In this document: positions 1-64,000 of the stretch, one piece after another
Layout of the letters: each line of letters begins with the position of its first letter
Position numbering within the stretch: position 1 is the first letter of the stretch
Source: Bacillota bacterium
Lineage (GTDB): Bacteria; Bacillota; JAAYKD01
Length of the DNA stretch: 64,000 nt
Direction: 5' to 3'
Assembly (NCBI GenBank): GCA_963666425.2
Contig: OY762825.2
Location: forward strand, 576,001-640,000
Made by a program: the position numbers and the translations under genes
Notes under the pieces: generated by a model
What the model was told of the DNA's origin: nothing
Seen by the model: only the letters and a program-made list of their open reading frames with translations
Database searches by the model: none

Positions 1-291
1 TCCCGACTTGATGCCGGAGATGTCATAACCTAAATCCAGGACGGATTTTCGATCCTTGGAAAAATAGACACACAAATCCAGATCGAAAAAGCCTCCCTTC
101 CACTCCACCAACTGCAAACCGCGGCTGCGATGAATGATGTATAAGGCGGTACCGCTATCCGGCAGAACCGCGCGTTTGGGGCGATTATGAAAGAGCAAAT
201 TCTCCGCTGCTGGCTGATTTTGAGTGTGGCTGATGCGGTAAACCACCAAAGCAGCACAAAGCAGACTGAGAATTATTTTTACGATGATCAT
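1..291 (-). CDS. Hypothetical protein with N-terminal hydrophobic segment (3' end lies outside the window)
   Basis: Manual translation MIIVKIILSLLCAALVVYRISHTQNQ... is open to position 1; its ATG overlaps the stop of the 288..947 gene (ATGA coupling). Not in the ORF track because it has no stop in the window. Confidence 0.7.
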   Translation of the reverse strand, partial: MIIVKIILSLLCAALVVYRISHTQNQPAAENLLFHNRPKRAVLPDSGTALYIIHRSRGLQLVEWKGGFFDLDLCVYFSKDRKSVLDLGYDISGIKSG

Positions 292-947
292 GCTCTCACT
301 CCGTCATTCAGTTTCTCCGCCAGCTCCGCCACCGCTTGCAGCGCTTTTTCATCCTGAGCCGCTACGAGGTGATCTGTATCGAGAGAAACTGCTTCGCCGA
401 CCAATTTGGCATTCATTTCGTGCAGAAGAATCCTGGCAGTATCGCGCGCTGTGTCGGCCTTGCCGTCGCCGCCACCGCACAGGATGATGCCGCCGCGTTT
501 CGGTTTGATCTGCGGTTTGATCTTGCGGATTCTCCGGTTGGCATAATAGGTCTGTAAACGGGAGGTGAGTGCCAGCAAAGCCCCGGATAATTCAGAAAAC
601 TGGATGGCAGAGGCGATTATCACATTGTCGCAGCTTTCAATTTCCCGATAAATTTCCTGCATCTCATCCTGGATGGAACAGCCTGTATGACTCCAGCAAT
701 AGCGGCAGTCGATGCAGGGACTGATCTTGCTGCCATAGGCGTTGACAACATGCACCTCACCATTCAATTGTTCTTTCAGTTTTTCAATTAAGTAGACTGT
801 GTTGCCATTTTTGCGGGGAGAACCGTTGAAGATCAGCGTGCGCGGACAGGGCGCCGTTTGGTTCGACAAGAGCGGCTGCGGCTGCAAGCTATCCCGCTGT
901 AGCCCGGGCTGTTCCGAGGTGAGTTTGATTTCTTCCGGCATTTTCAT
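288..947 (-). CDS. Flavodoxin-family / iron-sulfur flavoprotein (Isf/WrbA-like NAD(P)H-dependent oxidoreductase)
   Basis: FMN loop NGSPRKNGNT and Cys cluster CIDCRYC-x5-C typical of Isf proteins. Confidence 0.85.
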   Translation of the reverse strand: MKMPEEIKLTSEQPGLQRDSLQPQPLLSNQTAPCPRTLIFNGSPRKNGNTVYLIEKLKEQLNGEVHVVNAYGSKISPCIDCRYCWSHTGCSIQDEMQEIYREIESCDNVIIASAIQFSELSGALLALTSRLQTYYANRRIRKIKPQIKPKRGGIILCGGGDGKADTARDTARILLHEMNAKLVGEAVSLDTDHLVAAQDEKALQAVAELAEKLNDGVRA

Positions 948-1077
948 ACACCCTTTCTCTATTAAGAATTTCGATATGAGTAGGAATTTGTTTTCTTTAT
1001 GCTAAGATGTTAGCATGGCTTTTCAGAAAAAGCAATGGCCAGAATATTTTACCTTAAGCAGTTGCCGCTTTGGCGGC

Positions 1078-1102
1078 AGGAAATTACCGGAGAAAATGGA
1101 AT
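1078..1102 (+). promoter_or_regulatory. Sigma-H-like promoter
   Basis: gcAGGA-N17-GAAT, 35 nt upstream of the 1137 ATG. Confidence 0.6.
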
Positions 1103-1136
1103 AGGATAACAAACAAGGTTGAAATGAGGGAAAGCG

Positions 1137-1979
1137 ATGTATGATTTTTCAATTGGCGTGATGCTGGATTCTTTTCGCACCGGCATTGCCGAAGCACTGG
1201 ATCAGGCGGTCGCTGTTGGCGCGGAGGGGATCCAAGTCTACACAACCACCGGCGAGCTGTCGGCAGCTCATTTAACTCCCACGAAACGCAGAGAATTTTT
1301 ACGGCAGGTGCAGGGACACGGTTTGAGCATCGCTGCTCTTTGCGGTGATTTGGGTCAGGGATTTGGTGATGCGCAAAAAAATCCTCAGCTGATCGAAGAT
1401 TCCAAACGGATTCTCGATCTGGCGAAGGACCTGGAAACCGATATTGTCACCACACACATCGGTGTTGTGCCAAACAATCCGCAGCACGCCCGATATCAAA
1501 TCATGCAGGAAGCTTGTTTTCAGCTCAGCCGCTATGCGGACAACCTACAGGCTCATTTCGCGATCGAAACTGGTCCGGAACCTGCTGCAGTCTTAAAAGA
1601 ATTCCTGGACAGTCTCAACTCCACCGGCGTGGCGGTCAATTTGGATCCCGCTAATTTTGTCATGGTGACCGGTGACGATCCGGTTGCCGCCGTTTATACC
1701 CTGCAGAAGTATATTGTGCATACGCACGCCAAAGACGGACGGCGTTTGAGAATCAAAGACCCCGAAAAAATCTATGGGATCCTGGCGGACAGCGATACCG
1801 CCGAACCGGATTTTATCGAACTGCCTCTGGGTGAAGGGGACGTTGATTTTGCCAATTACCTAAAAGCACTGCATGAAATTGGCTACCATGGTTTTTTGAC
1901 CGTGGAAAGAGAAGCCGGTGCCCATCCCGCCGAGGATATCGCCAAGGCGGTGGCATTTTTGCGGCGATGGCGGCGATAA
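1137..1979 (+). CDS. Sugar phosphate isomerase/epimerase (AP-endonuclease-2 TIM barrel)
   Basis: Motifs FAIETGPE, NLDPAN, HTHAKD, LPLGEGDVDF, TVERE. Confidence 0.85.
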   Translation: MYDFSIGVMLDSFRTGIAEALDQAVAVGAEGIQVYTTTGELSAAHLTPTKRREFLRQVQGHGLSIAALCGDLGQGFGDAQKNPQLIEDSKRILDLAKDLETDIVTTHIGVVPNNPQHARYQIMQEACFQLSRYADNLQAHFAIETGPEPAAVLKEFLDSLNSTGVAVNLDPANFVMVTGDDPVAAVYTLQKYIVHTHAKDGRRLRIKDPEKIYGILADSDTAEPDFIELPLGEGDVDFANYLKALHEIGYHGFLTVEREAGAHPAEDIAKAVAFLRRWRR

Positions 1980-1991
1980 CGAGCAATTGAA

Positions 1992-2031
1992 AAAAGGGCT
2001 GTAGCGAAACGAAAATCGCTACAGCCCTTTT
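1992..2031. terminator. Bidirectional intrinsic terminator
   Basis: aaaagggctgtagcga-aacgaaaa-tcgctacagccctttt, with A/T tails on both sides. Confidence 0.8.
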
Positions 2032-2112
2032 CTTCAATTAGTATAACTTCCGCCGGAAGACGCATCAGTACTTTCGCGTTCGATACTGAGTAACATTGTA
2101 TTAAGTACTTTT

Positions 2113-3935
2113 CGGAACAGTCAAGACTGTTCCCTACATTTAGGCAATGTATATTACTGTTTTGTTAGGGTATTATTGCGCATTTATATACCATTGCAAT
2201 GCGATTATAATCATTCTGCAAGGTAGGGAATGGTCTTGACCATTCCGCGTAACCGAGCGATGTGAGATTGTTATGCATAGAAATTTGTTTATTTTTCGGA
2301 ACAGTCAAGACTGTTCCCTACATTTAGGCAATGCTTATTACTGTTTTGTTAGGGTATTATTGCGCATTTATATACTATTGCAATGCGATTATAATCATTT
2401 TGCAAGGTAGGGAATGGTCTTGACCATTCCGCGTAACCGAGCGATGTGAGATTGTTATGCATAGAAATTTGTTTACTTTTCGGAACAGTCAAGACTGTTC
2501 CCTACATTTAGGCAATACTTATTACTGTTTTGTTAGGGTATTATTGCACATTTATATACCATTGCAATGCGATTATAATCATTTTGCAAGGTAGGGAATG
2601 GTCTTGACCATTCCGCGTAACCGAGCGATGTGAGATTGTTATGCATAGAAATTTGTTTACTTTTCGGAACAGTCAAGACTGTTCCCTACATTTAGGCAAT
2701 GCTTATTACTGTTTTGTTAGGGTATTATTGCGCATTTATATACCATTGCAATGCGATTATAATCATTTTGCAAGGTAGAGAATGGTCTTGACCATTCCGC
2801 GTAACCGAGCGATGTGAGATTGTTATGCATAGAAATTTGTTTACTTTTCGGAACAGTCAAGACTGTTCCCTACATTTAGGCAATGTATATTACTGTTTTG
2901 TTAGGGTATTATTGCGCATTTATATACCATTGCAATGCGATTATAATCCTTCTGCAAGGTAGGGAATGGTCTTGACCATTCCGCGTAACCGAGCGATGTG
3001 AGATTGTTATGCATAGAAATTTGTTTACTTTTCGGAACAGTCAAGACTGTTCCCTACATTTAGGCAATGCTTATTACTGTTTTGTTAGGGTATTATTGCA
3101 CATTTATATACCATTGCAATGTATATTACTGTTTTGTTAGGATATTATTGCGCATTTATATACCATTGCAATGCGATTATAATCATTTTGCAAGGTAGGG
3201 AATGGTCTTGACCATTCCGCGTAACCGAGCGATGTGAGATTGTTATGCATAGAAATTTGTTTGCTTTTCGGAACAGTCAAGACTGTTCCCTACATTTAGG
3301 CAATGTATATTACTGTTTTGTTAGGGTATTATTGCGCATTTATATACCATTGCAATGTATATTACTGTTTTGTTAGGGTATTATTGCGCATTTATATACC
3401 ATTGCAATGCGATTATAATCATTTTGCAAGGTAGGGAATGGTCTTGACCATTCCGCGTAACCGAGCGATGTGAGATTGTTATGCATAGAAATTTGTTTAC
3501 TTTTCGGAACAGTCAAGACTGTTCCCTACATTTAGGCAATGTATATTACTGTTTTGTTAGGGTATTACTGCGCATTTATATACCATTGCAATGCGATTAT
3601 AATCATTTTGCATGGTAGGGAATGGTCTTGACCATTCCGCGTAACCGAGCGATGTGAGATTGTTATGCATAGAAATTTGTTTACTTTTCGGAACAGTCAA
3701 GACTGTTCCCTACATTTAGGCAATGCTTATTACTGTTTTGTTAGGGTATTATTGCGCATTTATATACTATTGCAATGCGATTATAATCCTTCTGCAAGGT
3801 AGAGAATGGTCTTGACCATTCCGCGTAACCGAGCGATGTGAGATTGTTATACATAGAAATTTGTTTACTTTTCGGAACAGTCAAGACTGTTCCCTACATT
3901 TAGGCAATGTATATTACTTTTTTGTTAGGGTATTA
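2113..3935. repeat. Tandem array of alternating inverted GTAG-type REP palindromes (BIME/REPIN-like), 184-bp unit
   Basis: CGGAACAGTCAAGACTGTTCCCTAC starts at 2113, 2297, 2481, 2665, 2849, 3033, 3269, 3505, 3689, 3873; GTAGGGAATGGTCTTGACCATTCCG starts at 2223, 2407, 2591, 2775, 2959, 3195, 3431, 3615, 3799; linkers of 85 and 49 nt; two units are 236 bp; lies between convergent genes. Confidence 0.93.
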
Positions 3936-4019
3936 TGGTTTTTGTACATCTAGTGCTGTTAATTTTGCGCGGCGCTTTTTAAACTGTTTTGCGAGAGCCG
4001 CTTTTTCATTTTACTGTAT

Positions 4020-5108
4020 TTACTTCTTCTGCAGGAAAGGCGGCACAGAAAAATCAGCGCCGGACTTGGCCTGATTCTGTTTCATCGCCATGGAAATGGT
4101 CCGCTCATCCCGCATCTCTGGTTTCTTGTTCGGATCAAAATAGGGAGACCGCTGTTTCTGGTCGAAACCGGTTGCTACCACGGCCAGACGCACTTGGTCT
4201 TTTAATTTTTCATCAATCGAAGTACCCCAGATGATCTGGGCATCCGGATCGACCGCCTGGGTAATGATATCGGCCGCTTCTGTCGTTTCATATAAGGTTA
4301 AATCCGGTCCGCCGGCAATGTTCAATAAAACACCGCGGGCTCCTTCGATCGATGTTTCCAGCAAAGGACTGGAAATCGCCATTTTGGCAGCCTGTACCGC
4401 TCTGCCTTCACCCTGACCGTAGCCAATACCCATGATGGCAGTCCCGGAATCACGCATAATCGATTTGACATCGGCAAAGTCCAAATTGACAATACCGGGA
4501 ACCACAATTAAGTCGGAGATGCCCTGCACACCCTGACGCAGGATTTCATCCACCATTTTAAAGGCATCCAGTAAGGTCGTCTTTTTATCAATCACTTGCA
4601 TCAGGCGATCATTGGGTATGGTGATCAGAGCATCCACTTTTTCCCGCAGTCTGCTGATACCAAGATCAGCCTGCGCCGCACGGCGGCGACCCTCAAAAGC
4701 GAAGGGTTTGGTGACGACGGAAATGGTCAGCGCACCCATTTCTTTGGCAACTTCTGCTACAACGGCTGCCGCGCCTGTGCCGGTGCCGCCGCCCATGCCG
4801 GCCGTGACAAAGACCATATCAGCGCCTTTCAGGACGCGAGCCAGTTCATCCCGGCTCTCCTCGGCAGCTTTCAAACCAATGTCCGGATTGCCGCCCGCTC
4901 CCTGACCGCGGGTTAATTTCATGCCAATCTGCAGCTTTTGATCTGCCAAAGAATGCTCTAAAACAACACCGTCTGTATTGACAGCGATGAATTCTACCCC
5001 TTTTAAGCCGGCTGCGATCATGCGGTCTACCGCATTACTACCGCCGCCGCCGACGCCAATGACTTTAATTTTTGTGATTTCCTGCATATCAGATTGAACT
5101 TCCAACAC
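4020..5108 (-). CDS. ftsZ: Cell division GTPase FtsZ
   Basis: [13 protein letters not shown], tubulin signature [16 protein letters not shown]-terminal VPPFL; start set to GTG 5108 after GAGGAG. Confidence 0.99.
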
Positions 5109-5225
5109 GAGCTTCACTCCTCTTCTTAATTCTTACTGCCGATGACATGACATTTTTATCGCTTGAATGACCTGATTTTCTCTGTTCGTATTGAAAACCG
5201 GCTTACGGAAAGCCTTTGCCTAAAA

Positions 5226-5251
5226 TTTCGTCCTGCCAATAAGGGATTCCT
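5226..5251 (-). promoter_or_regulatory. Sigma-H-like promoter upstream of ftsZ
   Basis: AGGA-N18-GAAA on the minus strand. Confidence 0.55.
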
Positions 5252-5352
5252 CCCTGCTCTCTGAAAGAATATCCTGTAGAAACAGCAGCCGTTTTTTGAC
5301 AGCAAGCTTTCCAGCGTTCAGATGCTTGTTTTCCAACCTGCTTTGGCAGTGG

Positions 5353-6075
5353 TCAATCCGGGATAAAGACTGGTTTTCCTTCCTGCAGGATGATCGTGCC
5401 TTTCTGGTTTTTCTCACGCATCAGGAGAATAATGGTGCGCATACTGTTCAGTTGTTCGGTACTGACTTCGCTGCCTTGCACCTGTATGCGATAATTATCC
5501 ACCGAAACAATGGTAAGATAGCGGGCATCGGTCAGCTTGATTTCCGCTACCAAATTTTTAAACGTATCACTCATTTGCTCGATCAGCAGTTTAACCCGGT
5601 TGATATCCGTATCAGCCGGAATGCGGTCACCTACACCGAGGAAAGGCAGTTCGATGCCGGTCAGCAGAATCACCTGTTCGTTCGCCGGTAATTGCGTTGC
5701 AATCTCTAAGGCAATCCCTTCATCTGAAATTGCCAGGTAATTGCCATGATAGGGAATATAGGCCATAATTTGACGTTCTGTCAGCGTGATCTCCATTTTA
5801 TTGGGCAATAGATAGCGAATCTGCGCTTCGGCAATCCAAGGTGTCTTGGTCAGTTTCGCTTCCAACGGCTGTAAACGTAAGAAAATCAAAGGCTTGCCAA
5901 TCGGTTCGTCCAACACATAGTAAATCTGATTGACGTCTGCTTTGACGTTGCCGACAATCGTCAATTCACTCAAACGAAAGATCGGCAGCAGCCAAAGAGA
6001 AAGCAGGAACAGCAAAGGCAGCAGCAAAAGGAATCGGATTTTCCAACTAATCTTCAGCGATTTGAGCCGTTTCAA
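5353..6075 (-). CDS. divIB: Cell division protein FtsQ/DivIB
   Basis: Single N-terminal TM, POTRA-like region (PWIAEAQIRYLLPNKMEITLTER), position between ddl and ftsZ; TTG start after AAGGAGG. Confidence 0.85.
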   Translation of the reverse strand: MKRLKSLKISWKIRFLLLLPLLFLLSLWLLPIFRLSELTIVGNVKADVNQIYYVLDEPIGKPLIFLRLQPLEAKLTKTPWIAEAQIRYLLPNKMEITLTERQIMAYIPYHGNYLAISDEGIALEIATQLPANEQVILLTGIELPFLGVGDRIPADTDINRVKLLIEQMSDTFKNLVAEIKLTDARYLTIVSVDNYRIQVQGSEVSTEQLNSMRTIILLMREKNQKGTIILQEGKPVFIPD

Positions 6076-6115
6076 TTCGTTGCCTCCTTTCCTTGCCTGC
6101 AACGACCTGACGATC

Positions 6116-7042
6116 TTACGCTTCCAAAGCCAACTGAATCAATTTCTCCACCAAATCCGCATAGGAATAGCCAATTGCTTTGGCTGCATCCGGCACCAGA
6201 CTGGTACCCGTCATACCGGGCAGTGTATTCACTTCCAGCAGCCAGCAGCGGCCTTCCTTATCTGCAAAGAAATCCGACCGGGAAATACCGCGGCAGCCCA
6301 AGGCACGGTGCGCTTTCACCGCCATCGCTTTGGCTTCCGCTTCCACTGCCGGCGCGATGCGGGCGGGTATTAAATGCTTGCTCATATTGACCGCGTACTT
6401 CGCTTCATAATCATAAAATTCATTGGAAGAAACAATTTCAATACAGGGTAGAACGGTCAGTTCGTGATTTCCCCAGATGGCCACGGTCAGCTCCGTACCG
6501 CTGATCGCTTCTTCAATTAAGACTTCGGTATCATACTGTAAAGCCAGGCGCAGAGCCGGCAGTAAGTCTTGCCGCTCTTTCACCAAGGTCAGACCAATGG
6601 AGGAGCCTTGGGAAGCCGGTTTCACGATCAAATGATCTACGCCGGCAAAGACAGTCTCTACTTGTTCATGAATGCGATCCAAATCTGTATATTGATCAAC
6701 AGGCAGCCATTTTGGCGTTCTGATCTGTTCAAATTCAAAGACTTTCTTCGACATGATTTTATTCATCGCCAAAGCGCTGGCTAAAACACCGGAACCAACA
6801 TAAGGAATTCCCATGATTTCCAATAAACCTTGCACAGTACCGTCTTCTCCGAATTTTCCGTGCGAAGCAATAAATGCCACGTCGACCGGCATGGCCTGCA
6901 GTGCGCCGGGCAACTGCGCGTCAATTTCCATTTGATAAGCGCGATACCCTCGCGACTGCAGCGCTGCGATGATCCCCGCAGCTGTTTTTAAGGAGATTTC
7001 TCTTTCCGATGATCTGCCCACTAAGACTGCAACATTTTTCAT
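6116..7042 (-). CDS. ddl: D-alanine--D-alanine ligase
   Basis: SSEREISL, HGKFGEDG, GSSIG, YDYEAKY, LEVNTLPGMT. Confidence 0.97.
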   Translation of the reverse strand: MKNVAVLVGRSSEREISLKTAAGIIAALQSRGYRAYQMEIDAQLPGALQAMPVDVAFIASHGKFGEDGTVQGLLEIMGIPYVGSGVLASALAMNKIMSKKVFEFEQIRTPKWLPVDQYTDLDRIHEQVETVFAGVDHLIVKPASQGSSIGLTLVKERQDLLPALRLALQYDTEVLIEEAISGTELTVAIWGNHELTVLPCIEIVSSNEFYDYEAKYAVNMSKHLIPARIAPAVEAEAKAMAVKAHRALGCRGISRSDFFADKEGRCWLLEVNTLPGMTGTSLVPDAAKAIGYSYADLVEKLIQLALEA

Positions 7043-8466
7043 AATTTGATTTCCCCTTCTTCATTTTCTCCGCCGGCAGGAAGTAGATTTTGCAATTCCT
7101 GCAATAAGGGAATGCCAAATTGATTGACATCGCCGGCTCCCATTAAAATCACCATATCGCCAGGCCGTAAGAGCGGCGCCAACTGCTGCGGTAATTGCGT
7201 TTTATCCGCGATATAAATGACTTGTCTTTGCGGATCCCATTCATGCACTGCATTGACCAACATTTCACCATTAACGCCAGGTTCCGGTCTTTTTTCCCTG
7301 GAAGCAAAAATATCGGTCAGAATGACCAGATCGGCGTCAAAAAAAGCTTTGCCGAAATCATTTCTGAGATTTCTGGTGCGCGAGTAAAGATGCGGCTGAA
7401 AAACAACCAGCAATCGCTTGGGCTGAAAGGTTCTGGCCGCCGCCAGGGCTGCTTTGATTTCCGTAGGGTGATGGGAATAGTCTTCGATGACGGTGATCTC
7501 CCCTACACTGCCAATCTTTTCAAAACGCCGTTTGGAACCGCCGAAAGCAGCCAAACCCTGCTGAATCTCGGCCATGGTCAGACCCAAGTGCAAGCAAATA
7601 CCCACGACAGCCAAAGCATTTTCTACATTGTGCCTGCCGGGCACCTGCAGCTCGATCTCACCCAAAACAGCATGATCCAGCACGACCTGAAATTGACAGT
7701 GCCCATTCTGCAAAACGACCTTGGCTGCCTGCAGACGCGCATCGGCGGCAAAGCCAAAGCTCAGATAGGAACAAGTCAGCTGCGGTATGATTTTGCGTAC
7801 GCTGTCGGAATCGATGCCCAGCATGGCAAAACCATCTGCCGGCAATTGATTCAAATAGGTCACGAAAGCCTGTTCAATATGGTAGAGCGATTTATAATAG
7901 TCCAGATGATCGGCTTCAATGTTGGTGATCACAGCATATTTGTAGCTCAGGTTGAGAAAACTGCCATCGCTTTCATCTACTTCGGCGACCAGATAGCGTC
8001 CTTCTCCCCAGCAGGCATTGCCGCCGATCTGCGCCAACTCGCCGCCCAGGATCGCGGCAGGCTCTTTGCCGGCACTGAGCAGGACCGTTGTCAGCATGGA
8101 GCTGGTGGTTGTTTTGCCATGCGCACCAGCAACGGTGATGCTTTCTTTTTCCGCCATCAGCACATTCAGCATTTTGGAACGATGCCAAATTGGGATTCTC
8201 CGTCTCTCGGCTTCTTCCACTTCCGCATTTTCATATTTTATGGCTGATGAAACCACGACCAACTCCGCATCACCCAATTGTTCTGCTTTATGACCGCAGT
8301 AAACCTTGGCACCCAAGCGGCGTAAATCTTCTGTGATATGAGATTCATTTTCATCCGAACCGGAGACTGTCATGCCGCGTCCCAATAAAATACGCGCCAG
8401 GGCACTCATCCCGATCCCACCGATGGCGATAAAATGGACTTTTTTATATTGGCCCAAATTTTCCAT
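7039..8466 (-). CDS. murC: UDP-N-acetylmuramate--L-alanine ligase
   Basis: GGIGMSALA, GAHGKTTT, EVDESDGSF, DYSHHPTEI, FQPHLYSRT; start set to MENLGQ. Confidence 0.97.
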   Translation of the reverse strand: MENLGQYKKVHFIAIGGIGMSALARILLGRGMTVSGSDENESHITEDLRRLGAKVYCGHKAEQLGDAELVVVSSAIKYENAEVEEAERRRIPIWHRSKMLNVLMAEKESITVAGAHGKTTTSSMLTTVLLSAGKEPAAILGGELAQIGGNACWGEGRYLVAEVDESDGSFLNLSYKYAVITNIEADHLDYYKSLYHIEQAFVTYLNQLPADGFAMLGIDSDSVRKIIPQLTCSYLSFGFAADARLQAAKVVLQNGHCQFQVVLDHAVLGEIELQVPGRHNVENALAVVGICLHLGLTMAEIQQGLAAFGGSKRRFEKIGSVGEITVIEDYSHHPTEIKAALAAARTFQPKRLLVVFQPHLYSRTRNLRNDFGKAFFDADLVILTDIFASREKRPEPGVNGEMLVNAVHEWDPQRQVIYIADKTQLPQQLAPLLRPGDMVILMGAGDVNQFGIPLLQELQNLLPAGGENEEGEIKL

Positions 8467-8575
8467 ATAAAACACCTTTCCCTCACAGCGCAGGCTGTTT
8501 TCTGTCAATCCGATCGATCGCCGGCTTCCCACTTGCCGGGATAGCGGCGTGCTTGCTTGCTGCGGTCGGTTTTCT

Positions 8576-9685
8576 TTATTTCTGTTTTATCGCGATTTGA
8601 CAGGCTAAGTCGGCAAATTGCCTGGTCGCATTCGGTTTTGCCATGGCTAAGGCAGCCTGATGCATCCGCTGCGATTTTTCATCGTCGAACAAAATCTGGT
8701 TGATTGTCTGCAGCAACAGCGTTGGGGTTAAATCCTTTTCCCGAATCATCATGCCGGCGCCTTCATTTTCAATCGCCTTGGCATTGTATTCCTGGTGATT
8801 ATCCGCTACATGGGGTGAGGGGATATAAATAGCGGGAATACCGACCAGATTGATTTCTGCAATCATACCGCCGGAACGGGAGATGATCAGATCGGCCGCC
8901 TTCAGACCGGCTGCCATATCGAACAAATAAGGCAGCAAATGCAGGTTTTTATGCTGCAAGTAACCGAGCGCGTTTAGTTTCGCTGAAATCTCGGCAAAAT
9001 GCGCTTTGCCCGTGGCAAAAATAATCTGCTGACCGCTCTGGGATAAGAAATCGGGCAGCACCGCCAAAACGGCTTCATTGATTGGCTCCGCTCCGCGGCT
9101 GCCGCCGACCACCAGCAAAGTTTTCAGTTTTGGATTTAGCTGCAGACGCCGGATTGCCTCTTCTCTGCCGGTTGCCATGATTTCCGGTCTGACCGGATTA
9201 CCGATCACGTATTGCGGCTTATTGCCGGGAAAATAACGGCTTGATTCAGGGTATGAGAGTGCGATGGCCGTCACAAATCGGGCTAACAGACGGTTGGTCA
9301 TACTGGGCAGCGCATTCTGCTCATGGATTAAGGTCGGGATTCTCATCAGGGCGGCCTGCAGAACCACAGGCCCGGCAACATAGCCGCCGGTACCAACCAC
9401 CACATCCGGTCGGAATTCCTTCAGGTAAGCATGCGCTTGAAAGAAACCGCTGGCTGCTGTGACAATTGTTTTTAAGGTATCCAAAGAAATCTTACGCTGA
9501 AAACCGCGGGAAGAAATCACAGAAAATGGGATCCCTTCTTGGGGAACCAGTTCTGATTCCATTCCTCTTTGCGTACCAAGATATAAAACCTGAAGAGGTT
9601 CTGGCCTCGCTTGTAATTCCTTGATTAAAGCAATGGCCGGATTGATATGTCCGCCCGTCCCACCGCCGGTCACAACCAGTCGCAT
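8576..9685 (-). CDS. murG: Lipid II GlcNAc transferase MurG
   Basis: GGGTGGHINP, GTGGYV, HEQNA, GNPVR, GGSRGA, HQEYNA. Confidence 0.98.
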   Translation of the reverse strand: MRLVVTGGGTGGHINPAIALIKELQARPEPLQVLYLGTQRGMESELVPQEGIPFSVISSRGFQRKISLDTLKTIVTAASGFFQAHAYLKEFRPDVVVGTGGYVAGPVVLQAALMRIPTLIHEQNALPSMTNRLLARFVTAIALSYPESSRYFPGNKPQYVIGNPVRPEIMATGREEAIRRLQLNPKLKTLLVVGGSRGAEPINEAVLAVLPDFLSQSGQQIIFATGKAHFAEISAKLNALGYLQHKNLHLLPYLFDMAAGLKAADLIISRSGGMIAEINLVGIPAIYIPSPHVADNHQEYNAKAIENEGAGMMIREKDLTPTLLLQTINQILFDDEKSQRMHQAALAMAKPNATRQFADLACQIAIKQK

Positions 9686-9706
9686 GACAACACATCCTTT
9701 CCGACA

Positions 9707-10813
9707 CTAAGATGCACTTGGTTTGGCGCGGGAGGCATTCAGCATCATCCCCACGGCAATCAGTGACATGACCAAAGAAGATCCACCCGCACTGATAAAC
9801 GGCAGCGTGATCCCTGTTGCAGGAATGGAGGAGGTAACCACCGCCATATTGACAATTGCCTGCAGACAAATCATGGAAGTAAAGCCGATCGCTAAAAAAG
9901 CGGCAAATAGATCGTCTGTTTTGCGGGAAATGCGATAACCGCGCCAAAGAAAGGCAACGAAGAGCATAATCAGGATGCTAGCGCCGAGCAAGCCCATTTC
10001 TTCCGCGACAATGGCAAAAATAAAATCGCTCATGGCTTCCGGCAGATAACCGTACTTCTGCCGGCTTTGGCCATAACCCAAGCCGACCAGCTTGCCGGAA
10101 GCGATGGCGTATAACGACTGAATCACTTGCCAGCCATGTCCGGATGGATCTTTCCAGGGATCGAGAAACGTCTTGATTCGGTCCAGACGGTATTCTTCAC
10201 CAACCGCCAGATAAACCAAGCCTGCTCCGCCGCTCAGACCGGCTAAAATCGTATAAATCCAAGGCAAGCCCGCGATGAACATCATGATTGCTGCCGTACC
10301 GATCACAATCAGCATGGTACTGTAATCCGGTTGCTTCAGAATAAAAACACATGGGATCAAAATCAATACGGCGCAGTAAGCCACGTCTTTCAATTTGCGC
10401 AAATTACCTTGTATCTCACTGAATTTTTTAGCCAGCAGGATGACAATCGCCATTTTTGCTGCTTCGGACGGCATAAACGTAGTAAAACCGAGGTTTAGCC
10501 AACGGGTTGCTCCGTTGCGGTTAATGGCCAGAGCGGGAATATACAACGCAGCCAGGAGCAGCAAACCAAAAATGTAGAAAGGCATTGCCCCTTTTTTAAA
10601 CCAATCCAAAGGAAGCAAAGCAGTAACGAACATGACAGCAAATCCCATGATGGCCCATTTGACCTGATTCAGCGCGAAATAACTGCTGTCTACACCCAAC
10701 TGCGGTGCTGTCACTGAGCTAGAGGAGTAAACCATGATCAAGCCAAAACCCACCAACATCGAAACGGTCAGAAACAACCAGATATCCGGTAAACGCCTTT
10801 TATATCCAGCCAC
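9707..10813 (-). CDS. ftsW: SEDS family protein FtsW/SpoVE
   Basis: GLIMVYSSS, NGATRW, PSE..K, QPD, DFIFAIVAEEMG, GITLPFISAGGSS. Confidence 0.95.
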   Translation of the reverse strand: MAGYKRRLPDIWLFLTVSMLVGFGLIMVYSSSSVTAPQLGVDSSYFALNQVKWAIMGFAVMFVTALLPLDWFKKGAMPFYIFGLLLLAALYIPALAINRNGATRWLNLGFTTFMPSEAAKMAIVILLAKKFSEIQGNLRKLKDVAYCAVLILIPCVFILKQPDYSTMLIVIGTAAIMMFIAGLPWIYTILAGLSGGAGLVYLAVGEEYRLDRIKTFLDPWKDPSGHGWQVIQSLYAIASGKLVGLGYGQSRQKYGYLPEAMSDFIFAIVAEEMGLLGASILIMLFVAFLWRGYRISRKTDDLFAAFLAIGFTSMICLQAIVNMAVVTSSIPATGITLPFISAGGSSLVMSLIAVGMMLNASRAKPSAS

Positions 10814-10822
10814 TGTTCGACC

Positions 10823-12178
10823 TCATTTCCTGGTGACAGCATCCATAAACGATTGACCTCTGACCTCAAAGCTGGGATACATATCCCAACTGGCGCAGGC
10901 CGGCGACAATAAGACACAATCGCCTGTCTCGCTTAATTTGCGGGACTGTTCCACCGCTTCTTCCATATCATTGACCATCGTTATGCTGTGAAAATCCACT
11001 GCTGACAGGGCCTGCCGGATCCGCTCTTTGGTTTGGCCCAACAGAATCACTGCCTTGCAGTGCTGTTTAATACTTTGGGCAAATTCCGTAAAATCCTGTC
11101 CTCTGTCCAAACCGCCGGCAATCAGAATAATCGGCTCGCTGGGTAAACTCAAAGCTACCAAGGCAGCCTGTGAATTGGTCGCTTTGGAATCGTTGATATA
11201 GAGGACTCCGTTCAGCCGCGCTACAATTTGGAAACGATGCGCTACGCCTTGAAAACTGCGTAAACCTTTACGGATAGCATCGTACGATGCTCCTGCTGCA
11301 TAAGCAGTCAGAGCAGCAGCCATGGCATTCTGATAATTATGCGCATAGCCGATCCCCAATTCTTTTAAAGGTAAAATTGCTTCGGTAACCCCTTTGATGC
11401 GGAACATCAGCAGATCATTTTCCAGCCAGGCTCCTTCTTCCTGCGGCTGCAGATGGCTGAAAGTTAGCTGATGCGCCTTGATTTTGGGTGACAGCGACAT
11501 GACTTCCGCATTTTCCGCATTGAGAACCGCCCAATCTTCCGCAGTCTGATTGAGAAAAAGATGTGATTTTGCTTCCAGATAATTCTCGGCCGTATGGTGC
11601 CAGTCGCGATGCGTATTGAAGATGTTGAGCAGGGTGGCGACTTTGGGACGAAAATCCAGCACATCATTCAGCTGAAAACTGGAGAGTTCCACCACCACAA
11701 TATGACTTTCATCCAGACCATCCACCTCTTCGCTGAGCGGAACGCCAATATTGCCTGCGACATGCACCTTGGCTCTGTCCTGGCGCAGAATTTCACCGAC
11801 CCAGGCGGTCGTGGTTGTTTTGCCGTTGGAACCCGTAATACAAACCAGCGGCGCTTTGGTAACCTGCCAAGCCAGCTCTACCTCACTGACCACCGGAATC
11901 CCTTTGGCTCTGGCAGCTTGTAAAAACGGAATATCATAAGGGATCCCCGGATTTTTGACGATCAAATCGAGTCCCTGATCGAGCAGTTCCATCGGATGCT
12001 GCTCCAAAATAATCTCTACCGGCAACCCGGCCAATGCTTCCACGTCTTTTTCCACCTTGCTCAGCTTGGCAGAATCGTTGGCGATCACTACGGCACCATG
12101 CTTGAGCAAAACATGGATGGAAGCCACCCCGCTGCGGGCCAGCCCCAAAACAAGTACCTTTTTCCCTTGTAATTCCAT
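10823..12178 (-). CDS. murD: UDP-N-acetylmuramoyl-L-alanine--D-glutamate ligase
   Basis: GLARSG, TGSNGKTTT, ELSSFQL, NDSKATN, LLSPACASWD. Confidence 0.98.
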   Translation of the reverse strand: MELQGKKVLVLGLARSGVASIHVLLKHGAVVIANDSAKLSKVEKDVEALAGLPVEIILEQHPMELLDQGLDLIVKNPGIPYDIPFLQAARAKGIPVVSEVELAWQVTKAPLVCITGSNGKTTTTAWVGEILRQDRAKVHVAGNIGVPLSEEVDGLDESHIVVVELSSFQLNDVLDFRPKVATLLNIFNTHRDWHHTAENYLEAKSHLFLNQTAEDWAVLNAENAEVMSLSPKIKAHQLTFSHLQPQEEGAWLENDLLMFRIKGVTEAILPLKELGIGYAHNYQNAMAAALTAYAAGASYDAIRKGLRSFQGVAHRFQIVARLNGVLYINDSKATNSQAALVALSLPSEPIILIAGGLDRGQDFTEFAQSIKQHCKAVILLGQTKERIRQALSAVDFHSITMVNDMEEAVEQSRKLSETGDCVLLSPACASWDMYPSFEVRGQSFMDAVTRK

Positions 12179-12190
12179 ATGAATTCCCCC

Positions 12191-13150
12191 CTATGCGATG
12201 AATAACCAAGCGCCTGTCAAGGCAAAAAACAAGCCGAAAGCCCAGAAAACAAAAACGATTTTCCACTCACTCCAACCGCACAATTCAAAATGATGATGAA
12301 TCGGACTCATTTTAAACAAACGTTTGCCTTTGGTTGCTTTAAAATAAAGCACCTGGATGATGGTAGAAAAAATATCGACAATAAACACCATACCGACCCA
12401 AAGCATCAAAGTTTCTATTTTCAGCAGCAGCGCCATGGCTGCCAGCGCCGCGCCTAAGCCCAGCGAGCCGGTGTCGCCCATAAAAATCCGCGCCGGGTGC
12501 AGGTTAAACAATAAGAAACCGGCTAAAGCGCCAATCAGAGCTGCGCAAAAAGCAGCCAGATCGGTTTGCTGCTGCAGCAGCGCAACAAAAAAACAAAACA
12601 GGGTGGCGATCATGGTCTGACCGCTGCATAATCCGTCCACACCATCGATGATGTTGACGGCATTGCTGAAAAACACCAAATAGAGCAGCGCCAGCAGCCA
12701 ATAGAAAGCGCCCAGCGGCAGCTGCCAATGCAGGATGGGAAGCGCAAGTTCTGTCGTTAATCCCTTACCGGCCAGCAGCCAACAGAAAAGCGCTGCCAGA
12801 CTGAATTGACCAATCAATTTCGCCCTGGCCGATAATCCCTCCGGATTTTTCAAAGCGGACTTAATATAATCATCCGCAAAACCTAAGATACCATGGCCAA
12901 ACACAAGAAGCAGCAAGACACCAATGGCTCTGGTCCATTGACCGGCATACAGCAGACCGGCCATCAGGCCAAGATAAATAATGAATCCGCCCATCGTGGG
13001 AGTACCGGTTTTTATATAGTGACTCTGCAGCCCTTCCTGACGGATACTCTGACCGAATTTTAAACGATGCAGCAAGGGTATCAGCAGAGGGCCGGTAACA
13101 GCCGCTGCTGCTAAGGCAATCAGCATCACGACCAGATAACGGTTAACCAT
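12191..13150 (-). CDS. mraY: Phospho-N-acetylmuramoyl-pentapeptide transferase
   Basis: GTPTMGG, DDYIK, NAVNIIDGVDG, FMGDTGS, PIHHHFEL. Confidence 0.98.
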   Translation of the reverse strand: MVNRYLVVMLIALAAAAVTGPLLIPLLHRLKFGQSIRQEGLQSHYIKTGTPTMGGFIIYLGLMAGLLYAGQWTRAIGVLLLLVFGHGILGFADDYIKSALKNPEGLSARAKLIGQFSLAALFCWLLAGKGLTTELALPILHWQLPLGAFYWLLALLYLVFFSNAVNIIDGVDGLCSGQTMIATLFCFFVALLQQQTDLAAFCAALIGALAGFLLFNLHPARIFMGDTGSLGLGAALAAMALLLKIETLMLWVGMVFIVDIFSTIIQVLYFKATKGKRLFKMSPIHHHFELCGWSEWKIVFVFWAFGLFFALTGAWLFIA

Positions 13151-14543
13151 TGACTTCACCCCAGTTTTGCAGCATTTGCTCTGCCACTTCTTCCAAAGCC
13201 AGACTGCGCGAACCTTTGATCAAAAGAATTGCGTGCTGCGGCACCTGCTGCAGCACAGCGGCTGCCATGGCTTGATTATCGGCGCAGAAAATGACGCGTT
13301 CCTGCGGCATGCCCTCTGCCAGAGCGGCTTCAGCCAAAGCCGTTGCCAGGCTGCCCCGGACAAATAGGTAATCGTAATGCTCTGCAGCCAAACGTCGGCC
13401 GATGATTTGATGTTCCTCTACTTCCTGTTCACCCAATTCCCGCATATCTGCCAGCACAGCCACCGTGGAGCGATCGGCTCGTACTTCTGCCATCAAATCC
13501 AGCGAGACCTGCATGGATTTCGGGCTGGCGTTATAGGAATCATTGATCAGCAGCCGGTCGCCGCCCAAATGCCGGATACTGCCGCGCTGATCAGCAGGTT
13601 GGACGTGGCTGAGCCCCAAAGCAATTTCTGCCGGAGTCAGCCCGTTGAGATAACCGATGGCTGCGGCAAGGCCGGCGTTTTCCACCATATGACGCCCCGG
13701 CAAAGGAATGGTTGCTGTCACTTTTTGCTGATTGGGAAAACGCAGCGTAAATTTAGAGCCGTATAAGCCAAGACTGATCACTTCTGAAACCGCCAGATCG
13801 GCTTCTTCGGAAAAACCATAGGTATAGCATTTTCCGCTCAGCTTTTCCAATAAGAATTCTTTCCAAGGTTCGTCCCAGCGCAGCAAAGCAATGCCGCTGC
13901 CGGTCTTCAATCCATCAAAAATTTCTCGTTTGGCAGTTGCAATGGCTTGCAGGCTCCCCAGCCGTTCCAGATGAACGCCCAAAACATTGGTAATGGCGGC
14001 AAAATCCGGCGGAGCAATGGCAGTCAGATGGGCAATTTCGCCCAACCCCTGCATGCCCATTTCCAGAACCGCGATCTGATGCTGCGCGTTCAGCTGATAA
14101 AGCGTGATCGGCAGGCCTGTTTCGGTATTCAGGTTGCCTTGGGTTTTTAAAACGACATATTTTTCCGCCAAAACGGCAGCGATCATATCCTTACTGCTGG
14201 TCTTGCCAACACTGCCGGTAATGGCTACTACCTTGACGGGATGCTGCTCCAGACAATATCTACCCAGGCGAGCCATGGCTTCGATGCAGTCGTCTACGAT
14301 AATGGCCGATACATCATCCGGTAATTCCGTTTCCTCTGTCAGGGCGGCAGCGGCTCCGGCCGCCAAGGCCTGTGCGATGTAGCAGTTGCCGTCTACCCTT
14401 TCTCCTCGCAGAGCAATAAACAAAGCGCCGTCTTCTGACCGACGGCTGTCGGTTATAATTGAAGTGACGATTTTATCTTGATGCATTCCCCGGATCGTTC
14501 CCTGAACGACTTGAGCAATTTCACCTACTGTCATCCCAGGCAT
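13143..14543 (-). CDS. murF: UDP-N-acetylmuramoyl-tripeptide--D-Ala-D-Ala ligase
   Basis: TDSRR, ITGSVGKTSSKD, LEMGM, NDSYNASP, DMRELG, KGSR. Confidence 0.97.
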   Translation of the reverse strand: MPGMTVGEIAQVVQGTIRGMHQDKIVTSIITDSRRSEDGALFIALRGERVDGNCYIAQALAAGAAAALTEETELPDDVSAIIVDDCIEAMARLGRYCLEQHPVKVVAITGSVGKTSSKDMIAAVLAEKYVVLKTQGNLNTETGLPITLYQLNAQHQIAVLEMGMQGLGEIAHLTAIAPPDFAAITNVLGVHLERLGSLQAIATAKREIFDGLKTGSGIALLRWDEPWKEFLLEKLSGKCYTYGFSEEADLAVSEVISLGLYGSKFTLRFPNQQKVTATIPLPGRHMVENAGLAAAIGYLNGLTPAEIALGLSHVQPADQRGSIRHLGGDRLLINDSYNASPKSMQVSLDLMAEVRADRSTVAVLADMRELGEQEVEEHQIIGRRLAAEHYDYLFVRGSLATALAEAALAEGMPQERVIFCADNQAMAAAVLQQVPQHAILLIKGSRSLALEEVAEQMLQNWGEVNG

Positions 14544-14589
14544 TGCTTCCACTCCTTCTGCAACAGATTTGAATTGCGTATCAAGATAG

Positions 14590-14614
14590 ATTCGTTCTTT
14601 TGTGACAAATTCCT
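14590..14614 (-). promoter_or_regulatory. Sigma-H-like promoter upstream of murF
   Basis: AAAGGAattt-N17-GAAT, a close match to the AGGA/GAAT consensus. Confidence 0.65.
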
Positions 14615-14819
14615 TTTAGCAAGATGTATCCTCCGCAAAAGCGGTCGCTCAAGACATAATCCCGTCAATGTTGACAGGCCTCTGCAAGAACCGCTGCCTT
14701 TTTTGCTGTAATGGCTTGCTTTCTGAACGCAGACAATCAGTTGTTCGTTTGCAGTAATTCGAAAGAACGGCCGAGCGCTATGATAGTTGCCGTAGGATGG
14801 CATTTTCTCCTGAGACTGC

Positions 14820-14848
14820 AAAACCGCCACTCGAATATCGAGGGCGGT
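14820..14848 (-). terminator. Probable terminator after ftsL
   Basis: accgccctcga-tat-tcgagtggcggtttt on the minus strand. Confidence 0.55.
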
Positions 14849-14893
14849 ATGATCCTGCTTTCTTAGTACACAGACCTGTCCGGTTTGGTTTGA

Positions 14894-15316
14894 TCAGTCC
14901 GACAAATTAACTGACAGGCTTGGCAGCTTAAGATACTGATCCATACTGGGTTTGTGAAACCCCAGCCCGATTGCTCTTTGTTCGATATTTTCCAAAGAGG
15001 AAGCCTGGTAAATTTTGATGCGCAGCATCTCGTTATTATTCCGCAGCGTGGTGATTTCGCTCTGTTCTGCTTCGATTGCCTGTGAAACACTGTATAAATA
15101 AGCCGACCGTGTGGAGGAGATGAAGCCTGCCAGCACAAAAGCACAAATAAACAAGATAATCGATTTGGCTAAAGGCAGATTGACCGTTTCCTGCAGCGGT
15201 TTGGGCTTTTGCTGGGGAAAAGCAATTACATTTTCTTTTCTAAACGGTTGCTGATCAATCAGTTCTTCCTGCTGAATCTCCGGTATTTCGATGATGGCCC
15301 TTTTTGCTGATGCCAT
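14894..15316 (-). CDS. ftsL: FtsL-like septum formation initiator
   Basis: One TM followed by coiled coil and SLENIEQRAIGLGF; directly downstream of rsmH. Confidence 0.75.
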   Translation of the reverse strand: MASAKRAIIEIPEIQQEELIDQQPFRKENVIAFPQQKPKPLQETVNLPLAKSIILFICAFVLAGFISSTRSAYLYSVSQAIEAEQSEITTLRNNNEMLRIKIYQASSLENIEQRAIGLGFHKPSMDQYLKLPSLSVNLSD

Positions 15317-15317
15317 T

Positions 15318-16295
15318 TTATCTTTCCTCCTTGCAATCAATAATGGGTGTCGCTAATCTTCTGGCGAGGCGCAGCTTGGCGCTGTGCGATCTTGGGTTCT
15401 CCTGCAGCTCTTCTGCCTTAGGTAAAATCGGCTTGTTGTTGACCAATTCCAACATCGGTTTGCGTCCGCAGACACAGACCGGCAGTTTGGCTGGGCAGAT
15501 ACAGGGATTGACCAATTCCCGAAATAAATCTTTGACAATTCTGTCTTCCAGAGAGTGAAACGTAATCACTGCGATCACACCCTGCGGCTGCAGCGCGTCG
15601 ATCGCTTTTTTCAAACCGATTTTCAGTGCATTCAATTCATCATTAACGGCAATGCGTAAAGCCTGGAAGATTCTGCGCGTCTCGTTACCATCCTCGCGGC
15701 GGACCGCTGACGGTACCGCTGCTTTGATGATCTCCACCAATTGGTCCGAGCTTTCGATCGGCGTTTTTTGCCGTTCCTCTACGATGAATTGCGCAATTCT
15801 GGCACTCCAGCGTTCTTCGCCATAATCGTAAAAGATTTTTCTCAATTCCGCTTCTGAAGTATTCGCCAACAGCATAGCTGCCGTGAGGCTAGAGGATGGG
15901 TCCATGCGCATATCGAGCGGCGCATTTTCCCGAAAAGTAAAACCACGTTCTTTGACATCGAGCTGCGGTGAAGAAACGCCTAAATCGAATAAAACACCAT
16001 CCAGCAAAGTAATTTGATTCTCCTGCAAAACACGGTCCAGGTTCTTAAAGTTGGCTTGCAGCGGGCGAAACAGGTTGCCATATTGCCGCAAACGTTCTCC
16101 TGCGGCTTCCAGTGCGGTAGGGTCCTGATCCAAACCAATGACGAGACCGTTTCCCTGCAGCTGCTCTAATATGGCTTCGCTGTGACCGCCGCCACCCAAG
16201 GTGCAATCGAGATAAATTCCACCGGGATGGGGCGATAATCCTGACAATACTTCCTGAAGTAAAACACTGTTGTGCCGGAATTGCTGCAAAATCAT
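15318..16295 (-). CDS. rsmH: 16S rRNA m4C1402 methyltransferase
   Basis: HNSVLL, DCTLGGGGHS, DLGVSSPQLD, PLDMRM, FQALRIAVN, TFHSLEDR, NPRSHSAKLR. Confidence 0.98.
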   Translation of the reverse strand: MILQQFRHNSVLLQEVLSGLSPHPGGIYLDCTLGGGGHSEAILEQLQGNGLVIGLDQDPTALEAAGERLRQYGNLFRPLQANFKNLDRVLQENQITLLDGVLFDLGVSSPQLDVKERGFTFRENAPLDMRMDPSSSLTAAMLLANTSEAELRKIFYDYGEERWSARIAQFIVEERQKTPIESSDQLVEIIKAAVPSAVRREDGNETRRIFQALRIAVNDELNALKIGLKKAIDALQPQGVIAVITFHSLEDRIVKDLFRELVNPCICPAKLPVCVCGRKPMLELVNNKPILPKAEELQENPRSHSAKLRLARRLATPIIDCKEER

Positions 16296-16314
16296 CTCTC
16301 CTCCCTGTTGTTGA

Positions 16315-16749
16315 TTAGATCGAAATCAGTCTCTCCAAATGTTCTGCGGTTTGTTCGTAAACCGAAACCGCCTGACTTTGGTAATGCTCCCACTCCGGCA
16401 GACTCCAAATCTCCACGCGGGATGAGACACCCAAAAGAACGGCTTCTTTTTCTAAATTTGCATGTTTTTTTAAGGTGGGCGGCAAGAGAATTCTGCCTTG
16501 TCGATCCGGTTCGCATTCAACGGCGCCGGAAAAGAAAACACGGCTGAAGGCGCGCGCATCCGAACTTGTTATCGGCAAGCTGCGCAGTTTATCCTCGATT
16601 TTTACCCATTCCGCCATCGGATAGAGGAAAATCGCTTTGTCCAGTCCTAAGGTGGCGATGAAATGATTGCCCAATCCCTCGCGGAAGCGGGAGGGTATAA
16701 TCAGGCGCGATTTCTCATCCAATGCATGCTGATAGGTCCCTAAAAACAC
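16315..16749 (-). CDS. mraZ: Transcriptional regulator MraZ
   Basis: MFLGTYQHALDEKSRLIIP and DRQGRILLP (two DxxxR motifs). Confidence 0.97.
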   Translation of the reverse strand: MFLGTYQHALDEKSRLIIPSRFREGLGNHFIATLGLDKAIFLYPMAEWVKIEDKLRSLPITSSDARAFSRVFFSGAVECEPDRQGRILLPPTLKKHANLEKEAVLLGVSSRVEIWSLPEWEHYQSQAVSVYEQTAEHLERLISI

Positions 16750-16764
16750 AGCGCCGCCTCCTTA

Positions 16765-16829
16765 TTCCACACATTTCCCCACTTTGCCCCACTCTTACCC
16801 CTATATTCCATAACGAATCAAAAATCCCT
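16765..16829 (-). promoter_or_regulatory. MraZ-binding GTGG direct repeats overlapping a sigma-H-like promoter
   Basis: GTGG/GGGG boxes at ~10-nt period (16767, 16779, 16789, 16798) and AGGG-N17-GAAT at 16805-16829. Confidence 0.7.
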
Positions 16830-16851
16830 TCATCATGAAAAAAATATTTAT

Positions 16852-16902
16852 AAAAAAACAGCTCCGCAGTAGGTATACTAACCTGCCACGGAACTGTTTT
16901 TT
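16852..16902. terminator. Intrinsic terminator
   Basis: aaaaaacagctccg...cggaactgtttttt imperfect hairpin downstream of the 16934 gene. Confidence 0.65.
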
Positions 16903-16933
16903 CGTTATTTTCTCTTTTATTGAACAAGGATCG

Positions 16934-17941
16934 TCAATTTATGCAGCTTTTGCCCAGAAATGCCAAAGCCCGCCATAATTCGTCTCCCTCCGGAGGCGCC
17001 ACGATCGTACTACCCTCCGCTTGGATCAGGATTTTTTCCGGTTCGGCCGTAAATTTGCCGATCACAGCGGCAGAAATTCCCGCAGCCACCAGCTGTTCCA
17101 CCAACGCCGCTCCCCGCTCTGTCGCGATCAGCATGCTGCCGCTGGCGATCAAACGCAAGGGATCCAATTGCAGCTGCCGGCAGAACTGTAAGGTCGCCGG
17201 ATGCAGCGGCACTGCTTTTTCTTGCAGCCAAAAGCCTTTGCCGGCGCCTGACGCCATTTCATAAACAGCGCCTAGCAAACCACCTTCGGTGATGTCGTGC
17301 ATGGCATGCACACCAAAAGCGGCGGCGACACGCCCTTCGGGAACCACACTGATCTGCTTGCCCAGTTGGGCAGCGGTTTCAAGCAAATCGGCCGGAAACC
17401 ATTGCAGCAGAACAGACGCTGCGTCTTTGGCTAAAATAGAGGTTCCCTCTAGGCCGATGGTTTTTGTTACCACAATATCATCGCCGGCCAAAGCGCCACC
17501 GGTTCTGATGATTCGGCTGCGCTCGACCTTGCCGACCACGGTCGAAGAAAGCACCATTTGGTTAACCGCCGCCGTCAATTCGGTGTGTCCACCGCTAATT
17601 TCAATTTTGAGTTCCTCTGCCGCCCGAGCGGCATCCTGCATCACCCGATCGATTTCTGCCATCGCACAATCGGCAGGCGCCAGAATCGTTAATAAACAGC
17701 AAACCGGTTCTGCGCCGTTCGAGGCAACATCATTGGCGGAAATATGTACCGCTAACCAACCCGCATCCTCCACCGCTCCGGTGATCGGATCGGTGGACAT
17801 CACACAGACCTGTCCGCCAAAATCAAAAATTGTGGAATCCTCTCCCAGACCGGAGCGCAAAGACACCTCCGCACGCCGTTCGGTTAAATGGCGAAACACG
17901 TTCTGTTCCAATTCCGCTGGTGTTAATTTGCCTACACGCAT
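16934..17941 (-). CDS. AIR synthase-related (PurM/HypE/ThiL superfamily) protein
   Basis: GED, STDPIT, ANDVA, GGHTE, MHDITEGG. Confidence 0.85.
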   Translation of the reverse strand: MRVGKLTPAELEQNVFRHLTERRAEVSLRSGLGEDSTIFDFGGQVCVMSTDPITGAVEDAGWLAVHISANDVASNGAEPVCCLLTILAPADCAMAEIDRVMQDAARAAEELKIEISGGHTELTAAVNQMVLSSTVVGKVERSRIIRTGGALAGDDIVVTKTIGLEGTSILAKDAASVLLQWFPADLLETAAQLGKQISVVPEGRVAAAFGVHAMHDITEGGLLGAVYEMASGAGKGFWLQEKAVPLHPATLQFCRQLQLDPLRLIASGSMLIATERGAALVEQLVAAGISAAVIGKFTAEPEKILIQAEGSTIVAPPEGDELWRALAFLGKSCIN

Positions 17942-18048
17942 GACCGTTCCCCCTCATCCGCCGGCAGTCTCTCCTGCCGGTCTGACCGAATTTTCTCTTC
18001 TGTCAGTTTCTTTAACCCGACAGAACTAAAAGCTGACATGCGCAGTTG

Positions 18049-19233
18049 CTAGAGTGCTGCAACAAAGGCGCGCGCCCACTCTTTCAGTTTGCTTTCATCT
18101 TCCTCTGTGGGTGTAAAATTCACTTTATAGGGTGCCAGCGGTAATTTATAGCGCAGCCCTTTCAGGCGCTCCGTCAGTTGCCCGCAGGCTTCCCCACTCC
18201 AGCCATAGGAGCCAAAGCAGGCGGCAGCTATTTTGCCGCGGTTGGCCAGCAGCGGTGTTGCGCTGATCACATTCCAGATCGGCGCCAAAGCGTCGCCATT
18301 GATGGTGGGAGAACCAAAGAGGATGCCCTGTACCGTTTCCAGTTCCGCCTGACATTGCAGCGGGTCCAGCGCGGTTGCCAGCAGCAGTTTACATTTTACA
18401 CCCATTTCCGAGATGGCAGCGGCAGCAATTTCCGCCATTTTCTTGGTGTTGCCATACGCAGAAACGTAGATCACGGCCACCGTTTTCTCTTGGGGCAGCG
18501 CTGCGTGGCTCCAGTCTTCGTAGGCTTGAATATAGCGTCCGAGATCTTTTGTCAGTATGGGTCCGTGGCTGGGGCAGATCATCTTCAATTCCAATTGACG
18601 TACTTTTTCACAGCCTGTGATGATTTTATCGGCGAATGGACGCATGATGTGCGTATAATAGCTGACAAAATCCGGCCAGAAATCACCGCTGCGCTCGTCG
18701 GTCATGGTTTCTTCCGCATAATGGCAGCCGAAACCGTCACAAGAAAAGAGCAGCTGTTCTTCTTCCAGATAGGTAAACAGAGTATCCGGCCAATGCCAAA
18801 ACGGGCTGAGGATAAAGCGCAGCGTCCGATCCCCCAGGGACAGCGTTTCTCCGTCTGCCGCGATATGCAGCGGAAGTTCCTGATTCAATTGCGCTTTCAG
18901 AAAGAGTCCGGCCGATCGGGTGGCAATGATTTGGATTTGCGGCGCCGCTGCCAACAGCTTTTGAATAGATCCGGCATGGTCCGGTTCGGCATGTTGGACA
19001 ATCAGATAATCGATCTTGGTCAGATCGACGACACTCTGGATCTTTTCCAGCTGAATCTCGCTGAAATCCTGATGTACTCCATCGATCAGGGCGATTTTTT
19101 CACTGCCCTGGATTAAAAAACTATTGTAGCTGGTGCCGTTGACAGCCGGCACAAAAACATCAAAAACGCGTAGGGTGGGATGCAAGACTCCCACTGAGGC
19201 GACGCGGGGTGTAATCTGCAATGCATTCATCAT
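18049..19233 (-). CDS. fprA: Flavodiiron protein (FprA family O2/NO reductase)
   Basis: GTSYNSF, HAEPDHAG, HWPD, CDGFG, PSHG plus C-terminal flavodoxin (YVSAYGNT, FGSYGWSG). Confidence 0.92.
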   Translation of the reverse strand: MMNALQITPRVASVGVLHPTLRVFDVFVPAVNGTSYNSFLIQGSEKIALIDGVHQDFSEIQLEKIQSVVDLTKIDYLIVQHAEPDHAGSIQKLLAAAPQIQIIATRSAGLFLKAQLNQELPLHIAADGETLSLGDRTLRFILSPFWHWPDTLFTYLEEEQLLFSCDGFGCHYAEETMTDERSGDFWPDFVSYYTHIMRPFADKIITGCEKVRQLELKMICPSHGPILTKDLGRYIQAYEDWSHAALPQEKTVAVIYVSAYGNTKKMAEIAAAAISEMGVKCKLLLATALDPLQCQAELETVQGILFGSPTINGDALAPIWNVISATPLLANRGKIAAACFGSYGWSGEACGQLTERLKGLRYKLPLAPYKVNFTPTEEDESKLKEWARAFVAAL

Positions 19234-19378
19234 TAAGTCCCCTTTCTTTCTTTCACGATTCAGAAAGCCAGCCGCGAAATATCAGCTGATCTCTCCTGCA
19301 GCATTCTTACTTGAGCTAAGAGTAAATTTTCTCTTTTTCTGCGCGCGATTCCTTCCCTTCGGTTGAAAAAGCAAAAAA

Positions 19379-21175
19379 TCAGCAAGTGGTCTTTGGTTTC
19401 TCATCCGGCAATTCCCACCAGAGCCTTTTTTGTCCGCCGCGCAGCAAAGGCTGCCAGGCAAACAGCAAAATCACCGGCTGATTTGAGACTGCCGTCACAG
19501 CTTGCGCCTGCAGCAGCTGCGCTATGGCGTGGGTAAAAACCTCCACCCGGATTTTTTTCCTGATTTCTTTTGCCGATAACCCCACAAATTCCGGCATCTG
19601 TGTGCTCCAATCAGAGGCTGCCAGATAACCATACACACGCTCTCGTTCTGCGTCCGTCAGGCTTTGCTTCATGGTCGGAAAGGGAAAATCATCGTCTTTA
19701 TAAGCCAAACAAAAATCGAATTTCAGTAAAGCGAATAAATCTGCTTTTTCCGTCTCCTGCTGCAGCGTAAAGCAAATGAATTGCCATAAACGCTGCCAAT
19801 AAACAGCTTCCCGGACCGGGCGGCCAAACCAATTTTGCTGCCGCCAAAACTCTTCCATGGCTGCGTAACAAGTAAATGGCGATCTGAATTGCTGCAAAAA
19901 GCGGTGCAGCGTCTGCTGATAACGCCCAGAATTGCCATAGCGCTGCAGTAACTCTTCCATGCGGTGCAGACGCAGCAATTCGTCGCAGCCGAGCCAGTTG
20001 GTACTGAGCACTTCATATGGCGCTTCGCTGTCAGAGACGATGCCATATTGGGCAGCATCCCGCTGTAAGCCGGTGCCTGGCAGCAGTTTTAAGAAACCCA
20101 ACTGCAGATACTCCGCACCCAGGGCATAAACATCATCGAAAGACTGCGCAAAGCTCTGCCAGTCTTCTCCCGGCAGTCCGGCGATTAAATCCAAATGGAG
20201 GTGAATCGTGCCAAGTTGCCGCATGGCTCGCACAAAATCGCTGATTTGTGCAAAATCCATCGGACGCTGCACATAACTCAGTGTATGGCGGTTGGTGCTC
20301 TGAATGCCGATTTCAAATTGAAACAGACCCGGTGGCGCCTGCCGCAGGAGTTCAACATCCGCTTCGCCCAAGAGATCGGCTGCCAGCTCGAAATGAAAAT
20401 TGATTGGCAAGCTGCCGGCTTCATCAATTAAGAACTGCCAAATCTGACGCGCTCTGACCCGATTGGCATTAAAAGTGCGGTCAACAAATTTCACCTGATG
20501 TACGCCGGCACTGATAAATGCGCGTAAATCGGCAAAGACGCGCGGCAGCGGCAGCGTCCTGACGCCTTTTTCTACCGAAGAAAGGCAATATTGGCAGGCA
20601 TAAGGACAGCCACGGCTGGATTCATAGTAAAAGATCCGTTCTTTTTGACCGGATAATTCTGCTTGGGTATAGGGAAACGGCATTTGCTGCAGATCGTTCA
20701 GCTGCGGGATCAAAATCGAGGCAGCGTGGCTGTTGCTGCGCGTCACGAAACCCGGCAGATCTGTGGTCGCTGCTCCCTCTGCCAGCCGCTGCAGCAGTAA
20801 CGGCAGCGTCTCCTCCGCTTCTCCTGCCAAGACTCCATCCAGCCAGGCATAGCTGCAGACGAGTTCTTCCGCGCGATAAGTCGCTTCCGGCCCTCCGAAT
20901 AGAATGATACAGCGCGGATTAAATTGCTTCAAGCGTCTCGCAATGGGAATTGTTTCTTTGATGTTCCAAATATAACAGGAAAAGCCAACCAGATCCGGGT
21001 GCGTTTCCTGGATCTCAGCGGCAATTTGTGGCCAATGATCGTTGATGGTGAATTCCGCACAAGAGATTTCCCAAGTCCCAAACGCCGGTTGTCGCCTTAA
21101 GGCTTCCCGTAAATAGCGAATGCCCAGCGCCGTATGAACAAACTGGCTGTTCAGCGCAGTCAAGAGTACACGCAT
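19379..21175 (-). CDS. B12-binding radical SAM protein (DUF4080-type C-terminus)
   Basis: GFSCYIWN/GGPE cobalamin-binding region; RGCPYACQYC CxxxCxxC; FVDRTFN. Confidence 0.9.
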   Translation of the reverse strand: MRVLLTALNSQFVHTALGIRYLREALRRQPAFGTWEISCAEFTINDHWPQIAAEIQETHPDLVGFSCYIWNIKETIPIARRLKQFNPRCIILFGGPEATYRAEELVCSYAWLDGVLAGEAEETLPLLLQRLAEGAATTDLPGFVTRSNSHAASILIPQLNDLQQMPFPYTQAELSGQKERIFYYESSRGCPYACQYCLSSVEKGVRTLPLPRVFADLRAFISAGVHQVKFVDRTFNANRVRARQIWQFLIDEAGSLPINFHFELAADLLGEADVELLRQAPPGLFQFEIGIQSTNRHTLSYVQRPMDFAQISDFVRAMRQLGTIHLHLDLIAGLPGEDWQSFAQSFDDVYALGAEYLQLGFLKLLPGTGLQRDAAQYGIVSDSEAPYEVLSTNWLGCDELLRLHRMEELLQRYGNSGRYQQTLHRFLQQFRSPFTCYAAMEEFWRQQNWFGRPVREAVYWQRLWQFICFTLQQETEKADLFALLKFDFCLAYKDDDFPFPTMKQSLTDAERERVYGYLAASDWSTQMPEFVGLSAKEIRKKIRVEVFTHAIAQLLQAQAVTAVSNQPVILLFAWQPLLRGGQKRLWWELPDEKPKTTC

Positions 21176-21367
21176 GCTCCTCACCCTTTCTTCAGGACCA
21201 TTATGACGTACCCTGACGAAATTGTCCAGAATGTTTTAATAATTGCTCGGGAATCCTTGCCGCTCGGGAAGGATAATCCTGTGAAAAAGGAGAAAAGTAT
21301 AGTTTGTAAGATTAGGTGATAGGGAACCGATTTTCGGGTTTCCTGAATTTATGGAGGAGGCATTTTC

Positions 21368-22546
21368 ATGAAAGAGAATCAAAGGTATCTGTTGGAGAGA
21401 ACGGAAGCGTTAAAAGAATCCGGTCTGTATAACAATATCAAGACGATCGAATCTGCACAAGGCGCTTGGATTCAAATCAATGGCAAACGCGTTCTGAATA
21501 TGTGCGCCAACAACTACTTGGGTTTAGCCAACAATCCGCGTATGGATCAGGCTGCCAAAGACGCGATCGACAAATTCGGCGTAGGTCCCGGCGCCGTCCG
21601 TTCCATTGCCGGCACGCAAGCGATTCACATTCAGCTGGATCAGGAAGTAGCGAAATTCAAACATGTTGAAGCTGCGCTGACCTTGCAAGGCGGTTTTGTG
21701 GCGAACCAGGCTGTCATTGCTCCTCTCGTCGGCAAAGGTGATACAATTCTTTCCGATGAATTAAATCATGCTTCCATTATTGACGGTGCCCGGCTTTCCG
21801 GTGCTAAAATTAAAGTATTCAAACATTGCGATATGGAGTCATTAGAAGAATTGCTCAAGGGCGAAAATGATGGTCGCGTCTTGGTTATCACCGATGGCGT
21901 TTTCTCCATGGACGGTGATGTAGCCGATCTGCCAAAAATCGTGGAATTATGTGAAAAATACGGTGCCATGTCTATGGTGGATGATGCCCATGGCGAAGGT
22001 GTTCTGGGTGAAGGCGGCCGCGGTATTGTTGACCACTTCAAACTGCATGGCCGCTGCGATGTTGAAATTGGCACTTTCTCCAAGGCGCTCGGCACAGTCG
22101 GCGGTTTTATTGCCGGTTCCACTGTTCTGATTGATTATCTGAAGCAGAAAGCCCGTCCGTTCCTCTTCTCTTCCGCTTTACCTGCTGCCGACGTAGCTGC
22201 TACATTGGAAGCTATCCACATTTTAAGCGAAAATACCGATTTAGTTGATAAATTATGGGACAACGGCCGTTTCTTTAAAGCTGAAATGCAAAAATTAGGC
22301 TTTGATACCGGTCATTCCGCAACACCCATCACTCCGGTTATGCTGGGTGAGGCCAGTATCGCGCACGAATTCAGCAAAAGATTACTTGCCGAAGATGTTT
22401 TCGCCAGCGCGATTGGCTTCCCAACCGTACCGCAGGGCAAAGCCCGTATCCGCGTGATGATCTCCGCCGCGCATGAAAAAGCCGATCTGGAATATGCTTT
22501 GGAGAAATTCGCCAAAGTCGGCCGCGAAATGGGAATCATTAAATAA
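21368..22546 (+). CDS. kbl: Glycine C-acetyltransferase (2-amino-3-ketobutyrate CoA ligase; class II PLP)
   Basis: [43 protein letters not shown]. Confidence 0.85.
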
Positions 22547-22568
22547 GACAATTGTTCAATCATTAAGA

Positions 22569-22606
22569 AGGAGCTGCAGCAAAATTTAGATTTTGCTGCA
22601 GCTCCT
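22569..22606. terminator. Terminator hairpin after kbl
   Basis: Perfect inverted repeat aggagctgcagcaaaat / attttgctgcagctcct. Confidence 0.75.
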
Positions 22607-22763
22607 GCTTATACTATAGCGACACAGACCGGAATAAGAAGCTACCCGGTTCAGAAAAGGCGGTTATCATTAGTTTTTGCTCTGCGATCTATCGAAAAAT
22701 CCGACTGAACCATTCCCAGGCTGCCGAACTCATCTCGCTATTCCTGCTGGTGTAGCGACTGCT

Positions 22764-22964
22764 CTATTTTTTCAAGAAGCCGGCAATCAGAGAAGCAATA
22801 TAGAGGCCACAAAAAACTACGATCGTTGGGAGCATTACAGCAGTAGATGTTATTTTCAGAAACACATTCATAATAAAGATGATAGGTGCAAGAATCACGA
22901 CAGCTCCAGTCAGCTTTTCTTGCAGCGGCGGGAAGCGGTAGGGATGTCTGGGTTGTTCTTCCAT
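22764..22964 (-). CDS. 66-aa two-TM microprotein (paralog of 27831..28028)
   Basis: AGGAGGTG RBS; MEEQPRHPYRFPPLQEKLTGAVVILA...; conserved paralog in the same island. Confidence 0.85.
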   Translation of the reverse strand: MEEQPRHPYRFPPLQEKLTGAVVILAPIIFIMNVFLKITSTAVMLPTIVVFCGLYIASLIAGFLKK

Positions 22965-23095
22965 TTCTTTCACCTCCTAATCTTGATTATACTCTCTCAA
23001 TTACGGTATGTTATACTGAGTCGGTTCTCAGATTTTCAATTGCTTAGCTTCAGGATTCAGGATTTGATATATTTTTCTCTTTGGTAACAGATATC

Positions 23096-23529
23096 AACAT
23101 ATCATTAATAATTCCAGCATTATCTATATTTCTCCTTTAAATACTCCCTAATTAAAATATACATCATCCTAATATGTTAACTAAACAATTTGCTATTTAT
23201 AATGTTTTCCGACATTACAATTTTTAATGATTAAGTAGAATGTATATTTATTTAATTTTTCGTATTATTTTCGATTTATTATACAAGACGCGCTAAGAAA
23301 ACCTTTATTTCAAACTCTTTTATTCTATTCTCACATTTATATTAACATGATGAAAGCATTTTAAATAATTTCAACAGACCAACAAATCACTACATAATTT
23401 CATCCGACTGCCGTGTTTTATTTTCTATGTGCATCTCACCCTCAGTAAAATGTGTGACAGTCAGCGTGACGCCAGTCTTCTTGTTTACAGATATCAATCG
23501 GTGTTGTTGTTATTTCCCAATACAGCACC
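23096..23529. repeat. ~430-bp AT-rich non-coding element, copy A
   Basis: Colinear with 34175..34605 (shared blocks attccagcattatc, aacaatttgct, ttccgacattacaattt, tatttcaaact, gaaagcatttt, atcaatcggtgttg, tgttatttccc). Confidence 0.85.
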
Positions 23530-23802
23530 AAGAATTTTAACAAAACAACCACGTTCAGGGGTTGTAGCAAAACGAAAAATTGCTTCAGTCCCTTTATGCT
23601 TTTGATGAGACACCCCTTGGGCTCTTGTGCTAGTTACACATTGAGCTCCTTGTTGAGGGGTGTCTTTTCCTTTCTCTTTTTGGCCATCATACCAAACAAC
23701 TCTCGGTCAGGCAAACTTAGCATTTTGCGGCCTGTTTGACTTGGCTATAACATTTTACAATATTGATACGTTTTCACACAGTCTGCCGTCCCCTTGGTGC
23801 AA

Positions 23803-24888
23803 TCATTCTACCGCGATAGCTGATTTAATTTTTGCTATCAACTGCTCAGATTTTTCAGTGCTATCTCCTAAATTACCCAAACATTGCCAGCGTTCCATGA
23901 TGACACCGTTTGCATTAAGCAATACAACGAGAGGCGTCTCACCTAAAAAGCCCTGTAATTGAAGATCGACATCAATATAGTAGGGATAGTTATCGAAAGG
24001 GCTCAGTAATTCAGGCCAAGTTTGCATCCATTCCAAGTTTCGTTTCTTCAAATTTGAATATTGCGCTGTATATTCTGCGTTAAGTAAATCAGGATATTGT
24101 TCAGAAATTTCATTTTTCTTCATCATCTGCTCCGTGTTACGAGTGAAAATCGGCACGATATCTACTTTTTGGAATAACTCTTTCGCCATATTAAGCCATT
24201 CAATAAAAAGCTGGAGTTCGCTCTCCAGAGAGATAATAACTAGCATGGTTGGTTTATTAACAATTAAATTGCTCTCAACATCCTTCCTAAGCAGTGTAAT
24301 TTGAGGAAGTATCTCTCCAACTCTCAGTAGATATCTGCTGTCACGTTCATCAGTCAACCATTCTTTAACATGATTAACACTTAATACCGAATAGCGGTTA
24401 AATACTTTTTTGACTACACCATTTTCCAACCAGAGTAAGAAAATATTACCATTCACTGTTTTCAGTTTTAAAGCAGATCTATCTTCCACACTAATTTGGA
24501 GAACCCGGTTTAATTCTCGATATGGCTCATCATACCTGATGGCATTTTTCAATCCTCAGGTACCTGAATCCGCAACCGGTACATAGAGAAGATATTTTTC
24601 TACTTCTATTTCAAGAAGACTATATAACTCCAAATAATCTTTTGTACCATTACTAATAATAACCAAGCCGTTCTGAATACCTAACTGCGTAAGTGGAAAC
24701 ACATCACCCGGCCTTAATCCCATTTCCTCTTCAGATAAATAACTAGTTGCTTCAGGGAATGGATTCTCAATTAGATAATTTGATTTATGAATCATTGGTA
24801 CTTCCCCATCTGGAGCTACGGCTAGATTACATCCCGCTATAAAGATAAGCAAAAGAATCATGATTAAGAACTGGAATGGTGTTTTCAT
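23803..24888 (-). CDS. Redoxin/thioredoxin-like-fold lipoprotein with an in-frame TGA at 24556-24558 (selenocysteine/readthrough candidate or pseudogene)
   Basis: Lipobox IAGC; ORFs 24556..24888 and 23803..24552 share a frame (...GGT ACC TGA GGA TTG AAA...); the joined 361-aa product is colinear with the intact paralog 28851..30017. Confidence 0.75.
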
Positions 24889-24910
24889 ACTTCGCTCCTT
24901 TCTTATTTTA

Positions 24911-27505
24911 CTATAACCACTCGGCTGGTGTTCTTTTACTAAATCTTCTTGCTGGCAACCAGAAAGCCAATATCACAATGATCATTTCAAGAAGATTGAT
25001 TAAAATGACCGGAAACTGATTCAGTTGTGAAAATTGCGCTATACCACTTTTTCTAATGAAGAACAGATACCCGAACAATGCTCCAAATAATCCAACCGGT
25101 ATAAAGGGTAATCCGGTCTGCAGAAGCAAAGTCAACTCAGCAATACCGGCTCTTGCACCTAAAACCCTGAGTATCGCTATGGTTCGTGATAATTCTCTGC
25201 TTTTGACTAAGGAAAAGGCGAATAACCCTATTGCGGTAATCACTATGGCAAGAAATATTAGACTGTAACTGCTAAATAAGAAAGATTTTTCCACACGATA
25301 TACATATTGCATGTCATCAAACGGTTGTCTAGCGACTAAAGGAATCACTTGTTTTGGCAGCCAGTCTTGCACCAAGGTGCGAGCGATCATCAATTCAGCG
25401 TGATTCTGATTTCTTATAATTACCTGCGGTTGATAAAACTCTCCAAAACCAGCAATATCATGCTCTTCAGCTGTACTCCCCTTGATAATGAGTGCAGTAT
25501 CCAATGAGAATTGTTGGCTTGTCTCCTTTTCCTGGATAATTCCCACTATTTGCAGTGGAATTTCATGACTACCTTTTCCCACATAGAGTATTTTGCCAAT
25601 CGAATCCCCTTTTGGAAATAGTTTTTGTGCTAAATCATATCCAATTACAAGATCGTTTGAATCCTCCAGCCACTGACCTTCTATTAGCAATAGGTTAGCG
25701 TTTTTTAAAAAATCCCCCTCTACAAAAGCAATGGGACTTACATTTTGATAAATCATGTAGGAAAAATCGATGTTTTTCCACGCTGTTTGCCATGATATTG
25801 AGCCATAATTGGCAACATCCTGATTTGCTAATTCTTTCAAATAAGTGCTGGAGAAATCTTCTGTGTTCAATTTAAACTCACTCTCAATGATAAGTAGATC
25901 TTTCCCTGCTGAACTTAGTGTTGCTTCTATGGAGTGTAGTTGTTGCACTCCATAGAGTGAGGCAAAGGTGAGCGCGGTCGATATTACTAGAAACGCCATT
26001 AACATGAAATCTCTACGGAGGTCAATCACTTTTCGTTTTCTTTTATAAGGGTTGTTCATTATGTTCAATGGTGGTATTTTTACGATAAAATAGATGGGTA
26101 TCAAACAACACAAAGGTCCGATCATCAGCGTAAGTACCATACCCAGTAAAGTTTTCCACCATTCTATTTGTAATGGTATATTGAGAATACTGGATAAAAA
26201 CGGTAGTATTAATCTCGATATAGGAAATGTCAATAATGCCGCTAAAGCAGAAAGACTCAAATAGCGTTTTACATACTCGCGCTCTATTTCTTCTTCAGAA
26301 GCGCCTAAGGCTCGGCAGATACCAATGGGTTTCAATTCTTGCTGAATATGTATCATGATTAAACTAATAATGATGAGCAGCGAGATCGATACTGTTAGGT
26401 AACACAAGGTAGCAATCGGTACTGTTGATTCGACGATAAACTGATAGCTTTCGCCACCAAGATTTGATACCTTTTCAACAGTTACACGCATTCCGTATTT
26501 TGCTTGCATTTCATTTTCGGCTAACTGCAAGGTCTGATCTTGTTTAGCAGCATCAGTTATGGTGAAATAAATATAACGATAAGGGACCGGTTGTATCAAT
26601 GTGCTTTGGAGAATTCGACCATCTTCGTCGCGTAATTTGAAGAAATCAACTTCGTTTCCTAACTCTGTCTGGTCTTCTGATTCTGGACCAAACGTCGTAT
26701 AAAAATCACTGGTATGAATTTCCTGACTAAACACCTCATCGGAAGGTAATGGTAAGTAGATACTCACGTTGTATCGATTGTATATGCCAATGCCGTATCT
26801 TCGATAATTTTCTTCTTCTTGTTCTCGCCAAGATAAAACACCGATAACGCTACCACGAAAGCGATTTTCGGAGTTCAAAATGACTTCATCGTAATATTCT
26901 TGAACGGCAAGGTTGTTTTCTTTATAATAGGCTTTTTTGTATTGAAAACCAATCTCACTAATGCTGCTGCCGAGCTGAAGCTGTTCCCAATTTTGAACAT
27001 CGCTGCCGATCACTACCCAATCTTTATCGGTAGCACTAGGAAATGTACCTTCTTGCAGCGTCAAGCCTAGTGTATCAAAATAGGAAGGTTCTACATATTG
27101 TACATGATAAGGAAATACGCTCATCCAAACTTCTTCATATGGACCATATACGGAACCTTTCGGTACATTAAAATTCTCAGAATAGCGTTTTTTAAAAAAT
27201 TCAATTGTTTGATCAGTATCAAATCTACCTACAAGACTGCCTAAAGAGGCACTGGCGATGTTTTCAATATTCTCTATCTTCTCTCGATCTTCCCGACTAA
27301 AAAAAGTCCCCTCTTCTGCTTCGGAGGGTAGACGCAATGAATATACCTCTGAAAGATTTCTGTTAATTTCTTCAAAGACTTTTTCTTTATATCCTTGCCC
27401 AATACCCAATGCAATTTGAATGGATACCCCAGCAAGGGTAATTGTAAGAATAATCGTCCAAACCGTGATTCGCGATATCTTATTATGCGGGAATAGTATT
27501 TTCAT
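24911..27505 (-). CDS. MacB/FtsX-type ABC permease with two repeats
   Basis: Two [TM-extracytoplasmic domain-3 TM] units with IGICRALGA and IAILRVLGA motifs; ATG after GAGGAG. Confidence 0.9.
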   Translation of the reverse strand: MKILFPHNKISRITVWTIILTITLAGVSIQIALGIGQGYKEKVFEEINRNLSEVYSLRLPSEAEEGTFFSREDREKIENIENIASASLGSLVGRFDTDQTIEFFKKRYSENFNVPKGSVYGPYEEVWMSVFPYHVQYVEPSYFDTLGLTLQEGTFPSATDKDWVVIGSDVQNWEQLQLGSSISEIGFQYKKAYYKENNLAVQEYYDEVILNSENRFRGSVIGVLSWREQEEENYRRYGIGIYNRYNVSIYLPLPSDEVFSQEIHTSDFYTTFGPESEDQTELGNEVDFFKLRDEDGRILQSTLIQPVPYRYIYFTITDAAKQDQTLQLAENEMQAKYGMRVTVEKVSNLGGESYQFIVESTVPIATLCYLTVSISLLIIISLIMIHIQQELKPIGICRALGASEEEIEREYVKRYLSLSALAALLTFPISRLILPFLSSILNIPLQIEWWKTLLGMVLTLMIGPLCCLIPIYFIVKIPPLNIMNNPYKRKRKVIDLRRDFMLMAFLVISTALTFASLYGVQQLHSIEATLSSAGKDLLIIESEFKLNTEDFSSTYLKELANQDVANYGSISWQTAWKNIDFSYMIYQNVSPIAFVEGDFLKNANLLLIEGQWLEDSNDLVIGYDLAQKLFPKGDSIGKILYVGKGSHEIPLQIVGIIQEKETSQQFSLDTALIIKGSTAEEHDIAGFGEFYQPQVIIRNQNHAELMIARTLVQDWLPKQVIPLVARQPFDDMQYVYRVEKSFLFSSYSLIFLAIVITAIGLFAFSLVKSRELSRTIAILRVLGARAGIAELTLLLQTGLPFIPVGLFGALFGYLFFIRKSGIAQFSQLNQFPVILINLLEMIIVILAFWLPARRFSKRTPAEWL

Positions 27506-27830
27506 ATTCACTCCTCTTTATATTGGAGTTTCGTAAGGGTAATTCCCTTACAATTACCCTTACATCACTTTCTATCTAGGCAGTTGTATTGCAAGATTCC
27601 AATCGCGATCACAGGTCACATCCCAAGTGCAATATGCATAATCATATTTATTACAAAACTACGAAAATAGTATTTAAATAGTAAATTTAACATCAATTTG
27701 AATCTTTTAGAATCCTGCTTTATTCTTAAAGAACAAAGAGGGGCTGAAGCAAAACAGCCCCTTTGTAGCTTAACGACAGGCTAAAATATAACTCAATTTA
27801 GATAATTGCTGTCCATAAAGGACAACTACC

Positions 27831-28028
27831 TTACTTTTTCATTTTTCCCGCAATCAGGGAGGCAACGTAAACGAGGCCCATCAGTACAATCAGGGGAATC
27901 ATCACAGCGGAAGAGGTTACTTTCATAAACACGTTCAAAACAAAAATAACACCGGCTAAAATCACAACAGCACCGGTCAATTTTTCCTGCAGCGGCGGGA
28001 AACGGTAGGGATGTCTGGGTTCTTCCAT
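27831..28028 (-). CDS. 65-aa two-TM microprotein (paralog of 22764..22964)
   Basis: MEEPRHPYRFPPLQEKLTGAVVILA...; AGGAGGTG RBS; directly after the ABC ATPase. Confidence 0.85.
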   Translation of the reverse strand: MEEPRHPYRFPPLQEKLTGAVVILAGVIFVLNVFMKVTSSAVMIPLIVLMGLVYVASLIAGKMKK

Positions 28029-28099
28029 TTTTCTCACCTCCTAATCTTGCTTATAACTTTTCAATGATGAAATACGATACTTATTCGATTGGCAGATTT

Positions 28100-28831
28100 T
28101 CAATTGCTTTGGTCAATGATCTCTTCAATCCTGCCATCCTTCAGTTTGACAATGCGATCTGCGATTTGCGCCAGCTCCGGGTTATGTGACGCCACGATCA
28201 CGGTCATTCCCTCGTTATTTAATTTCTGTAGTAATTCTAAGATCATTTGATGATTGATACTATCCAGATTGCCTGTTGGTTCATCAGCTAACAGTAAGGA
28301 TGGTTGGTTCATCATCGCTCTGGCAATGGCTACGCGCTGTTCTTGACCACCGGATAATTCGTTGGGATAATGATCCATCCGGTCTTTCAGGCCAACTTGC
28401 TGAAGTAAATCGATTGCTCTCTCACGATTCTCTTTCTCCGGTTTCAGGGATGTCACATATTTTGCCGGCTGCATTACATTTTCTAAAGCAGTTTTATCTT
28501 CCAGTAAATTATAATCCTGAAAAACAAAGCCAATACGTTCTGCCCGAAAGGCGGAGAGCTTTTTATCATCGATGTAAGAGATAGAGCCCAAGCTGCCATC
28601 ACCAGCTAAAACTTGGTCTTCAAAAAGGTAATTACCCTCTTCCGGTTGCAGCAAAGTACCTAATAAATAAAGAAAGGTTGACTTACCGCTGCCCGAAGGA
28701 CCCCATAAGGTGATCCATTCGCCAGGATAAACTTCCAAGCTCGCCCGATCCAACGCTCTTATTTCCACATCACGTTTTTGGTATATTTTGCTGATATCTT
28801 TCACCAGCAATAACGGTTTGCTGCTCTCCAT
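28100..28831 (-). CDS. ABC transporter ATP-binding protein (LolD/MacB-type)
   Basis: Walker A GPSGSGKST, IGFVFQ, LSGGQEQR, LADEPTGNLD, H-loop ASHN. Confidence 0.97.
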   Translation of the reverse strand: MESSKPLLLVKDISKIYQKRDVEIRALDRASLEVYPGEWITLWGPSGSGKSTFLYLLGTLLQPEEGNYLFEDQVLAGDGSLGSISYIDDKKLSAFRAERIGFVFQDYNLLEDKTALENVMQPAKYVTSLKPEKENRERAIDLLQQVGLKDRMDHYPNELSGGQEQRVAIARAMMNQPSLLLADEPTGNLDSINHQMILELLQKLNNEGMTVIVASHNPELAQIADRIVKLKDGRIEEIIDQSN

Positions 28832-28850
28832 CCTTCATGCTCCTTTCTGC

Positions 28851-30017
28851 CTAATGTGTTAACTCGGTTATCGCTTTTTCTAACATGCTTTGCATCAGCA
28901 TGCTTTCTTCTTTATTTCCTAAGGTCATGCGGCAGAGCCATTCGTTGATCAGGACTCCCTGTTCATCAAACAAGAAAAAATTATTCAATTCCGCATCACG
29001 ATCATCTGTTTCTTTCAACGTGGGGTGAACAGTATGAATCAGATTGAATCTGCGCACCATTTCGTAAGATTGATCTTCGTAAATCAATAAATCCGGATAC
29101 TTTTGCTGTAATTTCTCTGTTTCTTTCAGGAAAGCTTCCATCTGGTTTATATAACTATCACGGTAATACCACTCGGTTTTTGTGTTCGCATTCTCTCGCA
29201 GCGCCAGCTCTTGCAGTATGATTGGATATCTTGTACGCACTTCGGTGCTTTGTAAAACCACCGCCACTCGTATCTGATCTTTCAGAGCGTCGAGCAACGC
29301 GTTTAATTGCGAAGTATTTCCTTCAAATGTCCAATGAATCAGCAAGGTAGGTTCGGTTATTTCCAGTTTTTCTTTTGTTTGTGTTTGTGACCGAACCAAT
29401 GTGAGGTTCTGTAAAGATTTGCCGATTTGCACCAGTGTCGTAATTTCTTCTTCCGTAACAAAATAGGAGTAAACATCTTCAAAATGGTTCACCGCATAAT
29501 AGAAATACTGCCTTTGTATTATCCCGTCTGCCAACAGCCAAACCGCAGGTTGAAAGTATTTCACCAAACTCAGATAATCCTGCTGAAATCCTAATTTCAT
29601 GAAGTCACTCTGCTGCATTTTGATCAGTTCGGTATTCGCAGGCAGATCCAGCACCTCATAAAAAGGTAAGCTGCGCAGCGGCGCTAATCCGCCAATCAGG
29701 AGCGTGACAGGAGCAAGCTTGGCAAGCTGCAATAAGTCTTGCATGACCAATTCTTCGTATAATGAATCGCTTCCCGTGGTCAGGATGACAAAGCCGTCCT
29801 GAATACCTGAGATCGGAAACGCGTCACCCGTTTGCGTCTGTATGTACTCCCGTTGTTTTGAAACCTCTTCTTCTGAAAAAGGTTTCAAAACGCTCCATAA
29901 TTTGGGAGCGTCCCGGGAATTAACAGGTTCTTCTTTCTGCGGTTGACATCCGCTGAGCAGAATGATAAGCAGCAGCAAAAGTATGCCGCTCTTTTTTACT
30001 TTAAACGAACGCTGCAT
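28851..30017 (-). CDS. Redoxin/thioredoxin-like-fold lipoprotein, intact copy (388 aa)
   Basis: Lipobox LSGC; redoxin-like C-terminal pattern (IGKSLQNLTL...PTLLIHW...FFLFDEQGVLINEW); no CxxC. Confidence 0.8.
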   Translation of the reverse strand: MQRSFKVKKSGILLLLLIILLSGCQPQKEEPVNSRDAPKLWSVLKPFSEEEVSKQREYIQTQTGDAFPISGIQDGFVILTTGSDSLYEELVMQDLLQLAKLAPVTLLIGGLAPLRSLPFYEVLDLPANTELIKMQQSDFMKLGFQQDYLSLVKYFQPAVWLLADGIIQRQYFYYAVNHFEDVYSYFVTEEEITTLVQIGKSLQNLTLVRSQTQTKEKLEITEPTLLIHWTFEGNTSQLNALLDALKDQIRVAVVLQSTEVRTRYPIILQELALRENANTKTEWYYRDSYINQMEAFLKETEKLQQKYPDLLIYEDQSYEMVRRFNLIHTVHPTLKETDDRDAELNNFFLFDEQGVLINEWLCRMTLGNKEESMLMQSMLEKAITELTH

Positions 30018-30034
30018 CAGTTCCACCCCCTTCT

Positions 30035-32605
30035 CTACAGCAAGTCCCCGGGTTCTTTGCGAGAAAACACAACTGCCGGCGCCCAAGCTGCCAAGACCGC
30101 ACTCAATAAACACATCATGAGCGGAGCAAATATCAGAAGTGCGGCATCCGGCGTAAACCTAATACTTTGACCCGATGTATATTGCTGTAACAGCGATATC
30201 CCTGTAGCCAAAAGCCCAGCCACAACAAAGGGATAACCGGTTTTTTTCATTAGCAAAATGATGGTTTGCCGCGCGGTAGCGCCGATGGTTCGTTGTATAC
30301 CTGTATATTTCGAAATCTCCCGTGTTTTAACAATGGTAAATGCAAACAAACCAAAACAAGTTTGCAGAATCAGCATAGCAATCAGAAACCACAAGGTATA
30401 CGTGTAGCTGCGCTGCATTTCAAGAGTCCGTTGCAAATCATAAGATGGTTCTGTCACTTTAATATCCGCTGTTTCCCGCAGTTGCTCGCTGAGCTGTGGA
30501 TACAATTCTTGGATTCTTGTATAGTCGCTGTTTCTGATGAGGATTTGCGGTTCAACCTTGTTCTGCCAAAAAGTATCTTTATTTTTCTCGTCGGTTGCAT
30601 AAATGCTGAGCAAAGGGTAAGTTAATCCCGGTCGCTCCATATACTCACCCAGATCGACGATCCCGACGATTTTTTTAATTTCCTTCGGACCGTAACTGTA
30701 AAATTCCGCCTCTTTTCCTAAAGCGTTTTCGGCTGAATCAAATAGAGCGGCTGCCAACTCTTTACCTACCGCTATTTCTTCGTATTGTTGCGGCCAGCTG
30801 CCTTGACTGACTGTTAACCCCTGGACTTTGGCGTACTGACCGGCGGTCACGATAAGGTCGGTCGTATACTGTACGCCATTCGCTTTAAAGGTGTATCTTG
30901 AATAAGCGCCTTGCCAGGCAATACTTTCTTCTTCTACTCCCAGATCAACCAGTTTGCCGATATAATCACTCGGTAAGTGGATTTCGTTTACTTGATGAAT
31001 GCTTTGAATCTGTATGAGATCAAATTGTGAGGTTTTCAGTTTTTCCTCCAGACGGCTTGTTTCCATGATGGTTGACCAGGTGCTTTGCTGGATGACAAGA
31101 ATGAGCAGGAAAAAGGTCAGTAAGCTGAGTTCACGCCGAAAATCAATTTTCCCCCATTGGAATTTTGATTTTCCCTTTAGGGCATCGATGGGACTCTGGC
31201 CCAAAACAAAGTAAGTACAGATCGTACTGCTGATGGAAGCAAAGAACAATGTGATAATTAAAAACGGGATAAGCGCGCTGATTTGAAACACATAGCGGAT
31301 ACCCAATAAGTAATAACAGACATTTAAGACCAACCATACACCCGGAATTGCGAAAACCGAAGCGGCAGATGAGAGCTTCAGATAATTCGTAGCGTATTCC
31401 AGTTCGATCTGCTCAGTACTGGAGCCCATCGCTCTGCGGATTGCAATGGCTTTTCGTTCCTGATATAAATGCAGCATGAGCAATGATGTGATCAGGAGCA
31501 TAGAAATAACTACCATTTTTATAAACAGATCGGTGAGAGGAGCCAATTCTTCATTTTCCATGCCAACCTTAAGCGGCGGAGTCAGATCGATCGGGATAGA
31601 ATAAACCTCCGTTTGAAAGCGTCCTTCGAAAGTGTCTAGCACTTTGCGCAAGGTTAAAGGGATATTCTCTTTTTGATCGATTTTGATCAAAAGATAGTTA
31701 GAAGGTTCCGGATTAAAAATAGCTTTGGCTGATTCTTCGTATTCGCTGCCTTCCAGGTATAAACCGGAGTCACTGGGTGATTTCCAAGCAGAATGTAATT
31801 CTTCGTTAGTTGCCGATTTTCTCTCAAGGGGATAATGCAGCTTTGCCATCAAGCGGCTCAAAAAAGCCGCGTCATCACCATAATCAAGGTAGATCATACT
31901 GTCGACTTCATCTGGATAAACCTGAGAGCCCGTCCATTGTAAGGAAGTCAGGATTTTCTGCGGGTAAAGATGCTCCAGTGAGGTCATAAAGCTAGGTTTC
32001 CAATCGAATTTATCCGATGGAGCCCCCTCAAAATAAAAACCTGCCGCATCATAGATATTCTTCATGGTTGACCCGAATTCCCATTTGTGCATTTCGTTGG
32101 CATAGGCTCCCAACACAGCCCAATTGTAATCCAATTCGTCGGGTAAGCGGTCTGTATCAGGGCTTAATTGCATAATTCTGAAATAGCTTGGCTCAACATA
32201 CAGCGTCTGAACATAGTGGCGAAAATAGGGCAATCGACCTTCAATCGAGTCTGTGGGGCGATTCGCCTCATAATGCGTAAAAGTGACGCGATTCTTCGCT
32301 ACCAGAGAAACCTCTTCCACATGTTCAATCGCTTTGATTTGTTTACTGTCCGCTTTGGTAAAGTACTCTGATGTGAGAAGTGTCGTATCATAATCCCATC
32401 CGATAGCATAGATCAAAGTCTGATCTTTTTCTTTTTCTTCATCGAGCTGAAATTCAATTCCGCTGCTCAAGCTGGCTGCAGCCATGACGCAGATCTCGAA
32501 TAAGAGTATACTTGTAAACAGAATCGCAGAAATCGTCCTTGTTATCGGTTCCATGGAGCGATAGTGTTGGAATAAACGCCTGATAGTTTGCTTTGCTTTT
32601 CTCAT
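30035..32605 (-). CDS. MacB/FtsX-type ABC permease with two repeats
   Basis: ERKAIAIRRAMGSS and GIQRTIGAT motifs; same architecture as 24911..27505; ATG after GAGGTG. Confidence 0.9.
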   Translation of the reverse strand: MRKAKQTIRRLFQHYRSMEPITRTISAILFTSILLFEICVMAAASLSSGIEFQLDEEKEKDQTLIYAIGWDYDTTLLTSEYFTKADSKQIKAIEHVEEVSLVAKNRVTFTHYEANRPTDSIEGRLPYFRHYVQTLYVEPSYFRIMQLSPDTDRLPDELDYNWAVLGAYANEMHKWEFGSTMKNIYDAAGFYFEGAPSDKFDWKPSFMTSLEHLYPQKILTSLQWTGSQVYPDEVDSMIYLDYGDDAAFLSRLMAKLHYPLERKSATNEELHSAWKSPSDSGLYLEGSEYEESAKAIFNPEPSNYLLIKIDQKENIPLTLRKVLDTFEGRFQTEVYSIPIDLTPPLKVGMENEELAPLTDLFIKMVVISMLLITSLLMLHLYQERKAIAIRRAMGSSTEQIELEYATNYLKLSSAASVFAIPGVWLVLNVCYYLLGIRYVFQISALIPFLIITLFFASISSTICTYFVLGQSPIDALKGKSKFQWGKIDFRRELSLLTFFLLILVIQQSTWSTIMETSRLEEKLKTSQFDLIQIQSIHQVNEIHLPSDYIGKLVDLGVEEESIAWQGAYSRYTFKANGVQYTTDLIVTAGQYAKVQGLTVSQGSWPQQYEEIAVGKELAAALFDSAENALGKEAEFYSYGPKEIKKIVGIVDLGEYMERPGLTYPLLSIYATDEKNKDTFWQNKVEPQILIRNSDYTRIQELYPQLSEQLRETADIKVTEPSYDLQRTLEMQRSYTYTLWFLIAMLILQTCFGLFAFTIVKTREISKYTGIQRTIGATARQTIILLMKKTGYPFVVAGLLATGISLLQQYTSGQSIRFTPDAALLIFAPLMMCLLSAVLAAWAPAVVFSRKEPGDLL

Positions 32606-32717
32606 GTTACACCTCAATATGAACACCTATAATTAGTAAGGATCATTACTTACTTACCAAAAAATTGTTCAACAATCATAAGTGGATCTTGATAATCGCC
32701 GGTTTTTAGAAAACGTG

Positions 32718-32855
32718 CTATTTACCAAACTTGGTGATCGATCCACCAAGATTAACTGTTTATCTCACCCAATCTACTGCTTTTATTACCACATCGCTTT
32801 TTTGGTATATTTCACTTATATCTTTCACCGACAATAGCGGTTTGCTACTTTCTAT
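32718..32855 (-). pseudogene. Decayed 5' remnant of the ABC ATPase
   Basis: Translates IESSKPLLSVKDISEIYQKSDVVIKAVDWVR*TVNLGGSITKFGK* versus MESSKPLLLVKDISKIYQKRDVEIRALDRASLEVYPGEWITLWG; ATG changed to ATA. Confidence 0.85.
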
Positions 32856-32874
32856 AATTTACACTCACTTTTGC

Positions 32875-34040
32875 TTAACGAGTGACATCGACTATCGCTT
32901 TTTCTAAAATGTTTTGCATCAGCAAACTATCTTCTTTGTTTCCTAAGGTCATACGGCAAATCCATTCGTTGATCATGATTCCTTTTCCATCGAACAAGAA
33001 GAAACTATACAACCCCACAGCTCGATCATCTGCTTCTACCAACATGGGGTGAATACTAGGAACCAGATTGAATCTCCGTACCATTTCGTAGTTCTGGTCT
33101 TCGTAAATCAGTAAATCCAGATACTTCTGCCGCAAATTCTCTGTTTCTTTCATAACCTTATCTATCTGTATCTCATAGGCATTACGATAATACCACTCGG
33201 GTTTTGTGTCTGCATTCTCACGAACCGCCAGTTCTTGTAGTATGATTGGGTACCTTGTCCGCACATCGGTAGCTGGTAAAACAATTACCACTTGTATCTG
33301 TTCTTTCAAAACATCGAGTAAAGTGGTTAATTGCGTAGGGAAGTTTCCAATTGTCCAATGAATCAGCAAGGTAGGTTTGGTTATTTTCAGCGCTTCTTTT
33401 TTTTGTGTTTGCGACCAAACTAAGCAAAGATCACCTAAAGGTTTGCCAATTTGCACCGGTGTCGGTGTTTCTTCTGCCGTTACAAAATAAGAATAAACAT
33501 CTTCATACTGATTCACTGCATAATAGAGATATTGCCTTTGAATTACCCCAGCTTCCAAGAACCAAATCACGGGATGAAAGTATTTTACAATGTCCAGATA
33601 ATCTTGCTCAAACCCTAATTTCAGTAAATCACTCTGCTGCATTTGAATCAGTGCGGTATTGGCTGGCAGATCCATCACCTCATAAAAAGGCAAGTTGCGC
33701 ATCGGCGCTAATCCGCCAATCAGGAGCGTGACAGGAGCACCCCGGCAAACTGCAATAAGTCTTGCATGACCAATTCTTCGTATAATGCATCGCTTCCCGT
33801 GGTCAGGATGACAAAACCGTCCCGAATACCTGAGATAGGAAACGCGTCACCTGTTTGCGTCTGTATGTACTCCCGCTGTTTTGAAACCTCTTCATCTGAA
33901 AAAGGTTTTAACACACTCCAAAGTTTGGGAGCGTCTTGAGAAATAACAGGTTCTTCTTTTTGTGACCGACACCCGCTGAGTAAAACCATGAGCAACACCA
34001 AAAAAAGGCTGCTAATTTTCACCGAGAGCGAGCGATTCAT
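32875..34040 (-). pseudogene. Frameshifted redoxin-fold lipoprotein (close paralog of 28851..30017)
   Basis: The 106-aa and 275-aa ORFs match the two halves of the paralog; one base is missing at the C4 run 33740-33743 (paralog has agctt at the equivalent site). Confidence 0.85.
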
Positions 34041-34059
34041 AGGTTCTGATCTTCCTTCC

Positions 34060-34197
34060 TTACAGCAAGTCTCCGGGTTCTTTCCGAGAGCATTCTCTTG
34101 CCAAGCAATTATCTAATTTGTCCATTTTGCTTGCCAGGGCTATTGTGATTTTGTCCGCTTGAAGCACACAACAAAACATAATCATTAATTCCAGCAT
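34060..34197 (-). pseudogene. 45-codon chimeric ORF ending in a permease 3' remnant
   Basis: MLELMIMFCC...CSRKEPGDLL*; the last 9 residues equal the C-terminus of the 30035..32605 permease (SRKEPGDLL). Confidence 0.65.
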
Positions 34198-34605
34198 TAT
34201 CCTTATTTCCCCTTTTTAATTTCTTAATTAAAACATACTCTATCCGATTTTGTTACTTGAACAATTTGCTTTTTATATTATATTCCGACATTACAATTTC
34301 TAATCATTATGTAGAAAGTATATTTACTTGATTCTCTGTATTTTTGCTGGTCAATTATGCACAGCGTTAAAAAGAAAACTCTATTTCAAACTGTTTTATT
34401 TTATTTTCACATTATTATCAACAAGACGAAAGCATTTTGAATCTTTCAATAAAACCAGCAAATCGCTGCATGATTCCTTCTATCTGTCGCATCCTATTCT
34501 CTTTATTGATCTCCTTCTTAGAAGAACGTCAATCAATTTCCGTGACGCAAGTCTTTTTGCTTACAGGAATCAATCGGTGTTGCTGTTATTTCCCGATGCA
34601 GCACC
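34175..34605. repeat. ~430-bp AT-rich non-coding element, copy B
   Basis: Direct-orientation homolog of 23096..23529. Confidence 0.85.
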
Positions 34606-34716
34606 CGGAACCGCAGCAAAATGGCTACAGATAAAAACAGGGCTGAATGTCTGCTTTTGCAGTCACTCAGTCCTGTTTATTTGGTTAATTACAGATCACT
34701 CCATTGTTTTTACTCC

Positions 34717-36048
34717 CTATTTTAGGGCTGCGATATCCAGAGCCAACGCAGTAAAAATGGCGGATCCCAAGGGTAAGCAACGCTCGTCGATATCAAAATC
34801 GATGGTGTGCGCACCACCGGCAGCGGATGCATTGGCATCTTCGCCTTTGTTCAAACTGGCGCCGATCCCCATATAGGTAACTTGACCGCCGTTTTGTTTG
34901 ACGCGCTCCATCATATAGGTGAAATCCTCACTGCCGCCCAGTTTGCCTTCGGATGGAGAAACTTGGTCGAAGCAGCCTAGTTCCGTTGCGACTCTAATCA
35001 CTCTCTGCATCAATTCCGGGCTGCTGCTGCCGCTTTTGGCGGAGCCCATTTGTTTTAACTCCAATTCGCAATCATACATCATCGCCGAACCCTGCAGTAC
35101 CTGCATGGCACGACCGTACATATATTGATCGAGTTCGCTCGTATCGCCTCTGGTTTCAATCGCCATTACCGCATGATCCGGTATCACATTTCTGCCGGTG
35201 CCAGCTTGCAGGCGACCGACATTGATCCGCGTGGCTCCCGCTTTGTGCCGGGAAATGGCGTATAGGTTAAGCGCCGCATTGGCAGCAGCTAAAAGCGCGT
35301 TTTTGCCGCCGTCCGGATTGCCGCCTGCATGTGCAGCCTTACCGGTGAAAATGGCATCAAATTTACTGGTAGCCAGCATGCCAGCCTGCCCCGGCAGCAA
35401 ACTGCCAACCGGTGAACTGCTGCCGAGATGCGCTCCCAGCATATATTCTACATCATCCAGAATACCGGTTGCCGTGAGTGGTCTAGCCCCACGGCCCCCC
35501 TCTTCTGCGGGTTGAAAAACCAATTTGATCGTACCTTTAAACTGATTACGGTATTGCATAAGCAGTTGAGCAACGCCTAAGCCGATGCTGGCATGACCGT
35601 CATGACCACAGGAATGCATCATCTTGGCATTAACGGAAGCAAATCCATCTCTGCCGGGACGCCGTTCCTTTGTCTGCGGTTCATTCATTTCCACGGCATC
35701 AATATCAAAACGCATACCGATGATGGGGCCTTCCCCATTCTTCAAGATTCCAACCACACCGGTAAATCCACCACGCATCTTCTCAGCGTATTCCAGCACA
35801 GCTCCCTGGGAGAGAGCGCGCTGGTATTGCTGTTCCAATTCCTCTTCGGTAAGCAAGCCCATGCGTTCTTCGGCGCAGATCACTTCTCTGCCCAGTTTCA
35901 CTTCATAGCCAAGCTGAGCCAGTTCACGCGCAATTAGGGAAGCTGTGCGGAATTCTGTCCAGGCCGATTCGGCATAGTGGTGGAAATCACGCCGCAAAGC
36001 CGTTTGATGCTCCTGCAGTGCGAATGCTGCTGCTACTAAATTCTGCAT
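34717..36048 (-). CDS. M20 amidohydrolase, AbgA-like
   Basis: RRDFHHYAESAWTEFRT, RFDIDA, MHSCGHDGH, QPAEEG, GSEDF; start moved to MQNLV after AAGGAG. Confidence 0.88.
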   Translation of the reverse strand: MQNLVAAAFALQEHQTALRRDFHHYAESAWTEFRTASLIARELAQLGYEVKLGREVICAEERMGLLTEEELEQQYQRALSQGAVLEYAEKMRGGFTGVVGILKNGEGPIIGMRFDIDAVEMNEPQTKERRPGRDGFASVNAKMMHSCGHDGHASIGLGVAQLLMQYRNQFKGTIKLVFQPAEEGGRGARPLTATGILDDVEYMLGAHLGSSSPVGSLLPGQAGMLATSKFDAIFTGKAAHAGGNPDGGKNALLAAANAALNLYAISRHKAGATRINVGRLQAGTGRNVIPDHAVMAIETRGDTSELDQYMYGRAMQVLQGSAMMYDCELELKQMGSAKSGSSSPELMQRVIRVATELGCFDQVSPSEGKLGGSEDFTYMMERVKQNGGQVTYMGIGASLNKGEDANASAAGGAHTIDFDIDERCLPLGSAIFTALALDIAALK

Positions 36049-36059
36049 TGTTACGCTCC

Positions 36060-37502
36060 TTATTTGACGGGAGATGGCTGAATACCGGCGGGAATGGGGC
36101 AAACGTAAGCGCCGTCGCTCAGGCGTTCCGACAATTCCTGCTTTGCTGCGGTCAATTGTTCCGGCTGCAGAATTAAATCCAAACCGACGCCAGCCATGGC
36201 TTTCGCCGCTTCCAGCATGCCGGTGTGCGCCCAGTGGTTCTTGCCCTGCGCTACCAGCTGCCAGGAATGGCCGGGGGTATTCAAAGCGGTGCAGCTCGTA
36301 TTGCATTGCACAGTGGGGGTGATCCAGGAGACATCAGAGACGTCGGTAGAACCGGACATGGCTTTCTCCGATGTCTTATGCGGAACAATCGCATCGGTAA
36401 TCGGCTGTTTCAGCAGTTCCGCAGCCAATTTGCGTCCTTCTTTTTCGCCGAAGATCGCAATCAAGCCGTTATAGGAACTCTTCTTTTCTTCTTCCGAAAG
36501 AGTCGTTTGAATTTCAGCCGCAAAATCAAGTTCAGCCGCGCTTGGCTGACGTCTCGGAATCAAATTCAGATTCGAAAACATCAGATTTTCCATAACTTCA
36601 TTGGGGATCAAATTGGAACAAGCTTTGTCAATTTGAATGATTAGTTTGGTGGAGGTCATCAGAGCGGCACCGCGCGCGATATCGCAGACGCGTTCGTAAA
36701 TATCCTTGACCAGATTGTTTTTGGGAGCGCGGATCAAATAGAGAACTTCGGCTTCCGGCTGAACCACGTTCGGGCTTTTGCCGCCGGTATTGACAACAGC
36801 ATAATGCATGCGCGCTTCGCTGATCACATGTTCACGCAGGTAATTAACGCCGACATTCATCAGTTCTACGGCATCCAAAGCACTGCGGCCCAAATGCGGT
36901 GAACCACCGGCATGGGAAGCGCGGCCGATAAATTTAAAATAAACCTGGATATTTGCCAGGGAAGAACCGGTAGAAACCATGGTTTCACTGCCTGGATGCC
37001 AGGTGATGGCGGCATCTACTCCGCTGAAAACACCTTCTCTGGCCATGAAAGCTTTGCCGGAACCGCTCTCTTCGCCGGGTGTACCGAAGTATTTGATGGT
37101 GGCAGACAGATTGTTTTCTTTGATGTAATCGCGCAGCGCCACAGCAGCTGCCAAAGCGCCGGCACCCAGCAAGTTGTGTCCGCAGCCATGACCGTTAGCA
37201 CCGGCAGTCAATGCTTCCCGCACGGCAACATCCTGTTTCTGACTCAAGCCGGACAGCGCATCGAATTCGCCAAGAAAACCCAGCACCGGTTTGCCGCTGC
37301 CCCAAGTACCGACAAAGGCGTAAGGGATCTGACCGACATTTTCTTCCACCGTAAAGCCTTCTTTGCGCAGTAAATCGCAGAGTACAGCGGAGGATTTTTT
37401 TTCTTCAAAACGCGTTTCAGCATAACCCCAAATGGTATCCGCAGCCTGGATATACTGCTCCTGTTTTTCATCCACCAAGGAAAAAAGATGTTCTTTCGAC
37501 AT
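36060..37502 (-). CDS. M20 amidohydrolase, AbgB-like
   Basis: LGEFDAL, GHGCGHNLLG, PGEESG, WHP, GSTDVSDVSW, PGHSWQ. Confidence 0.88.
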   Translation of the reverse strand: MSKEHLFSLVDEKQEQYIQAADTIWGYAETRFEEKKSSAVLCDLLRKEGFTVEENVGQIPYAFVGTWGSGKPVLGFLGEFDALSGLSQKQDVAVREALTAGANGHGCGHNLLGAGALAAAVALRDYIKENNLSATIKYFGTPGEESGSGKAFMAREGVFSGVDAAITWHPGSETMVSTGSSLANIQVYFKFIGRASHAGGSPHLGRSALDAVELMNVGVNYLREHVISEARMHYAVVNTGGKSPNVVQPEAEVLYLIRAPKNNLVKDIYERVCDIARGAALMTSTKLIIQIDKACSNLIPNEVMENLMFSNLNLIPRRQPSAAELDFAAEIQTTLSEEEKKSSYNGLIAIFGEKEGRKLAAELLKQPITDAIVPHKTSEKAMSGSTDVSDVSWITPTVQCNTSCTALNTPGHSWQLVAQGKNHWAHTGMLEAAKAMAGVGLDLILQPEQLTAAKQELSERLSDGAYVCPIPAGIQPSPVK

Positions 37503-37609
37503 AATACCCCTCCATCATCATGAGATTTATTATCCATTGAGCCAAAAAGCACGGCCGTAAGGGGATTGCTCCCGGCTCAAAAATAACCATCAGCAAGAAC
37601 CCGATTGCT

Positions 37610-38179
37610 TTAGCTTTTGGGTTTGATCAGCGGAATTTGCTTTTGGCAAAGCGGGCATTCTTCTGCTGCATAGCTCGCAATATCCATGGTCATCAGTGAA
37701 ACAAAGGGAACTCCGTCAAAGGAGACCTGACCGCCGGTCCGATCAAACAGGGCGGCAACGCCGACCAATTCCGCCGGGCTGTTCTGCACCAGATCGATCA
37801 CTTTGCGAATGGAACCACCGGTGCTGACCGCATCTTCAATGATCACAACGCGGTCCTGCTTGGTTAAGGTAAAGCCGCGCTTCATCGCCATCTTATCACC
37901 GTCTTTTTCGGCAAACATGGCGCAGCAGCCTAAGATTCGCGCCAATTCATAGGCCAGGATGACACCGCCCATGGCAGGTCCGATGATGATGTCGGGATCC
38001 AGGGCTGCCACTTTGGGTGCCAGCAGCCGCAACAGCTGTTCGGTTGCGTCCGGATGCATGGTTAATTGGCTGCATAATAAAAACTGGTCACTGTGCCGCC
38101 CGGAAGTCAGTAAAAAATGGCCGTCGCGCAAGACATCCAATCGCTTCAACAGGCTGACGATTTCTTCTTGTTTCATCAT
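37610..38179 (-). CDS. pyrE: Orotate phosphoribosyltransferase
   Basis: GHFLLTSGRHS; PRPP motif VVIIEDAVSTGGS; follows pyrF. Confidence 0.95.
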   Translation of the reverse strand: MMKQEEIVSLLKRLDVLRDGHFLLTSGRHSDQFLLCSQLTMHPDATEQLLRLLAPKVAALDPDIIIGPAMGGVILAYELARILGCCAMFAEKDGDKMAMKRGFTLTKQDRVVIIEDAVSTGGSIRKVIDLVQNSPAELVGVAALFDRTGGQVSFDGVPFVSLMTMDIASYAAEECPLCQKQIPLIKPKS

Positions 38180-38901
38180 AACCCCTCCTTCATATTTTGC
38201 AATACTACCTGCACGGCTGCCGCGGGATCCGCTGCCGCTGTAATTGCCCGTCCAACCACAATATAGTCACTGCCGCCCGCCATTGCCTCGGCCGGCGTGG
38301 TCACTCGCTTTTGGTCATCCTGTACGGTGATCATGCGAATACCGGGGGTGACTGTATACAAGGTGCCGCCGGAGAAACGCTTGACCAGCGCCGCTTCGCG
38401 GGGGGAACAAATAACGCCATCGGCGCCGTTTGCCTGTGCCAGCAAGGCGCGGCGCACGACCAATTCATCAAGTCCTAAGCTGTTGCCATCCTGCAGTAAA
38501 TCTTCCTCGTTCAGACTGGTCAAGACGGTAACACCCAAAATCAACGGTCTGGCAATACCCAGCACCGCGGCACGGCGTTCGGCGGCTTCTCTGGCAGCCT
38601 GAATCATAGCGGCTCCGCCGCTGACGTGCAGCGTCAACATATCCACGCCATAATTGACCAATTGCTCCACCGCTTTGCCGACCGTATTGGGAATGTCATG
38701 CAGCTTCAAGTCCAAAAATACTTTCGCATCGTTTTGTTTGGCGAGGGCGATGGCTTTGGGACCGGCCGCCAGATAAAATTCAAAACCAACTTTAAAATAA
38801 CCCACCTGACTGCTGACGGAATTGACCAACTGCTCAGCGCTTGCTAAATTGGGGTAGTCGAGTGCGACGATCAAACGATCGCGCAAATTCAATTGTTCCA
38901 T
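38176..38901 (-). CDS. pyrF: Orotidine-5'-phosphate decarboxylase
   Basis: LIVALD, FLDLKLHDIPNT, VTVLTS, TPGIR, DDQKR, VVGR. Confidence 0.97.
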   Translation of the reverse strand: MEQLNLRDRLIVALDYPNLASAEQLVNSVSSQVGYFKVGFEFYLAAGPKAIALAKQNDAKVFLDLKLHDIPNTVGKAVEQLVNYGVDMLTLHVSGGAAMIQAAREAAERRAAVLGIARPLILGVTVLTSLNEEDLLQDGNSLGLDELVVRRALLAQANGADGVICSPREAALVKRFSGGTLYTVTPGIRMITVQDDQKRVTTPAEAMAGGSDYIVVGRAITAAADPAAAVQVVLQNMKEGL

Positions 38902-38921
38902 TTCATTTGCTCCTCTCCGCA

Positions 38922-40943
38922 TTAGCGCGGGATGTATTTTTGAAACCAGCTTTTCATATGGTTTAAACGTTCCAGACGTAAAGACGGACTGCCGCTGCGG
39001 GAAAGTTCATGACTGGCTCCGCTGAAGCGGACCATGCGTACTTCACGGCCTAACATTTTTAAAGAGGTGAATAATTGTTCACCCTGTTCAATTGGACAGC
39101 GGTAATCCTGCTCGCTGTGTAAAATCAACAAGGGTGTATGGATGTTCTGAACATAGTTGATCGGACTGTGCTTGATGCATTTTTTCATATTGGTGATGGG
39201 ATTCGCCAACAACTCATCCTCTGTAAATGTATAGCCGATATCGGAAACGCCAAAAAAGCTGACCCAATTGGAGATACTGCGCTGGCTGACCGCCGCCAGA
39301 AAACGGTCGGTATGGCTGATGATCCAATTGGTCATGAAGCCACCGTAGGAACCGCCGGTAACGCCTAGGCGGGCCGCGTCCAGAAAGTCATATTTCTGTA
39401 ATGCTTCGTCAAGCATTGTCATCAGATCCAGATAATCCTGACCGCCATAATCCCCCAAACAGCCGCAGGCAAATTTCTGACCATATCCGTGGCTGCCCCT
39501 GGGATTGGTATAAAGCACCGCATAACCCAAAGCAGCCAGCAGCTGAAACTCATGGAAGAAGCTGTAGCCGTACATCGCATGCGGGCCGCCGTGAATCTGT
39601 AAAATAACAGGATATTTTCTGCTTTTGTCAAACTGCAGCGGTTTGATCAGCCAAGCTTGCAGTGCATGTCCGTCTTTGGTTTGCAGCCAAAACTCTTCCG
39701 GTTCGCTGAGTTCTACCTGATGCAGCCAATTCTGATTGCTCTCGGTCAGGCAGGTTTCTTTTAAAGAGCGTAAGTCAAACAATGAAATCTGGTTGATGTC
39801 CAGCGCCGTGCCGGAGAGCAAAGCCGCCGTATTGCGGTCGGCAGCGAAACTGTAACCAAAAATTTGTCGTTTCCCGCTGACAAGACAATCGACCGTGCGG
39901 CTGCGCAGTTTCAATTCGTATAAATTGACGGCGCCTGCCTGAGCGGAAAGAAAATAGAGGGCGGTTCCCCGTTTGTTCCATTCAATCCCGGAGCGGCTCA
40001 CCCCAAAACGCATGTCACTGCAGCCCTGGTAACCAAGCTGCTGATCAAATTTACGGGTCAGGCAGAGCGGTTTTTCCGCACCGTTTGCCGCCGCCAGCCA
40101 AAGCCGCAAATAGGTGGCGCCGCCATATTCGCGTTTATTGCCAAAATACGCGATTTGACTTCCGTCCGGCGACCAGGCAGGTTGGTCGGTGACGCCATCC
40201 GTTTCGGTCAATTTCAAGAGTCTGCCCTCGGGTAGTGTGACCACATACAAATCCTGAAACGAGATTTTGAAATCCGCCGAAAAGGAGCGGTTCGCAACAA
40301 ATGCCAACCGATCTCCGTTGGGAGACCAAGCTGGCTGCCGATGATCAAAAGGACCTTCGGTAATTTGTATCGGCTCGGCATCCAATTTCATCACAAAAAT
40401 TTGCACGTTTTTGCTTTCCAGATAACCGGTTCCATTGCTGCGGTAACGAATACTGTCGATCACCAGTCCGCGCTCTTGCTTCTGCTGCTCAGCAGCGTTT
40501 CTTTCCGCAGACGTCAGCACCTGAAAACGTTTCTTACCAAGATCCTCCGGTTCGAGCTCGGCACAGAAAGCTAAGCTGCCGCCATCCGGAGACCATTGCG
40601 GGTTAAAAGCGCCATGCCTCATGTGCGTCATTTGCTGTGCTTCTCCGCCGCCTAAATTGAGCAGCCAAATCTGATTGATGCCGGTTCGATTGGAGACAAA
40701 AACAATTTGCTTGGAATCGGGAGACCAGCGCGGCGACGCGTTATAGGATCCGACGGAAGTAATTTTGCGCAATGCGAAAGGTTCGTTCACAGGCAGCAGC
40801 CATAGCTGCGATTCATATCCCCCTTCCGGTGAAGTACAGCTTTGCACATAAGCAATCTGTTTTCCATCGGGCGATAAATGAACATCAGCCAGCCATTGCG
40901 CAGTAAGAAGATCCTCTGACTGCATACCGCGTTTTGTCTTCAT
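38922..40943 (-). CDS. S9 family (acylaminoacyl) peptidase
   Basis: WSPDG beta-propeller repeats; HGGPH, GGSYGG, D(YRCP) and HELSRSG catalytic triad. Confidence 0.95.
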   Translation of the reverse strand: MKTKRGMQSEDLLTAQWLADVHLSPDGKQIAYVQSCTSPEGGYESQLWLLPVNEPFALRKITSVGSYNASPRWSPDSKQIVFVSNRTGINQIWLLNLGGGEAQQMTHMRHGAFNPQWSPDGGSLAFCAELEPEDLGKKRFQVLTSAERNAAEQQKQERGLVIDSIRYRSNGTGYLESKNVQIFVMKLDAEPIQITEGPFDHRQPAWSPNGDRLAFVANRSFSADFKISFQDLYVVTLPEGRLLKLTETDGVTDQPAWSPDGSQIAYFGNKREYGGATYLRLWLAAANGAEKPLCLTRKFDQQLGYQGCSDMRFGVSRSGIEWNKRGTALYFLSAQAGAVNLYELKLRSRTVDCLVSGKRQIFGYSFAADRNTAALLSGTALDINQISLFDLRSLKETCLTESNQNWLHQVELSEPEEFWLQTKDGHALQAWLIKPLQFDKSRKYPVILQIHGGPHAMYGYSFFHEFQLLAALGYAVLYTNPRGSHGYGQKFACGCLGDYGGQDYLDLMTMLDEALQKYDFLDAARLGVTGGSYGGFMTNWIISHTDRFLAAVSQRSISNWVSFFGVSDIGYTFTEDELLANPITNMKKCIKHSPINYVQNIHTPLLILHSEQDYRCPIEQGEQLFTSLKMLGREVRMVRFSGASHELSRSGSPSLRLERLNHMKSWFQKYIPR

Positions 40944-41131
40944 GCAGGTACCTCCACCAAAATACGATGTGCTGCTTTTTCTATTCCACTTAAAGAACTC
41001 TTCTTCCTGCCATTGCAGGAAAACTGCCGCACAATTTCAAGAAAACATTTGTAAAGTGATCAGTTCTTGCCCCATCACCATGTTGTATCCCCCAATTAAA
41101 AAATAAAGCCAGAAAATCTTGCAAAATAGAC

Positions 41132-41160
41132 TTGAATTTCGTCTTGCTTTTCTCTATAAT
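41132..41160 (+). promoter_or_regulatory. Sigma-A-type promoter
   Basis: TTGAAT-N17-TATAAT. Confidence 0.65.
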
Positions 41161-41232
41161 GAACAAAGCATAACCGCAAAGCAAATTTTCTTAGCTTTTG
41201 TTGACACACCAGAAAAGGAGCGCTGATTTTAT

Positions 41233-41760
41233 ATGAAAGATATGATCCGTTACGCTGTTATCCTGGCTTTGATTGCCGCTTTTTCCGGAGGAGCCATTTC
41301 GGCAACGGTCGGCATTACCACGCCGATTACCCAGGCAAGAGAAGCGAAAGAATTACAGGAGAGCTTAACCACCCTGCTGCCGGAAGCAACCAGCTTCACC
41401 ACAAGCGAATCGGATGGTGAAACTTATTATGTCGGAGCAAAAGACGGCAAGACCGTCGGCTACCTGGTCAATGGCAACGCCAATGGTTATGGCGGCGCCA
41501 TCCGCGTTTTAGTTTCCTTCAACGCGGGCGGTACGGTCAAGCAAATTAAAATTCTCAGTCACAGTGAAACACCCGGCATCGGTTCCGTCGTGGTTGAAAG
41601 CACGGATTTTGCCGCTCAGTTTGTCGGCAAAGAAAAAACGGCTGCCTTTGAAGTCGGTAAAGATATCACAGCTATCAGCGGCGCCAGCCGTTCCAGCCGC
41701 GGGATCACCGGCGCTGTGAAGGATGCGGTGACTTTTTTAAACAAGAATGTGCTGCCGTAA
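41233..41760 (+). CDS. Membrane-anchored FMN-binding protein (RnfG-like)
   Basis: N-terminal TM, GYGGAI, HSETPGIG, flavinylation motif AISGAS. Confidence 0.88.
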   Translation: MKDMIRYAVILALIAAFSGGAISATVGITTPITQAREAKELQESLTTLLPEATSFTTSESDGETYYVGAKDGKTVGYLVNGNANGYGGAIRVLVSFNAGGTVKQIKILSHSETPGIGSVVVESTDFAAQFVGKEKTAAFEVGKDITAISGASRSSRGITGAVKDAVTFLNKNVLP

Positions 41761-41775
41761 ATTCAGCAGTTGATG

Positions 41776-41825
41776 AAAAACAGCTCCCGGACAGGATTCG
41801 ATTCCTGCCTGGAAGCTGTTTTTTT
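41776..41825. terminator. Bidirectional terminator
   Basis: aaaaacagct...agctgttttttt between convergent genes. Confidence 0.7.
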
Positions 41826-41831
41826 AATCTG

Positions 41832-43376
41832 TCAGGAGAGCGGTGCTGCGGCAGCACTGCTGCCAACCGGGAAAATTTCTACCCGATGCAATGGTCTCAG
41901 CGCATTCCAATCCTGCAAAAGAAAGAGTTTGACGGTTGCAGCTTCCATCGTATTCAGGAGCCGCTCGATGATCAGCGAACCTGCCGCATCCACCGTAGCT
42001 GCCTGGCAAGAAAATTCCGCCATTCTGCCGGAAGGCAAATAAGAAGCGAGCACCAGCTGCAGCGTATCACCGGCGCTCAGGTTATAGATTTCCGCTTTGA
42101 ATTCAATCCCGGCATCCTTTGTTTGCGCTGTACCGAAAACCGTCACGCCGAATAACTGCAGCAGTGTTTTTTCCAGATCGAGCAAGCCGCTGCCATAGGA
42201 TGTATCATAACCGGGCGCACCTAAATCTTGCGCCCCTTTGCTTAAGATGTCTGAAAATTCGCTCGGAGTCAGACCGGGATCGGCTTGTTTGGCTAAAGCC
42301 GCCAGGGCGGCAACCTGTGGTGCGGCAAAAGAAGTACCGGAATCGCTCGCCAGATAAGCATCGGAGCTGCCAGACCATAAACCACCGAGGCTTTCCCCCG
42401 GCGCCACCAGATCGAGCGCATCGTTTCTTTGCGAGAAATAAGAAACCTGTTTGGTTTTGCCCACAGAGCCGACAGAAATGACTCCGTCATAGGATGCGGG
42501 ATAAAAATAATCGGCAGTACCGCTGTTCCCCGCCGCCGCCACAATGATCACATCCTTACTCACTGCATAAGCGATTGCAGTTTGCAGAGACAGCATCGTG
42601 CCGGTGCTGCCAATGCTCAGATTCAGCACATCGCAATCAAAGACATCAACGGCGCCGTAGATGGCCTGCACGATTTGGGCAATTGTTGTGCTTTGATTGG
42701 TATCAAAGGTTTTTAAAGGAATCAGCGTCACATCAGGCGCGATGCCATCATAGCCCAAACCATTCTGATTCACGGCGCAAATCAAACCGCTGACAAACGT
42801 ACCATGACCGATGGTATCCGTGGTATTATTGTTGTTATCCAGATAATTCCATCCGGTTTCAATTTTGTTGTAATCCAAGTCCTGGTGTGCCGGATTGAGG
42901 CCGGAATCAATCACAGCCAGGCGCACACCGCTGCCGGTCAAGCCCAGTTCCCGGGTATGACCGAAATGGATCATCTCCAGATTCCAGGTGGACTCGGCCG
43001 CTGCCGGCAAATCCTCCAGGATGCTGACGTAATAATTCGGCTCCACAAAATCCAGATACTGCGCCGGAATCCATTGCTCAATCAATTCGAGTGAAGAAGC
43101 CAGGTAAAGACCGCTCCCTTCTGAGAGCTTCTCAAAATGCTCTGTGCTCACTGCCTGCGGCAGCAGCGAAGTCAGTTCCATTTCATCCTGCTTCAGGCTG
43201 AGCAGATATCCGTCATAGACCGGCGACGTGCCGATATTTTCGCTGGGTTCGGCGGCGATGGCCGTCGGTAAAATAAAACAGAGCAGCAGCCAAGCAATGA
43301 CAAAGACTGCTCTGATTGCCGGTTTACAGAGCAATTTACTGCAGCCCTCCCGATGATAGCAATTCCATTCCCTCAT
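41832..43376 (-). CDS. Secreted S8 subtilisin-like serine protease
   Basis: Signal peptide; AVIDSG, GHGTFVSG, AAAGN, SGTSFAAP. Confidence 0.93.
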   Translation of the reverse strand: MREWNCYHREGCSKLLCKPAIRAVFVIAWLLLCFILPTAIAAEPSENIGTSPVYDGYLLSLKQDEMELTSLLPQAVSTEHFEKLSEGSGLYLASSLELIEQWIPAQYLDFVEPNYYVSILEDLPAAAESTWNLEMIHFGHTRELGLTGSGVRLAVIDSGLNPAHQDLDYNKIETGWNYLDNNNNTTDTIGHGTFVSGLICAVNQNGLGYDGIAPDVTLIPLKTFDTNQSTTIAQIVQAIYGAVDVFDCDVLNLSIGSTGTMLSLQTAIAYAVSKDVIIVAAAGNSGTADYFYPASYDGVISVGSVGKTKQVSYFSQRNDALDLVAPGESLGGLWSGSSDAYLASDSGTSFAAPQVAALAALAKQADPGLTPSEFSDILSKGAQDLGAPGYDTSYGSGLLDLEKTLLQLFGVTVFGTAQTKDAGIEFKAEIYNLSAGDTLQLVLASYLPSGRMAEFSCQAATVDAAGSLIIERLLNTMEAATVKLFLLQDWNALRPLHRVEIFPVGSSAAAAPLS

Positions 43377-43443
43377 GCTGATCCTTCCTCAACTGCGGCT
43401 TTTTTCTTTTTTCTGCTGCACCGGTGCAAACCGGCAGCGACAT

Positions 43444-44481
43444 TCAGCGCATCGTTTGCGCAATGCTGACCATATCCAGGAGTACGGTGGCTGCAGTACC
43501 GCTGGCTGAGGCGCCGTAACTGTAGTGCATTTGTTCACCTAAATGGCGGGTCTTTAAATACAAGCCTTTATCATGCCATTTGACAGCCGCCAAGGGATGT
43601 GAGAGCGCTATTCGCTCCGGTTCCACTCGGAGCTGCGCCTTGCCGTCCTGCCAGCGTACGCTGCCGATCAGACGCCAAGTTTCACCGGCGGCTGCCGCAG
43701 TCTGCAGATCCTGCCGCGTCAAGCCGGAAATCCCCTGCAGGGTCAGGTCAGCAAAACCGAGTGTGCTGCCCCAGAAGGTATTGGCCAAAATGATCGTCTT
43801 CATGGCTGTATCATAACCTTCGATATCATTCGTGGGATCCGCTTCGGCAAAGCCTCTTTGTTTTGCTTCGGCAATGGCACTGTCCCACTCTATCCCCTCT
43901 GCCATTCGCTCTAAAATAAACTGACTGGTTGCATTGAAGACACCGGACATTTCCAGCAATTCACCGTTGCGGCCCAAAAATTCCCCCATCTGCAGTACCG
44001 GCAGAGCGGCTCCGGCTGCCGCACCATAACGGATCTGCACGCCATAGTGTTTCGCTGCTGTCATTAATTCGCTCCAGGCCAGCACCAGAGGTGCTTTGTT
44101 GGCTGTCACAACCTGCTTATGCAGCGCCAAAGCCTGCCGGATATGGGTCAAACCCGGTTCTCCCGATGGCAAATGTGCCGGTGTGCATTCTACAATCAGA
44201 TCGGCGGGGCATAATTCAATCATTTCCAAGGCGGTCATACCTTTGACACCGAATTCGGGGTAAAAGGCAACCGAACCGGTATCCCACTTGATCACCGCCA
44301 GTTTGGCAGCCGGCAGCCCTTGCGCCGAGCAGGCGGCGCCTTGGCTGTCGGCGACTCCGACGATGAGAAAGCCAATACCATAATCATGCCACAAACGCTC
44401 GCGTTCCTCAACGAGCAGATTGAGCAATTGCTTGGTCACACTGCCAAAACCGGCAATGGCAATTTTCACGATTTTCTTCAT
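43444..44481 (-). CDS. hom: Homoserine dehydrogenase (no ACT domain)
   Basis: GFGSV, VVTANKA, GAALP, GVFNAT, GFAEADPTNDIEGYD. Confidence 0.88.
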   Translation of the reverse strand: MKKIVKIAIAGFGSVTKQLLNLLVEERERLWHDYGIGFLIVGVADSQGAACSAQGLPAAKLAVIKWDTGSVAFYPEFGVKGMTALEMIELCPADLIVECTPAHLPSGEPGLTHIRQALALHKQVVTANKAPLVLAWSELMTAAKHYGVQIRYGAAAGAALPVLQMGEFLGRNGELLEMSGVFNATSQFILERMAEGIEWDSAIAEAKQRGFAEADPTNDIEGYDTAMKTIILANTFWGSTLGFADLTLQGISGLTRQDLQTAAAAGETWRLIGSVRWQDGKAQLRVEPERIALSHPLAAVKWHDKGLYLKTRHLGEQMHYSYGASASGTAATVLLDMVSIAQTMR

Positions 44482-44681
44482 TGTCTTCCCTCCCCCTGAT
44501 TGCTGCTGCACCTGTCTTTTGCTTCTTTTCTTTTGTTCTAGACGCTTTGCTGAGATTCCTTTCCCTGAGGGCAGCTGCTTTTTTTGAAGAAATCACTTTT
44601 TCGTTTTCTGCGGGAATGCAGGAAAAAGCACTTCTGTAAACGAAACAAATAGCAAGATATTTTTTAGGAGGATGAGTTTAA

Positions 44682-46679
44682 ATGGAGATTGATAGCAGTA
44701 AGAAACGCCCCATCGAAATCAATGATCTTTTTAAAGTACATTGGGTCAGCGATCCTCAACTGTCTCCCGACGGAAGCAAAGTCTTATATGTGCAGAAACA
44801 ATGCCACCCCAGCGATAAAACCAAATACACCACTCAAATCTGGTGTGTTGCTGCCAGCGGCAGTGAACCACACTTAATGACCGGTGAAACCTCCGGCAAC
44901 AGCACGCCCCGTTGGTCGCCCGATGGAGAAACCATTGCCTTTAATTCCTCCCGTAATGTCAGCAATCAGATTTGGCTGCTGTCCGCCTTTGGCGGTGAAG
45001 CGCAGCAGCTGACCAAGTTCAGCCGCCCGCTTAGTTTAGTCGCCTGGTCACCGGACGGCAGCAAGCTCCTGGCTACCTGCAAAATCAAACCGGAAGATCT
45101 GGTGGAGAGCAAAGAAGAAAAAAGCGATGTCAAGGTGATCACCCGTCTGCATTATAAGATGAACGGTGTCGGTTATCATGAAGACCGCAATACCCAGCTC
45201 TATGTGATCGACGCGAAAACAGGCGAAGTCAAACAAATTACCGACGGCGCTTTTGACCACAATTCCGCAGCCTGGTCACCGGACGGCAAACAGATCGTCT
45301 TCGCTGCGAAACGCTATGACGATGCCGATTACGTCAGTTACAATGACCTCTACAGCGTGAGTCCCGAAGGCGGCGAAATCAAACAGCTGACTCATTCCAA
45401 CGGCAGTTTCTCCGAACCCAGCTTCAGTCATGACGGCAAGTGGATCGCTTATGTCGGTCATCAGAATGAATTCGGCAGCGCAACCATGGCAAAAATTTGG
45501 GTCATGCCTGCCGAGGGCGGCGAAGCAAAGATGATTTGTCAGAATTTCGATTACTCCGTCGGCGGCGGCATCGGTTCGGATATGACAGCCGGCAGCGAAG
45601 TCCGGCCTGCCTGGACTCTGGACGACAGCCGCATCCTTTTTGCCGCCACTACCGGTGCTGTGACGCGGATCTTTACGGTGGACACGAAAGGCAGTCGGCC
45701 GCAAGCCCTCACCACGGCAGAAAAAACCGTTTATGGTATGAGTTATCATGCCGGGCTCGGTTGTCTGGTGACCGCTTTGAACGAACCGAGCAATATGGGT
45801 GATCTCTATTATGCTTTGGAGTCTGGCGCAGGAGAAAAGCGCCTCACCGCTGTCAATCAAAACTGGAATGAGGAAGTTTGGATTTCTTTGCCGGAGCAGT
45901 ATGAATTTACTGCGGATAACGGCGTCAAGGTGGAAGGCTGGCTATTGAAACCCTATGGCTTTACCGAAGGCAAGCAATATCCGATGGTATTGGAAATTCA
46001 CGGCGGCCCTCATGTCACCTATGGTCTTGCCTTTAATCACGAAATGCAGTGCCTCTGCGGCTTGGGTTATGCCGTACTCTTTGTCAATCCGCAGGGTTCC
46101 ATGGGTTACGGTCAGATGTTCAATAACGCAACCTATCATGATTGGGGCGGTCAGGATTACCGCGATCTGATGCTGGCCATTGAACAAGCCCTGCAGAAAT
46201 GGCCTTGGCTGGATGCGGCGCGTTTAGGCGTCACCGGCGGTTCCTACGGTGGCTATATGACGAACTGGATGATCGGTCATACCGATATTTTCAAGGCTGC
46301 TGTGACCCAGCGTTCCACCAGCAACCGTTTTTCCATGTTCGGCACTTCCGATGTGGGCTACAACAATGGCTCCTTTGAATTTGACGGCAATCCCTGGGTC
46401 AATTATGAGCACTATTTGATGCACTCTCCGATTATGTATGTGGAAAACATCAAAACACCGCTCTTAATGCTGCATAGCGAAAACGATTATCGCTGCCCGA
46501 TCGAACAGGGAGAACAATTCTTTACGGCTTTAAAATGGTTAAAAAAAGAAGTGGTGCTCGTTCGCTTCCCCAATGAAAACCATGAACTCTCCCGTTCCGG
46601 TCAACCCAACCACCGGATTGAACGTTTGAAACACATGATGGGTTGGTTCACCAAATATATCGCTCCAAACCAGGTCTAA
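44682..46679 (+). CDS. S9 family (acylaminoacyl) peptidase
   Basis: WSPDG repeats; HGGPH, GGSYGG, DYRCP, HELSRSG. Confidence 0.95.
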   Translation: MEIDSSKKRPIEINDLFKVHWVSDPQLSPDGSKVLYVQKQCHPSDKTKYTTQIWCVAASGSEPHLMTGETSGNSTPRWSPDGETIAFNSSRNVSNQIWLLSAFGGEAQQLTKFSRPLSLVAWSPDGSKLLATCKIKPEDLVESKEEKSDVKVITRLHYKMNGVGYHEDRNTQLYVIDAKTGEVKQITDGAFDHNSAAWSPDGKQIVFAAKRYDDADYVSYNDLYSVSPEGGEIKQLTHSNGSFSEPSFSHDGKWIAYVGHQNEFGSATMAKIWVMPAEGGEAKMICQNFDYSVGGGIGSDMTAGSEVRPAWTLDDSRILFAATTGAVTRIFTVDTKGSRPQALTTAEKTVYGMSYHAGLGCLVTALNEPSNMGDLYYALESGAGEKRLTAVNQNWNEEVWISLPEQYEFTADNGVKVEGWLLKPYGFTEGKQYPMVLEIHGGPHVTYGLAFNHEMQCLCGLGYAVLFVNPQGSMGYGQMFNNATYHDWGGQDYRDLMLAIEQALQKWPWLDAARLGVTGGSYGGYMTNWMIGHTDIFKAAVTQRSTSNRFSMFGTSDVGYNNGSFEFDGNPWVNYEHYLMHSPIMYVENIKTPLLMLHSENDYRCPIEQGEQFFTALKWLKKEVVLVRFPNENHELSRSGQPNHRIERLKHMMGWFTKYIAPNQV

Positions 46680-46740
46680 AAACCGGTGCTTGCTGCTGCT
46701 GGTTCAAAGGCTGCGGCAGCAGCCGGAAGGAGGTTTCCCT

Positions 46741-47634
46741 TTGCAGTCAAATGAGAAATACTATATTGACCTGCATTGTCACAGCACAGCTTCGGACGGT
46801 ACTGATACACCCAGCCGCTTGCTGGAGCATGCCGCCAAAAATCGCGTCGACGTGCTGGCACTGACGGACCACGATACCATTGACGGTCTGGCGGAAGCAA
46901 AACTGGCAGCCGACCGGCTGGGGATCCGCTTTATCCCGGGTGTCGAGATCAGTGCTTGTTTTGCTGCGGGGGAAATGCACATCTTGGGGATTGGCCTGCA
47001 GGATACAGTGCAGCTGCGGACGTTCCTGCAGCAGATGGTCAAGAACCGGGATGCGCGCAATTTGGAAATCCTGGCGAAATTGAACCGGGAGGGATTCCGG
47101 ATCACGTTGGCAGAAGTGGAAGCGATCGCCAAAGGGCGGATCGTTTCGCGCCCGCATATGGCGACCGCTCTCTTAGCCAGAGGGTATGTCTCCAGCCGTC
47201 AGGAAGCTTTTGATCTCTATTTAGCGAACGGTGCCAAATGTTATGTGCAGCGCGACTCTCCTACGCCGGCTGAAGGCATCACCGCCATTCTGGCAGCCGG
47301 CGGCGTGCCGGTACTGGCGCACCCCATTCAATTGGGTTTAAGCCGCAAAGCACTGCGTCAGACGCTGCTCTCTTTGCAGACTGCCGGTCTGCAAGGCATG
47401 GAAGTTTGGCACAGCGATCAGAACGGCGCAGTCCAGCACGATTTTTTAGAGTTGGCAGAAGACTTGCATCTGCTGCCTAGCGGAGGTTCCGATTATCACG
47501 GCAGCAACAAACCGCATGTCGCCATTGCCCGTGGTATTGACAAGAATATTTCGATCACCGATCATGCGATTGTAGAACGCCTGCTGCAGCAAGCCGGTAT
47601 GAATCAAAGAAAAGATATAGAGGAGGTTTCTTGA
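46741..47634 (+). CDS. PHP-domain metallophosphoesterase (TrpH/YciV-like)
   Basis: DLHCHSTASDG, LTDHD, GVEIS, RPH, AHP, GGSDYHG; TTG start after AGGAGG. Confidence 0.92.
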   Translation: MQSNEKYYIDLHCHSTASDGTDTPSRLLEHAAKNRVDVLALTDHDTIDGLAEAKLAADRLGIRFIPGVEISACFAAGEMHILGIGLQDTVQLRTFLQQMVKNRDARNLEILAKLNREGFRITLAEVEAIAKGRIVSRPHMATALLARGYVSSRQEAFDLYLANGAKCYVQRDSPTPAEGITAILAAGGVPVLAHPIQLGLSRKALRQTLLSLQTAGLQGMEVWHSDQNGAVQHDFLELAEDLHLLPSGGSDYHGSNKPHVAIARGIDKNISITDHAIVERLLQQAGMNQRKDIEEVS

Positions 47635-48284
47635 TGAAAAAAGTACTGTTAACCGGTTTCCAACCTTTTGGCGGTGAAATGGTCAATCCAGCCTGGGTAG
47701 CAGTCCAGGAAATGACCGGTAAGGTCATTCTGGATCATGAAATTGTGACCGGCGAAATTCCGGTGGTTCGCTACGCCGCTTTAATCGCCACAGAAAGGCT
47801 GATCGAACATTATCAGCCGGAGATTGTGATCAATGTCGGTCAAGCCGGCGGTGCTTTGGTAATGCGGGTTGAACGAATCGGCGTCAATTGTGACGATTAT
47901 TCCATCCCGGACAATGCCGGCAATCAACCAATGGGAGAAGCAGTCGTTCCGGATGGCCCAGCCGCTTATTTTGTGACGCTGCCCATCAAAGCCATGGTAA
48001 AAGCAATGAACAGCGCCGATATTCCTGCCGAAGTCTCCAACTCCGCCGGGACTTATCTCTGCAATCATGTTTGTTACGGCGTCTCCCATCTGACCGCCAC
48101 GAAGTACCCTGAGATCCTCAGCGGATTCATCCACATCCCTTTCCTGCCGGAACAGGCTGCCGGAAAAAGAGGGCGTCCCAGTATGGCTTCAGCCACTGTC
48201 GTCAGCGGTCTGGAAGCAGCCGTTACCGCAGCCATTCGCTACCGCAAGGGTGATATCAATGCCGAAGGCGGCGCGCTGCATTAA
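47634..48284 (+). CDS. pcp: Pyroglutamyl-peptidase I
   Basis: LLTGFQPFGG, GQAGG, SAGTYLCN, GFIHIP. Confidence 0.95.
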   Translation: MKKVLLTGFQPFGGEMVNPAWVAVQEMTGKVILDHEIVTGEIPVVRYAALIATERLIEHYQPEIVINVGQAGGALVMRVERIGVNCDDYSIPDNAGNQPMGEAVVPDGPAAYFVTLPIKAMVKAMNSADIPAEVSNSAGTYLCNHVCYGVSHLTATKYPEILSGFIHIPFLPEQAAGKRGRPSMASATVVSGLEAAVTAAIRYRKGDINAEGGALH

Positions 48285-48349
48285 GATCAATCGTTGCTGG
48301 CAAAACTGCCATTTATGTTGATTCATAATAAAAAGTCCGTGCCGATTTT

Positions 48350-48850
48350 TCAATTGGCGCGGATTTTTCTATTCTTTTTAAACAACCAGAGAAAAAACAG
48401 AGTGAGATAGATTCCTAAAACACAGCCGGACCAATCCAGCAGCAAATCACTGATTTGAAAGGCTCTGCCCGCGACAAACAACTGATGAATTTCATCGCTG
48501 AGTGCATAACCGCAGCTGAGCAGAATCGCTTGCCACAGCGGATGTACCGCTTGACTCTGCGTCAACGCAAGCTTGACCAGACAGCCCAGGACGAAAAACA
48601 AACCAAAATGAGCGGCTTGACGAACAAGACTTTCATAAAATTCAAGCGTTTGTTGGCTTGGCGTTTGACCGAAAAAGCGCAGCAACCGCTCGGTAACGCT
48701 TAAGCTGGTTGCTGCCGAGACCGGAGCCGCTGCCTGGGAAAAAGAAAAGATCAGCAGCATCCAGGCGATGACAGCCAACCAGCTGAGCAGACGGTAAATC
48801 CCGCGTCTGTCCCGCCTTTGACGCAAACCGGAATGATTCTCCTGCTGCAC
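48350..48850 (-). CDS. VanZ family membrane protein
   Basis: WMLLIFSFS, RQAAHF, YALSDEIHQLFVAGR. Confidence 0.9.
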   Translation of the reverse strand: MQQENHSGLRQRRDRRGIYRLLSWLAVIAWMLLIFSFSQAAAPVSAATSLSVTERLLRFFGQTPSQQTLEFYESLVRQAAHFGLFFVLGCLVKLALTQSQAVHPLWQAILLSCGYALSDEIHQLFVAGRAFQISDLLLDWSGCVLGIYLTLFFLWLFKKNRKIRAN

Positions 48851-48873
48851 TTAAATTTCCCCCTTCTGCCGGC

Positions 48874-50094
48874 TTATGCCAACGGCGCCAGACTGTCTTC
48901 TTTGCGAAATTGCATCAGATTATAAACACATAAACCAGTCGCCAAGAGAAAAGCCAGGGAAGCTGCAATAAATGGCAGCTTAGGGTTGGAAGCAAAAACC
49001 AAACCGGAAAACAAGGGTCCGGTACACATACCCAGCGCTTTGGCTGCATTGAAGACACCGGAGATCTCACCTTTGCTGCTGCTGCTGTTGCGGACAACGA
49101 GCGCCTGCTGGATGGGGACGTAAATGGCATTGAAGATATAAAAGATCAGTGCAGAAGCCAGGAAAAACACTTGGTCTTGCGCAATCACCAGGAAGATTAA
49201 AGAAACCCCGCACATAGCGATGACCGGAATGATCGATTTGCGGCTGTCCGTATGCCGGGTAATCCAGATATTGATGGTCAAATTGGCCGTTAAAGCAATA
49301 ATACCGACCACAGCTTTAAAAATTCCGTTATAGGAAGGCGGAAAATTCAACTGCGCTTTTAAGAAGTAATTAAACGATTGATCCTGCGCATTGGTAGCAA
49401 AACTCGTGATGAAAACGATGACTAAAAACATCATCATAGAACCGGTAACCAGATGAGACGAACGAATGATATTGCTGATCGGATTAACCTCGGCAAGTGA
49501 TAAACGCTTTTTAGAAAAGACTGTTTGAATCTCTCCAACAAAGGCTGAACTGACCAGGACCGTCAGCAGCAAACCCGCAACCTGAAGATAGAAAACAATC
49601 CGCAAATTACCTCCCCAGGAGGCTAACGCGAGATCACCCAGAAAACCGCCGATTAAATAACCGATGGCCGAGCCGACAGAGGCCAAAGCGGCAAAGATCG
49701 CCATATACTGCCCCTTGGCTGCATTGCCTTTCGCGGCGGTAGCCAAATAAGCCATCACGCTGACAGCCTGCCCCGACATAAAAGTACCGGCGATGAAACG
49801 CCCGATCAGAACGGTGGCGGGACCGTTGGCCTGTCCAAATACAAATTGACCGGCCGCATAACCTACACAGGCGATTCCCATCGCTTTGACATAGCCGTAA
49901 TTGTCACCGAAACGTCCCCAAAAGGCTGCCATCAGAAAATTCGCCAGTGCCATCGTAGCAAAAGCAAGTCCGAACATATAATCCGGACAATTAATTTTTT
50001 GCAGGAACGTAGGTGTGATCGGGTGAGCAAAATTGGCTACGATACAGATCATAAAGTAGTATGCTAAGAGTCGAAAAACAGATGCCTTACGCAA
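48874..50094 (-). CDS. MFS transporter
   Basis: About 12 hydrophobic segments, WGRFGDNYG loop, GRFIAG; start set to TTG after GGGAGG. Confidence 0.88.
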   Translation of the reverse strand: MRKASVFRLLAYYFMICIVANFAHPITPTFLQKINCPDYMFGLAFATMALANFLMAAFWGRFGDNYGYVKAMGIACVGYAAGQFVFGQANGPATVLIGRFIAGTFMSGQAVSVMAYLATAAKGNAAKGQYMAIFAALASVGSAIGYLIGGFLGDLALASWGGNLRIVFYLQVAGLLLTVLVSSAFVGEIQTVFSKKRLSLAEVNPISNIIRSSHLVTGSMMMFLVIVFITSFATNAQDQSFNYFLKAQLNFPPSYNGIFKAVVGIIALTANLTINIWITRHTDSRKSIIPVIAMCGVSLIFLVIAQDQVFFLASALIFYIFNAIYVPIQQALVVRNSSSSKGEISGVFNAAKALGMCTGPLFSGLVFASNPKLPFIAASLAFLLATGLCVYNLMQFRKEDSLAPLA

Positions 50095-50280
50095 AGAGAA
50101 AACCTCCCAGATTGCCTTATTGGTCATTGAGTCGTCTACCGAATGCAATGAATTGTGCAGCTTTGTTTCTGCGAAGTCAAGTGCAGAGGGCAAACCTACT
50201 TCTTGTCGTGCAATTTGACAGAATAAAGCACTGACAGCCGGCAGAAAAAGCATGGGCTAAGCCTGATCTACACGCTTTTC

Positions 50281-51435
50281 TCATTGCAGTTCGATACAGC
50301 AAAGCCCTTGTGCACCTCGCAGATTTTGTCGTTTTTTCATCTGCGGTAAGCAGGTATGATAGACCGCCTGCAGCTGCCAGCCCGCTGCGATGGCTAACTC
50401 AGCCAGGATTTCATCCAGCCAGCGGCTGTTGACGCGGCGTTCCGCCACAGCCCAAACATTGCGCGCACCAACTTTGCAGAACCGTCGCTGTTCCTGTAAA
50501 ACTCGTGTCATATAAGCGGACCACTCCGGCATGGTATATAAACGGGGTAACCGCGCCGTAAAGTCTTCTTCCGAAAAACCGTTCAGCCATAAGCGCAGCC
50601 AATTCTCATCGACATACTGCAGGGTATTCAGAAAGGGCGGTGAGGTGAACTGCAGATCCACACTGTGGTCCGGGATAGCCGCCAAATGGGCGGCGTCGGC
50701 AACCAGACAGCACCCTGCTGCTGCATTTGGTGCCGCCTTGTCCTGTAAATAAAACGCGCTGCGCTGCCGGAGCAGGTCGGTGATCTGCATTTCCCGGTTG
50801 TAATCGATCTGATTTTTCTGATTAAGCCTTTTTTGCTGCTCCGGCCGCGTGGCGTAACCGGCAGGCAGCGTCGGAAAGGAAAAATAGTGCGCATCACTGC
50901 CGAGCAGCCGTTCGGTCAGCACAAAGCGCAGCCAGCGATCGATGGAATCCAAGCTGCCTGTCTGCTGCCGCATCAGGAGATATTGCCGCATGGAGAGCAG
51001 CTGCCGCAGAATTTGAGGAGAAAAATAAGCGAGCAGATCCTGTCTTGATGCCTCATCGATCCATACGGGGGTATCAAAGGGAATTTCACGCAGACGCTGT
51101 TCAATTGCTTGTAAATCAGGCGGCTGCAACCGCGCTTCGGCTAAGATCGGCATCAATGGATTTAAGTCATTCAAAAAAAAGCTGCGGCCCTGGCGCGCCG
51201 CCTCAATCCCGGTGGTACCGCGCCCGGCAAAGACATCACAGACCAATTCGCCCTCTTTTGTTTTTTCGTGAATGAACCAGGCGGCGATCTGACTGTGCAG
51301 ACCGGCAAGGTAGGCAACCTGATGAATGATCGCTTCTTCTCTGCCTACCGCCGGAAAAATCAACTCCCAAGAGGGTAAATCCGCTGCATAACCATGCGAT
51401 TGACCTTGATAAGGCTCCGCTTGTAGATATTCCAT
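50281..51435 (-). CDS. Orphan amino-DNA methyltransferase (m4C/m6A)
   Basis: SAM motif DVFAGRGTT precedes catalytic TSPPF; no endonuclease gene adjacent. Confidence 0.8.
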   Translation of the reverse strand: MEYLQAEPYQGQSHGYAADLPSWELIFPAVGREEAIIHQVAYLAGLHSQIAAWFIHEKTKEGELVCDVFAGRGTTGIEAARQGRSFFLNDLNPLMPILAEARLQPPDLQAIEQRLREIPFDTPVWIDEASRQDLLAYFSPQILRQLLSMRQYLLMRQQTGSLDSIDRWLRFVLTERLLGSDAHYFSFPTLPAGYATRPEQQKRLNQKNQIDYNREMQITDLLRQRSAFYLQDKAAPNAAAGCCLVADAAHLAAIPDHSVDLQFTSPPFLNTLQYVDENWLRLWLNGFSEEDFTARLPRLYTMPEWSAYMTRVLQEQRRFCKVGARNVWAVAERRVNSRWLDEILAELAIAAGWQLQAVYHTCLPQMKKRQNLRGAQGLCCIELQ

Positions 51436-51469
51436 GCGGCTTCTCCTCTCCTCAATGCAGTACAGATGT

Positions 51470-51501
51470 GAAAAAACGCCGCGTAAAAAGATACGCGGCG
51501 T
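51470..51501 (-). terminator. Terminator after the tRNA
   Basis: acgccgcgta-tcttt-tacgcggcgttttttt on the minus strand. Confidence 0.8.
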
Positions 51502-51510
51502 AGCATAAAC

Positions 51511-51585
51511 TGGCTCCACAAGTAGGATTCGAACCTACAACCTATCGGTTAACAGCCGATTGCTCTACCGTTGAGCTATTGTGGA
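51511..51585 (-). tRNA. tRNA-Asn (GTT)
   Basis: TCCACAATAGCTCAACGGTAGAGCAATCGGCT-GTT-AACCGATAGGTTGTAGGTTCGAATCCTACTTGTGGAGCCA cloverleaf with encoded CCA. Confidence 0.97.
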
Positions 51586-51602
51586 ATGTCAAGAATACGT
51601 TT

Positions 51603-51631
51603 ATTTTAGCAGACGAAGAACCGCTTGTCAA
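51603..51631 (-). promoter_or_regulatory. Sigma-A promoter of the tRNA
   Basis: TTGACA-N17-TAAAAT with extended -10 TG. Confidence 0.8.
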
Positions 51632-51696
51632 CGCAATCGAAATGTCTTTTCTGACAGGTTTCTTTCGTCGTTTGTCTTTGGCGAAAAACCTTGCTC

Positions 51697-52845
51697 TTAT
51701 CTGTCCGATTGTTCAAAGGTACCCCAGACAACCGGCTGTCCCTGATCGACCATGCAGCGGCCTTTTGCCCAAACCTGATGAATGTTCAGTTCCTGATCGG
51801 TTATCAAGAAATCAGCATCGGCCGCGACGGCGACACAGCCTTTCCTGCCGCTCAGACCAAAGAAGGCGGCCTGATTGACACCGAAAAAGTGCAGTGCCTG
51901 CGTCAGCGTCATGCCGGCAGCGACAAATGCTTTGAAGTTATCATAAACCGTGCCAATAGAGCCGACCCCGATACCGATATAATTGTTTTGCGCATCGAAG
52001 CGCGGCATCGAGCCGTTGCCATCGGAGCTGATGGTAATCTTGTCAATCGGAGCGCCTGCCGCGAGGACATACTGAACCGCTTCAATCGCTTTCTCACTGG
52101 CGGTAATGTCCATGTGACCACCCATTTTGGTGAAGCGCACCCCTTGATCCAAGAGCATACGGCTGCGCGCCATATGCGTTGGCAGCAGATTCTGAATTGG
52201 CAGATCGCAAACCTGCAAGAGATCAAACAGGGGTTGAATACCGGCTTGCCCCGGACCGACATGTAAATGGGTGATGCCGGCTTTGCCGCCGATTAAGCCG
52301 CCGACACGGGCTTCCATGGCCATGCGGCCCAATTCATTTAAGGTAGGATGCGCGGAGCGGTGATCGGAAATCGCCACTTTCACTCCGATCACTTTCTCAA
52401 TCAGAATAACATCATCCCGGACACTTTTAGTGATAGTAGGAGAAGGGATTTCATAGGAGCCGGTATAGCAGAAGGTGGTAATCCCCTCCGTTTCAAGCGC
52501 TTTCGCTTTGGTTATCAGAGATTCTACCGAGCGTGTGGTGCCATCGGTGCCTAAGACGCCAACAATCGTGGTCACACCATAGCGCGTGATCTGCGAAAGC
52601 GTAATCTCCGGTGTGCGGGTAGCCGGACCACCTTCGCCGCCGCCGCCTAAAATATGGACATGCCCATCGATCAAACCGGGCATCAGGAGCCGATCCTGAC
52701 AATTCACCACTTCCACTTTTCCCAGCCCCTGCGGAATTGGAATATGCGGAGCAATATGCGCAATGCGGCCGTCGGCAATCAGAATATCCTGGATGCCAAG
52801 ATCTTCCGGCGCGTAAATATGAGCCTGCTGAAGCACTGTTAACAT
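51697..52845 (-). CDS. iadA: Beta-aspartyl (isoaspartyl) dipeptidase
   Basis: DGHVHILGGGGEGG, GTDGTTR, TGSY, ISDHRS, SSDGNGS. Confidence 0.95.
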   Translation of the reverse strand: MLTVLQQAHIYAPEDLGIQDILIADGRIAHIAPHIPIPQGLGKVEVVNCQDRLLMPGLIDGHVHILGGGGEGGPATRTPEITLSQITRYGVTTIVGVLGTDGTTRSVESLITKAKALETEGITTFCYTGSYEIPSPTITKSVRDDVILIEKVIGVKVAISDHRSAHPTLNELGRMAMEARVGGLIGGKAGITHLHVGPGQAGIQPLFDLLQVCDLPIQNLLPTHMARSRMLLDQGVRFTKMGGHMDITASEKAIEAVQYVLAAGAPIDKITISSDGNGSMPRFDAQNNYIGIGVGSIGTVYDNFKAFVAAGMTLTQALHFFGVNQAAFFGLSGRKGCVAVAADADFLITDQELNIHQVWAKGRCMVDQGQPVVWGTFEQSDR

Positions 52846-52947
52846 TTTTTGAACTTCCTTCCCATCCGATTTTTCATATGTTGAAAATGGTTCGCTTTTC
52901 CGGTCTGGTACTCCTGCAAAAACGATTTTTAAAAACCGAATGATACT

Positions 52948-53418
52948 TCAATGCGTGCGTGTTTCGAGATAGCGCTGAATGGCTTTGATCAAAGGCACCC
53001 CGAGCAGCAGTACCACCACGGCTTCCGACACAGCGATATAAAGCGCCGTGCTCCAATAGGGTAAATCATTTAAATAAGCAATATAACCGGCCACAATAAT
53101 CCCGTTGAACAGCACCGGCATGGCGGCAGCCAACCAAAAATGTTTGCGGAAGTAACGGCTGCAGAGTGCTGCCAGGATGGTTGCGAGAGTGCCCAAGACC
53201 CAGTCCCAGGCGCCAAACGGACTGGCAAGATTAGCTAAAAAGCAGCCCAAACTGACACCAACCACACTTTCCGGCAGCAGAATCGGCAGCAGGGTCAGCG
53301 CTTCTGAGGCGCGGAACTGCAGCGGTCCAAAAGAGAACGGCTGCAGGGCGAGCGCCGCTACGGCATACAGAGCGGCAATCATGGCCATTAAAGCCAGCGA
53401 ACGCAGAGGAGTTTTCAT
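52948..53418 (-). CDS. queT: QueT family queuosine-precursor transporter
   Basis: IAALY, SFGPLQFRASEAL, GCFLAN; preQ1 riboswitch upstream. Confidence 0.9.
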   Translation of the reverse strand: MKTPLRSLALMAMIAALYAVAALALQPFSFGPLQFRASEALTLLPILLPESVVGVSLGCFLANLASPFGAWDWVLGTLATILAALCSRYFRKHFWLAAAMPVLFNGIIVAGYIAYLNDLPYWSTALYIAVSEAVVVLLLGVPLIKAIQRYLETRTH

Positions 53419-53454
53419 TTTCACAAAATAACACACCTTTCTGCTATGTACACG

Positions 53455-53476
53455 AAAAAAGAGGCCAATGGCCCCT
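53455..53476 (-). terminator. Riboswitch expression-platform terminator
   Basis: aggggccattggcctctttttt between the aptamer and queT. Confidence 0.75.
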
Positions 53477-53497
53477 TGTACTGCTTTTAGGCAGCGG

Positions 53498-53540
53498 TCC
53501 ATAGTTTTGTTTTACGGCAGGCGGATTTCGAACTGCCGGT
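53498..53540 (-). ncRNA. preQ1-I riboswitch
   Basis: CGGCAG-TTCGAAATCCGC-CTGCCG-TAAAACAAAACTA: short stem, UUCG loop start and A-rich 3' tail, upstream of queT. Confidence 0.85.
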
Positions 53541-53718
53541 ATAAAGGCATTACTGCCTTGTTTGTAGCCAGTATAGCAGAGCGGCTGCCGGAATACAACC
53601 GGTGTTTTCGCTGCTGACGGATTGATACAGATTTACAGAAAATCAATCAGCGAAACAAAGGATTTGCTGTTTGTTCTGTCGAAAATCAGAAAAAAATAAG
53701 AAAATTGTGGTGATCATT

Positions 53719-54459
53719 TTGTTGTATCCTGCGAAAAATCAAATAAAAAACCCTCTGCTGCTGGCTCAATACAAGCAGTACTGCATCGTCGATATCGAAA
53801 CCAGCGGTCTGGATCCCGCCAAAGCAGAAATCGTGGAACTGGCCTGCAGTATTGTGTCCGGTGCCAAGATCATCGGAGATTTCAGTGTCTTGCTGCAGCC
53901 CTCTCAACCCATGTCAGAAGAAGTGATCGCCATCCATGGCATTCGCAACGAAGACGTGGAATCTGCTTTTTCTCCGGCAGACGCTTTGGCAAGATTTGAA
54001 TTCTATATCGGCGATCTGCCATTGGTGGCGCACAATGCCAATTTTGACTTCACTTTTATCCAAACTGCTCTGGGTTATCCCCTGCCGAATGCACTCTTCG
54101 ATTCGATTGCCTTGGCGCAGCAGCTGCTGCCCGCACAGCCGCGTTACAGCGTTACCGCTCTTTGCGCTTATTTTGATATCGTCAATGAGCAGGCGCATCG
54201 GGCGCTTTCGGACTGCCACGCGACGGCGGAAATTGTAATTCGCCTGCTGCAGCGTTATGCGGACGGCGCCATAGCCGAACCGCTCAAACTGTATAAGGTA
54301 GTGGAACCGAATACTTATCAGATTCGTGCGCAGCTGAAAGCAGCCGGTTTTCGCTGGTATCAAGAGCAGCGCTGCTGGGGAGTCGAACAGCCGCAGCAGA
54401 CAGAGCAGCCGCAGGAAATCATGATTCAGGGTTTCCTCTGCCGCTTGCTGGAAACATAG
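53719..54459 (+). CDS. DEDDh 3'-5' exonuclease (DnaQ/epsilon-like) with short C-terminal extension
   Basis: VDIETSG, IHGI, VAHNANFD, HRALSD; start uncertain (53707-53719). Confidence 0.88.
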   Translation: MLYPAKNQIKNPLLLAQYKQYCIVDIETSGLDPAKAEIVELACSIVSGAKIIGDFSVLLQPSQPMSEEVIAIHGIRNEDVESAFSPADALARFEFYIGDLPLVAHNANFDFTFIQTALGYPLPNALFDSIALAQQLLPAQPRYSVTALCAYFDIVNEQAHRALSDCHATAEIVIRLLQRYADGAIAEPLKLYKVVEPNTYQIRAQLKAAGFRWYQEQRCWGVEQPQQTEQPQEIMIQGFLCRLLET

Positions 54460-54511
54460 GACAGCAAGCGTTTTTAAAAACCTACCACAGCGGTCGTCTT
54501 CTCCACCCGCT

Positions 54512-55048
54512 TCAGGCGTTTGTCAGGTAATCGCAGGCGGCCAGAATACCCAGCCAGGTTTTGCTGTCCTGACGGATCGCTGGATTTTGCCGGGCTTCGG
54601 CCAGCGGCAGCTTAACCAGATCCAATATCTCATCCTCATCGCAGGGCAGCGGATCGGCTGTTAATTCGCGTGCCAGAAAGAAATAAAAGAGTTCGCTGCA
54701 ATAACCGGGTGAGACATAACTGGCAGCCAACAGCAGCAGATTATCGCTGCGCAGACCGGTTTCTTCCCTGATTTCACGCTGGGCTGCCGTTTGTGGCGAT
54801 TCTCCCGCTTCCATCACGCCGGCAGGCAATTCCAGCATAATCTGTTCGGTTCCGGCGCGCCATTGTCTAACCAGCAGGACATTGCCCTCGGCATCGATGG
54901 GGATGAGCACCACTGCCGGTCCTTTTTCTACGACGGACCGCTCGTAGCGATGCCCCCGCGCATCCTCGACTGTTTTCTGTTCCACGCGAAAAATCGCTGT
55001 CTGCAGCTGCGTCTTGGTTGCTAAGACAGTGCAATTCAGTGAATCCAT
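54512..55048 (-). CDS. NUDIX hydrolase (ADP-ribose pyrophosphatase-like)
   Basis: VRQWR, ELPAG...AAQREIREETG, SPG. Confidence 0.9.
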   Translation of the reverse strand: MDSLNCTVLATKTQLQTAIFRVEQKTVEDARGHRYERSVVEKGPAVVLIPIDAEGNVLLVRQWRAGTEQIMLELPAGVMEAGESPQTAAQREIREETGLRSDNLLLLAASYVSPGYCSELFYFFLARELTADPLPCDEDEILDLVKLPLAEARQNPAIRQDSKTWLGILAACDYLTNA

Positions 55049-55108
55049 TTTCTCCTCCTATGCGAAAAGAAGTTGTCACCGACCAGCGGCAGCAACCTCT
55101 TTTTATGC

Positions 55109-56293
55109 TTATTTCAAATTTAGTTTTTGGATGCCTGCTTGCAGACGTTCCACCGCTTCTTCCACCAACTGATGTGGACAGGCTACATTGACTCGAATAA
55201 AACCTTCGCCGCCCTCGCCAAAGGTAGTGCCATCATTAAAGACCAGCTGCAGATCTTCCAGCAGCCACTTCATTAAGTCCGGCTGACTCTTTTTTAAGCC
55301 GCGGCAGTCGATCCATAAGAGATAGGTACCTTCCGGCATCACACATTTGAGTGGAGCGCAGCGGGTATTGATTGCCTGAACCATGTAGGTCAGATTGGCG
55401 TCGATGTGTGCGTTCATTTGATCCAGCCATTCCACACCATCGGTATAACAAGCTTCCAGAGCAAGTTTTCCCATGTAGTTGCCGCCGGCGCGGCCGATAC
55501 GGAATTTTTTATATTTCTCTCGGAGTTCCGCATTGGGAATCACAATGTAGGAAGTCCGCAAGCCAGCCAGATTGAAGGTTTTGGAACCGGCAAACATGAC
55601 TGCCATGCGCTGTTCAATTTCCGGACCCAAAGTGCCGACGGTATGATGTGTCACACCGCTGCGGAGAATGTCAAAGTGAATCTCATCAGAGATCAGATAA
55701 CAATCGTGTTCCAGCAGAATTGAAGTCAGCTTTTGCAGCTCCTCTAAAGACCAGACGCGGCCGGTTGCATTATGCGGAGAGCAGAGTAAAAATACTTTTG
55801 GTTTGGGCTGAGCAGTTAAAAACAGGCTCTGCAGTTGTTCAAAATCCATTTCATAGCGTTCACCGTTAAACTTGAGCGGATTTAAAACAATATTGCAGCC
55901 GCTGTTTTTGGTATTGGAATAAAAAGGCGGATAAACCGGATTCTGAATAATCACGGAATCGCCGGGCTTGGTCATCACCGACAAAGCGCTGAAGCAGCCA
56001 TCCATCACGCCGCTGTTAAAATCAATCCAGTCGGCTTCCACCTGCCAGCCAAAGCGGCTGCTAAGCCAGTTTTGTATGGCCGGGATCAGGCTTTTTCTGT
56101 CCGTGCTGTAACCGTAAGCCCCGTGTTCAACATAGGCTTTCAAAGCGTCGATGGCAGGCTGGCAGGTAGCAAAATCACTGTCGGCCACCGGCATCGGCAG
56201 CAAATCTCCCTTTTGATAAGGCCGGTTGTTCTTATTCCATTTTGAGGAATTCCAGGGACGACGATCCAAAAATTGATTAAAATCGTATTTCAT
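55109..56293 (-). CDS. MalY/PatB family PLP C-S lyase
   Basis: PMPVADSDF, PVYPPF, CSPHN, SDEIH, SKTFNLAGL, EGTYLLW. Confidence 0.93.
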   Translation of the reverse strand: MKYDFNQFLDRRPWNSSKWNKNNRPYQKGDLLPMPVADSDFATCQPAIDALKAYVEHGAYGYSTDRKSLIPAIQNWLSSRFGWQVEADWIDFNSGVMDGCFSALSVMTKPGDSVIIQNPVYPPFYSNTKNSGCNIVLNPLKFNGERYEMDFEQLQSLFLTAQPKPKVFLLCSPHNATGRVWSLEELQKLTSILLEHDCYLISDEIHFDILRSGVTHHTVGTLGPEIEQRMAVMFAGSKTFNLAGLRTSYIVIPNAELREKYKKFRIGRAGGNYMGKLALEACYTDGVEWLDQMNAHIDANLTYMVQAINTRCAPLKCVMPEGTYLLWIDCRGLKKSQPDLMKWLLEDLQLVFNDGTTFGEGGEGFIRVNVACPHQLVEEAVERLQAGIQKLNLK

Positions 56294-56386
56294 AACAGGA
56301 ACCTCCGCTCATAAAATTAACTGAATCCTGCACTAATTACTTCAAAGCAGTTCGATCTTCCTGCCTGATAAAAAAAGTGACAAGAT

Positions 56387-57238
56387 TCAGCAAGAAGCCG
56401 CGAATTGCCCTACTTTTTCTCCCATCCGAATTTCATCGCCAATTTTCAGACTGTCCGAAAAAGAAATCATCCCCGGTTCAAAGAGCAGGATCACCGTAGA
56501 GCCGAAGTCAAACCAACCAACCTCTTGACCTTTGCCAAAGCATTGAGCAGAAAATCGCCTGGCTTCGATGCTCTTTCCTGTTTGCTTCTGCGAAGCGGTA
56601 TCGACAGCCATCCGGACCGAGCCGACCTGGCAGGAACCAACCATAATCAATGCGGCAGCACCGGCAGCGGTCTGCAGATAAGCAATTTCTCTGGCGTTGC
56701 GGCAGTAAAGACTCTCAATTCTCTGCCGGCTGAAGAGATTGACCGGGTATCTTAAGCCGTCGATCCGGCAAGTTTCTGCAATTTCACAGTCAAACGGAGC
56801 GTGGACATGATGATATTTTCCGGGCGACATATAGATGGTCAGATACTGACCGTTCAGAAAACGTTGGCTGTTTTGCCTGGAAGCCAGCAGTCTCTGTAAA
56901 GAATAACGCTTGCCTTTGACTTGCAGCAGGGTGTTTTGACGGATCTTACCCATGGCAATGACGCAGCCATCCGCCGGGCTGACAATGGCTGCCTGACTGG
57001 AACAAATTTCCCTGGCGCCCTCGCGCAAGCGGCGCAGGAAGAATTCACGGATGGAATGGTAACTGCCGAGCGGCTGCTCTGTTTCCTGTTGGTTAACTTG
57101 GAAAATCAGGCAAAACAGGGGAATAAAGTGTCTGCTGACCGGTAAAGAATAAAGGAATCGAACCAATTTCGATACGATCGGGTGAGACACGACCCAAAGC
57201 GAAAGATTTTCTATTTGAGTCCTGATGCTTTTTGGCAT
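56387..57238 (-). CDS. psd: Phosphatidylserine decarboxylase proenzyme
   Basis: FFLRRLR, SPADG, QVKG, YMSPGKYHHVHAP, cleavage motif FGST. Confidence 0.92.
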   Translation of the reverse strand: MPKSIRTQIENLSLWVVSHPIVSKLVRFLYSLPVSRHFIPLFCLIFQVNQQETEQPLGSYHSIREFFLRRLREGAREICSSQAAIVSPADGCVIAMGKIRQNTLLQVKGKRYSLQRLLASRQNSQRFLNGQYLTIYMSPGKYHHVHAPFDCEIAETCRIDGLRYPVNLFSRQRIESLYCRNAREIAYLQTAAGAAALIMVGSCQVGSVRMAVDTASQKQTGKSIEARRFSAQCFGKGQEVGWFDFGSTVILLFEPGMISFSDSLKIGDEIRMGEKVGQFAASC

Positions 57239-57273
57239 GGCTCACACTCCTTGAGTAAATTAAAGCCGCAGAC

Positions 57274-57723
57274 TCACTGTCTGCCGTAATAGCGTAAAGC
57301 AAAATTACCGATTTGACCATAGAGACCGTTATGACTTTGCTGGGTCAGATATTCCAACTGCTGGATATCCGTCATCCGCCATAAACAGTTATACATATGA
57401 TAGAATTGAGCTTTGACCAATTCGCTCATGCGATGTTCCAAATCACTGCGCTGTCCGCTGCTTAAACCGGCATATTCACTGACTAACTGCAGGCAGGCGT
57501 ACATCGTGCTTTCGGACATCACTTCAATCGGCTCCGTGGCGGTTGTATTGCGGGGAGTGCGCACCTCACGGCGTTGGTGTTGTCTCTTTGCTTCGCGTTC
57601 CAAATCATCATCGTTGCCAGAGGAATTAAAATTACGCGACTGGTTCATCGTACGATTTTGTTTGTTTTTCTGCATCAGTTTATTACCAACAACGGCAAGT
57701 ATAATCAGACCTATGATATCCAT
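57274..57723 (-). CDS. Hypothetical protein with N-terminal membrane anchor
   Basis: 149-aa ORF filling the intergenic space; sigma-H-like motif upstream (57803-57827). Confidence 0.65.
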   Translation of the reverse strand: MDIIGLIILAVVGNKLMQKNKQNRTMNQSRNFNSSGNDDDLEREAKRQHQRREVRTPRNTTATEPIEVMSESTMYACLQLVSEYAGLSSGQRSDLEHRMSELVKAQFYHMYNCLWRMTDIQQLEYLTQQSHNGLYGQIGNFALRYYGRQ

Positions 57724-57917
57724 CCCATGCCAAAGCTTTCATTGGAAAACTTCAGCCTCACCGCCTTCCGGATTGTTTTGTTAACGTATATCATACCATA
57801 AATTTCACTTTATGCAACAGATTTCCTGGTAAATCGATGTAAATTTAAGCATAACCTCCCATTCGAAACAGCAAAACACGCCAGCGAAGCGCCTTGCTGC
57901 TCCTATCAATCAGGCAC

Positions 57918-57946
57918 TTGACAGAAAGTTGAAAATGAGTGACAAT
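57918..57946 (+). promoter_or_regulatory. Sigma-A promoter of the thrE-like pair
   Basis: TTGACA-N17-GACAAT. Confidence 0.6.
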
Positions 57947-57992
57947 CGGACCAGAGATATCAATTGACCAGCGGTCGGAAAGGTGGTTTGCG

Positions 57993-58760
57993 ATGGATCA
58001 GTGGCCGTCCCGTTTTCAGTTGCCCATGTTGGCCGGAGAGTTACTATTAGTCAACGGCGCTGAGATTTTCCGGGTGGAGCAAACAATGGAACGTATGGCT
58101 TATGCCATGGGGGCCGAACGCGCGGATACCTTGGTTGTCTTATCCGGCATTCAAGCCAGCTTTACCGTACGCAATCAGGTCTATACCTATGTCCGCCGCG
58201 TGCGCAGCCGTCGGACCGGTTTGCGCATCATCATCGAAATCAATTCGATCTCCCGCCGTTTTTGCAGTGATGAGATTACTTTTGACGAAGCCGAAGCAAG
58301 TCTGCAAAAGCTGGCCATCGCTCCGACCCATCGTTCTCCCTTGCGTAAGGCGTTGGCTTCTGCGTTTGGCACGCTCTCGTTTTCGATCTTATTCCAACTG
58401 CGCGATCCCCTCTCCTTGTGCTACGCCACGATCAATGGTTTTCTGGCCAGTTACCTGACCGATCTCTTTGCTTACTGGCATCTGCCGGATTTTATCTCGA
58501 CTTACTGCACCAGTTTCTGCCTGACCGTCCTGACCTTCCTCTACCCTGCCTTGAGCAGCGGCGACATAGACCGTGTCTTATTGGCAGCCTTGATTTTTTT
58601 GCTGCCCGGCGTACCGCTTACCATCAGTATTCGTGAATTGACGAACGGCGATCTGCTCTCCGGCACAACACGCTTGACAGAAGCTGTAATCACCCTGATT
58701 ACCATAGCAGCCGGCGTCTATACCGTCTTCACGCTGTTCTCCTGGAGGTTGCCGGTATGA
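57993..58760 (+). CDS. Threonine/serine exporter family protein (ThrE/YjjP)
   Basis: GELLLVNGAEIFRVEQTMER, LLPGVPLTISIREL..GDLLSG. Confidence 0.9.
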   Translation: MDQWPSRFQLPMLAGELLLVNGAEIFRVEQTMERMAYAMGAERADTLVVLSGIQASFTVRNQVYTYVRRVRSRRTGLRIIIEINSISRRFCSDEITFDEAEASLQKLAIAPTHRSPLRKALASAFGTLSFSILFQLRDPLSLCYATINGFLASYLTDLFAYWHLPDFISTYCTSFCLTVLTFLYPALSSGDIDRVLLAALIFLLPGVPLTISIRELTNGDLLSGTTRLTEAVITLITIAAGVYTVFTLFSWRLPV

Positions 58761-59203
58761 TTTACGACTTTCTCTTTTCTTTTACCGCAGTGATTTGCTA
58801 TGCTTATCTTTTTGATGTCCCGCGGCGTCCAACCATCATAGCAGCATTCAGCGGTTCGCTTGCCTGGGTGATTACCCAGGTATGGCTGGCTGATTCTATC
58901 TTTGGTACCTTCCTGGCAGCTTTTCTGATTGCCGCTGTCGCCTATCTGCTGGCGCCTCGCCTGCATGTTCCGGTCACTTCGATGACAATACCCGGCATTA
59001 TTGTTCTGGTCCCGGGCACAATCGCTTACAGAGCTTTGCGCGCCATGATCGACGGCGATTACATTTCCTCCATTATGGGCATCATTTCGGTAGCCGCCAT
59101 CACCTTTTCCATTGCAGGGGGTTTGAGCACAGCCGAGCTGATCATGCTGCGGTTCAATCGTCTGATACAAAAATGGCAGCAAAACCGAAAAAAAGGCAAG
59201 TAA
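58757..59203 (+). CDS. Threonine/serine exporter family protein (ThrE_2/YjjB)
   Basis: PGIIVLVPG motif; coupled to the preceding gene. Confidence 0.88.
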   Translation: MIYDFLFSFTAVICYAYLFDVPRRPTIIAAFSGSLAWVITQVWLADSIFGTFLAAFLIAAVAYLLAPRLHVPVTSMTIPGIIVLVPGTIAYRALRAMIDGDYISSIMGIISVAAITFSIAGGLSTAELIMLRFNRLIQKWQQNRKKGK

Positions 59204-59230
59204 AATAGATCATTTCTTCTGCTGAAAACA

Positions 59231-59282
59231 AAAAAACTCTCCCCGGCTTTGGCTGCGTACGCCAGGCGGAGGAGGTTTTTTT
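59231..59282. terminator. Bidirectional terminator
   Basis: aaaaaactctcc...ggaggttttttt between convergent genes. Confidence 0.6.
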
Positions 59283-59287
59283 CATTG

Positions 59288-59791
59288 TTAATCTGCCATC
59301 AGGTTGATGCGGTAGCGGATTTCCCGCACGGGAGTTCCGATCACAGCTTCTTTCGTGCTGCCATCCGGCCGGAAGCCAGCCTTTTCATAGAAATGAATCG
59401 CAGTTTGATTGCTGTCCAAAACCCAAAGCATCACGGAGTGAAATCCCATTTCCTGCAGCGCTTGCAGCGCAGCCTGCATCAGTGCCTTACCCAAACCTTT
59501 TCGCTGCGCAGAGCGCAGCAGATAGAGCCCGCCAACTTCACCATAACCTTCTGGTAAGTCCGTATCGCGCGTTTTGCCGTAGCGGGCAAAACCAACCGGT
59601 TTGCCATCCAACTCGGCAATCAGTACATTTTCAATACCCTGCCGTTCGGCGGCGGCGATACTTTTCGCCTCACTGCGGCGATCGAGATAATCCTGATCGA
59701 TCAGGCCGGTATAAGTTTCTGTCCACGCCTGAAAATGGATTTGACCCAAAGCAAGTAGATCCGCCGCTTGGGCCGGTCTGATCTGCTCCAT
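59288..59791 (-). CDS. GNAT family N-acetyltransferase
   Basis: AWTETY, QRKGLGKAL, LWVLDSNQTAIHFYEKAGF. Confidence 0.92.
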   Translation of the reverse strand: MEQIRPAQAADLLALGQIHFQAWTETYTGLIDQDYLDRRSEAKSIAAAERQGIENVLIAELDGKPVGFARYGKTRDTDLPEGYGEVGGLYLLRSAQRKGLGKALMQAALQALQEMGFHSVMLWVLDSNQTAIHFYEKAGFRPDGSTKEAVIGTPVREIRYRINLMAD

Positions 59792-59856
59792 CCCTTTTAC
59801 CTCCTTTTTTAGTAAGCAGGGATATCTCGGTTCGCGAGACATCCCTGCTTGTTGTT

Positions 59857-61830
59857 TTATTCGCTGAGGAAGCGCTTGAACCAACCCATCATATAATCCA
59901 AACGGGTTAAGCGATTAGCCGGTTTACCGCTGCGGGATAATTCATGGTTCTCACCATGGAAGATCACCATTTCCGTTGTTTTGCCCAAACGTTTCAAGGC
60001 CACATAATACTGCTCCGCTTGTTCCAGCGGGCAGCGATAATCCTGATCGCTGTGCAGGAACAAGAGCGGTGTCGTCACTTTTGGCGCATAGCGAATGGGA
60101 GAGCGTTCCATCAATAAGTCTTCGCTGTCCCAAATATCGGCGCCGCCCATACCGCGTTTATCGTGTGCCCAGCCGTTGTCGGCTGTACCGTATTTGCTCA
60201 GCATATTGGACATGCTGCGCTGCGTGACCGCGGCAGCAAAAAGATCGGTATGTCCAACCAGCCAATTGGTGAAATAACCGCCTTGACTGCCGCCGGTCAC
60301 ACCAATTTTCGCTGCATCGACCCAAGGCAAATCGCGGACCTGTTCTGCCATGAATAAGAGATCATCGGCATCGATACCGCACCAATCTCCGATAATGGCC
60401 GTCGCGAAGGCTTCTCCGTAACCGATCGACCCTCTGGGATTGCCGAAGAAGACGCCATAACCCATGCCGGCTAAGACTTGGAATTCATGGAAGAAAGAAT
60501 TACCGTAAGCGGTGTTTGGTCCGCCGTGAATCTCCATCACCAAAGGATAGCGATTGCCTTCCTCGTAACCGTAAGGTTTCAGCAGCCAACCTTCCAAATC
60601 AGTACCGTCGGGATGGCTAAAGTGAATATTCTCGGCTTTTGCTACCCAGCGTTCCGTAAACAATTTTTCGTTGACAGCGGTGATCTGATGGAAGCAGCTT
60701 TCTTTTTTCAAATCCGCTAACCACAAGTCAGCCGTTGCTTCCGGTGTGGTTTTATTGGCGACGATCACGCCTTTGGCTTCATGAAAACTAAAAACAGCCA
60801 TCATCCCTTCTCCCCAAAGCCGGGAAATTTCCCCGCTGGCTAAGACAAGACGATAGAGGTAAGAATTGCCGCCTTCGGTAGCGGTGAAGAAAACATATTT
60901 GCCGCAGGCAGCGACCATCGGTCCGGTAGAACCGCTGTCAAAGCGAACATCCGATCCGGCAGCCGTACCGATCAGCAAATCAAAACCGGCAGACAGCAAT
61001 TTGTGTTCACCCTGCAGATTGACCTGCCAAATTTCCGCAACGGCACCATTGATCAATCCTTTGTGATGACCGCCATAAACCAAGCCGCTGCTGTCTTTCA
61101 GCCAGGAAGCGCTGTAGAGCGAGACTTTCTGTTGCGTTAAATTGGTCAGACTGCCATCGCCGAGCGCCAGCAGCCATAAATCGGAAGTCGGATTCTGTTC
61201 GTCACCGGTCCGGTTGGAAACAAAAGCCAGCCACTTCCCGTCGGGAGAAGGAATCGGTTCACCGCAATGGAACGCTCCGCTGGTCAGACGCTCCAACTTG
61301 CCGCTGGCGATTTCGATAGACCATAACTGATTCCAATAGCTGTCATAAAAACCGACGCCGTTCATTTTATAATTCAAACGGGTAACATGCTCGAAAGAGG
61401 CACCTTCTCTGGGTTTGCTCTCTGCCGCTATTTCTTCTTTGGCTGTAAAGTAAATCTTACTGCCATCCGCCGACCAGTTGTACGCGCCTACCCCTTTAAA
61501 CATTTTGCTTAAAGCTCTGGCTTCGCTGCCGGCGGCCGAAATCAGCCAGATCTGATTGTTTTTCTCCCGATTGGTGGTAAAGGCAATCGTGCTGCCATCC
61601 GGTGACCACTTGGGATTGCCGTCCCTGACAGCAGCCGTTTGGGCGTTGGTCAATTGACGCTGCTGCTCGCCTTCTCTTAACCAGAGGCAGGAGCGGTAAC
61701 CATTTTCTTTCTCCAACGTTTCACTGACGACATAGACTATTTTCTCGCCATCGGGAGAAACCTGAGCCGCGCCGACTCCTTTGATGCTGACCAAATCACT
61801 GATTGTAAACGGTTTATTCAATTGATACAC
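59857..61830 (-). CDS. S9 family (acylaminoacyl) peptidase
   Basis: WSPDG repeats; HGGPN, GGSQGG, DYRCP, HELSRSG. Confidence 0.95.
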   Translation of the reverse strand: MYQLNKPFTISDLVSIKGVGAAQVSPDGEKIVYVVSETLEKENGYRSCLWLREGEQQRQLTNAQTAAVRDGNPKWSPDGSTIAFTTNREKNNQIWLISAAGSEARALSKMFKGVGAYNWSADGSKIYFTAKEEIAAESKPREGASFEHVTRLNYKMNGVGFYDSYWNQLWSIEIASGKLERLTSGAFHCGEPIPSPDGKWLAFVSNRTGDEQNPTSDLWLLALGDGSLTNLTQQKVSLYSASWLKDSSGLVYGGHHKGLINGAVAEIWQVNLQGEHKLLSAGFDLLIGTAAGSDVRFDSGSTGPMVAACGKYVFFTATEGGNSYLYRLVLASGEISRLWGEGMMAVFSFHEAKGVIVANKTTPEATADLWLADLKKESCFHQITAVNEKLFTERWVAKAENIHFSHPDGTDLEGWLLKPYGYEEGNRYPLVMEIHGGPNTAYGNSFFHEFQVLAGMGYGVFFGNPRGSIGYGEAFATAIIGDWCGIDADDLLFMAEQVRDLPWVDAAKIGVTGGSQGGYFTNWLVGHTDLFAAAVTQRSMSNMLSKYGTADNGWAHDKRGMGGADIWDSEDLLMERSPIRYAPKVTTPLLFLHSDQDYRCPLEQAEQYYVALKRLGKTTEMVIFHGENHELSRSGKPANRLTRLDYMMGWFKRFLSE

Positions 61831-61947
61831 TCCTTCATACGATTAGCGCAGCAAAGATGCAACGACAGAAATCATCGTTGGTACTACCATTGCCGCAACG
61901 AGAAGCCAAACCAGAATTACTTTTGTCTTTTTGCCCATTTTATCCCT

Positions 61948-63237
61948 CTATCGAATCAAATGTAGAGCTTCCTGTCGACCATCCAGGAACCATGTCTTGT
62001 CATCCTTTAGTAAAATCGTCTGCTCCAATGCCATCGTCACTTCCTGATTATCCCATTCCGCTACAGGGAAGCGAACATTTAGTTCCAAGGCATAGCAGGT
62101 AGCGTCGAATAACTCATAATCACCCCGGCCGGGGACTCCATCCTGCTGATCATAAAGACCGATGGTTGGCCCGGCAGCATGGCCGTGATAGCCGATGGGA
62201 TGATTGTAAATACAAGGCAGTAATCCTTCCGCCATTGCCCGCTCCCGGCTCAGATGTAAAACCTGATTACCGGTTCGCCCCACCTGCATCTCTGCTCTGA
62301 CGATATCCTGCAGGCGATTGCCGGCTTTCAGGGCATCTTTTAGACCTTGCGGCGCATCCGTTTCCTGCCGATGCAGCACATAGGCGTTCTGCTGTGTATC
62401 GGTGTTTAAGCGCAGATAAGCGAAACCTACGTCACAATGCAGCAAATCACCGGGTAAAATGATGCTGTCCGCCGGCAGCCGCTCGGCGCCTCTGCGCTGG
62501 ATATTGACATCCGGCTGAAACCAGGGTTTCAAACCTAAATCGACGAAACGCTGCCGAATCCACCACAGCAGATCGGAGGCTGTCGTGATTCCGGGATGCA
62601 CTATCCGGCTGGAAAATGCTTCGGCAATGACACCGTGCGCGATTTGCATGATCCCTTCATAGGAAATGATTTCCGCTTCAGTGCGGGTTTCCAACCAACC
62701 TACCGCCAAACGTTCCGCACCAAAGCATCTAGCCGCGTACTTATCACCCAAAGCGGTCATCATCTCTTCATACAGAGCATGGGAAAGACCATCGCCGAAA
62801 GCAAAGGTATGGCCTACATTGATCCCAATCCGCTGTGGCTGCCACGCTTCGACCAACGCCCGCAGATTAGCCCATTGGTCACCCAAGGCTTGCTTCCAGA
62901 CCGGTTGGTAGAGATCTCCACCGATGCCCGTTTTTGCTAAGACAAACCGCTGCACAGTCTGATCCGGTAAGAGCCGAAAAACCAAAATTGTCATGCGTCT
63001 GGCACTCATGCCGGGTTCGGGAATCAAGGATAGAAAGGTAGGGTCTTCGTTATATTCCCGACAGGCTACGACCCACAGATCAAAATGCTCCCGCTGCATG
63101 ATGGCGGGTAAAACTGTGTCCAGACGCAGCTTCAGCCAGCGATTGATTACCTCAGCCTGTTGCCGTAATGGCAGTATTTTATCCTGCCACTGACCATCGT
63201 GATTGGCAACCCGATGCTGTTCCGTTGAATAAGCCAT
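61948..63237 (-). CDS. M24 family (Xaa-Pro-type) metallopeptidase
   Basis: GDLLHCDVG, TDTQQ, HPIGYHGH, ALEL, LEQ. Confidence 0.88.
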   Translation of the reverse strand: MAYSTEQHRVANHDGQWQDKILPLRQQAEVINRWLKLRLDTVLPAIMQREHFDLWVVACREYNEDPTFLSLIPEPGMSARRMTILVFRLLPDQTVQRFVLAKTGIGGDLYQPVWKQALGDQWANLRALVEAWQPQRIGINVGHTFAFGDGLSHALYEEMMTALGDKYAARCFGAERLAVGWLETRTEAEIISYEGIMQIAHGVIAEAFSSRIVHPGITTASDLLWWIRQRFVDLGLKPWFQPDVNIQRRGAERLPADSIILPGDLLHCDVGFAYLRLNTDTQQNAYVLHRQETDAPQGLKDALKAGNRLQDIVRAEMQVGRTGNQVLHLSRERAMAEGLLPCIYNHPIGYHGHAAGPTIGLYDQQDGVPGRGDYELFDATCYALELNVRFPVAEWDNQEVTMALEQTILLKDDKTWFLDGRQEALHLIR

Positions 63238-63382
63238 GCATTTTGCCTCCTTAAAAATAATTCCATATGGCTGCCTTTATACTTCCACAGTTGCCTAAAT
63301 TCTCCCTGCCGGATTTTTATTTTCTTTTTCCTCTTTGCTAAAAACAGGTGCAGGCAATGGCGGCTGCTTACGCCGCGTTTTT

Positions 63383-64000
63383 CTATTCAGCGAACATTCG
63401 GAAGAGCGCCATTACCGCCTGCAGATCCGTGCCGCTGTAGTAGTGCACAATTTCGCCTTTGCTGTGGTTCGTGTAGGTGCCGACATCACGGTAATCATTC
63501 TCCTGATAAATCACCGTACCGGCATAAGTGCCATCCAACAGAATTTTCCAACTGATCGCATCTTCCCAGACATAATATTGTTTTGCCGTATAGATTGTGA
63601 GATGGCGTCCCAGATTCAGTTCGGCAATGGCGGTTTGGGTTGTCGTTTTTGCTTTGCTGTCTTCCAGTTTAACGAGTTCAGCTGGCTGTAAATTTGTGGT
63701 TGCAGCGGTAAAGGCAGCCAGAACTTCCGGCCATTGGTCAGCATTTTCACCGTTCGCTGCAATATAGCGCTGTTTGGCAATATCCGTCACGCCGGCAATA
63801 CTTTGCGTCAACTGAAATTTCGCCTGATTTAAACTCTCTTCCTGCACGGTCAAGCAGTTCCCCTCTGCATCGAAAACCAGCAGCTGATAATCGCCGATCT
63901 GTTCCGCATAGTTCTCAATGGCAAAGACAAAGGAGACAATATTGTTTAAACCGGCAGCGGTTGTGACTTGCTTGACTGCCGTTAACTGCTCCCCTTTGGG
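63383..64000 (-). CDS. Hypothetical protein, 5' end outside the window
   Basis: Frame of the 63383..63853 ORF stays open to position 64000 (PKGEQLTAVKQVTTAAG...). Confidence 0.7.
   Translation of the reverse strand, partial: PKGEQLTAVKQVTTAAGLNNIVSFVFAIENYAEQIGDYQLLVFDAEGNCLTVQEESLNQAKFQLTQSIAGVTDIAKQRYIAANGENADQWPEVLAAFTAATTNLQPAELVKLEDSKAKTTTQTAIAELNLGRHLTIYTAKQYYVWEDAISWKILLDGTYAGTVIYQENDYRDVGTYTNHSKGEIVHYYSGTDLQAVMALFRMFAE

Follow-up and report, generated by a model that had tools for sequence, protein, structure and literature searches.

A probable BIME-2-like array of GTAG-footed hairpins behind ftsZ in a member of the Bacillota

Introduction

What kind of element is a 1.8-kb tandem array of alternating, inverted hairpins that follows the cell-division gene ftsZ in a bacterium from a little-studied lineage of the Bacillota? 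REPs of the GTAG super-family are palindromic stem-loops of 20-40 nt with GTAG at one foot. They are extragenic, are dispersed in many copies per genome and have a cognate RAYT gene flanked by the same REP; an individual REP need not adjoin a RAYT gene. Features of the BIMEs of E. coli include binding of IHF, DNA gyrase or DNA polymerase I, and effects on mRNA stability or attenuation. A sequence-only reading of the window (the whole 64-kb stretch of DNA analysed here) had classified the array among the REP, BIME and REPIN elements and supposed that it was recently amplified in a Firmicute and served by a RAYT encoded elsewhere. We examined the anatomy of the array, its hairpin in other genomes, and the genes to which this hairpin is linked.

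Results

A tandem array of paired hairpins behind ftsZ

The array is extragenic, lying between two convergent genes (Table 1), and its G+C content is 36.4%, compared with 48.2% for the whole window. As the sequence-only reading had placed it, it lies behind ftsZ, which was confirmed by a TIGR00065 match, and its end is 83 nt past the stop codon of that gene. No terminator-like fold was found between the ftsZ stop codon and the array. The best named relatives of this FtsZ are from Symbiobacteriaceae MAGs (70% and 64% identity); Desulfotomaculum-type Bacillota come next, at ~62-64%. FtsZ relatives at 76-97% identity were matched as well. Judged by the named relatives, the host probably falls within the Bacillota, near Symbiobacteriaceae, which supports the Firmicute host proposed earlier.

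Table 1. Positions of the array, its repeats and the flanking features in the window.
Feature	Position	Strand	Description
Convergent gene, xylose-isomerase-like TIM barrel	1137..1979		Ends just before the terminator-like hairpin
Strong bidirectional terminator-like hairpin	1995..2031		Far side of the array
Whole tandem array	2106..3936		~9.5 units of 184 bp, two units of 236 bp; TRF and unit alignment
CA/TG variant REP, leftmost	2113..2137	-	No partner on the left side
CA/TG variant REP, other nine (starts)	2297, 2481, 2665, 2849, 3033, 3269, 3505, 3689, 3873	-	25 nt each
TG/CA variant REP, first	2223..2247	+	
TG/CA variant REP, others (starts)	2407, 2591, 2775 (G5A), 2959, 3195, 3431, 3615, 3799 (G5A)	+	25 nt each
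GTAG-outward REP doublet, first	2223..2321		99 bp: REP, 49-nt linker, inverted REP
Further 99-bp doublets	2407-2505, 2591-2689, 2775-2873, 2959-3057, 3195-3293, 3431-3529, 3615-3713, 3799-3897		
Outer linker, first	2322..2406		85 nt, AT-rich, between doublets, locus-specific
Extra 52-bp duplication within 85-nt linker	3064..3174		2.1 copies; TRF
Second 52-bp duplication	3300..3409		TRF
ftsZ, last gene of the dcw cluster	4020..5117	-	TIGR00065, 426 bits (cut-off 295)

A search of the window with the 25-mer GTAGGGAAYRGTCTTGACYRTTCCG, allowing up to 3 mismatches, matched 19 GTAG-footed 25-mers, all within 2113-3897 and strictly alternating in orientation. The remaining ~62 kb contained none, and 0 of 100 dinucleotide shuffles gave any match. 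The two alternating 25-mers reported from the letters, in 9 and 10 copies, were thus recovered in full. All ten copies of the CA/TG variant, on the - strand, are exact, as are seven of the nine copies of the TG/CA variant on the + strand; the other two, starting at 2775 and 3799, carry one mismatch and read GTAGAGAA. Hairpins footed by GTAG or GTGG are at chance level in the 62 kb outside the array (1 found, 1.2 expected).

The building block of the array is a 99-bp REPIN-like doublet of two different stem subtypes with GTAG outward. With the outer linker, a unit adds up to 25 + 49 + 25 + 85 = 184 bp, and TRF returns a period of 184 both over 2106-3121 (5.5 copies, 97% matches) and over 3352-3936 (3.2 copies, 96% matches). 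Arithmetic and period therefore bear out the 49- and 85-nt linkers and the 184-bp period proposed earlier, but the description of these linkers as fixed is only partly right because of two 52-bp duplications: the two units that carry one have a linker of 137 nt and a length of 236 bp. The duplication is bounded by a short direct repeat, GCAATG. The outer linker has no homologue in the at least 128 loci of the hairpin family described below, in the rest of the window, or in plasmid and phage collections, and the 184-bp unit likewise has no match in plasmid or phage collections.

The hairpins are nearly invariant across units, with 2 variant bases in 19 copies, and most variant sites of the unit alignment lie in linkers, although the units are not independent of one another, which makes this contrast a weak one. 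A recent amplification, as supposed earlier, fits the unit identity of 96-97%, but concerted evolution would look identical. ORFs of 43-47 aa are present in every unit, and we take these to be by-products of the periodic sequence.

Other repeat classes were considered. A CRISPR array was rejected because successive repeats point in opposite directions, the intervals that would be 'spacers' do not vary, and no cas domains were found in the window. An integron was rejected as well, given the constant spacers and the lack of integrase domains in the window.

Compensatory changes between the two stems

The only differences between the two variants are at stem positions 9-10 and 19-20. Both are compensatory, in agreement with the two compensatory base pairs read from the sequence. 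Each hairpin has a perfect 9-bp stem and folds as ssDNA at -7.2 kcal/mol; exchanging arms between the variants leaves only -2.7 and -1.1 kcal/mol. All 19 copies have the form of a REP, a GTAG-footed palindromic stem-loop within 20-40 nt. As ssDNA, the 99-nt doublet has a predicted minimum-energy fold that is one long hairpin (-18.4 kcal/mol, z -5.1), in which one covarying position forms a 2x2 internal loop and the other forms G-T pairs, whereas the alternative of two local hairpins is predicted at -14.0 kcal/mol. Like a REPIN, the doublet thus pairs two inverted REPs that can fold together into a single long hairpin.

The hairpin family in other genomes

With free covariation allowed at the two variable pairs, the hairpin occurs at at least 128 loci of other genomes, mostly Clostridia MAGs. 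Near-identical hairpins among the matches listed span many Clostridia families and a Chloroflexi MAG. As a lower bound there are several sites per assembly, for example at least 7 in the complete chromosome of Chakrabartyella piscis. The carriers are not close relatives of the window organism: the best protein identity between the window and the carrier loci is 41%, and the window has no blastn match at E<=1e-10 to the fetched loci.

GTAG and most of the stem are conserved in these loci by construction, because the pattern used to fetch them already contained both, and the free tests of stem conservation are the NN pairs and the relaxed-match variants only. Among the matches listed, both variable pairs are Watson-Crick in 151 of the 162 distinct sites, with four dinucleotide types; of the rest, 7 contain a single G-T pair and 4 a mismatch. 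In 57 hairpin variants, also among the matches listed, 93.9% of cells pair and double-sided changes occur at 6 of the 9 stem pairs, a level reached in 0 of 500 shuffles; slid controls gave 22-52% pairing.

Among the matches listed, 77 of 93 sites fall outside ORFs of at least 100 aa, though such ORFs cover 84.6% of the DNA. Adjacent pairs no more than 300 nt apart (61 among these matches) are GTAG-outward in 37 cases, direct in 17 and inward in 7, so that the outward geometry of the window doublet is also the commonest elsewhere. As in the window, two different stems are paired in 28 of 34 outward doublets among the matches listed. Tandem hairpin clusters are found at three other loci (L097, L122 and L128), and the window array, with its 19 hairpins, is much the largest cluster of the family among the matches listed. 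Of 195 neighbouring ORFs, 150 were scanned; they are unrelated housekeeping genes, and none matched TnpB or Y1_Tnp at 1e-4. On this basis we rejected IS200/IS605 end hairpins as the identity of the repeat.

RAYT-like genes linked to the hairpin

A jackhmmer search over 10,271 ORFs matched 7 RAYT-like ORFs in 6 loci. The 64-kb window contributed none in this search or in domain searches, as its first reading had also concluded. The count of 6 is out of at least 128 loci, 48 of which have only ~300-nt flanks. Three loci (L110, L007 and L124) have a RAYT-like HUH/Y1 gene with the hairpin 12-47 nt upstream and another copy of it within the gene itself. The in-gene copy is inverted in L110 and L007, where it encodes ERSRPFP, in frame between HUH and Y. 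As far as other genomes go, these results speak against the alternative named in the sequence-only reading, a plain minisatellite with neither further copies nor a RAYT.

Profile matches to these proteins are sub-threshold. The L110 ORF matches NF047646 (REP_Tyr_transpos) at E 6.4e-19 and 68.3 bits, below the curated cut-off of 80, and a RAYT-like protein scores 20.8 bits against PF01797, below the cut-off of 23; PF01797 is described as aligning only partially with class 2 proteins in the relevant section of PMC6006769. Against the E. coli TnpA-REP structure entry 4ER8, the L110 ORF gives E 9.7e-4 with the HUH and Y regions aligned. The motifs are NHIH, WQ and YIENNP in L110, and NHVH, WQ and YISTNP in L007. 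Those of L110 match the motifs printed for TnpA-REP subclass 2.4 in PMC6006769 (NH[IFV]H, WQ, YIxNNP), a subclass that corresponds to RAYT group 4 (Quentin et al. 2018, PMC6006769; Bertels et al. 2017, PMC5581495).

As in the account of subclass 2.4, the hairpin-linked genes share these motifs, have a REP in frame between HUH and Y and co-occur with 'double-foot' REPs; both the motifs and the in-frame REP copy within the RAYT gene are thus already in print in that part of PMC6006769. The Clostridia branch seen here is not singled out in the sections of PMC6006769 and PMC5581495 that deal with this group. This branch has 2793 relatives at E<=1e-10. The REP-encoded peptide is present in 88 of the 120 best relatives, a count biased upward by a search seeded on shared words. 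Among the matches listed, relatives are named 'transposase', 'hypothetical protein' or similar, and one is named 'RayT'.

Discussion

Likeness to known REP systems

The array combines alternating REP and inverted REP, two paired subtypes and conserved tandem copies. E. coli BIME-2, as set out in the sections on these elements in Ton-Hoang et al. 2012 (PMC3333891), likewise consists of extragenic, GTAG-footed imperfect palindromes in alternating orientation, with two REP subtypes paired and multiple tandem copies that are well conserved within a locus. The RAYT acts in trans in that system (PMC3333891). Tandem copies of BIME-2 have been described there, and PMC3733652 describes REP dimers that are reiterated in tandem along with the DNA flanking them; in both sources, the architecture of reiterated doublets is reported for Proteobacteria. 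The window array differs from E. coli BIME-2 in a hairpin sequence that is unrelated in origin and has a perfect 9-bp stem, whereas a 2-bp stem mismatch is given as essential for RAYT binding in E. coli (PMC3333891). It also differs in its 184-bp period, in an 85-nt outer linker that resembles co-amplified local DNA, in its Bacillota host, and in an associated RAYT clade of subclass 2.4, not 2.2.

The GTAG REP clusters surveyed by Di Nocera, De Gregorio and Rocco 2013 (PMC3733652) also contain dimers whose GTAG ends face outwards and whose partners are separated by 20-100 bp; the survey makes no mention of Firmicutes or Clostridia. Like REPINs, which consist of two inverted REPs and a spacer foldable as one long hairpin (Bertels and Rainey 2011, as excerpted from PMC3116915), the doublet unites two inverted hairpins. 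REPINs are, according to the same excerpt, thought to be mobilised by a single-copy RAYT and are defined as dispersed populations within a genome, unlike the tandem copies at one locus seen in the window. Full-text literature searches returned no description of these Bacillota repeats.

Origin of the array and competing explanations

We consider the array to be a BIME-2-like REP cluster, with a rough probability of 0.8. Its hairpin family would be spread through Clostridia and other Bacillota with a cognate RAYT of subclass 2.4, and one doublet would have been amplified in place. We favour this reading because, as observed directly in other genomes, the same hairpin family with its covarying stem occurs elsewhere, is extragenic, forms outward doublets of matching geometry and adjoins RAYT-like HUH/Y1 genes. 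Together with the GTAG hairpins and the cluster layout, this physical linkage upholds the REP, BIME and REPIN classification made from the sequence. A RAYT acting on single-stranded DNA may have set down one doublet between the ftsZ stop codon and the shared bidirectional terminator. The doublet and 85 nt of local DNA, 184 bp in all, could then have been amplified in place to about nine copies. The repeated hairpins would likely have been the sites of unequal recombination or of slippage during replication; an alternative route is cleavage and rejoining by a RAYT, a reaction that has been shown in vitro for the BIMEs of E. coli. The 52-bp duplications would have been added later by a slip at the GCAATG microhomology.

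A living REP-RAYT system in this genome is nevertheless unproven, and the window counts against it, with neither a RAYT gene nor a further hairpin copy. The same two absences, the chance-level GTAG/GTGG hairpins of the 62 kb and the locus-specific linkers would suit an orphan minisatellite, a neutral relic doublet amplified by slippage or unequal crossing-over in a genome with no RAYT or dispersed REPs. The 52-bp sub-duplications at microhomology indicate that plain slippage acts at the array. We regard this explanation as unlikely, though it is the rival to be taken most seriously. Every sequence feature is common to it and to the BIME-2-like reading, from which it differs only in the content of the rest of the genome; the almost unchanged hairpins, with variation mostly in linkers, speak weakly against it. 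A bolder view, which we hold to be doubtful, is that the hairpin is a seed that travels between phyla as part of a REP-RAYT unit. The in-frame copy inside the RAYT gene would make the pair move together from genome to genome, hence the near-identical hairpins across Clostridia families and a Chloroflexi MAG. The window would show the end state: in a lineage near Symbiobacteriaceae, an orphan doublet would have been amplified to 19 hairpins within the 3' untranslated region of ftsZ and kept because it sets the 3' end and stability of the last dcw transcript.

The remaining explanations are much less probable. In nine units, a promoter-like TTTATA-17-TATAAT (10/12 matches) lies on the + strand just upstream of the + hairpin, promoter-like sites in the region number 21, compared with 8.0 +/- 2.9 in shuffles, and the predicted RNA is strongly structured (z -5.8), as might be expected if each unit were a small-RNA gene whose structured transcript contains the doublet and is possibly antisense towards ftsZ. 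The nine sites are, however, copies of one event in AT-rich DNA, and a terminator-like site follows in no unit. Rfam has nothing in the array at gathering thresholds, and its E-value mode gives only far-sub-threshold chance matches (SprD, 26 bits against 100; mir-3202, on the terminator hairpin). The linker sequences are in no other locus searched, and conservation is confined to the hairpin, a DNA repeat with linkage to a nuclease gene; small-RNA genes are accordingly very improbable. We give about as little credence to an array of protein-binding DNA (for gyrase, a nucleoid protein or a centromere-like function) selected for chromosome structure at the end of dcw. Its near-palindromic 20-mers could seat dimeric proteins, but no partition, replication or regulator gene lies nearby, and the covariation keeps pairing, not sequence, a point in favour of a folded single strand and against recognition of the site as duplex. 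Least probable of all is an assembly artefact in which the assembler built the copy number or order of the units. Short reads cope poorly with 1.8 kb of repeats that are 96-97% identical; the array nonetheless shows distinct variant combinations and two unit lengths, which are rare in collapsed or invented repeats, and its hairpins are independently attested in other genomes.

Implications

No terminator-like fold precedes the array, and therefore ftsZ transcripts probably run into it. The BIME-2-like cluster would then act on the 3' end of the ftsZ mRNA, its stem-loops serving as barriers to exonucleases or as attenuators. The influence on 3' processing or supercoiling suggested in the sequence-only reading is likewise conjectural. 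Arrays of this kind break short-read assemblies and create spurious small ORFs, and they could serve as strain markers.

REP and BIME biology rests almost wholly on Proteobacteria. This locus and its hairpin family present the same architecture in the Bacillota, with a GTAG foot, a covarying stem, two-stem doublets, tandem clusters, and a RAYT gene that is flanked by the hairpin and hosts a copy of it. Should the 3' end of the ftsZ mRNA indeed be shaped by the array, this would be an instance of a selfish repeat taken into service at a core cell-division operon.

Array anatomy

A search with GTAGGGAAYRGTCTTGACYRTTCCG (up to three mismatches) identified 19 hairpin sites, strictly alternating in orientation and all within the array; there were none in the remaining ~62 kb of the window, and dinucleotide shuffles of the window gave zero matches at the same tolerance. 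The ten CA/TG hairpins are on the − strand and are all exact, and the nine TG/CA hairpins on the + strand comprise seven exact copies and two with G5A (GTAGAGAA). These are the alternating hairpins in two variants that the sequence-only reading had described, and its 184-bp period (25 + 49 + 25 + 85) is arithmetically correct and agrees with Tandem Repeats Finder. Its description of the linkers as fixed holds for this period but not for two units, in which a 52-bp duplication within the 85-nt linker extends the unit to 236 bp. The duplication is flanked by a short direct repeat (GCAATG), a hallmark of slippage during replication. At 36.4% G+C, against 48.2% for the window, the array is AT-rich. 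Every unit also contains ORFs of 43-47 aa (ATG starts on +, TTG on −), which automatic annotation could list as repeated hypothetical proteins.

Features of the window and of hairpin-carrying loci (L-numbers) in other genomes
Feature	Position	Strand	Details
Xylose-isomerase-like TIM barrel gene	1137-1979	convergent	opposite side of array
Hairpin with U-runs	1995-2031	both	−34.3 and −35.2 kcal/mol (RNA); z −9.3 and −8.6
Tandem array	2106-3936		184 bp, 96-97% matches
Hairpin sites	2113-3897	both	19
G5A hairpins	2775; 3799	+	TG/CA stem
Small ORFs	2165-3884	both	43-47 aa
52-bp duplications	3064-3174; 3300-3409		Tandem Repeats Finder
dcw cluster	4020-16749	−
ftsZ	4020-5117	−	TIGR00065, 426 bits vs cut-off 295
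ftsQ	5353-6102	−
mraZ	16315-16749	−
M20-peptidase-like ORFs	34717-36306; 36060-37502	−
412-aa ORF	50281-51585	−	weak DNA-methylase match
tRNA gene	51514-51585
L097 tandem cluster	368-543		44 bp x 4
L122 tandem cluster			126 bp x 5 at 67%
L128 tandem cluster			119 bp x 2.2
L110 region with REP-encoded peptide	342-821
L007 region with REP-encoded peptide	6084-6578
L124 region with REP-encoded peptide	108-460

The hairpin family in other genomes

Scanning a genome collection with the pattern GTAGGGAANNGTCTTGACNNTTCC returned at least 128 stretches, so further copies, for which the sequence-only reading had proposed to search the window's genome, do exist in other genomes. The window's own genome is absent among the matches listed (no blastn match at E≤1e-10; top protein identity 41%). 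Carriers among these matches are nearly all Clostridia MAGs (Oscillospiraceae, Acutalibacteraceae, Ruminococcus, Gemmiger, Candidatus Fimenecus), together with the complete Chakrabartyella piscis chromosome, one Peptococcaceae MAG and one Chloroflexi MAG. The hairpins are mostly extragenic: in listed loci of at least 3 kb, 84.6% of which is spanned by ORFs of at least 100 aa, 77 of 93 sites lie outside such ORFs. Neighbouring ORFs within 400 nt (150 of 195 scanned) are unrelated housekeeping genes, including those for aminoacyl-tRNA synthetases, metabolic enzymes and transporters. A single IS481-type integrase is among them, but no match to TnpB or Y1_Tnp at 1e-4 was obtained for any of the 150. 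Several loci (L004, L037, L048, L050, L060, L085 and others) carry, near the searched hairpin, many GTAG-GGG...CTTG...CCC hairpins with quite different stems (e.g., G-rich, ACACGG), pointing to a wider GTAG REP super-family among gut Clostridia.

The free dinucleotides of the stem at the 162 distinct sites among the matches listed are CG/CG (117 sites), CA/TG (14), TG/CA (12) and GG/CC (8), with one G-T pair at 7 sites and one mismatch at 4. Both free pairs are thus Watson-Crick at 151 sites, via four different solutions. In an alignment of 57 rows (three from the window and 54 distinct variants from the loci, allowing up to four substitutions), 93.9% of cells in the 9-bp stem pair and six of the nine pairs show both-sided changes; because the fetch pattern held GTAG and most stem positions constant, covariation is tested independently only at the NN positions and in the relaxed variants. 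The observed covariation values were reached by 0 of 500 shuffles, and sliding the partner reduced pairing to 22-52%. As ssDNA, the window hairpins fold at −7.2 kcal/mol each, and at −2.7 and −1.1 kcal/mol when arms are swapped between variants. The earlier reading was right to infer selection on the hairpin.

Among the matches listed, 61 adjacent hairpin pairs lie at most 300 nt apart. GTAG faces outward in 37 inverted pairs, whose gaps are mostly 20-70 nt; 17 pairs are direct and 7 inward. Of the 34 outward doublets whose hairpins are no more than 100 nt apart, 28 combine two different stems. Based on this geometry and on the pairing of different stems, the 99-bp unit of the window (TG/CA hairpin, 49-nt linker, inverted CA/TG hairpin) is the family's typical doublet. 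As ssDNA it can form either a single long hairpin (−18.4 kcal/mol, z −5.1) or two local hairpins (−14.0 kcal/mol); in the long form, a 2x2 loop and two G-T pairs take the place of the two covarying pairs. Only hairpins of 24-28 nt match between the window and the fetched loci: no homologues of the 85-nt outer or 49-nt inner linker were identified there, elsewhere in the window (top match an 11-nt word, E≥0.48) or in plasmid and phage collections.

Tandem clusters with the hairpin occur in three other loci (see table), but none of the loci listed comes near the window's 19 hairpins in array size; 48 of these loci carry ~300-nt flanks only. The L097 cluster (Bacillota MAG contig WQUN01000217.1) consists of four same-orientation TG/CA hairpins, a variant also found in the window, followed by inverted CG-type copies. 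Doublets in L021, L040, L090, L094 and L037 (Ruminococcus and Clostridia MAGs) share hairpins, a similar ~29-nt spacer and similar flanks across assemblies, which makes them orthologous sites or else copies of a single mobile doublet.

Association with RAYT-like genes

In L110, a 159-aa ORF begins 17 nt downstream of a hairpin. It matches NCBIfam NF047646 ('REP-associated tyrosine transposase'; E 6.4e-19, 68.3 bits, below the curated 80) and, weakly, Pfam Y1_Tnp (20.8 vs 23 bits). Its alignment with E. coli TnpA-REP of solved structure (4ER8; E 9.7e-4) covers both the HUH and the tyrosine region. When all 10,271 six-frame ORFs from the loci and the window were searched iteratively with this ORF, relatives were identified in L110, L007, L026, L051, L124 (split) and L015 (fragment), and none in the window. 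The hairpin lies 12-47 nt upstream of the RAYT-like gene in L110, L007 and L124, each of which has a further copy within the gene. A RAYT-like gene next to the hairpin, which bears on another check suggested earlier, is found in other genomes and not in the window, which has no transposase, integrase, cas or RAYT domain; the sequence-only reading had likewise seen no RAYT here.

The ORF motifs NHIH, WQ and YIENNP match those given for TnpA-REP subclass 2.4 in Quentin et al. 2018 (PMC6006769), which also describes frame-keeping REP insertions inside the tnpA-REP gene and 'double-foot' REPs. Double-foot hairpin forms occur in L124, L015 and L063. The RAYT-like clade comprises 2793 proteins at E≤1e-10; of those listed, the ones that carry a name are called 'transposase' (records from Ruminococcus, Oscillospiraceae, Butyricicoccaceae, Clostridia and Bellilinea) or, in JGI records, 'hypothetical protein', 'putative transposase' or 'Transposase and inactivated derivatives', with one named 'RayT'. 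The REP-encoded peptide is present in 88 of the 120 best relatives, a share inflated because the search was seeded on shared five-residue words; in 15 of these it stems from the opposite orientation (GNGLDRS), preceding the HUH motif in the one example printed. Such REP copies within the gene are already known for TnpA-REP subclass 2.4, but that the peptide is conserved almost exactly at 50-60% overall identity is striking.

Genomic surroundings and possible function

The closest named FtsZ relatives are from Symbiobacteriaceae MAGs (70% and 64% identity), followed by Desulfotomaculum-type and Peptococcaceae sequences (~62-64%), with unnamed ones up to 97%. The assignment to a Firmicute is therefore supported, within an uncultured lineage. 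The ftsZ gene is the final gene of a dcw cluster with mraZ, rsmH, Mur ligases, mraY, ftsW, murG, ddl and ftsQ, and its stop codon is 83 nt from the array end, which places the array behind ftsZ as described. By Pfam, the cluster is without ftsA between ftsQ and ftsZ, and the stretch from the small ORFs behind rsmH to the first Mur ligase has no penicillin-binding protein (ftsI); the cluster has only three Mur-ligase genes. Elsewhere in the window, two M20-peptidase-like ORFs overlap by ~250 nt, because the gene is frameshifted or split or because a start was wrongly extended, and the 412-aa ORF ends beside the window's single tRNA gene, with an overlap of a few bases by crude ORF call.

The 150 nt that separate the ftsZ stop from the first hairpin show no terminator in a consensus scan and fold no better than shuffles (z −0.06). 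The very stable hairpin beyond the array looks like a bidirectional terminator serving the isomerase-like gene on one side and ftsZ, across the array, on the other; the scan probably missed it because of its loop length. Judging from this layout, in which ftsZ lacks a terminator ahead of the array and a strong one lies past it, transcripts probably run into the array. There, the stem-loops could act as a block to 3' exonucleases or as attenuators of read-through, as reported for E. coli REPs and BIMEs (cited in PMC3733652). The units could instead carry promoters driving antisense transcription towards ftsZ, since a promoter-like TTTATA-17-TATAAT is present in 9 of 9 units. However, we rate this reading low, because all nine sites are copies of a single AT-rich sequence, none is followed by a terminator, Rfam has no match to the array, and the linkers are not conserved anywhere else.

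Classification and probable origin

The array is a BIME-2-like REP cluster. Its hairpins belong to a RAYT-linked GTAG REP family, they form the typical doublet of two stem types, and this doublet plus 85 nt of locus-specific DNA is reiterated in tandem. A doublet probably came to lie in the interval that separates the ftsZ stop from the shared terminator, and the 184-bp segment would then have been amplified via unequal recombination or slippage between the repeated hairpins. Alternatively, a RAYT could have amplified the segment by cutting and rejoining DNA at inverted REPs and linkers, a reaction that Ton-Hoang et al. (PMC3333891) demonstrated in vitro and proposed as a route to BIME 'multiplication and amplification'. 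The lack of further copies in the ~62 kb outside the array is compatible with a low-copy family and equally with an orphan relic; in Bertels et al. (PMC5581495), the 16-mers flanking group 4 RAYTs occur only ~14 times.

Full-text literature searches found no paper with the hairpin sequence, and Clostridia members may already stand in the supplements of PMC6006769. 'REP-associated tyrosine' combined with Firmicutes or Clostridi* gave passing mentions only, and the GTAG survey (PMC3733652) and the E. coli paper (PMC3333891) mention neither Firmicutes nor Clostridia. E. coli BIME-2 elements are described there as multiple tandem copies, well conserved in sequence at each locus (PMC3333891), and the architecture of the array is therefore already in print. 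The finding is not a new kind of element; it extends a known kind in taxonomy and size.
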